Below, one piece after another: positions 1-39,072 of a DNA stretch of 39,072 nucleotides. Numbering within the stretch: position 1 is the first letter of the stretch; the number at the start of each line of letters is the position of its first letter. The stretch is from a virus. Lineage: Duplodnaviria > Caudoviricetes. The notes beneath the pieces are model-generated. The model did no database searches. It was not told the DNA's origin and worked only from the letters and a program-made list of their open reading frames with translations. The position numbers were made by a program, and so were the translations under genes. Where the stretch lies: the IMG/VR virus record IMGVR_UViG_3300048998_000060, positions 1 to 39,072 of that record. The stretch is one strand, 5' to 3'.

Positions 1-80
1 ATGAGGGCTACGTAACCTCTGACGACCTCACCAACGATGGCGATGCTCTGATCCACCTTCTGCGCGGACTGTTCAAATGA
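1..80 (+). CDS. C-terminal fragment of upstream gene, probably a first ParB-like protein (partial)
   Basis: Frame 3 reads EGYVTSDDLTNDGDALIHLLRGLFK* to TGA at 78-80, overlapping the next ATG (ATGA). The tail resembles the C-terminus of ParB-like proteins found beside ABC-ATPase genes in SSU5-like phages (recalled). Confidence 0.5.
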   Translation, partial: EGYVTSDDLTNDGDALIHLLRGLFK

Positions 81-247
81 CAGAGCCCAACAAAGGGCCT
101 GCTGGCCCAAGCGCAGAGAAGGCTCGGGAAGACTTGATCGAGCGCGCAGTCAAGAAGGCTCGCCAGGAACGTCCGGTTCGTAGCATGAACCCAGACCGTG
201 ACTTCTCCTGGGAAAACACTGATTTTGGGGACCACGAAAATGACTGA
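77..247 (+). CDS. small hypothetical protein (56 aa)
   Basis: ATG at 77 overlaps the upstream TGA. Reads MTEPNKGPAGPSAEKAREDLIERAVKKARQERPVRSMNPDRDFSWENTDFGDHEND*. Its stop overlaps the ParB ATG at 240. Not in the ORF track (too short). Confidence 0.6.
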   Translation: MTEPNKGPAGPSAEKAREDLIERAVKKARQERPVRSMNPDRDFSWENTDFGDHEND

Positions 248-929
248 CATCAAGAAAGTAGACGAGACCTGGGACATCGACAAACTGGTCCCGTACGCCA
301 TGAACAGCAAGAAGCACGAGCCGAAGCAAGTGGCCAAGATCGCAGCGTCGATCGCCAAATTTGGCTGGACTACCCGGATCGTTGTTGAGCCCGACGGCAC
401 TATCATCGCGGGTCACGGCCGGCGTCTTGCTGCTATCGACCTGCTGCAAGAAAAGGTTCCGGTGACAGTCCTGAAGGGCATCACCAAAGATCAGGCGAAA
501 GCTCTGCGCTTGATCGACAACAAGACCAACGAAGGTGGTCACGACACCGGGCTGCTCAGCCAAGAGCTGAAGGAGTTGGTGCTCGATGACGGATTCAACA
601 TGGGTGACTGGTTCGACACTCGTGACCTGAACTTCGCAATCGAAGACCTGGGCGATATCGATCTTGGCAGCTTGTCTGAAGACATCGGCCCTGAAGTGTC
701 CGCACAGACCAGTCGTACCGAAGAGCAGATCGAGACCACCGACGAGAACGATGTGTCGATGACCAAAGCGATGGGCATCACGAAGATCACTGGCAGCCAA
801 GCCCGGGAGCTGAAGCGTCACATCGGTCATGCTCAAGATGTCTATCAGTGTGACGCGGCTACCGCTCTTCTGATGGCTCTCGAAGACTGGTCCAAAACTC
901 AAACCATCGAACTGGATGACGGAAAATGA
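240..929 (+). CDS. ParB/Srx N-terminal domain protein
   Basis: Motifs LVPYAMNSKKH...IAASIAKFGW...IIAGHGRRLAA...LRLIDNK, typical of phage ParB-like nuclease domains. ATG at 240 preferred over GTG 198 (GGGGAC upstream, overlap coupling). Confidence 0.85.
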   Translation: MTDIKKVDETWDIDKLVPYAMNSKKHEPKQVAKIAASIAKFGWTTRIVVEPDGTIIAGHGRRLAAIDLLQEKVPVTVLKGITKDQAKALRLIDNKTNEGGHDTGLLSQELKELVLDDGFNMGDWFDTRDLNFAIEDLGDIDLGSLSEDIGPEVSAQTSRTEEQIETTDENDVSMTKAMGITKITGSQARELKRHIGHAQDVYQCDAATALLMALEDWSKTQTIELDDGK

Positions 930-1564
930 CCAAGTATGTCGTGAACAAGACGTTCCCCAGCAAGGTAGTCCGCAGCGCTCGCGTTCTGGAAGTCGCTGAG
1001 GCTTTCGGCCTGGGCCTGGAAGACAAAGAATTCACCGTCTACAAAGACTTCGAAATCGAGGTCAACCAGGGCGACGTGGTTTATATCACTGGTCAATCCG
1101 GGTCGGGTAAGTCTCTGCTGCTGAAAGACCTGGCCCGGCAGATCGCACTGACTGAACAGGTCGCTGACCTGGACTCGGTAGCCTACAAAGATGTGCCTCT
1201 GATCGACCAGATCGGTAGCAACACCGATGAAGCCATCCAGATTCTGTCGATGGCCGGACTCAACGATGCCTATCTGTTCGTTCGCAAGCCGTCTGAGCTG
1301 TCTGACGGTCAGCGATACCGTTTCAAGATCGCTCTGCTGATGCACTCAGGCTGCAAGGTGTGGGTAGCGGACGAGTTCGGGGCTGTGCTGGATCGCGTAA
1401 CTGCGAAGGTTGTGGCGTTCAGTCTGCGCAAGCAGGCAGCAAAAGTGGGCGCTACAGTCATTGTGGCAACCACTCACAAAGACCTTCGTGACGAATTGGC
1501 GCCCACTGTCTACGTGGACAAGCGCTTCAAGGACAAAATCAACGTAGAGGTAGCGCCAGCATGA
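926..1564 (+). CDS. stand-alone ABC-type ATPase
   Basis: Walker A GQSGSGKS, signature LSDGQ, Walker B VWVADE, H-loop TTH. No permease gene nearby. Confidence 0.9.
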   Translation: MTKYVVNKTFPSKVVRSARVLEVAEAFGLGLEDKEFTVYKDFEIEVNQGDVVYITGQSGSGKSLLLKDLARQIALTEQVADLDSVAYKDVPLIDQIGSNTDEAIQILSMAGLNDAYLFVRKPSELSDGQRYRFKIALLMHSGCKVWVADEFGAVLDRVTAKVVAFSLRKQAAKVGATVIVATTHKDLRDELAPTVYVDKRFKDKINVEVAPA

Positions 1565-1896
1565 GCGAATTGATCGAGGTGAACTTCAAGAACGGCACGA
1601 TCATGAACCGTCGGGACCTGGAGAAGCAGCCTGAAGCGCCAAAGATTCAGAAGGACGAGCACTTTCAAGCCATGGTTCGAGGCATGAAAGCAGGCGCTGA
1701 AGCGATGCAGAAAGCTGGCGGTGACTGGCGGCGCATGATGATCGTCTTCCACGACGATGTTAAAGGCGTCAACCACTGCTACACGGTCTGGAACAACCAA
1801 ATCTTTCAGTCCGCTGAAGCTCTGGAAATGCTTCATGAGGCCCACGATCGTGTGATGGCCGATATGGTAGGGGTTGAGCCTCATGATCCAGTCTGA
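1561..1896 (+). CDS. hypothetical protein
   Basis: 111 aa, ATGA overlap with the ATPase stop, RBS-like GAGGT upstream. Confidence 0.75.
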   Translation: MSELIEVNFKNGTIMNRRDLEKQPEAPKIQKDEHFQAMVRGMKAGAEAMQKAGGDWRRMMIVFHDDVKGVNHCYTVWNNQIFQSAEALEMLHEAHDRVMADMVGVEPHDPV

Positions 1897-2764
1897 GTGG
1901 GAAGATGTCATCGAGTACAACCCGGCCGCCAAGCCGCGGTTCTCGCTGTGCGATGGGATGGTTGTCGAGCCTGGTACCAAAGCTGACTGGGATCAGCTTC
2001 ACGACCTTCACTACAAGGCTGAGAATCTGCCCGCCGGCCCGCGGTACTGGCGTTGTGTGACTGCTGATGGTGATCTTGTGGGCATCGTCGTGCTCTCCAC
2101 GGTGAGCCTGCTGTTGGCTCCTCGTCACCAGGTCTTCCCGAAACTGAAGCCTGGGCAGGACAGTCACTTCACCAACGTACACCGGGCTACGTTCTTGAAC
2201 GCCAACTTCAAGCGTGCAGCCAGGATTGTGACGGACACGATGTACCGCGGTATCGGTGTTGCGTACCGGATGGTCAACCTTGCGATGCGAATGGAGGGGA
2301 AACGGTTCATCGAGATTCAGTCTTCGATGTCCAAGTTCAACCCGTTCGATATCAAGGCTGGCTTCAAGCACGCCCATTTGAAACCTGCCGCAGCCTACGA
2401 GCAAGGCTTGAAGTTCATGCGGTCGCAGTTCAAAGCTCACCCAGCGGATCATCAGGCGGTCATGGAGGAACTGAATAGCTTCTCCCCTACTCACAGAACC
2501 CGTGTGATGACAGCGATGCAAGAGTTCTACTACCGTCACAGCGCACGCGAGAAGACGGGTTCGAACCTCAACGCGGGTACGGGCAAGGTTCAAGGGATGG
2601 CTGCGTCACACCTGCTCAGGGAGCTTCAGCAGCTTGTGTTCGCCAGCCCAGTTTACGGAATCTGGACGAACCCAGACCTGGGGAAAAAGATTCCACAACG
2701 CTTACCACTCCGGGCTTTCGATTTGCAGGGTCCGAACGAACCATTGAGGTTGGATTTGCTATGA
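1883..2764 (+). CDS. GNAT-fold (Mom-like) acetyltransferase associated with the ABC ATPase
   Basis: N-terminal LHY motif and acetyl-CoA-binding motif A RIVTDTMYRGIGVA. ATG 1883 has GGTAGGGG upstream. Confidence 0.7.
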   Translation: MIQSEWEDVIEYNPAAKPRFSLCDGMVVEPGTKADWDQLHDLHYKAENLPAGPRYWRCVTADGDLVGIVVLSTVSLLLAPRHQVFPKLKPGQDSHFTNVHRATFLNANFKRAARIVTDTMYRGIGVAYRMVNLAMRMEGKRFIEIQSSMSKFNPFDIKAGFKHAHLKPAAAYEQGLKFMRSQFKAHPADHQAVMEELNSFSPTHRTRVMTAMQEFYYRHSAREKTGSNLNAGTGKVQGMAASHLLRELQQLVFASPVYGIWTNPDLGKKIPQRLPLRAFDLQGPNEPLRLDLL

Positions 2765-3105
2765 AACCGATGACTACGAAACAGCGCCACATCATGAAGA
2801 TTGTGGTGATGGGGAACCTGGACGTGACCGGTGCCAGAGAATCCAACGTCGATGTGTATCAGGTGATGAACCGGATTCCATACGACACGACCCGGGAGTC
2901 CATGATGTGTAGTCTTGGAATCCTGGAGAAGCAAGGTTGGTTGGTGAAAGCAGGAAAAGAAATCCGAGATGGTCGAATGAAGCAGACTTTGGAACCTACT
3001 GCTGCTGCTATCCGGGTTATCTCTCCTCCGAAACCTGTTAAAGCACCGGAGTATGAAGAGATTGAGTTGGACGATGATGACATTGTTTTGTTGGAACTGA
3101 ACTGA
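2761..3105 (+). CDS. putative winged-helix DNA-binding protein
   Basis: MTTKQRHIMKIV...TRESMMCSLGILEKQGWLVK pattern (MarR-like wHTH) with an acidic tail. ATGA overlap. Confidence 0.65.
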   Translation: MKPMTTKQRHIMKIVVMGNLDVTGARESNVDVYQVMNRIPYDTTRESMMCSLGILEKQGWLVKAGKEIRDGRMKQTLEPTAAAIRVISPPKPVKAPEYEEIELDDDDIVLLELN

Positions 3106-3193
3106 TCCGGTGTGCCTGCTTTTCCCTTCTTTAAGCTTCTTCTTGTTTCTTACAAGTTGTTAAGAGGGACAAGCAGTATATTCACACCGGTCA
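3103..3193. repeat. long imperfect inverted repeat / hairpin in AT-rich intergenic region
   Basis: Nested arms: CCGGTGTG (3107-3114) / CACACCGG (3183-3190), CTGCTT/AAGCAG, TCCCT/AGGGA, TTAA/TTAA, CTTGT/ACAAG. Confidence 0.75.
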
Positions 3194-3241
3194 AGTATTA
3201 TTGCAATAAGGCAGTGTTAACTACCTGAAAAATCGAGCGTG

Positions 3242-3270
3242 TTGACTTTTCAAGGATCATCCGGTCCAAT
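3242..3270 (+). promoter_or_regulatory. possible sigma70-like promoter upstream of terS
   Basis: TTGACT-17 nt-TCCAAT; the -10 element is weak. Confidence 0.3.
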
Positions 3271-3296
3271 GATGGCGCTTGTGAGTCGTTCCATGA

Positions 3297-3319
3297 AGCG
3301 GGTTTCGGCCCGCTATTTT
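3297..3319 (+). terminator. hairpin with UUCG loop and short U tract just upstream of terS
   Basis: AGCGGGT-TTCG-GCCCGCT followed by ATTTT. Confidence 0.5.
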
Positions 3320-3332
3320 CAAGACGGATGCT

Positions 3333-4043
3333 ATGACTGAACCTACTGTGACACCTGCCGCAGCACCCGAAGAAGACAAGTCCAAACGTCTGACTGGACG
3401 GGAGTATGCCCGGGCCAAGACGATGTGGACTTCAGGGGACTACAGCCTCAAAGAGATTTCCGATACCGTCGGCGTCAGTGGCACTGCCCTGAGTCGCCGG
3501 TTCAAACGCGACAGCGTATCCAAAGGCAGCGATGCCAAGAAGGTATCTGCCGCGGTAAAACGTGCCATCGAGAAGACCAGTGCTGCGCAAGCAGAGGAAT
3601 TGGCCTCGACTGCCCACGACATCAAGATGATTGCCTTGAAATCCCTGGAGCTGTTCAACAAGAAGGCATACGCCGACGTTGTTCAAGCGATCAAGGACAA
3701 GACTCCCCTTGCCGATCGGCTCAATGATCTGAAGGCTCTCAACGAAGCCTCCAAGATCATCGCGCTCAATTACGGCACCGGTGCTCGTATCCTGGGTCTC
3801 GACCAGGCTCTCAATCCAGACGAATCCCTGCCGGAACTCCAGATTCACATCATGACCGAAAACGATGTGGCTGAGCTCCGCGAACAACAACGTCGTGAAG
3901 AAGCCGAAGCAAACGGTGAAATCGACGATGACGATCTTCTGGGGACCGAACTGAGCCCGGATGATCTGGATGCTCTCGACGAAGCACTTGATGCCGTCGA
4001 AGATGACATCGTGGTTGAAGGTGACGAGCCGGCGGTGACCTGA
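3333..4043 (+). CDS. terS: terminase small subunit
   Basis: N-terminal HTH (SLKEISDTVGVSGTALSRRFK), helical oligomerisation region, acidic tail. Directly upstream of terL with TGATG overlap. Confidence 0.8.
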   Translation: MTEPTVTPAAAPEEDKSKRLTGREYARAKTMWTSGDYSLKEISDTVGVSGTALSRRFKRDSVSKGSDAKKVSAAVKRAIEKTSAAQAEELASTAHDIKMIALKSLELFNKKAYADVVQAIKDKTPLADRLNDLKALNEASKIIALNYGTGARILGLDQALNPDESLPELQIHIMTENDVAELREQQRREEAEANGEIDDDDLLGTELSPDDLDALDEALDAVEDDIVVEGDEPAVT

Positions 4044-5311
4044 TGAAGATCAAGAGCACCTCGGTAGTCACACCAACCACGCAGCCAAAAATTGGTCTAC
4101 ACCCAAAGCAGTCCGAGGTTTTTCTCGATACGACTCGCTTTCGGGTTGTGGTCGCCGGCCGCCGCTGGGGTAAGACTGCGCTCGCCAAGACAGAGATGAT
4201 CCAGCGAGCCAAGTTGCCTGGGCTCAAGATTTGGTACATCGCCCCGACCTATCGGATGGCGAAGCAGATCATGTGGAACGACTTGAAGGCTTCGATCCCG
4301 CGGAAGTGGATTCTCCGTGAGCACGAAACCGAGATGTCGATCACCCTGCGAAATGGGACCATCATCGAGTGCAAGGGTGCTGACAACCCAGACACACTCC
4401 GAGGTGTTGGTCTGAACTTCGTAGTCATGGACGAATTCCAAGACATTCGACCAGATACCTGGACCACGATCATTCGACCTACTCTGGCGAAAGACCGCGG
4501 TGAAGCTCTGTTCATCGGTACACCCAAAGCCTACAACCAGTTGTACGAGGTGTATCAGTTCGGCCAGGACCCTCTGCGCAAAGCGTGGAGCTCCTATCAG
4601 TTCCCAACCATCACGTCTCCGTTCATTCCCGAGTCAGAAATCATCGAAGCTCGGCGAGACATGGACCCTCGCACGTTCAGACAGGAGTTTGAGGCGTCCT
4701 TCGAGACAATGAGTGGACGAGTCTACTACCCGTTCGATCGGCGCGAACACTGCGATCCCGCAGTCAAGTTCAATGCCGGCCGACCTATCTTCGTGGGCGT
4801 CGACTTCAACATCGACCCAATGTCCGCGTGCATCATGCAGCCTCAAACAAACGGTGAGCTGTGGGTCATCGACGAGATTTTCCTGCACAACTCGAACACC
4901 CTTGAAGTGTGCGAAGAGCTGGAGAAACGGTATTGGCGTTATATGAGCCAGATCACGATCTTCCCTGACCCGGCTGGCGCTGCACGTCAACATGCCCGCG
5001 GTGAGTCTGACCTTGAAATCTTTCGTCAGAAGGGATTCAACAGGATCAAGTTTCGTCGCAAGCACCCATTGATTGCTGACCGAGTGAACGCCGTGAACCG
5101 TCTGTTGAAAGATGCGGCTGGCAAAGTGACTCTGAAGGTAGCTCCTGGTTGCACGAACGTTGTTCAATCCCTGGAGCAAACTCTGTACATCCCGGGCAGC
5201 CGTGACATCGACAAGAAGGCTTCGATGGAGCACATCACTGACGCCATGGGTTACTGTGTAGAGCTGGAACACCCGGTCAAGAAGATTGTTCTGTATGGAC
5301 ATTCGCTGTAA
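4043..5311 (+). CDS. terL: terminase large subunit
   Basis: LHPKQ adenine motif, Walker A AGRRWGKT, Walker B VVMDE, motif III GTP, RNase H-like GVDFN and HITDAMGY. Confidence 0.95.
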   Translation: MKIKSTSVVTPTTQPKIGLHPKQSEVFLDTTRFRVVVAGRRWGKTALAKTEMIQRAKLPGLKIWYIAPTYRMAKQIMWNDLKASIPRKWILREHETEMSITLRNGTIIECKGADNPDTLRGVGLNFVVMDEFQDIRPDTWTTIIRPTLAKDRGEALFIGTPKAYNQLYEVYQFGQDPLRKAWSSYQFPTITSPFIPESEIIEARRDMDPRTFRQEFEASFETMSGRVYYPFDRREHCDPAVKFNAGRPIFVGVDFNIDPMSACIMQPQTNGELWVIDEIFLHNSNTLEVCEELEKRYWRYMSQITIFPDPAGAARQHARGESDLEIFRQKGFNRIKFRRKHPLIADRVNAVNRLLKDAAGKVTLKVAPGCTNVVQSLEQTLYIPGSRDIDKKASMEHITDAMGYCVELEHPVKKIVLYGHSL

Positions 5312-5374
5312 AAACGCTTGCACATTGGCGAACACGTCCATTAACATAGTCGACATTCAAAAGTGGATACTCCA

Positions 5375-6973
5375 ATGCCAATCGACACCAAACAGGCCAA
5401 GGCCATCGTTGATCGCAAGCATCCTCTCTACGGGGAGCTGCTGCCGCATTGGGATTTCCTTGAAGCAAGTTACCGCGGTGGTCGTGCATGGTTCCGAGAC
5501 AACATCTTCCGCTACATCAAAGAAGGTGATATCGAGTACCGCGACCGAGTATGTCGGGCTTATCGCTTCAACCACACTCGTGAAACAGTGGACCTGGTAA
5601 ACAAGTACCTGTTTCGGGCAACGATCAACCGCAAGGTTGAAGACGCGCCCAAATCCGTTCAAGCGTTCTGGAAGAAAGTCGACAGTACTGGTCTGGACAT
5701 CGACGAGTTCATGCGGGTTGTCTCGCTGAAGCAGTCGATCTTCGGCCGCCCATGGATCGTCATCGACAACCGTGTGACTGCTGAAGACCTGGCTGAAGAC
5801 GCATCTGAAGCAGATGTGCCTGAACCAGAACTCTACGCCTACATCGTTCCGCCGCAGCAAGTTCCCGATTACGCATTCGACGAAGCCGGTGAGCTGTTGT
5901 GGGTTCTGATCGAAGAGCACATTCGTGATGACGCCGACCCAATCAATGGCTCGGGCAACATTCACTGTCGCTACCGTCTCTGGACTCGTGAGTACTGGTT
6001 GCTGATCGAGTTCGTCAAAGGCGACGAGAAGAGCGACGGTGAGTGGGTTCAGACCGACTTCGGTATTCACGACCTGGGTATGGTCCCGGTCATTCCAGCA
6101 AACAACGCCATCGGCAGTGACAAGTGGGATTGCCCAGCACTGATCGCTGACGTTGCGTATCTGGACCGCGCAGTTTCGAACTACGCCTCGAATCTCGATG
6201 CGATCATTCAGGACCAAGCATTCAGCCAATTGGCTATGCCGGCCCAGGGTGTTCTCCCAGGTGACGATGCGTACAACAAGGTTCTGGAGATGGGCACCAA
6301 GCGCGTGTTCCTCTACGATGGCGAAGGCGGTTCCGCACCAGTCTTCTTGTCACCGGACCCAAGACAAGCTACATTGATCCTGGCTGCGATCAGCCAACTG
6401 ATCAACGAGATTTATCACTCTGTAGGGCTTGCTGGTGAACGTACCAAGCAAGACAACTCTCAGGGGATCGACAACAGCTCCGGTGTTGCAAAGACCATGG
6501 ACTTCGAGCGCGTAGTAGCGCTGCTCAGTGCCAAGGCCGATGCTCTCGAAGCGGTTGAGTACAAGATGATAGAGGTGATCTGCGCCTGGCACGGTGAGGA
6601 CTTCCCTGAAGACGCTGGAGATTTGGTCGTGTACCCGATCGAAAGCCAATTCGATGTCCGCACCATGTACGATGAGTTGGACACTGCGATGAAACTGCGA
6701 CTGATGGGTCTCCCACCACTCGTGATCGAAGAGCAAGTGAACCGCCTGGTAGCGAAGTTGTTCCCAGACTTGTCGAAAGACGTTGTAACCAAGATCAAAG
6801 CTGAAGTGAAGTCCTGGTCCACTGAGCCGACAGAGCAAGAGAAAGCTGCTGCGGCTACATCCGGGACAACCGCTGCCAGCAAAACTGTAGAGGAAGCCAA
6901 GCGTAATCGCTCCGACGCCTCTCAGAAGAAAAGTGATACCCAAAGCCGAGAGACCGGCAAAACCAATGGCTAA
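5375..6973 (+). CDS. portal protein
   Basis: 532 aa directly after terL, with HDLGMVPVI and SGVAKTMDF portal-like motifs. Confidence 0.88.
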   Translation: MPIDTKQAKAIVDRKHPLYGELLPHWDFLEASYRGGRAWFRDNIFRYIKEGDIEYRDRVCRAYRFNHTRETVDLVNKYLFRATINRKVEDAPKSVQAFWKKVDSTGLDIDEFMRVVSLKQSIFGRPWIVIDNRVTAEDLAEDASEADVPEPELYAYIVPPQQVPDYAFDEAGELLWVLIEEHIRDDADPINGSGNIHCRYRLWTREYWLLIEFVKGDEKSDGEWVQTDFGIHDLGMVPVIPANNAIGSDKWDCPALIADVAYLDRAVSNYASNLDAIIQDQAFSQLAMPAQGVLPGDDAYNKVLEMGTKRVFLYDGEGGSAPVFLSPDPRQATLILAAISQLINEIYHSVGLAGERTKQDNSQGIDNSSGVAKTMDFERVVALLSAKADALEAVEYKMIEVICAWHGEDFPEDAGDLVVYPIESQFDVRTMYDELDTAMKLRLMGLPPLVIEEQVNRLVAKLFPDLSKDVVTKIKAEVKSWSTEPTEQEKAAAATSGTTAASKTVEEAKRNRSDASQKKSDTQSRETGKTNG

Positions 6974-6995
6974 GTGAACAGCCAGGAGAAATGAT

Positions 6996-7886
6996 ATGCC
7001 CCGTAATCTTTTCAAGCTCTTAGGTCGTGCTGGCGTTTATCTCGAAGAAAACAAAGGTGACGGTAATGATCTTGGTGGTGGCGCTGAGCCTACTGCTGAA
7101 GAACTCGCCGCAGCAGAGGCGAAAGCCAAAGCTGATAAAGAGGCCGCAGATGCTGCCGCTTTGTTGGAAGCCGAGAAGAACAAGCAGAACCAAAGTGGCA
7201 CCGGCAAACCCTCTGATGCAGAAGCGAAACTGCTGAAAGAGTTGATGGCACTGAAGGCCAAGCAGAAAGCTGCTGACGACGAACTGAAGGCGTACAAAGA
7301 CGCTGCCGGCGAGTCCAAACCTGAAGAGCTGAAGGCGTTGATCGAAGCGAAGAAAGCCGCTGAGCTGACTGCCCTCGAAAAACGCGGTGAGTACGACCGC
7401 ATCCTGGAGCAAGTGAAGACCGAGCACGCAAAGGCGATCGAAACCCTGACCGCGCAGTTGGCTGAGAAAGAGCTGCTGCTGGGCCAGAAGGACGAGACCC
7501 TGGTGAATTTGACCGTAGGCCGCTCTTTCAGTGAAAGCGCGTTCATCCGCGAACAGTCCCTCCTGCCGGCGAGCATCGCCCGCAAAGAGTTCGGCAACTT
7601 CGTGGACATCGTTGACGGCTCGGCTGTCGTATATGACAAGCCACGCGGCGCAACTGAGCGTACCCCGCTCGTTAATGCCGATGGCAAGCCAAAGTCGTTT
7701 GAAGATGGCATTGCAGCGTTGTATGCTGCACACCCGGACGCCGCTGCGATGATTCGCGCTAAAGGCAAGCCAGGTGCAAATTCGCAGAATGTGGATTTGG
7801 GCGGCAAAAAGCCAGACCAGCAGAACAACGATGCACAGCTGACTGGTGTCGAACGAATCGCGTTGGGTCTGAGCAAGAAAGCGTAA
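6996..7886 (+). CDS. capsid scaffolding protein
   Basis: Charged coiled-coil protein between portal and MCP, with AGGAG RBS. Confidence 0.8.
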   Translation: MPRNLFKLLGRAGVYLEENKGDGNDLGGGAEPTAEELAAAEAKAKADKEAADAAALLEAEKNKQNQSGTGKPSDAEAKLLKELMALKAKQKAADDELKAYKDAAGESKPEELKALIEAKKAAELTALEKRGEYDRILEQVKTEHAKAIETLTAQLAEKELLLGQKDETLVNLTVGRSFSESAFIREQSLLPASIARKEFGNFVDIVDGSAVVYDKPRGATERTPLVNADGKPKSFEDGIAALYAAHPDAAAMIRAKGKPGANSQNVDLGGKKPDQQNNDAQLTGVERIALGLSKKA

Positions 7887-7919
7887 TCAGCGAGGACTTG
7901 AAAAGTCGGGGCTTGCTGA
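7887..7919 (+). other. intergenic RNA hairpin between scaffold and MCP
   Basis: TCAGCGAG-GACTT-GAA-AAGTC-GGGG-CTTGCTGA; no U tract. Confidence 0.5.
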
Positions 7920-7962
7920 GACAAGGTAAAGAACCCATTCGTTTTGCTATAGGAGTTTCACC

Positions 7963-8868
7963 ATGCCACTGTTGCGCGCTGTAGCCGAAAAACTCTCCCA
8001 ACAGGAGATGCTGCGCGGCGTTATCGAGGAGATCATCTACCGTGATGACCTGCTCGCGCTGCTCCCTTTCACCCGTACCGACGGCAAGTCGTTGCTGTAC
8101 ATCCGTGAGCTGACCAACAGCGAAGGCGCATTCCTCGACGTCAACGACGTCGTGCCAGAAGGCACCTCGGACGTGCAAGAAGTCGTGACTCGTCTGCGAA
8201 TCATCGCTGGCGACGTTGATGTCGACAAATTCATCGACGAAACCATGAGCGACAAGAACAGCCAGTTGGCTCTTCAGATCGCCATGAAAGCCAAGGGCCT
8301 GGCTACCACCTTCCGCCGCGCACTCGTGCAAGGCAACAGCACTGTCGACACCAAGTCGTTCGACGGCATCGCGAAACTGGTTGCTGATACCGGCAACTTC
8401 TTCGACGCTGGCGTTAACGGTTCGGCTATCAGCCTGTCCATCCTGGACGAACTGATCGACAAGCTGATGGGTCGTCGTCCAGACGCTCTGATGATGCGTA
8501 CCGGTACTCTGCGTGCCCTGCGTGCTCTGTGGCGTGCTGCTGGCGGTAACAACGGCGCCATGCTGCAAATCGACAACTTCGGTCTGTCGGTTCCTCAGCA
8601 CGATGGCATCCCGATCATCCTGAACGACTTCATCCCTGTCGTTGCTCAGGGCACCACTCCAAGCACCTGCTCGGTCTACGCTCTGCGTCTGAACGAAGCT
8701 GATGGCCTGCACGGCCTGTACGGTGGCGAATCTGCTGGTATCCGTGTCGAAGACATCGGCACCGTGCAGAACAAAGACGCGACCCGTACTCGTCTGAAGT
8801 GGTACTGCGGTCTGGCTCTGAAGTCCACCAAATCGCTGGCTGCCGTTCGCGGTATCACCAACGTGTAA
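7963..8868 (+). CDS. major capsid protein (HK97 fold)
   Basis: 301 aa, strong AGGAG RBS, highly biased codons. MPLLRAVAEKLS...GDVDVDKFI...RTRLKWYCGLAL pattern as in SSU5-like MCPs (recalled). Confidence 0.9.
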   Translation: MPLLRAVAEKLSQQEMLRGVIEEIIYRDDLLALLPFTRTDGKSLLYIRELTNSEGAFLDVNDVVPEGTSDVQEVVTRLRIIAGDVDVDKFIDETMSDKNSQLALQIAMKAKGLATTFRRALVQGNSTVDTKSFDGIAKLVADTGNFFDAGVNGSAISLSILDELIDKLMGRRPDALMMRTGTLRALRALWRAAGGNNGAMLQIDNFGLSVPQHDGIPIILNDFIPVVAQGTTPSTCSVYALRLNEADGLHGLYGGESAGIRVEDIGTVQNKDATRTRLKWYCGLALKSTKSLAAVRGITNV

Positions 8869-8896
8869 GGTGGCAGGTTGCCTCGGCAACTGCTAT

Positions 8897-8929
8897 AAAG
8901 GGGGCTCGGGAAACCAAGCCCCCTTTTTT
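8897..8929 (+). terminator. rho-independent terminator after MCP
   Basis: AAAGGGGGCT-CGGGAAACCA-AGCCCCC-TTTTTT. Confidence 0.85.
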
Positions 8930-8954
8930 ACATTCTGAATCTGAGGAACACTGA

Positions 8955-9695
8955 ATGAAAATTCGTCTGCTCGACCCTGGCTTTGCAAACTACACCGGTC
9001 AATTTGGCCACGTCGAATTCGTTGATGGCGTTGCTGAAGACGTTTCCGCTGCTGAAGCTGAACGCCTCGCTTCGATCATCGCTATCGAGAACGTCGACAC
9101 CGGCGAGAACCCTTCGGTCACTCAACGTCTGGTCGACACCCTGAACAAGAGCGCTGAAGACCTGGGCATCTCGACCGCCGAAGTGCTGGTCCCCGTGCAG
9201 CCTGATCCGCAGCCTGTTGTTCAAGACCCTGAAGTTCTGAGCGCACCGCAGACCACTATCTCCACCATCGACGGCGCCAACAGCGGTGCGAAGACTCTGA
9301 GCTACGACTTCACCTCTGACACTCTGGCTGCGCTCGCTGACGCACAAGGCATCGCCGGTCTGCGTGGCTTCGCTGAGCAATACGATGTCAACGGCCGCAG
9401 CATTCAGGGCATCATCGACGCTCTGCTGGTTCTGAAAGACACCTTCAACAAGCCTGCTCAAGACCCGACCGAACCTGAAGTCGTTGTCGACGGCGACCCG
9501 GTTGTTGAAGAGCCTGTCGTCGAAGAGCCTGCTGAAGACCCGACTCAAGAAGTTGATCCGGTCGACGCCCCAGAAAGCGAAGAGCCTCCTGTCCTGACCG
9601 AAGTGGTCGAGCCAGAACCAGAGACCCCAGCGCCTGAAGCTGAAGTCGTCGAAGAGCCTCAAGAGCCTGCTTCTGACGAAGCTCCGAAGGAGTAA
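8955..9695 (+). CDS. head-associated protein with acidic Pro/Glu-rich tail
   Basis: GAGGA RBS. Small N-terminal domain, a short helical (HeH/Rho-N-like) segment, and VVEEP repeats in the C-terminus. Confidence 0.7.
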   Translation: MKIRLLDPGFANYTGQFGHVEFVDGVAEDVSAAEAERLASIIAIENVDTGENPSVTQRLVDTLNKSAEDLGISTAEVLVPVQPDPQPVVQDPEVLSAPQTTISTIDGANSGAKTLSYDFTSDTLAALADAQGIAGLRGFAEQYDVNGRSIQGIIDALLVLKDTFNKPAQDPTEPEVVVDGDPVVEEPVVEEPAEDPTQEVDPVDAPESEEPPVLTEVVEPEPETPAPEAEVVEEPQEPASDEAPKE

Positions 9696-9700
9696 GGGAA

Positions 9701-10501
9701 ATGGCAGACGTTCTCAAGAGCGGTTCTGCCATCACTCTTCAGGTAACGCCAGGATCGGCAGGGTTTCCACAAACTGCCGATTCCGTCCATCTGAAGGTAG
9801 TGATTGGCGGCGTGACTACCTGGGAAGACCCTACCCCGATTCTGTGGGCAGACGCGATCCAAGGTGTCACATTCCCAGCAGCAGCTTCCACCATCACTGG
9901 TTGGAACGCCTATGCCAAATTCATCATTGCCTGGGACGGTGGGTTCGTCACCACCCCGGTGATCATCGAAGCAGATGACATTCTGCGGGTTCTGGAGAAC
10001 AGCTTCGGTACCTGGGAAGACATCGAGCTGAAGTCCCGGTATATGGTCAACATGATCATGTTCAACCTGGCCAGCGAAGATCAACAGAAGGCTGCGCTGA
10101 TTCAGGCGTATCACAACATCGGCGACGTACACGTAGACTTCTGTCCTCCACACCGTCGGGCTCGCTATCAGCCCCAGAACCGTATGTGGGACGAAGAGGG
10201 TGTATTCGAGAACTCCGGTCTTCACCGAGTCTTCTCGACTCGTATGCTCGATGAAGATCAATGGCTGCGCGTAAAGGATTGGCAGAAAGACGGGCTGCTC
10301 AAGGCTCAGATCATCGAGGCAAACTTCCTGCTTTCTGATCAGACGCCAGAGAAGCAACGTCTTGCAGGTCTGCTGTCTCACAGCGCCGGCGAATCTGCTC
10401 ACTTCTATCGCACAACCAAACCTCTGGAGCTGCCAGTATGTCGGGCAGCAGCACTGGCATTGAAAGGGATCATCAGCTATGTCACTCGTATCGCCGGATA
10501 A
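9701..10501 (+). CDS. putative head-tail connector/adaptor
   Basis: Position after MCP. KAALIQAY and KAQIIEANFLL...SAGES motifs resemble gp15/gp6-type adaptors. Confidence 0.6.
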   Translation: MADVLKSGSAITLQVTPGSAGFPQTADSVHLKVVIGGVTTWEDPTPILWADAIQGVTFPAAASTITGWNAYAKFIIAWDGGFVTTPVIIEADDILRVLENSFGTWEDIELKSRYMVNMIMFNLASEDQQKAALIQAYHNIGDVHVDFCPPHRRARYQPQNRMWDEEGVFENSGLHRVFSTRMLDEDQWLRVKDWQKDGLLKAQIIEANFLLSDQTPEKQRLAGLLSHSAGESAHFYRTTKPLELPVCRAAALALKGIISYVTRIAG

Positions 10502-11183
10502 TTCCGACATCACCAACCGAGTCGCCCGTGTAACAGCGGGCTACACCCAATTCCAGAACACTCTTCGCGGTTCTATCGCTGTGATTCTCACCGGTCTGGG
10601 CAATGGTACCTACACGATGGTCAGCATGAATCAGGCAGTCGAGACGATCGGTCAAGACTATCTGAACGCTGTTCGTTTGCAGACTCTCGAAGACCTTGGG
10701 AAGATCGCTGAGAACGCGCTGAAGACGTCCAAAGCAGATAGTGCTACCGATGTGAGTTCGAAAGCGCTTACGACTGCTGAGACGCTTCACAGGGGCTTTG
10801 CCGCCGATGTCGAAAGCTCTATTGAACTTGCAGTGTCGCGCGATCTTAAAACGTCCCTCGAATTCATCAGAACCCAGTTGATTGCAGGTCGTTTTGTAGC
10901 GACCACCGCACAGCTGACCCATGACGTGAAGTTCGAAGTCAGGGGCAAGATGACTCTGGCGTCCGAAGAGTACGTTCGCAGGCAAATCAACTTCAACTAC
11001 CGGTCCCTGTACAACTCCCTTTTGCAGTTCGTTCTGATCACCCGGAACATCGACGAAGCCGTTATTGACGGTGGTAGTCACGACGGTGAGAAGGTCGACT
11101 TGATGGAATTGAACCTGGATCAATCGAAAATCTTCCACCACAACTCGAAATCTCTTCTCCAACCCCTTGACGTAGGCATATAA
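10479..11183 (+). CDS. hypothetical head morphogenesis protein
   Basis: 234 aa in the neck cluster, ending in FHHNS..L as in minor-head (MuF-like) C-termini. Confidence 0.55.
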   Translation: MSLVSPDNSDITNRVARVTAGYTQFQNTLRGSIAVILTGLGNGTYTMVSMNQAVETIGQDYLNAVRLQTLEDLGKIAENALKTSKADSATDVSSKALTTAETLHRGFAADVESSIELAVSRDLKTSLEFIRTQLIAGRFVATTAQLTHDVKFEVRGKMTLASEEYVRRQINFNYRSLYNSLLQFVLITRNIDEAVIDGGSHDGEKVDLMELNLDQSKIFHHNSKSLLQPLDVGI

Positions 11184-11545
11184 TGTGCGCCATGAGCGCA
11201 TTCATTCCTACGACTGTCGGGTACATTCAGCAAGCCGGTGTCGACTTTACAGTCACCGGCAAGCGTTCCTACAGCGCACCAGTAAAGGTTGGACTGTCGA
11301 TCGTCAGGGTAACTGACGGGGTACAGGCTACTTCCGTGCGTGCAGATACATCGGGTTCGAAGTCGTTTGCCGACGAAAGTGTCGAGCAAGGTCGAGCCCT
11401 GTATCACCCTCGTGGTCCCAAGCCGAAGATCAATGACCTGCTGATCGTGAACAACGACCGGTATGAGGTTCAAGGTGTTCGTCCGGTCTACGACATGTAC
11501 GGCGGTGTCGACCACTATCAGCTGGAGCTGACCACATGGGTCTGA
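11183..11545 (+). CDS. head closure / head-tail joining protein
   Basis: About 120 aa, beta-rich, ...DRYEVQGVRPVYD...DHYQLEL. TAATG overlap. Confidence 0.65.
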   Translation: MCAMSAFIPTTVGYIQQAGVDFTVTGKRSYSAPVKVGLSIVRVTDGVQATSVRADTSGSKSFADESVEQGRALYHPRGPKPKINDLLIVNNDRYEVQGVRPVYDMYGGVDHYQLELTTWV

Positions 11546-11988
11546 AGATTCGGAACCTGGCAGATGTCAAAGCCAGAATTTCTCGTACCGAATCCAAAGT
11601 CATGGCGAACTCCCTGTCTGCGATGCGTGCGATGGCCAAGCTGGTCGTCGAACAAGCCAGAAAGAATGCCCCAATCGATACTGGTGATCTTGAGAAAGCC
11701 ATTGTCGCGGTAGAAGAGCGCAGCCGTAACGCTCTCGGTCAGTTTGGCCAGATCACGATCAAGGTCGGCGTAGACGTTGACCTGCTTGATCTTGGCAATC
11801 ACGGTGGGTATGACTACTCGATTGCGATGCACGAAGACCCGAACTACAAGCTGGGTCCACGCTCTCGCATCAAAGAGGCTCACCAGTCGAACACCGTAGG
11901 CTACAAGTATTTGCAGCGAGCCCTGGATGAAACCCAAGATGCGGTTCGTCGAGGCGTAGAAGACGCGGTTAAACGGAGCATCAACTGA
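11536..11988 (+). CDS. HK97 gp10-like tail completion/neck protein
   Basis: ARKNAPIDTGDLEKAI, YSIAMHE and KYLQRAL motifs. Confidence 0.8.
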   Translation: MGLKIRNLADVKARISRTESKVMANSLSAMRAMAKLVVEQARKNAPIDTGDLEKAIVAVEERSRNALGQFGQITIKVGVDVDLLDLGNHGGYDYSIAMHEDPNYKLGPRSRIKEAHQSNTVGYKYLQRALDETQDAVRRGVEDAVKRSIN

Positions 11989-12368
11989 TGAAACTGGAAG
12001 ACGCTCTGATCACACGAATTGCAGGGTCTGTCACAGGAGCAATCCCGGGACGAACTCTGTTTCACTCTCACATGCCGGCCGAACTCAACATCGGTATTTT
12101 GGTGATGACACGGGTACAGATTCTTGTTGACCCGTACACCGGTATGCGAAAAGGCACTTTCCAGGTAATCTGTCGCGATCTTGAAATTGTTCCTGCCCAT
12201 GACCGGGCAACGAGCTTGATCAAGGCGATCGTAACTGAAGGTGTGAAAGTGGGCGAGGTGACGTTTAACTTCATCAAGCCTCAACACGAACCACTGGTGT
12301 TTCCACGCACCGAAGGCGCTCAATTTGAGGCAGCCGTGAATTTCAACTTTGCAGCTCACTGGGAGTAA
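11988..12368 (+). CDS. tail terminator protein
   Basis: 126 aa before the tail tube gene, with FQVICR and FEAAVNF pattern. Confidence 0.7.
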   Translation: MKLEDALITRIAGSVTGAIPGRTLFHSHMPAELNIGILVMTRVQILVDPYTGMRKGTFQVICRDLEIVPAHDRATSLIKAIVTEGVKVGEVTFNFIKPQHEPLVFPRTEGAQFEAAVNFNFAAHWE

Positions 12369-12374
12369 TCCGAA

Positions 12375-12917
12375 ATGGCATCGAGTACCGAAAACATCCG
12401 CATGGGCACTTGCCGCGTTCTCTTCGACGGCATCGACCTGGGCTTTACTACTGGCGGCGTTGAAGTCGCGGTAGCAACTACCACTCACGAAACCAAGGTG
12501 GACCAGTTCGGCGATACCGTCGCCAACGAATACATCATGGGTCGTACCATCACGGTCACTTGCCCGTTGGTGGAAACCACTCTGGAAAACATGGCGACCA
12601 TCATCCCTGGTGCGACCCTGTTGACCGACAACACCAACCCTCAGAGTCCGAAGAAGAACGTTGTCGTTACTTCCGGTACCGGCCTGTCGCTGCTGGATCG
12701 AGCCAAGGCTCTGACCCTGCACCCGATTGCCAAGGCGGACACCGACAAGTCTGAAGACCTGGTTATCCCTCTGGCTGCGACCGCTGGCGCGATGAACTTC
12801 GCGTACAAGTACGATGCCGAGCGGGTCTTCAACTGCGAGTTCAAGGGCTACCCTGACTCGGACACTGGTATCCTGTTCACTTACGGCGACAAAACTGTTA
12901 CCGTCAGCAAGCCGTAA
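12375..12917 (+). CDS. major tail tube protein
   Basis: DLGFTTGGVEV...KVDQFG...ERVFNCEFKGYPD motif set. No sheath gene, consistent with a non-contractile tail. Confidence 0.85.
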   Translation: MASSTENIRMGTCRVLFDGIDLGFTTGGVEVAVATTTHETKVDQFGDTVANEYIMGRTITVTCPLVETTLENMATIIPGATLLTDNTNPQSPKKNVVVTSGTGLSLLDRAKALTLHPIAKADTDKSEDLVIPLAATAGAMNFAYKYDAERVFNCEFKGYPDSDTGILFTYGDKTVTVSKP

Positions 12918-12942
12918 TACCACGCAGTACTCAACCTTAATA

Positions 12943-12964
12943 AGCGCCCCTCCTTTGGGGCGCT
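12943..12964 (+). terminator. GC-rich hairpin after tail tube gene (attenuator or mRNA stabiliser)
   Basis: AGCGCCCC-TCCTTT-GGGGCGCT; lacks a + strand U tract. Confidence 0.45.
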
Positions 12965-12980
12965 GCATTGGAGCAAACTC

Positions 12981-13370
12981 ATGGACCTTCTGAATCTTGA
13001 CGAGCTGACCGAGCTGAACCGCTATGTTGCAATTCGCGGTGAGCAGTACCAGATCGTCGAACGTAGTGTTGGTGTTCTGCTGGACAGCATGAAGGTTGCG
13101 AAAGCAGCTCAGCAAGCCGGCAAGAACAAGACCACCAACGGCAAAAGCGAAGAAGTTTTCTTCGAGAACATGATCAAGACCATCGAAACGATCATCCCGG
13201 ATTGCCCGAGCGCCGTAGTACGTGGCCTCACCATGCAACAGATGTTCGCAGTGTTCGAGTTCGCCAACCGCGATCCGAACAAGATGGCTGAAGAAGCAGT
13301 GAACGCCCAGGCCGGCACTGTCGAATCTGATGGCGCGATCCACAGTGAAGTAGAAGCCCCAAAGAGCTGA
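12981..13370 (+). CDS. tail assembly chaperone (gpG-like)
   Basis: Between tube and tape measure genes. Ends in slippery C CCA AAG (13358-13364). Confidence 0.85.
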   Translation: MDLLNLDELTELNRYVAIRGEQYQIVERSVGVLLDSMKVAKAAQQAGKNKTTNGKSEEVFFENMIKTIETIIPDCPSAVVRGLTMQQMFAVFEFANRDPNKMAEEAVNAQAGTVESDGAIHSEVEAPKS

Positions 13371-13696
13371 CCGTCGAAGCGATTGACTTCTCGTTCCTCT
13401 TCTCTCGCTTCTGCTGGTTTTACGGATGGACGGATACTCATGTGCTGGCAATGCCAGCACGTAGGTTCTGGATGATGGATAGGCAGATCGGCCGGATTCA
13501 AGCGGAGCAAGAGATTCGCAGAATCCAGGGTACGATGCTCACCAACCCTCCACAGAGCAACGAGCAGCTCCAACGGATCACTGACTACATGGGTCGGTTA
13601 ACGTTGGAAATCGGCGAGAAGGTAACGATTCGGCGGAATGCAATTGTTGCACCTGAACCCGGAGCCTCCGCCAAATTCGCTAAACTATTAGGATAG
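13364..13696 (+). CDS. tail assembly chaperone -1 frameshift extension (gpGT-like, about 238 aa fusion)
   Basis: The -1 frame is open from the slip site: ELTVEAIDFSFLFSRFCWFYGWTDTHVLAMPARRFW..., continuous with ORF 13442-13696. Confidence 0.8.
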   Translation, partial: ELTVEAIDFSFLFSRFCWFYGWTDTHVLAMPARRFWMMDRQIGRIQAEQEIRRIQGTMLTNPPQSNEQLQRITDYMGRLTLEIGEKVTIRRNAIVAPEPGASAKFAKLLG

Positions 13697-13708
13697 GCGG
13701 GGTTCAAA

Positions 13709-16700
13709 ATGTCTCTTGGTACACTGGTACTCGATCTGCAACTGAACGGTGGCCAGTTCACCGTTTCGTTGAATCAAGCAACTGGGGCTCTTTCTCAGTT
13801 CGTCATGGGTGCCAATCGCGCCAACGACTCCATTCGAAAAGCAGAGGGTGGCTTCGGTCAGTTCGGCAAAATGCTGAAGGACACCGTAGTCACTCTCGCG
13901 CTTGCTCGTGACGCATTTCGAACCGTCTCTGAAGCCACAATTGGTTGGCAGAAGACGATCATCGACGTCAACGCCGACATGCAGAAATCCATCCAGCTCA
14001 TGAAGTCGTTCTCCAAAGAGACTGACCCAGTGAAGGCTGCGGCCGCTGCAATGGTCGACGTGAACAACCTGCTGAACAAAGCCTCTACTTCCCCGTTCTC
14101 TCTGAAGGCGATCACTGACTCGTTCGTGAAGCTTCGAGTGTCCGGTATTCAACCAATCGAACAGGGCTTCAATGCTCTGATCGACGCCGTTGCACAGTTC
14201 GGTGGTAACGACGAAGCCCTGAAGCGAGCCTCTGTTGCGATTCAACAGATGGCCGGTAAAGGTGTTGTCTCGATGGAAGAGCTGCGTCAGCAACTCGGTG
14301 AGGCCGTTCCTACCGCGATCCAACAGATGGCTGATGGCCTGGGCGTGACCTACTCTCACCTGGTGAAAGAGATTTCTCAGGGCAAGGTGAAGTCTGAGCC
14401 GGCGATCGTCGCGATGTTCCGTGAGATGGAGCTCGAATCGAAAGGCGCTGCCGCTTCGATGATGAACACCTGGAGCGGTGCAACTGCGCAACTGGAAACC
14501 TCTTTCAAGAAACTGCTGCTGACCATTGGCGGGTTCAACGAAGGCTACGGTGAAGACACCTACATGGGTGGGATGACCAAAGCCGTCAAAGAGCTGACCT
14601 CTATCCTGAGTGACCCATCGACTCAAGCTGCTGCTAAAGAGTTCGGCGCTGGGCTGACTCAAGTGATGGCTGCTGCAATCGAAGGCATCAAATGGATCAT
14701 CGAATACCGGGGCGCAATCGTTGAGCTGGGCAAAGCGTTCCTGACTATCTACGCCGCAACCAAAGCTGTAACGATCATTCGTTCGCTGGGCGCTGCGTTC
14801 ATGTCGCTGATCCCTCAAGCTATCGGTGCTGGGAGCGCTGTCAGCAAGTCCTGGACCCAAATGACTACTGGTATCGGTCAGTTCGGTGCGGGCGTCTCAG
14901 GGATGCGTACAGGGGCTACCGCAGCTACCGGCGCAGCTACTGCTCTGCGTGGTGTTCTCGGTACCATCGGTGGTGTTGCAGGTCTCGCTACTGGTCCGAT
15001 CGGCATGCTGACCGTTGCTGTCGCTGCCGGTGCTTACTCGTGGTGGGAATACGAGAAGGCTGCAAAGGCTGGTATCAAGGCGATGATCGACTCCAAAGGT
15101 GTTGGTGCCGGTATCGCTGAGCTGGAGAAGATGAACGCCGCGGTTGAAAAGAACCAGAAGACTATCGATAGTCTTGAGAGCGATAACTCTTTGGCCAATG
15201 GTGAAGGCAAGGGCATCATGGGTTGGCTCGCCAAAACTCTGGACACTGGTCAGTACATCGACACTGCTGGCAATCAGAAGACAATCGATGCCCTGAAGAA
15301 GCAGAACTCTCAGCTCGGTGACTCGATCATCCAGGCTCAGGCGAACCTTGTCAGCAGCACAGCGAGCGCTGAATTTGGTGCCGCCAAGGAAGCTATCAGC
15401 GATGGCATGGTCACTGTCGACAAAGAATACCGCGAGTCGAAGAAAGCCTGGCAACAGACTCTGGTAGATGGCGACAAGTCCGGTAAGTCGAAAGACGAAT
15501 CGTTCGTTGCTGCTGCCGCGAAGACCAAGTTCGATCTCGAAGCCAAACGTATGCAGGCTGAGTACGACCTGTATTCGCAACAGATCGACAAGGTGAACAA
15601 GCAGATCGAATCCAAGTCCGAGACGACCAAAGATGGCGCGACCATCGGGTTGACTACGGATCAGCTTGCTGCCAAGAAGAAAGCTCTGAACGAACTGATG
15701 GATGCTCAGGGTCTCCTGGGTGATCAACAGGTCGCTCTGATTCAATCCGCCAAGACTTTCGCTGACACCAAACTGGACGGCGCCGGCAACAACAAGAAAG
15801 CCGCTTTCGATGGGCTGACTATCTTCGTCGATGGGCTGCGTAAGAAGCTCGCCACGCTCGATGCGAAGGTTGAAGAGACCAACCCCTACCTCGCTCAGTT
15901 GGAAGCCACTGTCGAGTCTCTGGGCGGTACTCACTTGCCGAACTTCGACAAGGTTCTTGCAGACGGTAAAGCTCTTGCTGCTGCTGCTTGGGATCAAGAG
16001 AAGGCCAAGAACGCTTTGACCTCGGCGAACAACGTCTACAAGGATTCGATGGAGCGTATCCGTCAGATCGAGACCACCGCCAACAACAAGCTGAACAAGG
16101 CTGAAGAGAAGAACCCATGGGAAAGCGCAGCAGCCGATGCCAAGCGTTATGAGGATGAACTCGACCAGCTGATCATCACTATGGAAGAGGCCAAGAAGAA
16201 AGCGGCCGACGCTCAGGTTGGTGACGGCGGTTCTGGTCAGCTTCAGAAGCTGCAAGAGGATGCTGTGAAGGCAGCCGCTGCGGTTGAGACCACCCGGAAC
16301 GCTCTTGAGAAGCTGAAGGTTTCTGACACCGCCAAGAAGATGCAGGAAGACGCCAACTCGATTGGCGATGCTCTGATGACGAGCACTGACAAAACCAAGG
16401 CGATGTACGACCGTCAGACTGCCTGGGCAGATGAGTTCTACGCCAAGCACAAGGACCAACTCAACAGCGATAGCGTTGCTCTGGCCAGCTACAACGATTA
16501 CCGCAACAACCTGACTGCGCAGTTCAATCGTGATACTGAGTCCGGTCTTCAGACATGGATCCGTGCCAACAAAGACGCCACCGACCAGTACAAGTCGTTG
16601 TGGGGCTCTGCGATGGACAAGTTCACAGACACCATCGTTGATGGTCTCGCTGAGGGCAAGTTCGAGTTCAGCGACTTTGTGACCTGGATTCTGAAAGAGT

Positions 16701-17272
16701 TCCTGCGCATTCAGGTCGCCAAGCAATTGGCAGCTGCTGCTGAGGCTACTTCTGGTTCGAGTGGTCTGTTGGGCACGATCGTATCTGGCGTGTCGAGCTA
16801 CTTCACCGGGAGCGCTACTTCTGGTAACGGTCTCGCTGCTGGTTCTGCTGGCGCTGTTTCTAGCAACCTGGGTGCATCTCAAGCCGGTTACAGCAGCGCA
16901 TACAAGTTCGCCAACGGCGGTATCATGACCGAGTATGGTCAGCTGGAGCTGAACAAGTACGCCAACGGTGGTATCGCAGACCGTCCGCAAGCAGCAATCT
17001 TCGGTGAAGGTTCGATGGCTGAAGCCTACGTACCACTGCCAGACGGTCGCAGCATCCCGGTCACTGTCAGCGGTACTGGCAGTTCGAGCACTGGAGCTTC
17101 TACCGGTTCGGTTCCTGTTACAGTCAACATCTACAACCAGTCCGGTGAGCAACAGCAAGCCGACAGCACGAGCAAGTTTGACGGTGAACAAATGGTTGTG
17201 GACATCATCCTCAAGAAAGTATCGCAACCGGGCGCTGTCCGTGATGCGGTCAAAACCGCTGCTAAGGGGTAA
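13709..17272 (+). CDS. tape measure protein
   Basis: 1187 aa, Ala/Gly-rich and helical. N-terminal tape-measure domain (QQMAGKGVVSMEELRQQLGEAVP), C-terminal FANGG...GEG..AEAYVPLPDGRSIPV. Confidence 0.95.
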   Translation: MSLGTLVLDLQLNGGQFTVSLNQATGALSQFVMGANRANDSIRKAEGGFGQFGKMLKDTVVTLALARDAFRTVSEATIGWQKTIIDVNADMQKSIQLMKSFSKETDPVKAAAAAMVDVNNLLNKASTSPFSLKAITDSFVKLRVSGIQPIEQGFNALIDAVAQFGGNDEALKRASVAIQQMAGKGVVSMEELRQQLGEAVPTAIQQMADGLGVTYSHLVKEISQGKVKSEPAIVAMFREMELESKGAAASMMNTWSGATAQLETSFKKLLLTIGGFNEGYGEDTYMGGMTKAVKELTSILSDPSTQAAAKEFGAGLTQVMAAAIEGIKWIIEYRGAIVELGKAFLTIYAATKAVTIIRSLGAAFMSLIPQAIGAGSAVSKSWTQMTTGIGQFGAGVSGMRTGATAATGAATALRGVLGTIGGVAGLATGPIGMLTVAVAAGAYSWWEYEKAAKAGIKAMIDSKGVGAGIAELEKMNAAVEKNQKTIDSLESDNSLANGEGKGIMGWLAKTLDTGQYIDTAGNQKTIDALKKQNSQLGDSIIQAQANLVSSTASAEFGAAKEAISDGMVTVDKEYRESKKAWQQTLVDGDKSGKSKDESFVAAAAKTKFDLEAKRMQAEYDLYSQQIDKVNKQIESKSETTKDGATIGLTTDQLAAKKKALNELMDAQGLLGDQQVALIQSAKTFADTKLDGAGNNKKAAFDGLTIFVDGLRKKLATLDAKVEETNPYLAQLEATVESLGGTHLPNFDKVLADGKALAAAAWDQEKAKNALTSANNVYKDSMERIRQIETTANNKLNKAEEKNPWESAAADAKRYEDELDQLIITMEEAKKKAADAQVGDGGSGQLQKLQEDAVKAAAAVETTRNALEKLKVSDTAKKMQEDANSIGDALMTSTDKTKAMYDRQTAWADEFYAKHKDQLNSDSVALASYNDYRNNLTAQFNRDTESGLQTWIRANKDATDQYKSLWGSAMDKFTDTIVDGLAEGKFEFSDFVTWILKEFLRIQVAKQLAAAAEATSGSSGLLGTIVSGVSSYFTGSATSGNGLAAGSAGAVSSNLGASQAGYSSAYKFANGGIMTEYGQLELNKYANGGIADRPQAAIFGEGSMAEAYVPLPDGRSIPVTVSGTGSSSTGASTGSVPVTVNIYNQSGEQQQADSTSKFDGEQMVVDIILKKVSQPGAVRDAVKTAAKG

Positions 17273-17277
17273 GAGAC

Positions 17278-17643
17278 ATGGCTGACGCACTGATGCCGGC
17301 AAGTCTTCAGAAAGGCCAGGACAGCAAGTACTTCTCGGTCGAGCAGGAAGACAACGCGGTAAAGGGTGAAACGGACGGCGGGTATATCAATGCCCGCCCA
17401 CGTAACACTCGGCGCCCACGTCGAACTTTCACCACTGGATGGACCGACATCTCGCATGCGGTCTATCTGGAGGCGATCGCCTTCTACGATCTGGTTGGGA
17501 CATGGAAGATTTTCACCTGGACTGACCCGACGACTGCAACGGTCTATCGGGTTCGCTTCGACAAGCCACCAAAGTGGAGCTATGCCGGTATGGGTATCGC
17601 CAAGATTTGGAGCTGCACGGGCGTTTCGTTGAAGGAAGTTTGA
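17278..17643 (+). CDS. distal tail protein (Dit / gpM-like)
   Basis: 121 aa after TMP, with RPRRTFT, FTWTDP and VRF motifs. Confidence 0.75.
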   Translation: MADALMPASLQKGQDSKYFSVEQEDNAVKGETDGGYINARPRNTRRPRRTFTTGWTDISHAVYLEAIAFYDLVGTWKIFTWTDPTTATVYRVRFDKPPKWSYAGMGIAKIWSCTGVSLKEV

Positions 17644-17658
17644 CAATCACGCTATACT
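17629..17658 (+). promoter_or_regulatory. possible internal promoter
   Basis: TTGAAG-18 nt-TATACT. Confidence 0.35.
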
Positions 17659-17691
17659 GGCGATCCATGAATTCAGACGGATCGCCAGATC

Positions 17692-18324
17692 GTGAAAAAC
17701 CTCTCTCTGTCGACCATTGCCGATACGAACGCATTCCAGTCTGAGAAGGTCTGGTTGATCGCGCTCCAGATTCATGTGATCAACCACCAGACTGGCATCG
17801 AAGTCGAGCAAATTCGGGTCATCAACAACAACGAAATCGTGACCATTGAAGGCAATCCGTATGAGCCTTGCTCGTTCGATATCGACCTTCAAGAGAAGAC
17901 CAACGAACTTCCCTCGATCACTGTGACTCTCCAGGATCAGGCTGAAATCATTGGGCCATACATGCACCGGTATGCCGGCGGTGTTGGTTTCGAAGTTGAC
18001 CTGATGATCGTGGGCGCTGACTACGGCAACCCAACTGCAAGCGTCGAGCCTGAACTCGCTGAATACTTCGTCGTCACCAAGTCGAGCTACAAAGACTGGG
18101 TAGCGACCTGGACTCTGGGTGCAGAAAACCCTCTGCGTCGGATGTTCCCATTGCGTAAACAAGAACCAGATCAGTGCAGTTTCCGGTATAAAGACTCCAA
18201 TACTTGCGGGTACACCGGTGGCCTGGCTACTTGCGACCTGTCTTTTGACGGTGCAAATGGTTGCAGAGCCCACAATAACACTCCGAATTTCGGTGGCTAC
18301 CCGGGCATCATTGTGAGGTCTTAA
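17692..18324 (+). CDS. minor tail tip protein (gpL / DUF1833-like) with four-Cys Fe-S motif
   Basis: C-terminal CSFRYKDSNTCGYTGGLATCDLSFDGANGCRAHNN..NFGGYPG. Confidence 0.8.
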   Translation: MKNLSLSTIADTNAFQSEKVWLIALQIHVINHQTGIEVEQIRVINNNEIVTIEGNPYEPCSFDIDLQEKTNELPSITVTLQDQAEIIGPYMHRYAGGVGFEVDLMIVGADYGNPTASVEPELAEYFVVTKSSYKDWVATWTLGAENPLRRMFPLRKQEPDQCSFRYKDSNTCGYTGGLATCDLSFDGANGCRAHNNTPNFGGYPGIIVRS

Positions 18325-18326
18325 TC

Positions 18327-18707
18327 GTGGCTGAATATAAAGATTTGATCGGCATCCCCTTTGAGTACGGTGGTCGCAGCCTCGCTGACAATAAGCTCGA
18401 CTGCTACGGGCTAGTAAAGGTGATGTCTGAGCGCAATGGGATCATGCTTCCCGAACGTTCTGTGAGCGAAGATCACAACTTGATTCACGCTCTGATGGCT
18501 TCACAGATGAATGTCTGGAAGCTACTGCCCGGCCCAAAGGAAGGTGCAGTCGTTCTGTTCAGGGTCAAGAAGCGCCCGTGTCACGTTGCCTACATGCTCA
18601 ACGAGTTCGAATTTATCCATACCTGGGAAGACTCTGGTGGCGTCGTCATTGAACGCCTCAGCAACTGGGATCGCAGAATTGAGGGGTTCTATGAATATGT
18701 CGGTTGA
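18327..18707 (+). CDS. NlpC/P60 (C40) tail tip assembly protein (gpK-like)
   Basis: GIPFEYGGR...DCYGLV...HVAY...FIH catalytic motifs. Confidence 0.88.
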   Translation: MAEYKDLIGIPFEYGGRSLADNKLDCYGLVKVMSERNGIMLPERSVSEDHNLIHALMASQMNVWKLLPGPKEGAVVLFRVKKRPCHVAYMLNEFEFIHTWEDSGGVVIERLSNWDRRIEGFYEYVG

Positions 18708-21700
18708 GGTGGTCAAGCCCCAGGTTCGGTTTATCTATGTGACCAACCCGTTCCAGCCAGCAGACAACAAGGTAGAAATCAGCCAGGATTACGACAAATC
18801 TCGTAGCCTGGCTGATTGCCTTGGTCCGCTTGAGGGCGACTGGGCCGTATCCGTATCGGGGAAAGTGATCGATAAGGAGAAGTGGCCGGATATCTACCTT
18901 CACGAACGTGACTGCGTAGTCATCTGCCCGATCATCGCAGGCGGTGGTGGAGGTGGTGGCAAGAGCATTCTTCGTCTGGTAGCTCTGGTCGCTTTGACCT
19001 ACTTCACTGCGGGCTATGGTGCTGCCGCTGCTGGCGCTATGGGTGTGACCTCGACTGCTGGTATCGCATTGGTGTCCGCGGGCATCATGATGGCCGGTAC
19101 GATGGCTATCAACGCCTTGCTGCCTGCCGCTACCCCAAAGGTTGCTGCATCGGGTTCGAGCTATGACTCCAGCCCAACCTACGGTATCGATGGTCCGAAG
19201 AACATGAGCACCCGGAGCATCCCGGTGCCAGTCGTTTATGGCGAGACCTGGTTCTCTGGCAACTTCATTGAGTCATACGTCGACAACGTTGGTGACGATC
19301 AGTACCTGAACATCCTGATGAACTGCGGTGAAGGCCCGGTCAGCGGGTTCAGTGACCTTCAGATCAACGACCAGCCGGCGAGCGACTTCACGAACGTTCA
19401 GACCTGGTTCCGCGAGGGTACTCAGACTCAGACGATCATCCCGTACTTCGGTGACATCATCGTCCCGGTCAACCGTAGCGTGGAGATTACTCAGGACACC
19501 TATGTGAATCACAGCGTTACCGACGCCTGTGATCGCTTGCGTGTGGACTTCGTTCTGCCATCCGGTATCAACCAAGTAGACGATGAAGATGGTCTGCTCG
19601 GCTTCACTGTGACCTGGCAGCTTGAGATTCGCGTCGAAGGCGGTACCTGGGGTCCGTTCGTTGAGAACGCGGTCAACTCGAACATCAGTGTGGTCGGCAA
19701 ACAGATGTCCGCCCTCCGTCGCAGCTACTACAGCGCCGTTCTTGACCGCAGCAAACGCTACGAGCTGCGCTGCATCCACACCCAATCTACCGATAACAGC
19801 AGTGTCAGCAACGCTGTGACCCTGACTGACATCAACGAAATCACCTTTGATGACCTGAACTACAAATACACCGCTCTGCTGGGTGTTCGAATCAAACTGA
19901 GCGAACAGCTCAGCGGCATTCCTGGCTTCAAGTACCTGCTCAAAGGTCGTCTGGTCCCCGTTTATGACGTGCTGACTGGTAACTTCAACGAGACCTGGAC
20001 TGACAACCCGGCCTGGATCGCACTCGACGTTCTGATGAACAAGCGATACGGCGGGCAGATCAACGTCAGCCGTATCAAGATGGAATACTTCCGTCAGTGG
20101 GCAACCTTCTGTACTGCGAACAACCTCAAGTTCAACGGGGTAATCGATCAGCGCACGAACCTGTGGGACGCTCTGACCCCAATCACCAAGATCGGTCGTG
20201 GTCAGATCATTCGTGCCGGTACTCGCTTTCAGGTTTCTCTGGTTCGTCAAACCACGCCTGTGCAAATGTTCTCGATGGGCAACATCAAGAAAGGCAGCCT
20301 GTCGATCGACTGGTTGTCCAGCGATGAACGCGCCAACGAATGTCATGTCACCTACTACGACAAGTCTGACAGCGGCAAACAGAAGACTGTGATCGTCCCG
20401 AATCTCGCTGCTCGTGAGCGCGGTGAAGAAGCGATCCCTACTGAGCTGACTCTGTACGGCGTCGACAACGTTACTCAGGCTACCCGTGAAGGTACTCTGG
20501 CGATGAACATGCAGCAGTTGCTGCAAACCATCTCCTTTGATGCACCTATCTCGTCCATCGTCTGTACGCTGGGTGACGTGGTTGCAATTCAACACGACAT
20601 GCCGGACTGGGGTCAGGGCGGTCTGACTGAGAGTGCGGGCAGCACTGCAAACGTACTGGTCGTCGATCACCCTGTAGACATGAGCCTGGGCGGCGACTAC
20701 GTTGTTCGAGTTCGTCACGACAAGGTTCTGCAAGGTACTTGGGAAGTCGACACCATTGTCGGCAACATCGTGATCCCTACCGGCCCGTTCAACGTTCAGA
20801 TGTTCGAGCGGTGGCGTCGTCTTGTCGCACCCGGTACCGGTGCTGACTATCAGATTCAAGAAGCGATCATCGACCAGTTCGGTCGTCATGGTCTTCGTCT
20901 GGATACCACTACCGGTCTGAAAGCGGGCGACACGATTCGCACATACGACACCGATGTCATTGAGACCCGTGCCGTAGCCTCTGTGAGCGCTGATGGTCTG
21001 CGAATCACACCGACATCAGCGTTCAGTGCTATCCCTGCCCCTATGAGCCCCTGGGCGTTCGGTTTGAACGGCAGCGAAGTAAAGATGCTGACCGTGATGG
21101 ACATCAGCGGCAAGTCTGATCTGTGGCGCACTATCAGTGGCCTCGAGTACCTGAATGCTGCATACGATGACACCGTAATCGACTACAAGCCTGATCCGGT
21201 CAACACGAGCCCAACCATCAGCCCTGTGACTTTCTTGGGTTTCATTGAGCGCCGGTACCTCGTGGGTGCTTCGTACACCTCTGACGTCGAGATGACCTGG
21301 AGCAGTGTCGACCTGACCTACAGCTACGCCGACATCTACATCAACATCGACGGTGAAGGCTGGAAGTTGAAAGACGCGAACGCCTCTTTCTACAATCTGG
21401 TCGATGTCGCGAGCGGTACGATTCAGGTTCGTCTTGTTCCGGTCACAATGGAAGGCTTCAAGGGTTCGTTCGATAGCCAGCCGATCTACACCTACACCGT
21501 AGTGGGTGGAGTTCCACGCAACCCTGATCCACCCGTGAACTTCCGTCTGGGCACTGTGACTTCGAGCATCATCGAGCTGGTGTGGGGCGACTTGGATGCC
21601 TGGTCTGCGGCGCAGAACGTTTACGCCTACGAAATCTGGCACGCTGAAGGTCAGAACGCTGTGCTCGAATCGGCACAGATGTTGACCTCGACCAAGAACG

Positions 21701-22617
21701 ATCACTACCCTCACATCGGTTTGACTGCGATGTCGTGGCACACCTACTGGATTCGGACCAGCAACGTCACTGCGAAGAACGCCAAGTCTGGGTTCATCCC
21801 AACTGGTGGTCTGAGTGTGCAGGTGAAAGACAACGATCCGTTCGGTCTGGTAGACCTGACTGACCTGGCTCCGTCTCTGCGCGAAGCGATCAACAGTCCT
21901 CAAGTCATCGCTGACCTGTCGACCATCATCGGCAACGCTGCGACCAAGCTTGAGAAAGCCGACGACGCTCAGAAGCAAGAAGTGTTCAACCGTGAACAGG
22001 CGATCGGTGATGTACAAGCCTCGATCACTGAACAGGTTGGCGTAGTAGTTGATGCGACCTCTGCAATGGCAGCCCGGGTTACTGCTCTCGAAGCGGGTAC
22101 TTCGGCCGGTACTCAAGCCAAGATCGACGAGCTGACTCAAGTCGTGACCGACGCTGACAGCAGCCTGGCTCAGAAGATCACCTTGATGCAGGTCAAGTTC
22201 GCCGATGATCTGTCTGCTGCGATCACTGAAGAAGCCACCGCACGAGCTACTGCTGTGGGCGCACTTGCTCAAACCGTGCAGACCTTGACGACTACAGTGG
22301 GCGAGAACACTACTTCCCTTCAAGAAGTCAAGACTGTGACTGATGGGGTGAAAGCTTCCTACACTCTGCGGATCGACGTGAACGGAATCGTGAGCGGGTT
22401 TGGTCTTGCAACTGGTGAGGGCGGTACCAGCGAGTTCGCAATCATGGCCAGTCGATTCAAGATTTACGGCCCAGGCCCAGCAGGTGAGGTGGTCAAGACC
22501 GCGGTCTTCTCCATCGATGCTGATACCGGTGTTGCGTACCTGCGAAACGCTGTTGTGGGCAACCTTCAGTCTGACAACTACATCTCCGGCGTGTCGGGGT
22601 GGTGCCTAAAAAAGTAG
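18697..22617 (+). CDS. central tail fibre / host-specificity protein (gpJ-like, N-terminal gpI-like fusion), short 1306-aa form
   Basis: GAGGGG RBS before ATG 18697. IPVPVVYGE, GEGPVSG and WTDNPAW motifs, an FN3 domain, a coiled coil and a DUF1983-like end (GIVSGFGL...FAIMASRF...LQSDNY..GVSGW). Confidence 0.92.
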   Translation: MSVEVVKPQVRFIYVTNPFQPADNKVEISQDYDKSRSLADCLGPLEGDWAVSVSGKVIDKEKWPDIYLHERDCVVICPIIAGGGGGGGKSILRLVALVALTYFTAGYGAAAAGAMGVTSTAGIALVSAGIMMAGTMAINALLPAATPKVAASGSSYDSSPTYGIDGPKNMSTRSIPVPVVYGETWFSGNFIESYVDNVGDDQYLNILMNCGEGPVSGFSDLQINDQPASDFTNVQTWFREGTQTQTIIPYFGDIIVPVNRSVEITQDTYVNHSVTDACDRLRVDFVLPSGINQVDDEDGLLGFTVTWQLEIRVEGGTWGPFVENAVNSNISVVGKQMSALRRSYYSAVLDRSKRYELRCIHTQSTDNSSVSNAVTLTDINEITFDDLNYKYTALLGVRIKLSEQLSGIPGFKYLLKGRLVPVYDVLTGNFNETWTDNPAWIALDVLMNKRYGGQINVSRIKMEYFRQWATFCTANNLKFNGVIDQRTNLWDALTPITKIGRGQIIRAGTRFQVSLVRQTTPVQMFSMGNIKKGSLSIDWLSSDERANECHVTYYDKSDSGKQKTVIVPNLAARERGEEAIPTELTLYGVDNVTQATREGTLAMNMQQLLQTISFDAPISSIVCTLGDVVAIQHDMPDWGQGGLTESAGSTANVLVVDHPVDMSLGGDYVVRVRHDKVLQGTWEVDTIVGNIVIPTGPFNVQMFERWRRLVAPGTGADYQIQEAIIDQFGRHGLRLDTTTGLKAGDTIRTYDTDVIETRAVASVSADGLRITPTSAFSAIPAPMSPWAFGLNGSEVKMLTVMDISGKSDLWRTISGLEYLNAAYDDTVIDYKPDPVNTSPTISPVTFLGFIERRYLVGASYTSDVEMTWSSVDLTYSYADIYINIDGEGWKLKDANASFYNLVDVASGTIQVRLVPVTMEGFKGSFDSQPIYTYTVVGGVPRNPDPPVNFRLGTVTSSIIELVWGDLDAWSAAQNVYAYEIWHAEGQNAVLESAQMLTSTKNDHYPHIGLTAMSWHTYWIRTSNVTAKNAKSGFIPTGGLSVQVKDNDPFGLVDLTDLAPSLREAINSPQVIADLSTIIGNAATKLEKADDAQKQEVFNREQAIGDVQASITEQVGVVVDATSAMAARVTALEAGTSAGTQAKIDELTQVVTDADSSLAQKITLMQVKFADDLSAAITEEATARATAVGALAQTVQTLTTTVGENTTSLQEVKTVTDGVKASYTLRIDVNGIVSGFGLATGEGGTSEFAIMASRFKIYGPGPAGEVVKTAVFSIDADTGVAYLRNAVVGNLQSDNYISGVSGWCLKK

Positions 22618-22651
22618 GTTCCATCACCCTGGAATACGACCGGGGTGATGG
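22608..22651 (+). other. programmed -1 ribosomal frameshift signal
   Basis: In-frame A AAA AAG (22608-22614), then TAG, a 6-nt spacer and a 12-bp hairpin CCATCACCCTGG-AATACGA-CCGGGGTGATGG (22621-22651). Confidence 0.8.
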
Positions 22652-23207
22652 TGTGATTGAATCCCAGGCGTTTGATTCCGAGTTCCAGAATGCGATTGTG
22701 ATGGGCGACATCTCAGCAATGGAGGGGACCTTCACAGGTCGCCTCTCTGCTGACTCAATCGATGTGTTGGGCAATCTCCAGCTCGCTGGTGGGTCTGTAG
22801 CTGTCACACAGATCGACCAACGAGCGAGCTTCGGTGTTGCGGATGGTGCAGCTCTGGACTTTCAATACAAGAACGTGGCTCTGACGGTTGTAGAAGTACC
22901 GGAAGGCATGAGCGGGGCCTGGTGTGCGTGCGCAGTGCAGTTCTTCGTACCCGATATCGAGGGGAACCAGTTCAGGGTCAACTGGAGGTTCCTGTTCGAT
23001 GGTACGACCTACTACACCAACGCCATCGCTGGGTTGCCACTTGGTTGGAACATGGTTGAGTTTCTGGTTTACGTTAGCGGTTCAGGGTCTCACACTCTGA
23101 TTTGGCAGGTTCAGTGGGGTCGTTACTGGACCGGCATTGAAGACCCTCCCACTTTCGGGCCGCTGATCCAGAACATCACAATGAGGACGGACATGATCCG
23201 TAAATGA
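22614..23207 (+). CDS. gpJ C-terminal module 1 (-1 frame extension; long form about 1503 aa)
   Basis: ORF in the -1 frame beginning at the slip site. SEFQNAIVMGDISAMEGTFTGRLSA is the repeat that normally follows the GW motif in gpJ. Confidence 0.75.
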   Translation, partial: VGSITLEYDRGDGVIESQAFDSEFQNAIVMGDISAMEGTFTGRLSADSIDVLGNLQLAGGSVAVTQIDQRASFGVADGAALDFQYKNVALTVVEVPEGMSGAWCACAVQFFVPDIEGNQFRVNWRFLFDGTTYYTNAIAGLPLGWNMVEFLVYVSGSGSHTLIWQVQWGRYWTGIEDPPTFGPLIQNITMRTDMIRK

Positions 23208-23208
23208 C

Positions 23209-23682
23209 ATGGTAATGGTCTTCGATCCAACCAAAAACTATGCCGAGTTTGGGAACGCCTTCATTCGAGGGCGTCTCAAAGGTGCAAACGGTGAGGCTCG
23301 CTTCAAGCTCACCGCCAACACTCTGAACGCGGTGAGCACTCTGAACATCAAGGGCGGTGCGGTGACGTACAACTTCGCTCTCAGGTATCAGGGTGTTCAG
23401 TCAACAGCGCCTCTTACTGGGACGTTCGAGGTTGTAGACAACGGGGTTTTCCTCGAATTTATCTGCTATGGTTCCGGCTGCACAGGGGTGATCATCGACG
23501 GCGTTCTTCAGCCGATCATCTCTCAGAAGAAGGTTTCTATGGGATGCATCCCCTGGAACATGGTCTTGCCAATGGCCAAGGGCACGCACACCGTTCAGCT
23601 TGTTCACCCAGGTACATCAGTGAGCAGCGACGGTTACATTTTCGTGAAGTACATCCGGCCGACGGGCTCGGGTAACGCATAG
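23209..23682 (+). CDS. gpJ C-terminal-like module 2 (free-standing)
   Basis: AEFGNAFIRGRLKGANGEARFKLTANTLNAVSTLNIKGGAVT, paralogous to the start of module 1. Confidence 0.75.
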   Translation: MVMVFDPTKNYAEFGNAFIRGRLKGANGEARFKLTANTLNAVSTLNIKGGAVTYNFALRYQGVQSTAPLTGTFEVVDNGVFLEFICYGSGCTGVIIDGVLQPIISQKKVSMGCIPWNMVLPMAKGTHTVQLVHPGTSVSSDGYIFVKYIRPTGSGNA

Positions 23683-23691
23683 GGGTCAGCA

Positions 23692-24492
23692 ATGGCTGGT
23701 GAAGCAGAGTGCCAATTCAACACGAACGTGTGGTTGCGCGGTCGTCTTGTAGGCGTCAACGGTGACTTCTCAGGTACGTTCAGCGCTCTCAACGTAGATG
23801 TGGCCGGCGCCCTGAACATTCGCAACGGTGCTGTTTCGGCCTACACCTCTTATAGCGCCACCGCATATCCCTCTCTACAGAAGGGGATGATGAAAACTCT
23901 GGAGTTCACGGTTCAGCAGCAGCCTTTCAACTCGATCATCGACATCACCATTCCGATGACCTGTGAGGTGTACTACTACCGCTGTGAGTTCCCAGCAAAA
24001 ATCAGGTGGTACCGAAACAACGTGCTGGTCAAAGAGGACGACATCAATGACCTGTACACCCGGGGGCTTGGTGGCAACCAGTACAACCATCGAATCAGCT
24101 TTGCATCGGTGAGGCTGATCGACTTCGATGTGCCAGCAGATGCTGTCGTGACCTATCGCGTGGAGATTATCGACTACTACCTGTACGCTCGTGGCATGGG
24201 TACGATCCCGCTGCCAGGCAACCCAGGTGGTTACTCCGGCTACTACACCTACAACGGCGACGGGTTCACTTCTGACGCTGCGTACTGGAACAACCTGAGA
24301 AACCCCTCGTACCCGGACACTCAGTATTGGTACGGCGAACAAGGTTCAGGTGGTGTAGGTGCCGGTTATGCGATCAACTCGAACCACATCGTTGAAACAT
24401 CGACCAACAAGTTCTCAACTCAGGCGATGATCAAGCCGAACATTCGTCTATACTTCAAGGGCAAAGCTCTGATCGGTATCCGCAAAAGGTGA
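23692..24492 (+). CDS. gpJ C-terminal-like module 3 (free-standing, putative receptor-binding)
   Basis: CQFNTNVWLRGRLVGVNGDFSGTFSALNVDVAGALNIRNGAVS, followed by a Tyr/Gly-rich insertion. GGGG RBS. Confidence 0.75.
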   Translation: MAGEAECQFNTNVWLRGRLVGVNGDFSGTFSALNVDVAGALNIRNGAVSAYTSYSATAYPSLQKGMMKTLEFTVQQQPFNSIIDITIPMTCEVYYYRCEFPAKIRWYRNNVLVKEDDINDLYTRGLGGNQYNHRISFASVRLIDFDVPADAVVTYRVEIIDYYLYARGMGTIPLPGNPGGYSGYYTYNGDGFTSDAAYWNNLRNPSYPDTQYWYGEQGSGGVGAGYAINSNHIVETSTNKFSTQAMIKPNIRLYFKGKALIGIRKR

Positions 24493-24496
24493 AATC

Positions 24497-24925
24497 ATGT
24501 TCAAAGGCACAATCTACAACGTCAACACCGGACTGATCGTCAGCTCTATGGTCTCCAGTACCGAAGAGGCGATCACTCTTCAGCTCACCCTGAACCCTGA
24601 TCATCGGGTTTACATGGGCCAAGAGTTCAACAACGACCTGCATTACTTCGTTGATGGCGTTCCTGTATCGAAGCTGAGAATGCCTTTGACCATCAATGGC
24701 GAGATTTACGACCACAGCGGTGAAGAGCTCCAGTTTCATCCTGGGGACACTGTGAAGATCGAGGGCATCCCAAACGGTGCTCAGGTTATCTACCCGGGTG
24801 GCAGTCTCATCGTAGATGACGGCTTCATCGAGTGGTCTACCGATGAGTCCAACTTCTTCTCCTTCGTAATCGAAGCTCAGCCATACATGAGAGAAATTAT
24901 TTATGCCAATTTTGTCCAAGCATGA
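24497..24925 (+). CDS. tail tip accessory / fibre assembly protein
   Basis: 142 aa, YNVNTGLIVS...HYFVDG...IEGIPNGA...IEAQPY pattern of small tail-associated proteins. AAGGTG RBS. Confidence 0.6.
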   Translation: MFKGTIYNVNTGLIVSSMVSSTEEAITLQLTLNPDHRVYMGQEFNNDLHYFVDGVPVSKLRMPLTINGEIYDHSGEELQFHPGDTVKIEGIPNGAQVIYPGGSLIVDDGFIEWSTDESNFFSFVIEAQPYMREIIYANFVQA

Positions 24926-25283
24926 CCCTCTCAGCACTACGCCAGCTAGTGAAATAGTGATTCGTCAGCGTGGTGGTCAAGAAGAGTCTCTGGTTGATAC
25001 TCAGTACGGCCGGCTTCAGTTCGATCTTGCGAGCGACCGTCGAATGAACTCTGTGCTGATGACGCTTACTCCTGGTGATGCAACAAGCGTCACTGAATGG
25101 AAGCTGTTGGACAACACCACAGTTACTCTGACCTATGAACAGCTCAGAGACCTGATTGAAGAAGCCAAGCTCGCATTTGGATTCCGGTGTCAGTACGTTT
25201 TCCCTATTGTTCAAGAGCTCCTAGAGCTGTCAAGAACAAAGGGTGCCACTATGCGTGACCTCGAATCACGGAAATGGTACTGA
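24903..25283 (+). CDS. DUF4376-like tail fibre chaperone
   Basis: FDLASDRRMN...EWKLLDNTTVTLTYEQL motif. Confidence 0.65.
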   Translation: MPILSKHDPLSTTPASEIVIRQRGGQEESLVDTQYGRLQFDLASDRRMNSVLMTLTPGDATSVTEWKLLDNTTVTLTYEQLRDLIEEAKLAFGFRCQYVFPIVQELLELSRTKGATMRDLESRKWY

Positions 25284-25295
25284 AGTAAAGTCTGG

Positions 25296-25304
25296 TGATA
25301 CACT
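25296..25304 (+). promoter_or_regulatory. possible extended -10 promoter for the appendage genes
   Basis: TG-A-TACACT in the intergenic gap, ahead of the AGGGGGA RBS. Confidence 0.35.
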
Positions 25305-25331
25305 GTCCGCCTATTCAGGGGGACATTCTCG

Positions 25332-27416
25332 ATGACCTGGTACACCACTGGCACCATCACTCTCGTCCAAAACAGCGATACAGCCACGGGTGATGGTACT
25401 CAGTGGCTCGAAAACGTTCGCTATGGCGATATTCTCATGGTGGCTGACAAGCTCTATGAGGTCGTCGAAGCAAAGAACGATGTCCAGCTGACACTGACGA
25501 AGCCGTACACAGGCGCGACCGTAGTTGGTCAGCCATACGCGCTCATTCGAAACATGACCAACGCCAGCAATTACGACCTGATCAAACAGATCGACACGTT
25601 GCTGACCGAGCGCACCGAGAATCTTGACCAGTTCGCTGCATGGATGGCCGGTACCGTAAATGGTGGCCCAGCAAGCGACGGCAGATACCCTCTGACCAAC
25701 CGTGTTGGTTCGACCATTCAGGTCTACTGCCCAGCGAAGATGGCTTCTCTTGCAGGTGCTGATCAGACCGCAGCCATTCAAGCGGTAGCTGCTCAGGTCA
25801 CCACGCTGAATACTCTGCTGTCCGACTATTCAGACATCGAGGCGAAGGTCGAAGCGTTCACAGGGATCACTCTGGAATCCCTGGGCGGTCAAGCATCGAG
25901 TCTCAAGCTGTCTTCCATTGCAGCTCTGACCTTCGATCCGCTGGGCAACGAATTCATGGTGTCGATCAACGACAACTCGTTCGCAAAGTTCCCTATCAGC
26001 GACCGAGCGCTTTCTTTGCTCGCTGCTGAAACCCCTCAGCTGATGCGTACAGTGCTCGGTATCGCGTCCGGGGGTTCAGGTGGTGGGTCAGGGTCGGGTG
26101 GAGAGCCCGGACGTCGCGTAGCTATCATTGGGACCTCCCTGTGCCAGCTGTGCAACTACGGTACCGCGACTGAGCTTTCTCAGACCAATCGTTCCTGGAT
26201 CGGCTGGGCGATGACGCTCACCAATCAGCGCATGATCATGCCAATCTGGCGTGACATGAACCTGTACCCGGGTTGGGAAGCAGGTAGCAACGTCGGTACT
26301 CCTCGTGGGTTCCGCGGACTGAACGCTGGTGTGTCGAGTGACCACTCTGACAACATCTTGAACCGAGCGTCGTATCTGGTAGCCAACGTCGACTGTGACT
26401 TCGTGATCATCGACTCCGGTATCAACGACATCGGTAACAACAGCCTGACCAGCGACGACATCGCTCTGATGCGGGAACAGACTGCTGACTATCTGCTGGC
26501 CAACGGCAAAACTGTGATCCTGCTGCCTCTGCTCAGCCCTGCTGCCGCTTACTACCCGATCGGCAGTGTCCAGCGCCGCAAGATGCAGCGTGTGAACAAC
26601 CGTGCCCGCCAGTTCTGTCAGACCCGGACCAACCTGTACTTCTTCGATTGGACGGAGTACATGATGAACTTCAACGACCCCAACGGTCAGCCGAAGCCTC
26701 TGCACTCTGTAGACGGCCTTCACTTCGCCCCTCGTGGTGCGTTCGCTGTCGGTAAAGGGCTCGCTGACCTGTTCACTACCCTGCTGCCGAAAGCAGAGCG
26801 TCGTGTGTGGTCTCCTGAAGACCTGTACGACGGCACTCTCGATCCGTATGGCAACCTGATGCAGAACCCGTTCTGCTACGGTTCGAGCGGTACTCTTGAC
26901 GCAGGTGCTACGGGCTTCTGTGCAAACGGTATGCGTATCGGTATCAACAGCGGTGACGGCAGCGTTGTAGGGAGCATGGTTGCTCGTGCAGATGGTCGTG
27001 GTCAGTGGCAGCAGCTTGTAGTCACACCCGGTACCGCAGAAACTCAAGCTCTGTTCCGCGTAAGCGATATCGTCAACACTCTGCCGGCCGGCACCTGGGT
27101 TCAAGCAAGCGCAGAAGTAGAGTGCGATGCCTGGGATGGTTGGAAGGGTATCAACATTCAGGTACGCGACCTTGCTGTTGGTGGGATTACTTGTCACGCC
27201 ATGAAGGTCTATGATGGCTTCCCAAATACAGCAGAGACTTGGGCCGGCACTGTAGTAGGTCCAGCATTTCAGATCGTAGGCGATGGTTCACTGCTTCGCT
27301 GGCGCGTTGAAGCAACCTCTATGGCTGCTGCGACGGGCAAAGGTACTGTCAGAATTGGTGCCGTTGAGTTTCGCCCGGTCCAAGACCCTAAAATCATTGT
27401 GAACGCGGTGGTATAA
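25332..27416 (+). CDS. side tail fibre/spike 1 with SGNH/GDSL esterase and C-terminal carbohydrate-binding-like domain
   Basis: N-terminal MTWYTTGTITL tail anchor. SGNH blocks IIGTSL, NAGVSSD, DSGIND and DGLHF, then a beta-sandwich C-terminus. Confidence 0.8.
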   Translation: MTWYTTGTITLVQNSDTATGDGTQWLENVRYGDILMVADKLYEVVEAKNDVQLTLTKPYTGATVVGQPYALIRNMTNASNYDLIKQIDTLLTERTENLDQFAAWMAGTVNGGPASDGRYPLTNRVGSTIQVYCPAKMASLAGADQTAAIQAVAAQVTTLNTLLSDYSDIEAKVEAFTGITLESLGGQASSLKLSSIAALTFDPLGNEFMVSINDNSFAKFPISDRALSLLAAETPQLMRTVLGIASGGSGGGSGSGGEPGRRVAIIGTSLCQLCNYGTATELSQTNRSWIGWAMTLTNQRMIMPIWRDMNLYPGWEAGSNVGTPRGFRGLNAGVSSDHSDNILNRASYLVANVDCDFVIIDSGINDIGNNSLTSDDIALMREQTADYLLANGKTVILLPLLSPAAAYYPIGSVQRRKMQRVNNRARQFCQTRTNLYFFDWTEYMMNFNDPNGQPKPLHSVDGLHFAPRGAFAVGKGLADLFTTLLPKAERRVWSPEDLYDGTLDPYGNLMQNPFCYGSSGTLDAGATGFCANGMRIGINSGDGSVVGSMVARADGRGQWQQLVVTPGTAETQALFRVSDIVNTLPAGTWVQASAEVECDAWDGWKGINIQVRDLAVGGITCHAMKVYDGFPNTAETWAGTVVGPAFQIVGDGSLLRWRVEATSMAAATGKGTVRIGAVEFRPVQDPKIIVNAVV

Positions 27417-27418
27417 GC

Positions 27419-30280
27419 ATGAGCTGGTATAACGACGGCACTATCGCACTGACCTCTGGCAGCAAAGTTGTCATTGGTACAGAGACCAAATTTCTGAGCA
27501 ACATCCGCAATGGCTCGATTCTGATGATCGAAGGCAAACTGCGGATCATCAACGACATCAAGTCGGACACCGAGCTTGAGCTGGAAGTAGCCTATGACGG
27601 GACTACTGGTTCAGGTCGTGCCTACGAAATCATCCGTAACTGGACAGACACGAGTTCGACTGAGCTGGCTATTCGGATCGATGAGTTCTTGACCGATCGC
27701 CAACGCACGATGGATGAGTTTGTTGACTGGGTAAACGGTACGTACAACGGTGGTGTCGGCAACGAGGGTAAGTACCCTCTGACTGACCGCTACGGTGTCG
27801 TCACGCTCGTGAAAAGCCCACAGCGAATGGCCTACGAATCTGGTGGTCCAGGTAGCGGTGGTGGCAGCGGTGCTGATCTGAAGGGCGCGAACATCTGGTT
27901 GGCCAGCGACTACGGTGTACTCGGTGGTTCGACCATCGATGAGACCGACAACATCAACGATGCAATCGCAGCCTGTGGTCAGGCCGGCGGTGGTACCGTG
28001 ATCGTTCGCAGCCATAACGGTATCGACCCGATCTACATCAACAAGCTGATCTCCATTGAGTACAACAACGTCACCCTCAAATGGGAGAGTGACGTGACCT
28101 ACGGTTCGGTTGGATGGCAGCGCATCTCTGGTGGTCTGGCTGAGATTCGCCGCCCGGGTCAGACTGAGCTGCTGAAGCTTCGAGCCAACAGCACGACTGA
28201 TGCCAACGGCTACATGGTTCTGCCGATGAGAGCTGGTAACGGTTCGTTCTTGGTCGTGGGTGATCGCATCACTGTGCGTGGTCAGAACACCAAGTCAGGC
28301 GCCGTCATCGAGAAGCAAGTGACCACCGTAACTGCAATCAGCGGTGACGATGTGACCTGCTCGGATGAACCTGACTACACGTTCAAGCCGACCTACCCAC
28401 TTTCTGACTACCCGGAAGACTTGACCACCGGTACCACAATCTCGATCAGCGTGTTCTCGGCGATGACTACCAACGTCAAGAACACCGATGTGATCCCGGT
28501 TGTCAGCACGACTGGCTTCTTTGCTGGTGACCTGGTGTACATCAGCGACAGCCGTACCGAGAAAGACATGATGGCTCCGGTTGTCACCAACCTGCTGTCT
28601 GCTGCGAACATGGAAATCTGCCGGATCGCTGCTATCGAGGGGAACAACATTCGCCTTGAACGAGCTGTTCGTCGTGAGTATCTGATCGCCTGGGGTGCAG
28701 GTGTAGTGAAGATGGATGCTGTGAAGAACAGCCACATCAAGCTGCGCAACGTGACTTGGGTAGGCATTCAACCAGACCGCAAAGCACACGGTGCAGCTAT
28801 CAACTACGGTTGGGAATGCACCGTTCAGGTAGACGACATGTACGGCCGGGGTGGTCGCAAAGGGATCGGTATTCGTATCGCCTATGCCTACGACTGTCAC
28901 GCCATTGGTTCGAAGGTCTATGACGCCTACAGCTTCGCATCTGCTGAAGGGTACGGCATCAGCCTCTACTACTCGACTCTCTGCACAGTGCGGAACAACA
29001 TCTCCTCTGGGAACCGTCACAACATCCTGTTGCAGACCGCGACCTCGTGTGACGTGTTCGACAACACCTGCAACGATGACTACATCAGTGGCATCGACTT
29101 GCACGGTGCCGGCTCTGTTGACTGCCGAGTCATGCGCAACCGTATCTCGCGGTCGAAATCGTATGCAGACGGTGTTACCAACGGTGGTGCCATTCGTAAC
29201 GGTAACACTGCGCACACCATCGGTGACCACCGGACTGTGATCGCTGACAACTACATCGAGGGCTACCTGGATACCAAGTGTGCGGCGATCGACGTTTCGC
29301 CAAGCTCGAATGGTGTGGTGGTTCGAAACAACGATATCGTGGACTGTGCAGTAGGCTTCCGTCACTACAACGTGGGCAGCGCGATCACGCCTGCTCAGTA
29401 CAGCGACCGCATCTTGCTGGACAGCAACACCTACACCCGAGTAGCCAGCCCATACGGTCTGAACAACTACTCGAACTCGATCGTCACCGAGATTTATGCC
29501 ATCAACGAGAAGTCCATCGAGAACAGCACCCACTTTGTCATCAAGGGTATCCCGAAGGTGACTATGATCGGCTGCAAGATCATCGCACCCAAAGCTGCTG
29601 CCGGTGGTTACGCTTTCGATATCAACGGGTCGACCAAGTTCATCGGCTATGACAACGTGGCCGGCGAAGCTGCACGCGGGTTCAAGATCACCAACTGCGT
29701 GTACGCCAAAATGGTGCGCAACTTCCTGGGCGATACTCTCGAAGGCATCGGCGTAACAGATGGTGGTGGTAACACTACTCTGCTGAACCTTCAGAACACC
29801 GATGTTGTTTCGGGTGGCGGTGGTACTGCGAGCCCTGCGAAGTTCACTCGCATCAACGGTACTCTGGCTGTGAACGCAACCTCGACTGACCCGGTGAACA
29901 TCGACACGAACACCCCAAGCATCGCCAACGGTCTCACAGCCGTCTCTGGGGCCGTCAACGTCGCAATCGGGAGTCTTATCGAGGTGTACGCTTGCATCCC
30001 GTATGTGAGCTTGGGCGGCTCTACAGGCCCAGTCTCTGCGCACTTGTGGGCAGACGGTACCCGAGTAGCTTCGGCGATCGATCGGTTGACCGCTTCTACA
30101 GGTGCAGAGAACACCGGTGGTAAAGACTTCGTGCTGGTGGCCAACTTCATCGCCACCGAAACGGTTCTCGATTTGATCCTCAAGATCGGTCCGAACGCCA
30201 CGAGTAACACGATCATGCTCAACAGCAAATGGAACGGGGCAAGTCAGCCCTACCTGCTCATCAAGGAGTTCCCGCAATGA
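27419..30280 (+). CDS. tail spike 2, right-handed parallel beta-helix depolymerase
   Basis: N-terminal anchor paralogous to spike 1. SDYGVLG..IDETDNINDAIAA...GGGTV cap motif, Asn/Cys-ladder beta-helix repeats and IDLHG motif. Confidence 0.85.
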   Translation: MSWYNDGTIALTSGSKVVIGTETKFLSNIRNGSILMIEGKLRIINDIKSDTELELEVAYDGTTGSGRAYEIIRNWTDTSSTELAIRIDEFLTDRQRTMDEFVDWVNGTYNGGVGNEGKYPLTDRYGVVTLVKSPQRMAYESGGPGSGGGSGADLKGANIWLASDYGVLGGSTIDETDNINDAIAACGQAGGGTVIVRSHNGIDPIYINKLISIEYNNVTLKWESDVTYGSVGWQRISGGLAEIRRPGQTELLKLRANSTTDANGYMVLPMRAGNGSFLVVGDRITVRGQNTKSGAVIEKQVTTVTAISGDDVTCSDEPDYTFKPTYPLSDYPEDLTTGTTISISVFSAMTTNVKNTDVIPVVSTTGFFAGDLVYISDSRTEKDMMAPVVTNLLSAANMEICRIAAIEGNNIRLERAVRREYLIAWGAGVVKMDAVKNSHIKLRNVTWVGIQPDRKAHGAAINYGWECTVQVDDMYGRGGRKGIGIRIAYAYDCHAIGSKVYDAYSFASAEGYGISLYYSTLCTVRNNISSGNRHNILLQTATSCDVFDNTCNDDYISGIDLHGAGSVDCRVMRNRISRSKSYADGVTNGGAIRNGNTAHTIGDHRTVIADNYIEGYLDTKCAAIDVSPSSNGVVVRNNDIVDCAVGFRHYNVGSAITPAQYSDRILLDSNTYTRVASPYGLNNYSNSIVTEIYAINEKSIENSTHFVIKGIPKVTMIGCKIIAPKAAAGGYAFDINGSTKFIGYDNVAGEAARGFKITNCVYAKMVRNFLGDTLEGIGVTDGGGNTTLLNLQNTDVVSGGGGTASPAKFTRINGTLAVNATSTDPVNIDTNTPSIANGLTAVSGAVNVAIGSLIEVYACIPYVSLGGSTGPVSAHLWADGTRVASAIDRLTASTGAENTGGKDFVLVANFIATETVLDLILKIGPNATSNTIMLNSKWNGASQPYLLIKEFPQ

Positions 30281-30684
30281 AAAGCGAGTTCTTGACCAAG
30301 TTCAACGGCATTCAACTTGAGAAGCGTAAGTGGGAGATAGCCGCGCCCCTCAAGTTCAATGACGAAGTGTTCGGGCGAATCACAGCCGAGGTCGGTTTTC
30401 AGACTGATCTTGCGTCGATCAACTCGCTGCGCTACATCGCACCCCTTCTGTACGCTCTTCTCGTGGGCTACGGGAACGCCGCCTGTACGATTCATGACAT
30501 GCTCTACAAAGAGGGACGGCTCTCTCGTAAAGCGTGTGACGAAGTGCTCTATCGTGCGCTTCGTGCCGAAGGTGTGGCAAAATGGCGTGCTGCCATTTTC
30601 TACGCCGGCGTAAGGGTATTTGGCGGCCGTTTTTACAATGATGACAATGGCTCCAACAACTCTCAGGCTGCTCAGGCCGTTTAA
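30277..30684 (+). CDS. DUF1353 family protein
   Basis: GFQTDLASI...ACTIHDMLY...RKACDEVL...FYAGVRVFG. ATGA overlap, AAGGAG RBS. Confidence 0.85.
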   Translation: MKSEFLTKFNGIQLEKRKWEIAAPLKFNDEVFGRITAEVGFQTDLASINSLRYIAPLLYALLVGYGNAACTIHDMLYKEGRLSRKACDEVLYRALRAEGVAKWRAAIFYAGVRVFGGRFYNDDNGSNNSQAAQAV

Positions 30685-30699
30685 TACGAGGAAAGCGCA

Positions 30700-32439
30700 A
30701 TGCCAAATATGGTAGAGGATATCAATGTCGGAGGTACGTGGCTCAACGCTTCCGTTACCGCTGGCTACACGCCGGGCAAACAGATCGTTCTCCAGAACAA
30801 GGGCGTGTATTCGCTTTTGGTAATGGTCAAGTCTGACTCGCCTGCATCGAGCTCCATCTCGGGCTTCCGTCTGGGTCCGAACGAACGGTTTTCGTCCATC
30901 TTCAATGATACGGTCTGGGTTCGTTCTGAATCCGGTACCACCAGTATGGCCATCGCCTCCCTGGATAACGCTCTCGACAGCACTCTGCCTGCATCGGTTG
31001 CTCTCAGCGATACCGTACTCGACCTGGGTACCGGTGATACCAAACAGCTGACTGCAACTGTCTCGCCGGCCGGTGTCTCTCAGACCGTGACCTGGACTTC
31101 GAGCGATCCGACCATCGCAACCGTTTCGAACACCGGTCTGGTTCGAAGCCTCAAGAAAGGCAGCGTGTCGATCAAAGCCATCGCAACCAACGGTGTCTTC
31201 AGCTCTTGCGCTACCACTGGTACTCAGATCAAGGCTGTTACTCAGTGGAACTCGGTCAACAAAGAGTTCGATAACTTCGGTACCACTCAAGGTCTGTTGG
31301 GTTACTGGTCTCGTGTTCCTCAGCGTATCGGCGATGCTACCAAGCAAGTGCGCCTGTACTTCTACAACTGGATCATGAAAGACACCCGTAACGGCCTCTG
31401 CACCAACCCAGGCAACGGCAACACTGTTACCGGGTGCTCGGTCGAGTTCAACGGTATCGTCAAGCCTGTGACCTTCAACGGCGGTCGTACTCTGGCAATG
31501 GTGGATGGTGAAGCGGGCGTGTTCGCAGACCCACTGAAGGCAAGCGACTTCAACGTTACCTCGTTTCCGAAAAATGCCCTGATCACGATCAACACTCGTA
31601 TCACCATCCCAACTGGTGGCGTGCTGGGTTACTCGACTCGTGAAAGCGGTCAAACCAACGGCTCGCAGTCGATGTACTACAACCCAGCCAATACAACTCT
31701 GTCGAGCATCGACGCAGCCGGCCTGGTCACTACCACCGGTACCGCTCCACAAAGCCGTATCGTCATGTACTGCCCGTTCGTTCTGGGTCTGCACGTCGAT
31801 CAAGATGCAGTATCGGTTCTGGTTGAGGGTGACTCGATTATGGCCGGCGTGGGTGACGCTTCTGTTCAGGACAACATCGGTATCGGTTATGCAAACCGCA
31901 TGATCACTGCTGCACAGGTTGCAGGTCTGAACCTGGGTGTTGGTGGCTCTCGCGCAATCGACGGCATTCTCGATCCTCGCTTCACTGCGCTGCACAAATA
32001 CTGTACTCATGCTATGGTTGGCTACGGTACCAACAACCTGGAGCCAGGTGTCAGCACCACCGCTCAGTCGATTGTCGACATCATCAAACAGCGGATCGCT
32101 TCTCACCAAGCAAACGGTATCAATCGTACCCTGGTATGCAAGCTCACACCTCGTACTACTGCAACCGTTAGCGCCACTGGCTGGACCACTCTGGACAACC
32201 AAGTTGCTCAGGGTCAAGCTCTCACCAACCAGTTCAACACTCTGCTGGATACCTCTGGTTTCTACGGCGTGTTGCAGAACACCGCAGTTCGAGCACCAAG
32301 CAATTTGGACCTGTGGATTCCGAACAACACCCCGGATGGTTTGCACCCAGGTGGTAACGACAACGGTGGCGGTCATGCGAAGCTTGCCGTTCAAGGCACT
32401 TCGCAGTTCACTGCGATGATTGCCCCAGTGGCAGCGTAA
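30700..32439 (+). CDS. virion appendage: shared N-domain + Ig-like (Big_2) + beta-sandwich + SGNH esterase
   Basis: Big_2 motif QLTATVSP...VTWTSSDPTIATVSNTGLV. SGNH blocks EGDSI, NLGVGG, GYGTNN and DGLHP. Confidence 0.82.
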   Translation: MPNMVEDINVGGTWLNASVTAGYTPGKQIVLQNKGVYSLLVMVKSDSPASSSISGFRLGPNERFSSIFNDTVWVRSESGTTSMAIASLDNALDSTLPASVALSDTVLDLGTGDTKQLTATVSPAGVSQTVTWTSSDPTIATVSNTGLVRSLKKGSVSIKAIATNGVFSSCATTGTQIKAVTQWNSVNKEFDNFGTTQGLLGYWSRVPQRIGDATKQVRLYFYNWIMKDTRNGLCTNPGNGNTVTGCSVEFNGIVKPVTFNGGRTLAMVDGEAGVFADPLKASDFNVTSFPKNALITINTRITIPTGGVLGYSTRESGQTNGSQSMYYNPANTTLSSIDAAGLVTTTGTAPQSRIVMYCPFVLGLHVDQDAVSVLVEGDSIMAGVGDASVQDNIGIGYANRMITAAQVAGLNLGVGGSRAIDGILDPRFTALHKYCTHAMVGYGTNNLEPGVSTTAQSIVDIIKQRIASHQANGINRTLVCKLTPRTTATVSATGWTTLDNQVAQGQALTNQFNTLLDTSGFYGVLQNTAVRAPSNLDLWIPNNTPDGLHPGGNDNGGGHAKLAVQGTSQFTAMIAPVAA

Positions 32440-32445
32440 TCAAAT

Positions 32446-32471
32446 AGACCGCAGGGATGCGGTCTCTATTT
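32446..32471 (+). terminator. hairpin / weak terminator
   Basis: AGACCGCA-GGGA-TGCGGTCT followed by CTATTT. Confidence 0.5.
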
Positions 32472-32479
32472 AAGAGGTC

Positions 32480-32500
32480 CAAAATGGCTGACATGATCGA
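32480..32500 (+). repeat. 21-nt direct repeat, copy 1
   Basis: CAAAATGGCTGACATGATCGA, identical to 36464-36484. Confidence 0.85.
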
Positions 32501-35500
32501 AGATGTGGGAATCCCCCGAGACTGGGTGAACGCTTACACCGTCTCTGGTTTCACCGCGGGCTCAGCTCTCACCATCCAGAACAAGGGCGCATACCCTATT
32601 CTGGTAATGGTGAGAGTCGCGAGCCCTGCTGCCGGCAATCTCAGCGGCTTTCGTCTGACTCAAAATGAAACTTGGCAAGGCAAGGCTGGCGATACAGTGT
32701 GGCTGCGTGGCGAGGGCGGGACTTCGATGGTCTGTCTTCAGTCGAGTACGGCCAACGTCATCGTGCCTGAAAGCGTTTCTGTTTCTCCCAAGCCAATCAG
32801 TCTGACCGCAGGGTCTACTCAACAGCTGCTGGCCAACGTTCTTCCTTCCGGGTCGCCTCAAGCAGTGTCCTGGTCTACCAGTGATGCTTCTGTTGCAACC
32901 GTATCGACTGCTGGTCTGGTTACTGCTGTGCCTGGTGCTGCTACCGGCGCAACTGCAAGCATCACCGCCACCACTTCGAACGGTAAGACCGACACCACCG
33001 TCTTGACCATCGCTGCCACTGTTGTGGTGCCGGCAAGCGTCTCTATCGATCCAACCTCGGCCTCGCTGACCGCGGGTACTACCCAGCAGTTCACCGCGAC
33101 TGTGCTGCCTGCTAACTCGACCAACAAGACTGTCACCTGGGCAACCAGCGACACCTCGAAGGCGACTGTCAACGCAAGCGGCCTGGTGACCACTGTGATC
33201 GGCGCTGTAGGTGCTGTTGATCTGACTGCGACCACTGTATCTGGCGGCCGTACTTCGAAGGTCACTGTGACCGTTACTGTTGCAGAAGTTGCAATGATGG
33301 CGACCACGTACAACCCAATCGCGACCGTCTTCACCTCTATCACCACCGAAACTCGCACTTCGATGCGTATGCCCGTCACCATTGCCGGCGCTCGCAAGAA
33401 CTACGGTCACATGTTCCCTTGGTGGGCAGTCAAAGAGAACCTCACTCCGGTCACCAGTACCGGTTCGCAGAACGTGGGCAACGGTGTGACGTTCGAGAAG
33501 GTTGCGGTCGAGTACAACGGCGTCTCGATGCCCGCCTACTTCCCTGGCAACTCTCGTTCGGCTGTAGTCACTGACGGACAAGCAACTGACCCTGCTGCAT
33601 GGGTGAACGCTGCTGACTTCGGTTTGACCGAGTTCCCGCACGGGGCAACTCTCGTCGTCAAGTTCGACATGACTGTTCCAGCAAACGGTATCATCCCGAT
33701 CACTGACAAGTACCTGCCTGGCTTCACTGGCACCGTAGCTCAGTGCTGGACATATGACCCGGCTGCAACCGTTGTCTCTGACATCGACGCTGTAGGTGTT
33801 CGTACTCTCACCTCTGGCACTGCGGCAACCACTCGCGGCAAGTGGTTCAACGGTATCGGTATCGGCGTACCTGTCGACCCAACCGTATTGGCAGTCTGTG
33901 CATTCGGTGATTCTCTCGGCGCCGGCTTGAACGACGATGTGTTCCCACAACCATTCGGCCCTGGCTACATCGGTCGTTACCTGCAAGCTTTCACCAAGCC
34001 TGTTGCATACCTCAACCTGTGCGCTGTCGGTCGCTACGTTGTTCAGATGATCCCGGATGCTCGAATGACCCGTCTGGTCAAGCTGTGCAACCAGGGTATC
34101 GGTAACGGCGGTGCCAACGATCTGTTGTTTGGTCGCACTGGCGTCGTAAGCACCATGATCACTGCTATGAATGCCACCGTTGCTGCTTACAAAGCTGCGG
34201 GCTTGAAGACTGTGACCGTTCACAAAATGCCACCTGTCACCAACGACACGACCGGTAACTGGCAGATTCAGAGCAATCTGACCTACGCCACGAACTTCGA
34301 GCCGGGTGGTATCGCAGACGTCTTCAACGCCGCTATCGACAATCAGGGCTTTGACCTCGTTCTCAACGGTGATGAATGGCGTGATCTGACCGATCGCAAC
34401 AAGAACCGCACCAACGGTACTGCGAAGGCGTACTGGAAGGACGGTATTCACCCTCAGAAAATCCTCAACGACATCATGGTCGCGGTCGAGAAGCCTGCGC
34501 TGGTAGCTCTGTGGGCAAACGGCACCACTACCGGGCGTTCGATGGAAGCTGACTTCGTTGCGAAGACCTACAAGCAAGGTCTGCCTCTCGCATCGAGCAC
34601 TCTGTCTGCCATCGGTGGCGCTGTCACTCGCGCTTCGACTGCAACGTACTGGGACGCCGGCCTCTTGAAGACCGCTGCCGCGAACGTCGCACGGATTCAG
34701 ACTGATGGTCTGATCATCGAGCGCTCTCGCACCAACCTCCAGATTCAGTCCAACAACCCTGGTGCTTGGGGTAACGGTGCTGCAACTGGTACTGCAAACG
34801 GCGCGACCGGTCTGGATGGGACCAGCTCTGCTTTCCTGGCGACCTCGGGTAGCAGCACCAAGTCTCAGCACAACACCACGATCCCGACCACCAATCTGCC
34901 GTACACCGCACAAATCTGGGTGAAGACTCTCGCATCCGGCAAGGTGTATCTGCCAGCGTTCGGTATCTACGACAAGGTGATCAACGCTAACGACGACACC
35001 AGCTACTACGACTTCGCGACCAACACGTTTGGTGCGGGCATGATGACAGGGTGGAAGGCAGACGTCGGTGGTATCTACGGCATCTGGACTCGACTGAGCA
35101 TCACGATGGTCAACAGCCAGGCCGGGTCGATCTTCACTGCAATCTGGAAGCAGGACGCAACCGCTCAGATCACTTGGGGCGGCATGATGCTGGAGCAGTC
35201 TGCATCGCCAACCAGCTATGTTCCGACTACCACTGTTGCGGTGACTCGTGCAGCTGAAACTCTGCTGATCAAGAACGGCGAAGGCTGGTACTTGGGCCAG
35301 GGCACCATGGCTGCTGATGTCGACGACCTTGTTCTCGCTACTCAGAACACCAACGGCATCGCTGTCGAGGGTATCGGTCGGGTTCGTAAGCTGTCCTTCG
35401 ATGTTGGCACCAAGTTCGTAGCCAAGCGTCTCAACGTCATCGGCATGAACCTGGCCGGCGCTGAGTTCGGCAGCAACGTACCGGGTGTGGCTGACACTGA

Positions 35501-36392
35501 CTACTTCTGGCCAGCGCAGGCTGTCTTCGCACGCTACAAGGCTTACGGTATCAACCTGGTCCGAGTACCTTTCAAGTGGGAGCGTATCCAGAAGACTCTG
35601 GGCGGCGCACTCGATACTGCTGAACTGGCTCGCATGGTTGCCACCCTGAACCTCGCTGCTGCGAACGGTATGCAGGTCGTCTTGGACATGCACAACTACT
35701 TCGAGCGTCTGGTTGGTTCTACCACCTTCCGCATCGGTTCTGCTGATGTGACCCGTGCTCAGTGGGTAGACTGCTGGACCAAGATCGTTACCGCTGTACA
35801 AGGGAACGCAGGTCTGTATGGCTACGGTCTGATGAACGAACCGAAGGGCACCACCGGGTACGATGCTTCTCAGCAGTGGGCACCAGCAGCTCAGGCTTGC
35901 GTGACTGCAATCCGTGCAATCGATCCAACCACCACGATCTTCGTGGCCGGCGACGGTTACTCGGGCGCTCACGTTTGGCTGGAGCAGAACAAGACGTTCC
36001 CTCTGGTCGGAAAAAACCTGGTCTACGAGGCTCACTCCTACCTGGACTCGGACAACTCCGGTCGTTATGTTGACCGCAGCGAAGCGATCGATCCACAGGT
36101 TGGTGTCAACCGTCTCACCGTGTTTGCGAACTGGCTCAAGCAGTACGGTCAGCGCGGGATCATCGGTGAAATGGGTTGCCCTGCTGACATGCCTACCGCA
36201 TTGGCAGCGCTCAACAACGCTGTAGCCTTCTCCAGCGCTAACAACATCCCACTGTTCTACTGGGCTGGTGGTGCATACTGGAGCCAGGGTCAAGAGACGG
36301 CCATCGAGTACAACGGCACTGTCCTCGGGCAGATGAACGTCCTCGACGACTACTTCAAGTTCGTCAACCAAATCGGCCCACAGGCCGTTTAA
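32484..36392 (+). CDS. multidomain appendage: shared N-domain + 2x Big_2 + SGNH esterase + head-spike-fibre-like domain + GH5 endoglucanase (1302 aa)
   Basis: AAGAGG RBS before ATG 32484. SGNH blocks FGDSL, GGAND and DGIHP. TRASTATY...GLIIE...TNL...LEQ...PTSYVPT...RAAE domain. GH5 motifs GMNLAGAEFG, RVPFKWER, DMHNY, GLMNEP (Glu 35838-35840), YEAHSYLD and IIGEMG (Glu 36168-36170). Confidence 0.88.
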   Translation: MADMIEDVGIPRDWVNAYTVSGFTAGSALTIQNKGAYPILVMVRVASPAAGNLSGFRLTQNETWQGKAGDTVWLRGEGGTSMVCLQSSTANVIVPESVSVSPKPISLTAGSTQQLLANVLPSGSPQAVSWSTSDASVATVSTAGLVTAVPGAATGATASITATTSNGKTDTTVLTIAATVVVPASVSIDPTSASLTAGTTQQFTATVLPANSTNKTVTWATSDTSKATVNASGLVTTVIGAVGAVDLTATTVSGGRTSKVTVTVTVAEVAMMATTYNPIATVFTSITTETRTSMRMPVTIAGARKNYGHMFPWWAVKENLTPVTSTGSQNVGNGVTFEKVAVEYNGVSMPAYFPGNSRSAVVTDGQATDPAAWVNAADFGLTEFPHGATLVVKFDMTVPANGIIPITDKYLPGFTGTVAQCWTYDPAATVVSDIDAVGVRTLTSGTAATTRGKWFNGIGIGVPVDPTVLAVCAFGDSLGAGLNDDVFPQPFGPGYIGRYLQAFTKPVAYLNLCAVGRYVVQMIPDARMTRLVKLCNQGIGNGGANDLLFGRTGVVSTMITAMNATVAAYKAAGLKTVTVHKMPPVTNDTTGNWQIQSNLTYATNFEPGGIADVFNAAIDNQGFDLVLNGDEWRDLTDRNKNRTNGTAKAYWKDGIHPQKILNDIMVAVEKPALVALWANGTTTGRSMEADFVAKTYKQGLPLASSTLSAIGGAVTRASTATYWDAGLLKTAAANVARIQTDGLIIERSRTNLQIQSNNPGAWGNGAATGTANGATGLDGTSSAFLATSGSSTKSQHNTTIPTTNLPYTAQIWVKTLASGKVYLPAFGIYDKVINANDDTSYYDFATNTFGAGMMTGWKADVGGIYGIWTRLSITMVNSQAGSIFTAIWKQDATAQITWGGMMLEQSASPTSYVPTTTVAVTRAAETLLIKNGEGWYLGQGTMAADVDDLVLATQNTNGIAVEGIGRVRKLSFDVGTKFVAKRLNVIGMNLAGAEFGSNVPGVADTDYFWPAQAVFARYKAYGINLVRVPFKWERIQKTLGGALDTAELARMVATLNLAAANGMQVVLDMHNYFERLVGSTTFRIGSADVTRAQWVDCWTKIVTAVQGNAGLYGYGLMNEPKGTTGYDASQQWAPAAQACVTAIRAIDPTTTIFVAGDGYSGAHVWLEQNKTFPLVGKNLVYEAHSYLDSDNSGRYVDRSEAIDPQVGVNRLTVFANWLKQYGQRGIIGEMGCPADMPTALAALNNAVAFSSANNIPLFYWAGGAYWSQGQETAIEYNGTVLGQMNVLDDYFKFVNQIGPQAV

Positions 36393-36404
36393 CCAGCAGT
36401 GATT

Positions 36405-36432
36405 GCAAAAGCCACTTGATTGTGGCTTTTGC
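36405..36432. terminator. perfect inverted repeat, likely (bidirectional) terminator
   Basis: GCAAAAGCCAC-TTGATT-GTGGCTTTTGC, just after the GH5 gene. Confidence 0.7.
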
Positions 36433-36463
36433 GTTATTATGGTCCGCACAATTTGGAGGGCTT

Positions 36464-36484
36464 CAAAATGGCTGACATGATCGA
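36464..36484 (+). repeat. 21-nt direct repeat, copy 2
   Basis: CAAAATGGCTGACATGATCGA, identical to 32480-32500. Confidence 0.85.
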
Positions 36485-36734
36485 CGACACGTCGGTACCC
36501 GTTACATGGGTCAATGCGCACACTCTTGCGGGTATTACCGCCGGCGTTGCGATCACTATCAACGTCAAAGGGGCCTTTCCTATCTTGGCGATGGTAGGCA
36601 ACACAGCTCCATTGGAAGGCATCGCATCCGGTTATCGCATGTTGCCTAACACTCTTTGGGCTACCGATCTTGGAGACACTCTCTGGATCAGAGCCGAAAG
36701 CGGTATCACCACTGCAAGCATTCAGGAGAAATGA
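36468..36734 (+). CDS. free-standing ~88-aa shared N-domain protein (putative spike base / docking protein)
   Basis: GGAGG RBS before ATG 36468. Full-length paralog of the N-termini of 30700 and 32484. Confidence 0.8.
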   Translation: MADMIDDTSVPVTWVNAHTLAGITAGVAITINVKGAFPILAMVGNTAPLEGIASGYRMLPNTLWATDLGDTLWIRAESGITTASIQEK

Positions 36735-36735
36735 G

Positions 36736-39072
36736 ATGCCTCTGAAGCAGGTTCTTCCAGTCGCCGCAACGATCACTGAAGGTGACGGGGCGTCCCAGGA
36801 GCAGATCGATCAGATCGCTGCCTTGGCCAACAACGCACAGACTGTAGCTCAGGCTGCATCGACTGCCGCCACCACTGCTGGTACTAAAGCCGACGCTGCG
36901 AAGACTGCTGCTGATGGCTACTCTGCTCAAATCACCGCAGCCGGCACGAAGGCTGACAACGCAAAGTCGGCCGCAGACGCCGCTGCTGCTGCTGCATCGA
37001 CTGCCTCTTCAAAGGCTGACGCTGTAACCAGCACTGCTGCTGCCGCACAGACCACGGCAAACACTGCCAAGACCACTGCTGACACTGCCAAGTCGACAGC
37101 CGATGGTGCAAAGGCAACTGCTGACGGTCTGTCTGCTCAAGTCACTGCCGCTGGAACCAAAGCTGACAACGCCAAGACTGCTGCTGATTCGGCCGCTGCT
37201 GCTGCTACTACTGCTGGTACTAAAGCTGACACCGCCAAGACTGCTGCCGACAATGCTGTCTCGGTAGCAAACGGTTTCGGCTCTCGCATCAGTGACCTCG
37301 AAACAATTGAAGCCAGTTACACCGAACAAATCGCTGGTGCGAACGCTACGGCCAATCAGGCCAACTCCGCTGCTCAGAACGCTATCGCTATCGCCAACGA
37401 TCTCGATGACTCTATCGACGCCGCGGTAGCTAAAGCCGACACAGCTCTGAGCACCGCAAACGGCGTAGATGCAAAGGCTACCGCTGCTCAAACCGCAGCG
37501 AACAATGCGAACACCAACGCTTCGACCGCACTGACTACTGCGAACGCCACCGCTACACAGGCCGGCGATCTGTCGACCCAGGTGACGAACCTTTCGAACT
37601 CGGTAACTCTGATCGGTCAGAAAGCAACCGACGCTCAGACAACTGCGAACGCAGCCAGCGCTACTGCGAGCCAACTCGATGACCGTATCGACGCTCACGA
37701 CAGCCGTCTGGATGAAGTCGACACTCGTCTGGATGCTCTTGAGTCCAGTACTGGTGGCGGTACCGGCCCAGCGTATGACGACACTGCGATCACCGGGCGA
37801 GTCAGCACCCTGGAAACCGACAACACTACCAACAAGGCCAACATCGCGACTCTTCAGGCTGCTTCTGCTGCCGCGGGCGCTGCAATCCCGATGGAGTACC
37901 TTTCTGTCTGGGGTGACAGCCGTACCGCACAGAACTGGAACAGTGCTGGTAACGCCATCTTGGCCCGCGGGTATGGTTGGTGGGCAGAGTGCTTGTCTGG
38001 CCGAGTTCGTATGCACCTGAAGTACAACTTCGGTGTATCCGGTGACTCGATTCAGCAGCTCTTGGACCGCATGAACAACGACACTGCAAACGCCTCGGGT
38101 GTTAAGCCGTCTCAAGTTCCGCCAAGCCACGCTGTTCTGCACATCGGCACCAACAGCATCAACGCCGGTACCACTGTTGCAAGCTGCATGTATCAGCTGA
38201 ACCTGTGCATCACCTGGTTGCTGAACAAGGGTCACACCGTCTACGTCGTATCGGAATGGCCTCGTGGTCTGACTGCAACCGGCAACGCCATGCTGACTGC
38301 TGACAACCAGAAGATCATGTACGGCTACGCTCGTGAAGTTCGCAAGCTGGGCAAAGCCAAGAAGGTCAAGATCATCGACGTATGGCCGGCAATGGCTGAC
38401 CCTACCCTGTCAACTGCTCAGCCTCGTCTGAACTACCTGAACGGTGATGGTCTGCATCCATCGATCGGCGCAGGTTTCTTGACCGGTAAGCTGATTGCAA
38501 AAGCCCTGGAAGAAAACAACGCCCACAAGATCGCGTTCCCACCAGGTTCTCAGGACCTGTACGACGCTACCAGCAACAAGGAAGGCTCTCTGAGCCCCAA
38601 CCCTATGCTGCGTGGTACCGCTGGTGTTGTGAGTGCTACAGGCGCTTCTGGTACTGCTCCAGACAGCTGGACTCTGACCCCTACTACCGGCATGACTGCT
38701 GTTGGTAGCCAGGTCATCGTGACCATGCCTGATGGTACCAAGCGTGAAGCTCAGCGCATCGTCATCAGTGGTACACCAGCAGCAAACGGTTCTGTGTACC
38801 TGCGGATTCCGAACACCACTCGTGCGAACGCAACTGGCGTCTGGTACGGCAAGATCAACGATGGTGACATCATCGAGGGTTGGGCTGAAATCATGGTGTC
38901 GGATGGCTTCACCAACATGAGCAACGTGACCTGCAACATTGCAGCCGATACTACCGCTCTGTCTGCCCTGGGTGGTACTTACACATCGGGTGGTACTACT
39001 GGTGACCTGCAATGGCCAGACAACTTGAAGCAAGCCTTCTCTGCGGTCATTCGATCGCCTGAGTTGGTCGTT
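36736..39072 (+). CDS. long Ala/Thr coiled-coil fibre with SGNH esterase and carbohydrate-binding-like domain (partial, runs off the window; >779 aa)
   Basis: AGGAG RBS, ATG 36736, and no stop seen on manual translation: MPLKQVLPVAATITEG...(AGTKAD repeats)...VWGDSR...NFGVSGD...HIGTNS...DGLHPS...DLYDATSNKEGSLSPNPML. Absent from the ORF track because it is open-ended. Confidence 0.85.
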   Translation, partial: MPLKQVLPVAATITEGDGASQEQIDQIAALANNAQTVAQAASTAATTAGTKADAAKTAADGYSAQITAAGTKADNAKSAADAAAAAASTASSKADAVTSTAAAAQTTANTAKTTADTAKSTADGAKATADGLSAQVTAAGTKADNAKTAADSAAAAATTAGTKADTAKTAADNAVSVANGFGSRISDLETIEASYTEQIAGANATANQANSAAQNAIAIANDLDDSIDAAVAKADTALSTANGVDAKATAAQTAANNANTNASTALTTANATATQAGDLSTQVTNLSNSVTLIGQKATDAQTTANAASATASQLDDRIDAHDSRLDEVDTRLDALESSTGGGTGPAYDDTAITGRVSTLETDNTTNKANIATLQAASAAAGAAIPMEYLSVWGDSRTAQNWNSAGNAILARGYGWWAECLSGRVRMHLKYNFGVSGDSIQQLLDRMNNDTANASGVKPSQVPPSHAVLHIGTNSINAGTTVASCMYQLNLCITWLLNKGHTVYVVSEWPRGLTATGNAMLTADNQKIMYGYAREVRKLGKAKKVKIIDVWPAMADPTLSTAQPRLNYLNGDGLHPSIGAGFLTGKLIAKALEENNAHKIAFPPGSQDLYDATSNKEGSLSPNPMLRGTAGVVSATGASGTAPDSWTLTPTTGMTAVGSQVIVTMPDGTKREAQRIVISGTPAANGSVYLRIPNTTRANATGVWYGKINDGDIIEGWAEIMVSDGFTNMSNVTCNIAADTTALSALGGTYTSGGTTGDLQWPDNLKQAFSAVIRSPELVV

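Follow-up and report, generated by a model that had tools for sequence, protein, structure and literature searches.

An A_AAA_AAG shift site followed by a 3' stem-loop forms the frameshift signal of E. coli dnaX, and the same heptamer with a predicted 3' stem-loop is also present at the locus described here. The spacing of an SD element is able to raise or lower -1 shifting, and a +1 frameshift concerning a major-tail/RBP is known from lactococcal phage Q54. An upstream SD-like stimulator has been described for prokaryotic signals (available text of PMC4066793). In some bacterial dnaX genes, the shift site is succeeded by a 0-frame stop codon, and it is frameshifting that gives rise to the long product (available text of PMC5009743). 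The present arrangement resembles this reversed one in that the stop follows the shift site and the shifted product is longer, but it differs from dnaX in that the product is a virion fiber instead of a polymerase subunit and that the SD-like element is not universal. Among phage frameshifts, the available text of the same review covers tail chaperone genes as well as capsid and major tail genes to which Ig domains are added, and contains no tail-fiber or gpJ case (PMC5009743). Like the G/GT chaperone and Ig-domain shifts of that text, the shift proposed here would set a short-to-long ratio within the phage structural region. However, the chaperone site is located between the major tail and tape measure genes and the Ig-domain shifts occur in capsid or major tail protein genes, whereas the present site is located at the end of gpJ.

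The central tail fiber gpJ of phage lambda is a trimer (available text of PMC11101478; PDB 8XCJ and 8XCK). The fiber analyzed here belongs to the same gpJ family and the best Foldseek matches of its extension are the lambda gpJ tip. In lambda, the head is encoded in frame and is homotrimeric, whereas here the 0-frame product is headless, the long form would contain a junction insert of about 20 aa, and two free paralogous heads follow. A second parallel is gp56-gp55-gp54 of Pseudomonas phage DEV, whose gpJ-like trimeric shaft is modelled with two small downstream proteins forming an asymmetric tip. In its available text, PMC12892993 describes these genes as a mobile module and the fiber as a homotrimer with one adaptor and one RBP, and mentions the word 'frameshift' solely for a host mutation. 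The locus described here differs in that both small proteins are paralogs of the end of the fiber itself, to which frameshifting would attach a third copy. Homology to gp55 and gp54 was addressed by tblastn alone, with which the extension and a homolog of gene A (see below) each retrieved only six nickievirus records. A published gpJ-end frameshift or equivalent cassette was not found in the main text of the open-access literature searched; Table S1 of PMC12892993 and the prophage cluster Tables S4/S5 of PMC4066793 may be relevant to this negative result. A term look-up for a gpJ-end frameshift in the available text of the Oekolampad preprint, PMC3711429, PMC13455828 and PMC10721106 yielded none.

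The window, i.e. the whole stretch of DNA that was analyzed, is a 39,072-base virus record with a CheckV completeness of 35%. It contains genes for terminase, portal, capsid, tail tube, tape measure and a gpJ-like central fiber, and a separate candidate frameshift site of the G/GT chaperone type at 13358-13364. Promoter and terminator scans gave chance-level results only. Across the gpJ end, the closest cultured relatives are the Nickievirus phages of Pseudomonas syringae ZY21, phiK7B1, nickie, Nican01 and hairong (73-78% identity). The initial annotation had proposed a programmed -1 frameshift at the end of the gpJ gene, for which the following features were delineated:

18697-22617, plus strand: gpJ-like central tail fiber, frame 0, short form of 1306 aa (phrog_31, E 7e-171; PF24801, PF13550, PF09327)
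22596-22603, plus strand: SD-like G-rich stretch (GGGGTGG at 22596-22602), which shares bases with the Gly-Trp codons and with GTG 22599/22602 in the -1 frame
22608-22614, plus strand: slippery heptamer A AAA AAG in X_XXY_YYZ phase, invariant in 17 of 17 aligned loci and also present in L176, an Endozoicomonas plasmid locus
22615-22617, plus strand: 0-frame stop TAG abutting the heptamer; all 17 aligned loci have TAG or TAA at this point, and the stop of L176 lies five codons further downstream
22611-23207, plus strand: extension in the -1 frame, contributing 198 codons beyond the shift, with an insert of about 20 aa, a shaft segment and a jelly-roll head (Foldseek, VIA-align, AlphaFold2)
22621-22651, plus strand: predicted 12-bp stimulatory hairpin, whose bases also encode the predicted beta-hairpin insert of the extension

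The gpJ gene follows the tape measure, gpL-like and NlpC-like genes, and its product contains the hub, FNIII and tail-tip domains. Translation from ATG 18697 yields 1306 aa (1308 aa from the alternative ATG 18691), and the product obtained via the -1 frame, which ends at TGA 23205-23207, would comprise 1305 + 198 = 1503 aa. Both isoform lengths of the initial annotation (1306 and about 1503 aa) were recovered by this calculation. The short chain ends in GWCLKK, still inside the shaft, and the putative C-terminal receptor-binding head that is absent from the 0 frame is encoded in the -1 frame. An AlphaFold2 model of the extension (mean pLDDT 76) comprises a beta-hairpin, with its strands predicted at residues 5-11 and 17-23, and a jelly-roll head modelled with confidence, while the confidence for the shaft segment is low. 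The top Foldseek matches were the lambda gpJ tips 8XCJ and 8XCK (E 3e-6, with TM-scores of only 0.35-0.38), and VIA-align ranked TNF/C1q-like heads first (Z 10.6, rmsd 3.0, 117 aligned residues). Searching PDB sequences with the profile of the extension retrieved no significant match (best E 0.51).

The gpJ gene ends with CTA AAA AAG TAG (22606-22617), which confirmed that the heptamer lies at 22608-22614 in the claimed phase before a stop at KK. Among the 29 Lys-Lys pairs encoded in the 30 plus-strand ORFs of the window, this is the only in-phase A AAA AAG. The preceding CTA codon accounts for 10 of the 874 Leu codons in these ORFs and for none of the other 109 Leu codons in gpJ and the extension. 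The hairpin that had been placed six nt downstream was also found as a predicted structure, in which a 6-nt spacer is followed by CCATCACCCTGG, a 7-nt loop and CCGGGGTGATGG, giving 12 pairs with one G-U. This stem is stronger than those of 294 of 300 synonymous recodings. A 116-nt fold of the region is unremarkable (z -1.49; 15 of 200 shuffles fold equally well), and its centroid differs from the hairpin, with an alternative pairing that draws on upstream bases. The G-rich stretch pairs with the 16S tail at -11.8 kcal/mol in the window and at -6.3 to -12.3 kcal/mol in other loci. Its presence in the window agrees with the initial annotation, but GGG TGG is found in just 13 of the 17 aligned loci and overlaps both the Gly-Trp codons and GTG 22599, and the SD-like stretch is the weakest element of the signal.

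Related loci were collected by means of a codon-neutral scan, which looked for the peptide NYxxGxxGWx[hydrophobic]KK irrespective of the codons used and returned 25 viral and 57 genome matches (82 in total). While 28 of these were judged gpJ-like, the other 54 were set aside by eye; they include five with A AAA AAG and no stop and five with a stop and no heptamer. All 15 gpJ-like matches that stop after KK (13 of them distinct) carry xTA AAA AAG, compared to none of the 13 that read on past KK; as the loci share descent, 15 versus 13 are not independent draws and no p-value is given. The open -1 frame of the 15 stop-containing matches spans 188-218 codons, except for one cut at 70 codons by the contig end. 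Since the scan demanded Lys-Lys, cassettes with other shift sites would be missed. A less biased search with gene A, for which no pattern was imposed, led to the Endozoicomonas plasmid locus L176 with the same heptamer and an 11-bp stem. In total, 18 distinct loci besides the window carry the signal (the 13 above, four more cultured phages and L176). In the five cultured nickieviruses an element of approximately 57 nt is nearly invariant, while third positions flanking it vary.

Further searches delimited this distribution. Within 45 gpJ clusters, the 19 closest (43-100% identity, the window's own cluster included) all end in GWx[LI]KK and the remaining 26 do not. In another set of 30 loci, the signal was detected in nickie and in three more full-length close relatives (L012-L014). 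Locus L015 is truncated short of the gpJ end, and each of the 25 distant loci is either truncated as well or has a different end. A metagenome pattern scan produced 598 stretches, none of them confirmed, a second one produced 94 stretches and one distant locus, and 17 matches of a further pattern scan comprised eight fiber genes and nine unrelated sequences. Free A genes occur in nine of the 25 viral loci found with gene A, all on contigs already known to bear the heptamer, and the other 16 loci have unbroken long fibers. Genome searches with gene A gave one hit in an order-wide sample of 401 and four in 63 family members, which by position and score repeat known loci; the locus-by-locus analysis leaves out L177-L181.

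The reading frame under constraint was compared in 16 gap-free loci. Upstream of the site, frame 0 is free of stops and has a protein identity of 0.76, compared to 0.40 and 13 stops in the -1 frame; downstream, the -1 frame is free of stops and has an identity of 0.49, compared to 0.32 and 21 stops in frame 0. Judged by these values, coding constraint passes from frame 0 to the -1 frame at the heptamer. For the 54 nt on the 3' side of the site, predicted folding energies range from -18.3 to -29.1 kcal/mol in 17 loci and from -2.1 to -17.2 kcal/mol in 11 read-through controls. In 14 of the 17 loci, at most six of 300 synonymous recodings fold as well; for L104, L135 and L078 the corresponding numbers are 65, 19 and 14, respectively. 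Stem sequences vary widely among loci while strength is kept, and in L013 and L092 the 3' arm is displaced downstream with a nearly unchanged peptide. A single column-wise structure pairs 76% of cells (reached by 5 of 500 shuffles), with changes on both sides in 4 of 12 stem pairs, a weak column-wise covariation that 219 of 500 shuffles reach. The modest fit of one column-wise structure results from the change in register of the 3' arm between loci. Stem position and strength are, in these predicted folds, better conserved than individual pairs. The heptamer, the stem position, the frame switch, and the absence of both a universal alternative start and an indel support the frameshift that had been claimed. 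On this comparative evidence, a real, conserved and programmed -1 frameshift in the central tail fiber is very likely, and its occurrence at the gpJ end in cells is assumed with high confidence.

The stop after KK is followed by four further genes besides the extension:

23209-23682, plus strand: free paralog A, 157 aa, shaft segment and beta head (hhalign to the extension 98.7%, E 3.5e-16)
23692-24492, plus strand: free paralog B, 266 aa, shaft segment and beta head (hhalign to the extension 98.1%, E 7e-14)
24497-24925, plus strand: conserved cassette gene C, 142 aa, without a PHROG or a Pfam family above cut-off; similar genes follow B in related loci
24903-25283, plus strand: cassette gene D, 126 aa, DUF4376 (PF14301, E 1.5e-6); a DUF4376 gene occupies the same place in L176

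A and B also match each other (hhalign 97.7%), and by these profile comparisons the extension, A and B are mutually paralogous. Each of the two free proteins forms a distinct conserved family. Pfam and PHROGs contained no family for the extension, A or B. The model of A is mediocre (mean pLDDT 64.5) and its Foldseek search gave no match at E <= 0.001. Downstream of the extension, A and B are present in 18 of 19 rows (the contig of the 19th ends), and C and D generally lie behind them. Both C and D are likely helpers, C in assembly and D in fiber assembly.

The extension profile retrieved 322 representatives at E <= 0.001. The 147 newly listed matches comprise 39 short and 108 long proteins; among the matches listed, at least 18 of the 39 short proteins have KKV or KKI near the start and at least 53 of the 108 long proteins have a GW motif 120-420 residues before the end. 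In roughly 20 further clusters at 50% identity, KKV or KKA stands at the start of the extension, and P0097 has GKV instead. As this motif precedes the module in the long proteins, unbroken fibers run from GW directly into the module. No in-frame fusion of the full extension was present among the 150 matches listed of 322, where no long protein aligned from the first positions to the end. With the unbroken fiber P0118 as a reference, the short gpJ end corresponds to residue 347, B aligns from residue 348 and A from residue 351; short gpJ combined with either A or B thus corresponds to a complete chain that is split in two. The predicted long product equals an unbroken fiber plus an insert of about 20 aa that doubles as code for the RNA stem.

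The cassette is carried by gpJ proteins of 1300-1500 aa, by proteins of approximately 390 aa related to N4-like gp56, and by fibers of 208-338 aa beside a phrog_511-type virion gene in marine gammaproteobacterial prophages. These short fibers are presumably podophage-type. The shaft of one gp56-related locus (L082) is about 40% identical to LIT1 gp56 across its last 199 residues. A tree of the 80 upstream residues requires three label changes, two of them forced by supported branches, though the alignment is short and comes with long-branch warnings. This tree is compatible with a grafting of the cassette onto several unrelated fiber shafts, without proving it.

Together, these observations provide a model for the function of the frameshift. 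A fraction of ribosomes would slip by -1 on the tandem lysine codons at the stem, which would yield short headless gpJ chains and long chains with a head. Each fiber trimer would contain one long and two short chains, A and B would supply the two missing heads, C and D would help to select correct trimers, and the heads would bind a receptor on the host surface. The paralogy of A and B with the extension explains why a short isoform would be wanted, and as gpJ is trimeric (available text of PMC11101478), one long chain would tether the tip while A and B fill the other two positions. By arithmetic, random assembly at one-third shifting places exactly one long chain in at most 4/9 of trimers, and the 1:1:1 model hence needs a sorting step, perhaps performed by C and D. 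The frameshift belongs to a mobile cassette that probably builds a heterotrimeric tip. If frameshifting takes place, a 1:1:1 heterotrimeric tip tethered by a single long chain is the reasonably probable outcome; the overall reading, in which frameshifting gives each trimer one long chain and the tip is completed by two free heads, is held with somewhat less assurance. A slightly better than even chance is given to the full proposal of a mobile cassette of five genes. In this proposal, the three-fold symmetry of the fiber would be broken by a tuned frameshift, with one long chain tethering a 1:1:1 receptor-binding tip with two free paralog heads, and siphophage gpJ, N4-like gp56 and short podophage-type fibers would each have acquired the cassette by grafting at the conserved GW motif.

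The strongest alternative accepts the frameshift but not a stoichiometry of two short chains, one long chain, A and B; instead, virions would use mixed tips or homotrimers of the long chain, with A and B as alternative or accessory heads. This is just as compatible with the evidence for the signal, homotrimers are formed by lambda gpJ and by TNF/C1q-like heads, and random assembly would produce mixtures. It is nevertheless considered unlikely, if an alternative to be taken seriously, since exactly two free paralogs from distinct conserved families follow the extension in 18 of 19 rows and both begin where the short chain stops. In addition, a long-only fiber would favor in-frame fusions of the extension, which the 150 matches listed lack.

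A less probable scenario makes the extension a third free head with its own initiation, leaves all gpJ chains short and reduces heptamer and stem to pausing ribosomes or coupling translation. Besides the upstream GTG codons 22599/22602, it could employ a further codon:

22653-22655, plus strand: in-frame GTG just 3' of the stem, a rival start candidate with an SD-like sequence in the 3' arm of the stem; absent in L005, L012, L118, L136 and L176

The initial annotation had named GTG 22599/22602 as possible independent starts, and a GTG at -9 or -6 is indeed present in 14 of 17 distinct loci but absent in L070, L082 and L086. These three carry an ATG right before the conserved AEF motif, and each locus has some possible start (GTG at -9/-6 or an internal ATG/GTG). 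GTG 22653 is preceded by a strong SD-like sequence (-11.6 kcal/mol), its product would have an N-terminus resembling those of A and B, and public records annotate the extension as a separate gene. Against this, no start codon is common to all loci and L005, L012, L118, L136 and L176 lack an internal start ahead of AEF, so that different loci would need different starts. SD scores at the upstream GTG codons are just -2.8 to -7.9, and the residues from the upstream GTG to KK vary along with the 0 frame. Initiation also leaves unexplained the invariant heptamer, which is bought with very rare CTA/ATA codons. As a replacement for frameshifting it is therefore improbable; some free extension may arise from independent initiation, e.g. 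at GTG 22653, in addition to the frameshift.

Six consecutive A residues in every locus would also permit fusion via RNA polymerase slippage (+1 A) instead of ribosomal frameshifting. The bacterial cases described in the available text of PMC5009743 involve runs of nine A or T, and a ribosomal signal of the dnaX type would account for the codon phase, the invariant G and the stem on the 3' side, which makes slippage very improbable. The A6 run itself, which the initial annotation wished to see verified, is confirmed in two studies at the level of Logan contigs: a 6,006-nt contig, possibly from the source sample, has zero differences and zero gaps relative to the window, and a 237-nt contig from the second study crosses the junction without an indel. 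An assembly error or broken gene, conceivable for a single fragment with an indel-prone homopolymer run, has a negligible probability and is refuted by the identical junction in five cultured nickie-like Pseudomonas phages, by the distant loci and by these contigs.

If programmed frameshifting and the heterotrimeric tip are real, recoding would have a new job, namely fixing subunit stoichiometry within one trimeric virion fiber. A symmetric shaft could then bear three different heads, each free to evolve separately, and the heads could adapt to different faces of a monomeric receptor or to different ligands. The annotation of the cultured phages nickie, ZY21, phiK7B1, Nican01 and hairong, in which the extension is now called a separate hypothetical gene, would be corrected. 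This would also pinpoint likely host-range genes of phages that are studied for the biocontrol of Pseudomonas syringae.

A candidate frameshift of the ordinary tail-chaperone (G/GT) type was located in the window, separate from the shift site at the end of the gpJ-like central tail fibre gene. The features considered are:

12981-13696, ordinary-type G/GT tail-chaperone candidate
13358-13364, candidate slippery heptamer C CCA AAG, in the end of the candidate ORF
25332-36392, downstream of the cassette (the gpJ -1 frame extension and genes A to D), four large genes resembling those for fibres or spikes
37009-39033, minus strand, two ORFs of 408 and 207 aa
NZ_CP103299.1 11551-19970 (locus L176), phage tail genes with the cassette

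The G/GT candidate ORF ends in GCC CCA AAG AGC TGA, and the -1 frame is open as far as 13696. Two frameshifts in tail genes, this one and that at the gpJ end, are therefore likely in this phage. The extension homologue P0097 starts with ...PGKV at the protein level, not with KKV, and the slippery heptamer behind it may differ from A AAA AAG. In the distant gut-type tail genes of L019-L023, the gene-end A-run (about 7560-7590) varies by one A (A7 vs A8), which alters both the C-terminal end of the protein and how the gene overlaps the following one, and represents either strain variation or assembly noise.

Among the four large fibre- or spike-like genes, two carry GDSL/SGNH esterase-like domains and pairs have N-terminal modules in common. 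A PHROG search with the two minus-strand ORFs returned no match.

The cassette itself varies between loci. L013 has a 253-aa gene inserted between B and C (9714-10475), which by eye looks like a methyltransferase, and gene A of L048 (1752-2405, minus strand), a paralogue of the extension, contains a Pro/Asp/Gly-rich insertion of ~65 aa within the head. The L176 replicon is a 54-kb plasmid of Endozoicomonas gorgoniicola and, because phage tail genes with the cassette are carried on it, may be a phage-plasmid.

Follow-up and report, generated by a model that had tools for sequence, protein, structure and literature searches.

phrog_4770, a small domain found free and fused to enzymes in a Nickievirus-like phage, is a candidate base on the capsid surface

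The head spike of RcGTA consists of a base, a pentamer of the 84-aa jelly-roll protein Rcc01079, and the fibre Rcc01080 (PDB 6TB9), as stated in the accessible part of its description (PMC7296036). In the penton of PR772/PRD1, P31 is combined with the homologous N-terminal domain of the spike protein P5 in a ratio of three P5 to two P31, and the authors of the PR772 penton suggest that free P31 relieves crowding (PMC6750898, accessible sections); the mixed-oligomer principle has therefore already been shown in another virus group. The turrets of HFTV1 are composed of a gp30 base hexamer and a deacetylase-like gp31 head trimer according to the available sections of PMC12494034. Literature titles and abstract openings, with subscription papers mostly outside this set, contained no description of the phrog_4770 family or of a base-enzyme fusion in a tailed phage.

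The window analysed here is a stretch of 39,072 nt from a Nickievirus-like siphophage of soil and of the Pseudomonas type, in which one small domain occurs once as a free protein and twice at the head of a fusion protein (Table 1). That this phrog_4770 domain serves as a capsid-surface base, which would likely anchor the fibre encoded by the next gene and display the enzymes fused to it, has in our judgement about an even chance of being correct.

Table 1. Features of the window that bear on the phrog_4770 domain
Feature	Position	Strand	Basis or detail
Major capsid protein	7963..8868	+	87% identity to nickie
Two tail spikes (SGNH; beta-helix)	25332..30280	+	contrast, outside the domain system
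Fusion 1, 579 aa: phrog_4770, Big_2, beta-rich domain, SGNH esterase	30700..32439	+	ORF, profiles
phrog_4770 copy 1, aa 1-88, most diverged	30700..30963	+	profile, alignment
Big_2 Ig-like domain, aa 99-168	30994..31203	+	PF02368, E 1e-14
Beta-rich domain and SGNH hydrolase (phrog_8480/19495)	31312..32352	+	S379, N445, D546, H549
Fusion 2, 1302 aa	32484..36392	+	ORF, profiles
phrog_4770 copy 2, aa 1-88	32484..32747	+	profile, alignment
Tandem Big_2 pair, about aa 96-177 and 185-262	32769..33269	+	profiles
Beta-rich domain and SGNH hydrolase	33468..34478	+	S477, N545, D653, H656
phrog_5939 domain, likely glycan-binding	34623..35294	+	profile kinship to Rcc01080, baseplate and tail-fibre proteins
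GH5 endoglucanase domain	35436..36350	+	PF00150, E 2e-41, above cut-off
Terminator-like 12-pair hairpin between fusion 2 and free copy	36404..36433	+	consensus match only
Free copy, 88 aa, predicted small jelly-roll beta-sandwich	36468..36734	+	profile, model
Fibre gene, truncated by contig end	36736..39072	+	N-peptide, Ala-rich coiled coil, SGNH

The original prediction had recognised a domain of about 85 aa in genes 30700, 32484 and 36468, and this holds on alignment, where 25 columns are invariant. The domain, 86-88 aa long and belonging to a family of unknown function, makes up the whole of 36468 and the N-termini of 30700 and 32484, and exactly three copies are present in the contig, one per protein. 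Pairwise identity is 38-49%, with local scores of 176-228 against a shuffle maximum of 46-54 (1000 shuffles each), and all three copies match phrog_4770 over its full length (positions 1-92 or 1-93 of 94) with E values of 2e-14 to 2e-19.

An AlphaFold model (pLDDT 94) gives an all-beta sandwich with seven strands of at least 3 residues, and the domain is accordingly modelled as a small jelly roll. The best solved folds among the matches listed are of the jelly-roll/double-stranded-beta-helix type, and the spike P1 of PM2 matches with Z 7.5, rmsd 3.0 and 81 aligned residues. The fold matches listed are unspecific, mostly to cupins and with Z not above 8.2, and no PDB sequence match to the domain was found, both of which count against its being a base. 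Single-sequence folding of 32484 aa 1-279 was uninformative (pLDDT 36). With its conserved Trp residues and its attachment to glycan-active enzymes, which is common for carbohydrate-binding modules, the beta-sandwich might also be a carbohydrate-binding or an oligomerisation/chaperone module with no capsid docking. This appears very unlikely, as 85 of 108 library matches stand alone at a length of 78-100 aa, none of 87 family members has a CBM match in Pfam, and the domain is N-terminal in clean fusions.

The fused copies were expected to carry Big_2 linkers and enzymes, and Big_2 and SGNH domains are indeed present in both, with a GH5 domain in addition in 32484. The latter, whose start ATG has a ribosome-binding site, is arranged as phrog_4770, two Big_2 domains, a beta/SGNH module, an RcGTA-fibre-like domain and a GH5 endoglucanase, and its likeness to 30700 extends far past the phrog_4770 domain (31% over 481 aa). 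The SGNH motifs (Ser, Asn and Asp-x-x-His, in this order) are found in 30700, 32484, 36736 and 25332, where the call for 30700 has a Pfam score under the curated cut-off and that for 32484 comes from PHROG only. Relatives of the SGNH module of 32484 occur in P. putida and Sinorhizobium phages. The predicted GH5 domain, with 4lx4 as nearest solved relative (E 2e-65), has an intact acid/base E1120 and nucleophile E1229 within motifs at aa 1118 and 1227.

A domain resembling head-spike fibre proteins had been proposed at about 34540-35330. The likeness itself stands, with a match to Rcc01080 (E 4e-67) for a profile of 31 sequences, made from the region and 30 of its 57 homologs, but it is not specific for heads, since the same profile also matches the baseplate proteins 9b45 and 8env (E 2e-25) and the tail fibre 9occ, and the region by its own sequence gave no such PDB match. 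The occurrence of this domain in baseplates counts against the head-base reading.

As predicted, the free copy is followed by a fibre gene, with 1 nt between the stop codon of 36468 and the ATG of 36736. The SGNH domain of 36736 (aa 365-720, phrog_6102, E 4e-54; S395, N473, D571, H574) is related to that of tail spike 25332, and no PDB sequence match to 36736 was found. Of 19 loci, 7 of which are Nickievirus-like, 16 have a partner gene that starts between -4 and +11 nt from the domain gene; tight gene spacing is common among phages, which counts against reading the pairing as evidence. Two free copies are present in nickie, each paired with its own SGNH-bearing partner. Several otherwise unrelated partners (185-1457 aa) have similar beginnings, as judged by eye without a statistic: a short hydrophobic stretch that includes Pro and often leads into a series of Gly. 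This pattern would be expected for a plug peptide like residues 2-10 of the RcGTA fibre, as given in the accessible part of PMC7296036. The partner N-termini of KIL5, AF, PhiPLPE and Vibrio 2.058.O depart from it, which counts against a plug. The view of phrog_4770 as a shared modular N-terminal domain that has a small jelly-roll fold and is paired with an adjacent fibre gene is supported.

Homologs of phrog_4770 are found in Nickievirus siphophages, in myophages (PhiPLPE, Otagovirus, KIL, Vibrio and Aeromonas phages) and in phage AF, which we take to be a podovirus. Most family members are free, and the gene directly behind them varies and is fibre- or enzyme-like. Several myophages have the domain gene a few genes past the capsid gene, such as two genes past it in PhiPLPE, before an acylhydrolase and two MS-confirmed virion proteins, and five genes past it in Vibrio 166E36-1; in phiPsa374 and KIL5 it is immediately ahead of terL. 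Homologs in MR14 and AF are located away from head genes, and the GenBank entries of PhiPLPE gp31 and gp32 carry no MS note, which count against the head-base reading. In the proteome of KIL3/KIL5 (Table S3, PMC4791379) the small homolog, mapped to ORF 41 via gene order and size, is absent from the list, which likewise counts against it, and the partner ORF 42 was detected with 2 and 4 peptides, in preparations that were not CsCl-purified and also contained non-structural proteins (PMC4791379). The abundant KIL 'ORF 46' was considered as the small homolog and ruled out, being a 54.8-kDa protein despite the GenBank tag KIL3_0046.

A tail-tip or neck adaptor that hangs extra receptor-binding fibres and enzymes beside the tail spikes would account for part of these data. 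In all Nickieviruses examined the domain genes come after the tail-spike genes and before the lysis genes, several partners match 'tail fiber' PHROGs, Big_2 domains are common on tail tubes, and the SGNH kinship of 36736 and 25332 points in the same direction. Such an adaptor is nevertheless unlikely, as the family occurs in contractile- and non-contractile-tailed phages and in several head modules, so that the head location claimed at the outset is probably right. Moreover, both tail spikes have a common 138-aa anchor (42% identical between them) that is unrelated to the phrog_4770 domain, in agreement with the separate spike anchor predicted, and 'tail fiber' labels of PHROGs are in our judgement often inherited guesses.

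A survey of other phages revealed that fusions recur, but clean enzyme fusions were found only in this genome. Outside the window, 13 proteins are longer chains that begin with the domain; this count leaves out P0010, P0025, P0058 and P0070, which are repeat proteins matched internally and in part, as well as P0050, P0068 and P0087, whose extensions are short, and keeps P0018 and P0073 (frameshift- or chimera-like). In the set scanned, which omitted P0034 and included P0005, phrog_1645 ('virion structural protein') was present on 3 of 13 fusions. Fused members are scattered across the tree. A Rosetta pattern is seen for phrog_5335, which has its own gene right behind the domain gene in Vibrio 2.058.O and Aeromonas DL but forms one chain with the domain in KLEP7 gp196, where a free copy (gp194) is also present. 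Searches for the loci of fusions P0047 and P0103 in viral contigs and for relatives of 32484 in metagenome contigs found none, so free and fused versions were seen together only here, in KLEP7 and in PhiPLPE (20-aa extension).

Assembly chimeras would explain why no metagenome contig holds a fusion-bearing relative and why the fusions are known from a single metagenomic contig of a single run. No RNA data set was listed as containing the sequence. We hold this to be highly improbable: the frames are long and intact, with a GC3 of 0.62-0.66 as in other late genes, the three copies are just 48-55% identical in DNA and therefore too dissimilar to be mis-joined, and contigs of one run, possibly the source run and hence not independent support, cross both domain-cargo junctions without differences in the covered parts.

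It is also conceivable that the virion base is the free copy only and that the fusions are recent and lineage-specific, either as biofilm-degrading enzymes released by lysis or as docking failures. Fusions are present in 0 of 6 close relatives, a terminator-like hairpin separates the fusions from the free cassette, and a ring of five 1302-aa chains would be crowded. No sigma-70 promoter was found above the scan threshold across 30200-36800. We regard this explanation as distinctly unlikely, because the family repeatedly has the domain fused at the N-terminus, virion-surface proteins typically have Ig-like spacers, and the fused domains keep the conserved core and N-terminus although they differ by 42-62% from free copies, which suggests selection over a long time. 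Both fused copies retain the near-invariant M1, D7, W14, G22, G26, N33, P48, G55 and W73 and the acidic N-terminus of the Nickievirus type, and copy 2 shares 58% identity with phage hairong's free copy and 49% with that of its own genome.

In favour of a base speak the modelled fold, the spread over different tail types, the coupling with the next gene, the Rosetta pattern, the many short free members together with the N-terminal fusions, the residues retained in the fused copies and, weakly, the pooled match to small genes ahead of RcGTA-type fibre genes described below. If phrog_4770 is a capsid-surface base, the 88-aa jelly-roll module would be part of the virion and assemble as a ring on the capsid exterior, perhaps at the five-fold vertices, with the major capsid protein as presumed docking partner. 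The adjacent-gene fibre would be gripped at its short N-terminal peptide by the free copy. Sites of the same kind would receive both fused copies, whose Ig-like spacers would hold the esterase, glycan-binding and cellulase-like domains outward. The likely task would be to bind and strip acetylated exopolysaccharide, which SGNH domains would de-O-acetylate and GH5 would cleave, giving the particle access to the cell; as candidate substrate we assume the acetylated cellulose of Pseudomonas. If a single kind of site served all three copies, they would have to share a limited supply of sites, either in mixed rings or in separate rings on different sites. Mixed pentamers of free and fused versions seem doubtful. 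Unlikely, too, is the more elaborate picture in which mixed vertex rings of a new base family, with one free and two enzyme-fused versions, give each head a combinatorial coat: an esterase on the plug-in fibre, another esterase, and a chain of esterase, lectin and cellulase, which would strip and cut acetylated cellulose biofilm.

Were phrog_4770 a capsid-surface base, many Pseudomonas, Vibrio and Aeromonas phages would have a function assigned to one of their unannotated families, and some genes labelled 'tail fibre' or 'GDSL lipase' would become head appendages. Esterase together with cellulase on the head of a tailed phage that infects plant-associated Pseudomonas would bear on how phages cross biofilm, and a tag of 88 aa that tolerates 500-1200 aa of cargo at its C-terminus would be useful for display. 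The free cassette is present in cultured Nickieviruses (nickie has two), and the core claim is thus directly testable.

In the cellulosome, enzymes are docked by cohesin-dockerin interaction, and several glycan-active enzymes on one particle via a small docking domain might resemble it. The cellulosome-like coat of the original prediction was overstated, because a scaffoldin and a two-partner recognition pair are both lacking, all three proteins carry one and the same domain, and seven proteins scanned had no cohesin or dockerin match in Pfam. Capsid-binding domains with outward Ig-like domains are described for T4 Hoc and the decoration proteins 7x30 and 9kmh; the likeness to the fusions is limited to Big_2, and enzyme cargo or a plug-in fibre is not noted in the parts of these descriptions available. 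HFTV1, also a tailed virus, has a capsid-borne base and, as a protein of its own, a predicted polysaccharide deacetylase that includes a glycan-binding domain, but it is archaeal, its turrets are on hexamers instead of vertices, and the accessible sections describe no fused/free paralog pair.

With RcGTA, the locus shares a jelly-roll protein of 84-88 aa encoded ahead of a fibre with a short hydrophobic N-peptide, and 32484 includes an Rcc01080-family domain. Going by the accessible part of the RcGTA description, 36736 differs from the RcGTA fibre in being a coiled-coil SGNH fibre without an alternating Leu-Gly plug, and no cargo fusion is mentioned for the RcGTA base. Kinship between the base families was not borne out: HHalign of the 87-row phrog_4770 family against 57 Rcc01079-like proteins (seed matching 6tb9_E3, E 2e-19) gave a probability of 1.2% and a score of 13.5, with 14.3 for the best of 30 column shuffles. 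The bases 6tb9 (RcGTA) and 8cjz (spike base) were absent among the matches listed in three PDB fold searches, which is no evidence for a different fold. Seven groups of small genes located upstream of RcGTA-type fibre domains, each compared separately by HHalign, scored no higher than shuffles; 8 sequences pooled after these separate families had failed gave a weak match (26%, E 7e-4, score 23, shuffles at most 10.5). The family profile had no match among plus-strand ORFs of 80 loci with an RcGTA-fibre-like domain.

The tectivirus penton, as far as its accessible description goes, likewise has the same domain free and N-terminally fused to outward cargo in one genome. A weak Atlas lead (score 0.77) is the sole link to the tectivirus family PF08948, which has no Pfam match in 87 phrog_4770 members. 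P31 and P5, with 124-126 aa, are described as the penton itself of a non-tailed membrane virus, whereas phrog_4770 would be an accessory domain of an HK97-type tailed phage with enzyme cargo. Should the combinatorial coat exist, the P5/P31 heteropentamer principle would have arisen anew on a capsid of the HK97 type, and phrog_4770 would be a portable tag for display on heads.

The window carries a siphophage structural module ordered from head to tail (terminase, portal, scaffold, capsid, tape measure and J-like fibre). Its capsid protein shares 87% identity with the counterparts in nickie, a Pseudomonas phage, and in three further Nickieviruses; against hairong the identity is 78%. The viral record is a 39-kb fragment with an estimated completeness of 35%, recovered from one soil metagenome run. 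Pseudomonas syringae is the host of the cultured relatives. Where the window shows five reading frames without PHROG match downstream of its J-like fibre gene, nickie likewise carries five hypothetical genes. A gene of similar size to the DUF1353 gene occupies its position in nickie, ZY21, Nican01 and phiK7B1 and is absent there in hairong and comparison locus L006.

The original prediction placed one small domain at the N-termini of two large proteins (genes starting at 30700 and 32484) and as the whole of a third (36468), and this was confirmed. All three copies match the family phrog_4770 end to end, and their pairwise identities of 38–49% are far above 1000 shuffles. The proposed cargo of the fused copies, Ig-like Big_2 domains and enzymes, was also found, with an SGNH esterase domain in 30700 and both SGNH and a GH5 endoglucanase in 32484. 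The beta/SGNH module common to both fusions is 31% identical over 481 aa, and the catalytic motifs are intact in GH5 and in all four SGNH domains checked. These four SGNH domains lie within 14 kb and are of two types, phrog_6102 in tail spike and fibre and phrog_19495/8480 in both fusions. The GH5 domain is near to bacterial enzymes. Phages with GH5-like matches include ZQG1 and ZRG1 of Stutzerimonas, POR1 of Pseudomonas and LucasX of Xanthomonas.

Features of the window discussed in the text
Position	Feature	Content
198-2764	Upstream of terminase	ParB-like gene; two genes with ABC-transporter-like PHROGs annotation
22599-25283	After J-like fibre gene	Five ORFs without PHROG match
25332-27416	Tail spike	SGNH domain
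30229-30684	DUF1353 gene	Flanked by the tail spikes and the two fusions
30700-32439	Fusion	phrog_4770 domain, Big_2, beta domain, SGNH
32484-36392	Fusion	phrog_4770 domain, two Big_2, beta/SGNH module, phrog_5939 domain, GH5
35436-36350	GH5 endoglucanase	
36468-36734	Free copy	phrog_4770 domain
36736-39072	Fibre	Short N-peptide, Ala-rich coiled coil, own SGNH domain

A family profile search over 1.84 billion representatives gave 108 matches, namely 85 of 78–100 aa, one of 72 aa and 22 longer. The longer ones comprise the two window fusions, four spurious repeat proteins, three with short extensions and 13 that carry the phrog_4770 domain N-terminally, two of which are doubtful. Of 13 fusions scanned, three contain phrog_1645 ("virion structural protein"), and since the only one with enzyme cargo, P0018, is doubtful, no clean enzyme fusion was seen outside this window among the fusions scanned. 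Homologs in cultured phages (75 records by one query, 24 by another) include those of myophages. PhiPLPE has two copies, two genes after the capsid gene and ahead of an acylhydrolase and two virion proteins confirmed by mass spectrometry, and Vibrio phage 166E36-1 has one five genes after the capsid gene, ahead of two proteins of more than 1100 aa. Elsewhere the homolog is found immediately upstream of terL (phiPsa374, KIL5), among replication genes (MR14) or downstream of lysis genes (the podovirus AF). The gene that follows the homolog begins within −4 to +11 nt of it in 16 of 19 loci. KLEP7, a cultured myophage, has free copy, fibre and fused copy in one genome (gp194-gp196, L018:8001-13489), the fibre being of 1457 aa and the fusion joining phrog_4770 to phrog_5335. 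Two other phages encode phrog_5335 on its own, as the gene next to the domain, and this pattern argues for physical coupling of the domain with neighbouring cargo.

Among close relatives, a free copy followed after 2–6 nt by a coiled-coil/SGNH gene was found in nickie, ZY21, phiK7B1, Nican01, hairong and one IMG/VR contig; in nickie a further free copy is paired with an SGNH gene of its own. These two tandem cassettes (gp39-gp42, L001:14001-18371), whose small proteins are only 45% alike, make nickie a cultured phage suited to asking whether paralogs share docking sites. None of the six relatives has a fused copy in the genome region fetched for each, and tblastn of 32484 over the five cultured ones matched only residues 1–88; by this comparison, then, the lineage of the window has gained the 5.7-kb block 30700-36392. 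The 32484 domain is 58% identical to the hairong free copy versus 49% to the neighbouring free copy, and both fused copies fall inside the Nickievirus-containing group (support 84/81) in a tree of 92 columns with open inner forks. This suggests that the fused copies were gained by recombination within the group rather than by fresh duplication.

The free copy is predicted to be an all-beta sandwich (pLDDT 94). Foldseek against the PDB gave no match for this model at E 0.001, and VIA-align returned, among the matches listed, generic jelly rolls and cupins (Z up to 8.2) and PM2 spike P1 (7.5). Strong BFVD matches (TM 0.76–0.91) were unnamed or uncharacterised phage proteins of 87–104 aa, together with two longer ones near 290 aa. 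The RcGTA head-spike base had been cited as a precedent. A profile of 57 base homologs, validated against 6tb9, has no similarity to the phrog_4770 family, so that the domain acts like a spike base at best and by sequence lies outside that family. The original observation is confirmed and its interpretation supported in part; the analysis shows the domain, its predicted fold, the fusions, the gene pairing and the catalytic motifs.

Whether the domain sits on the capsid and displays the fibre and the fused enzymes there is about evenly balanced. The domain spans tail types, moves in position and is tied to variable glycan-active partners, and most plausibly it would therefore bind the HK97 capsid, the one structure common to its carriers. 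The tail-adjacent gene position in Nickieviruses counts against a head location. Acetylated cellulose is a Pseudomonas biofilm polymer, and esterase and endoglucanase on one chain would suit an attack on it, although this substrate is a guess. In RcGTA, as described in PMC7296036, the base's N-terminus binds capsid pentamers and the base grips fibre residues 2–10. By analogy, the conserved acidic N-terminus of the domain may dock on the capsid and the short N-peptide of the fibre may plug into the domain ring. The fused copies retain this N-terminus and the core residues and are therefore likely to dock too. Counting against presence of the domain in the virion, the proteome table of KIL3 and KIL5 does not include the small homolog and gives its partner with two and four peptides in impure preparations (PMC4791379).

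The original prediction further recognised a domain resembling head fibres in 32484. A profile of this middle domain (phrog_5939) and 30 of its 57 homologs did match the RcGTA head fibre (E 4e-67). Since two baseplate proteins and one tail fibre were matched as well, the domain is read as a marker of a virion glycan-binding module, not of the head. Directly upstream of genes with RcGTA-type fibre domains, several unrelated-looking families of beta-rich genes of 85–125 aa were observed (L020-L099). One of them resembles the C-terminal cargo of the family match P0080, which would mean two base-like domains in tandem.

An enzyme coat of mixed rings, with free and fused copies side by side, is plausible since tectivirus pentons combine fused P5 and free P31, in a 3:2 mix according to PMC6750898, yet it is judged improbable. 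Separate rings at different sites fit equally well, and in HFTV1 enzyme-bearing bases can occupy hexamers, as reported in PMC12494034. Head spikes made of base and fibre, heteropentamers of free and fused forms, and deacetylases borne on capsids were known individually; what is new is a putative base family, widespread and unrelated, and its fusion, in a tailed phage that also has a free copy, to cargo of several enzymes.
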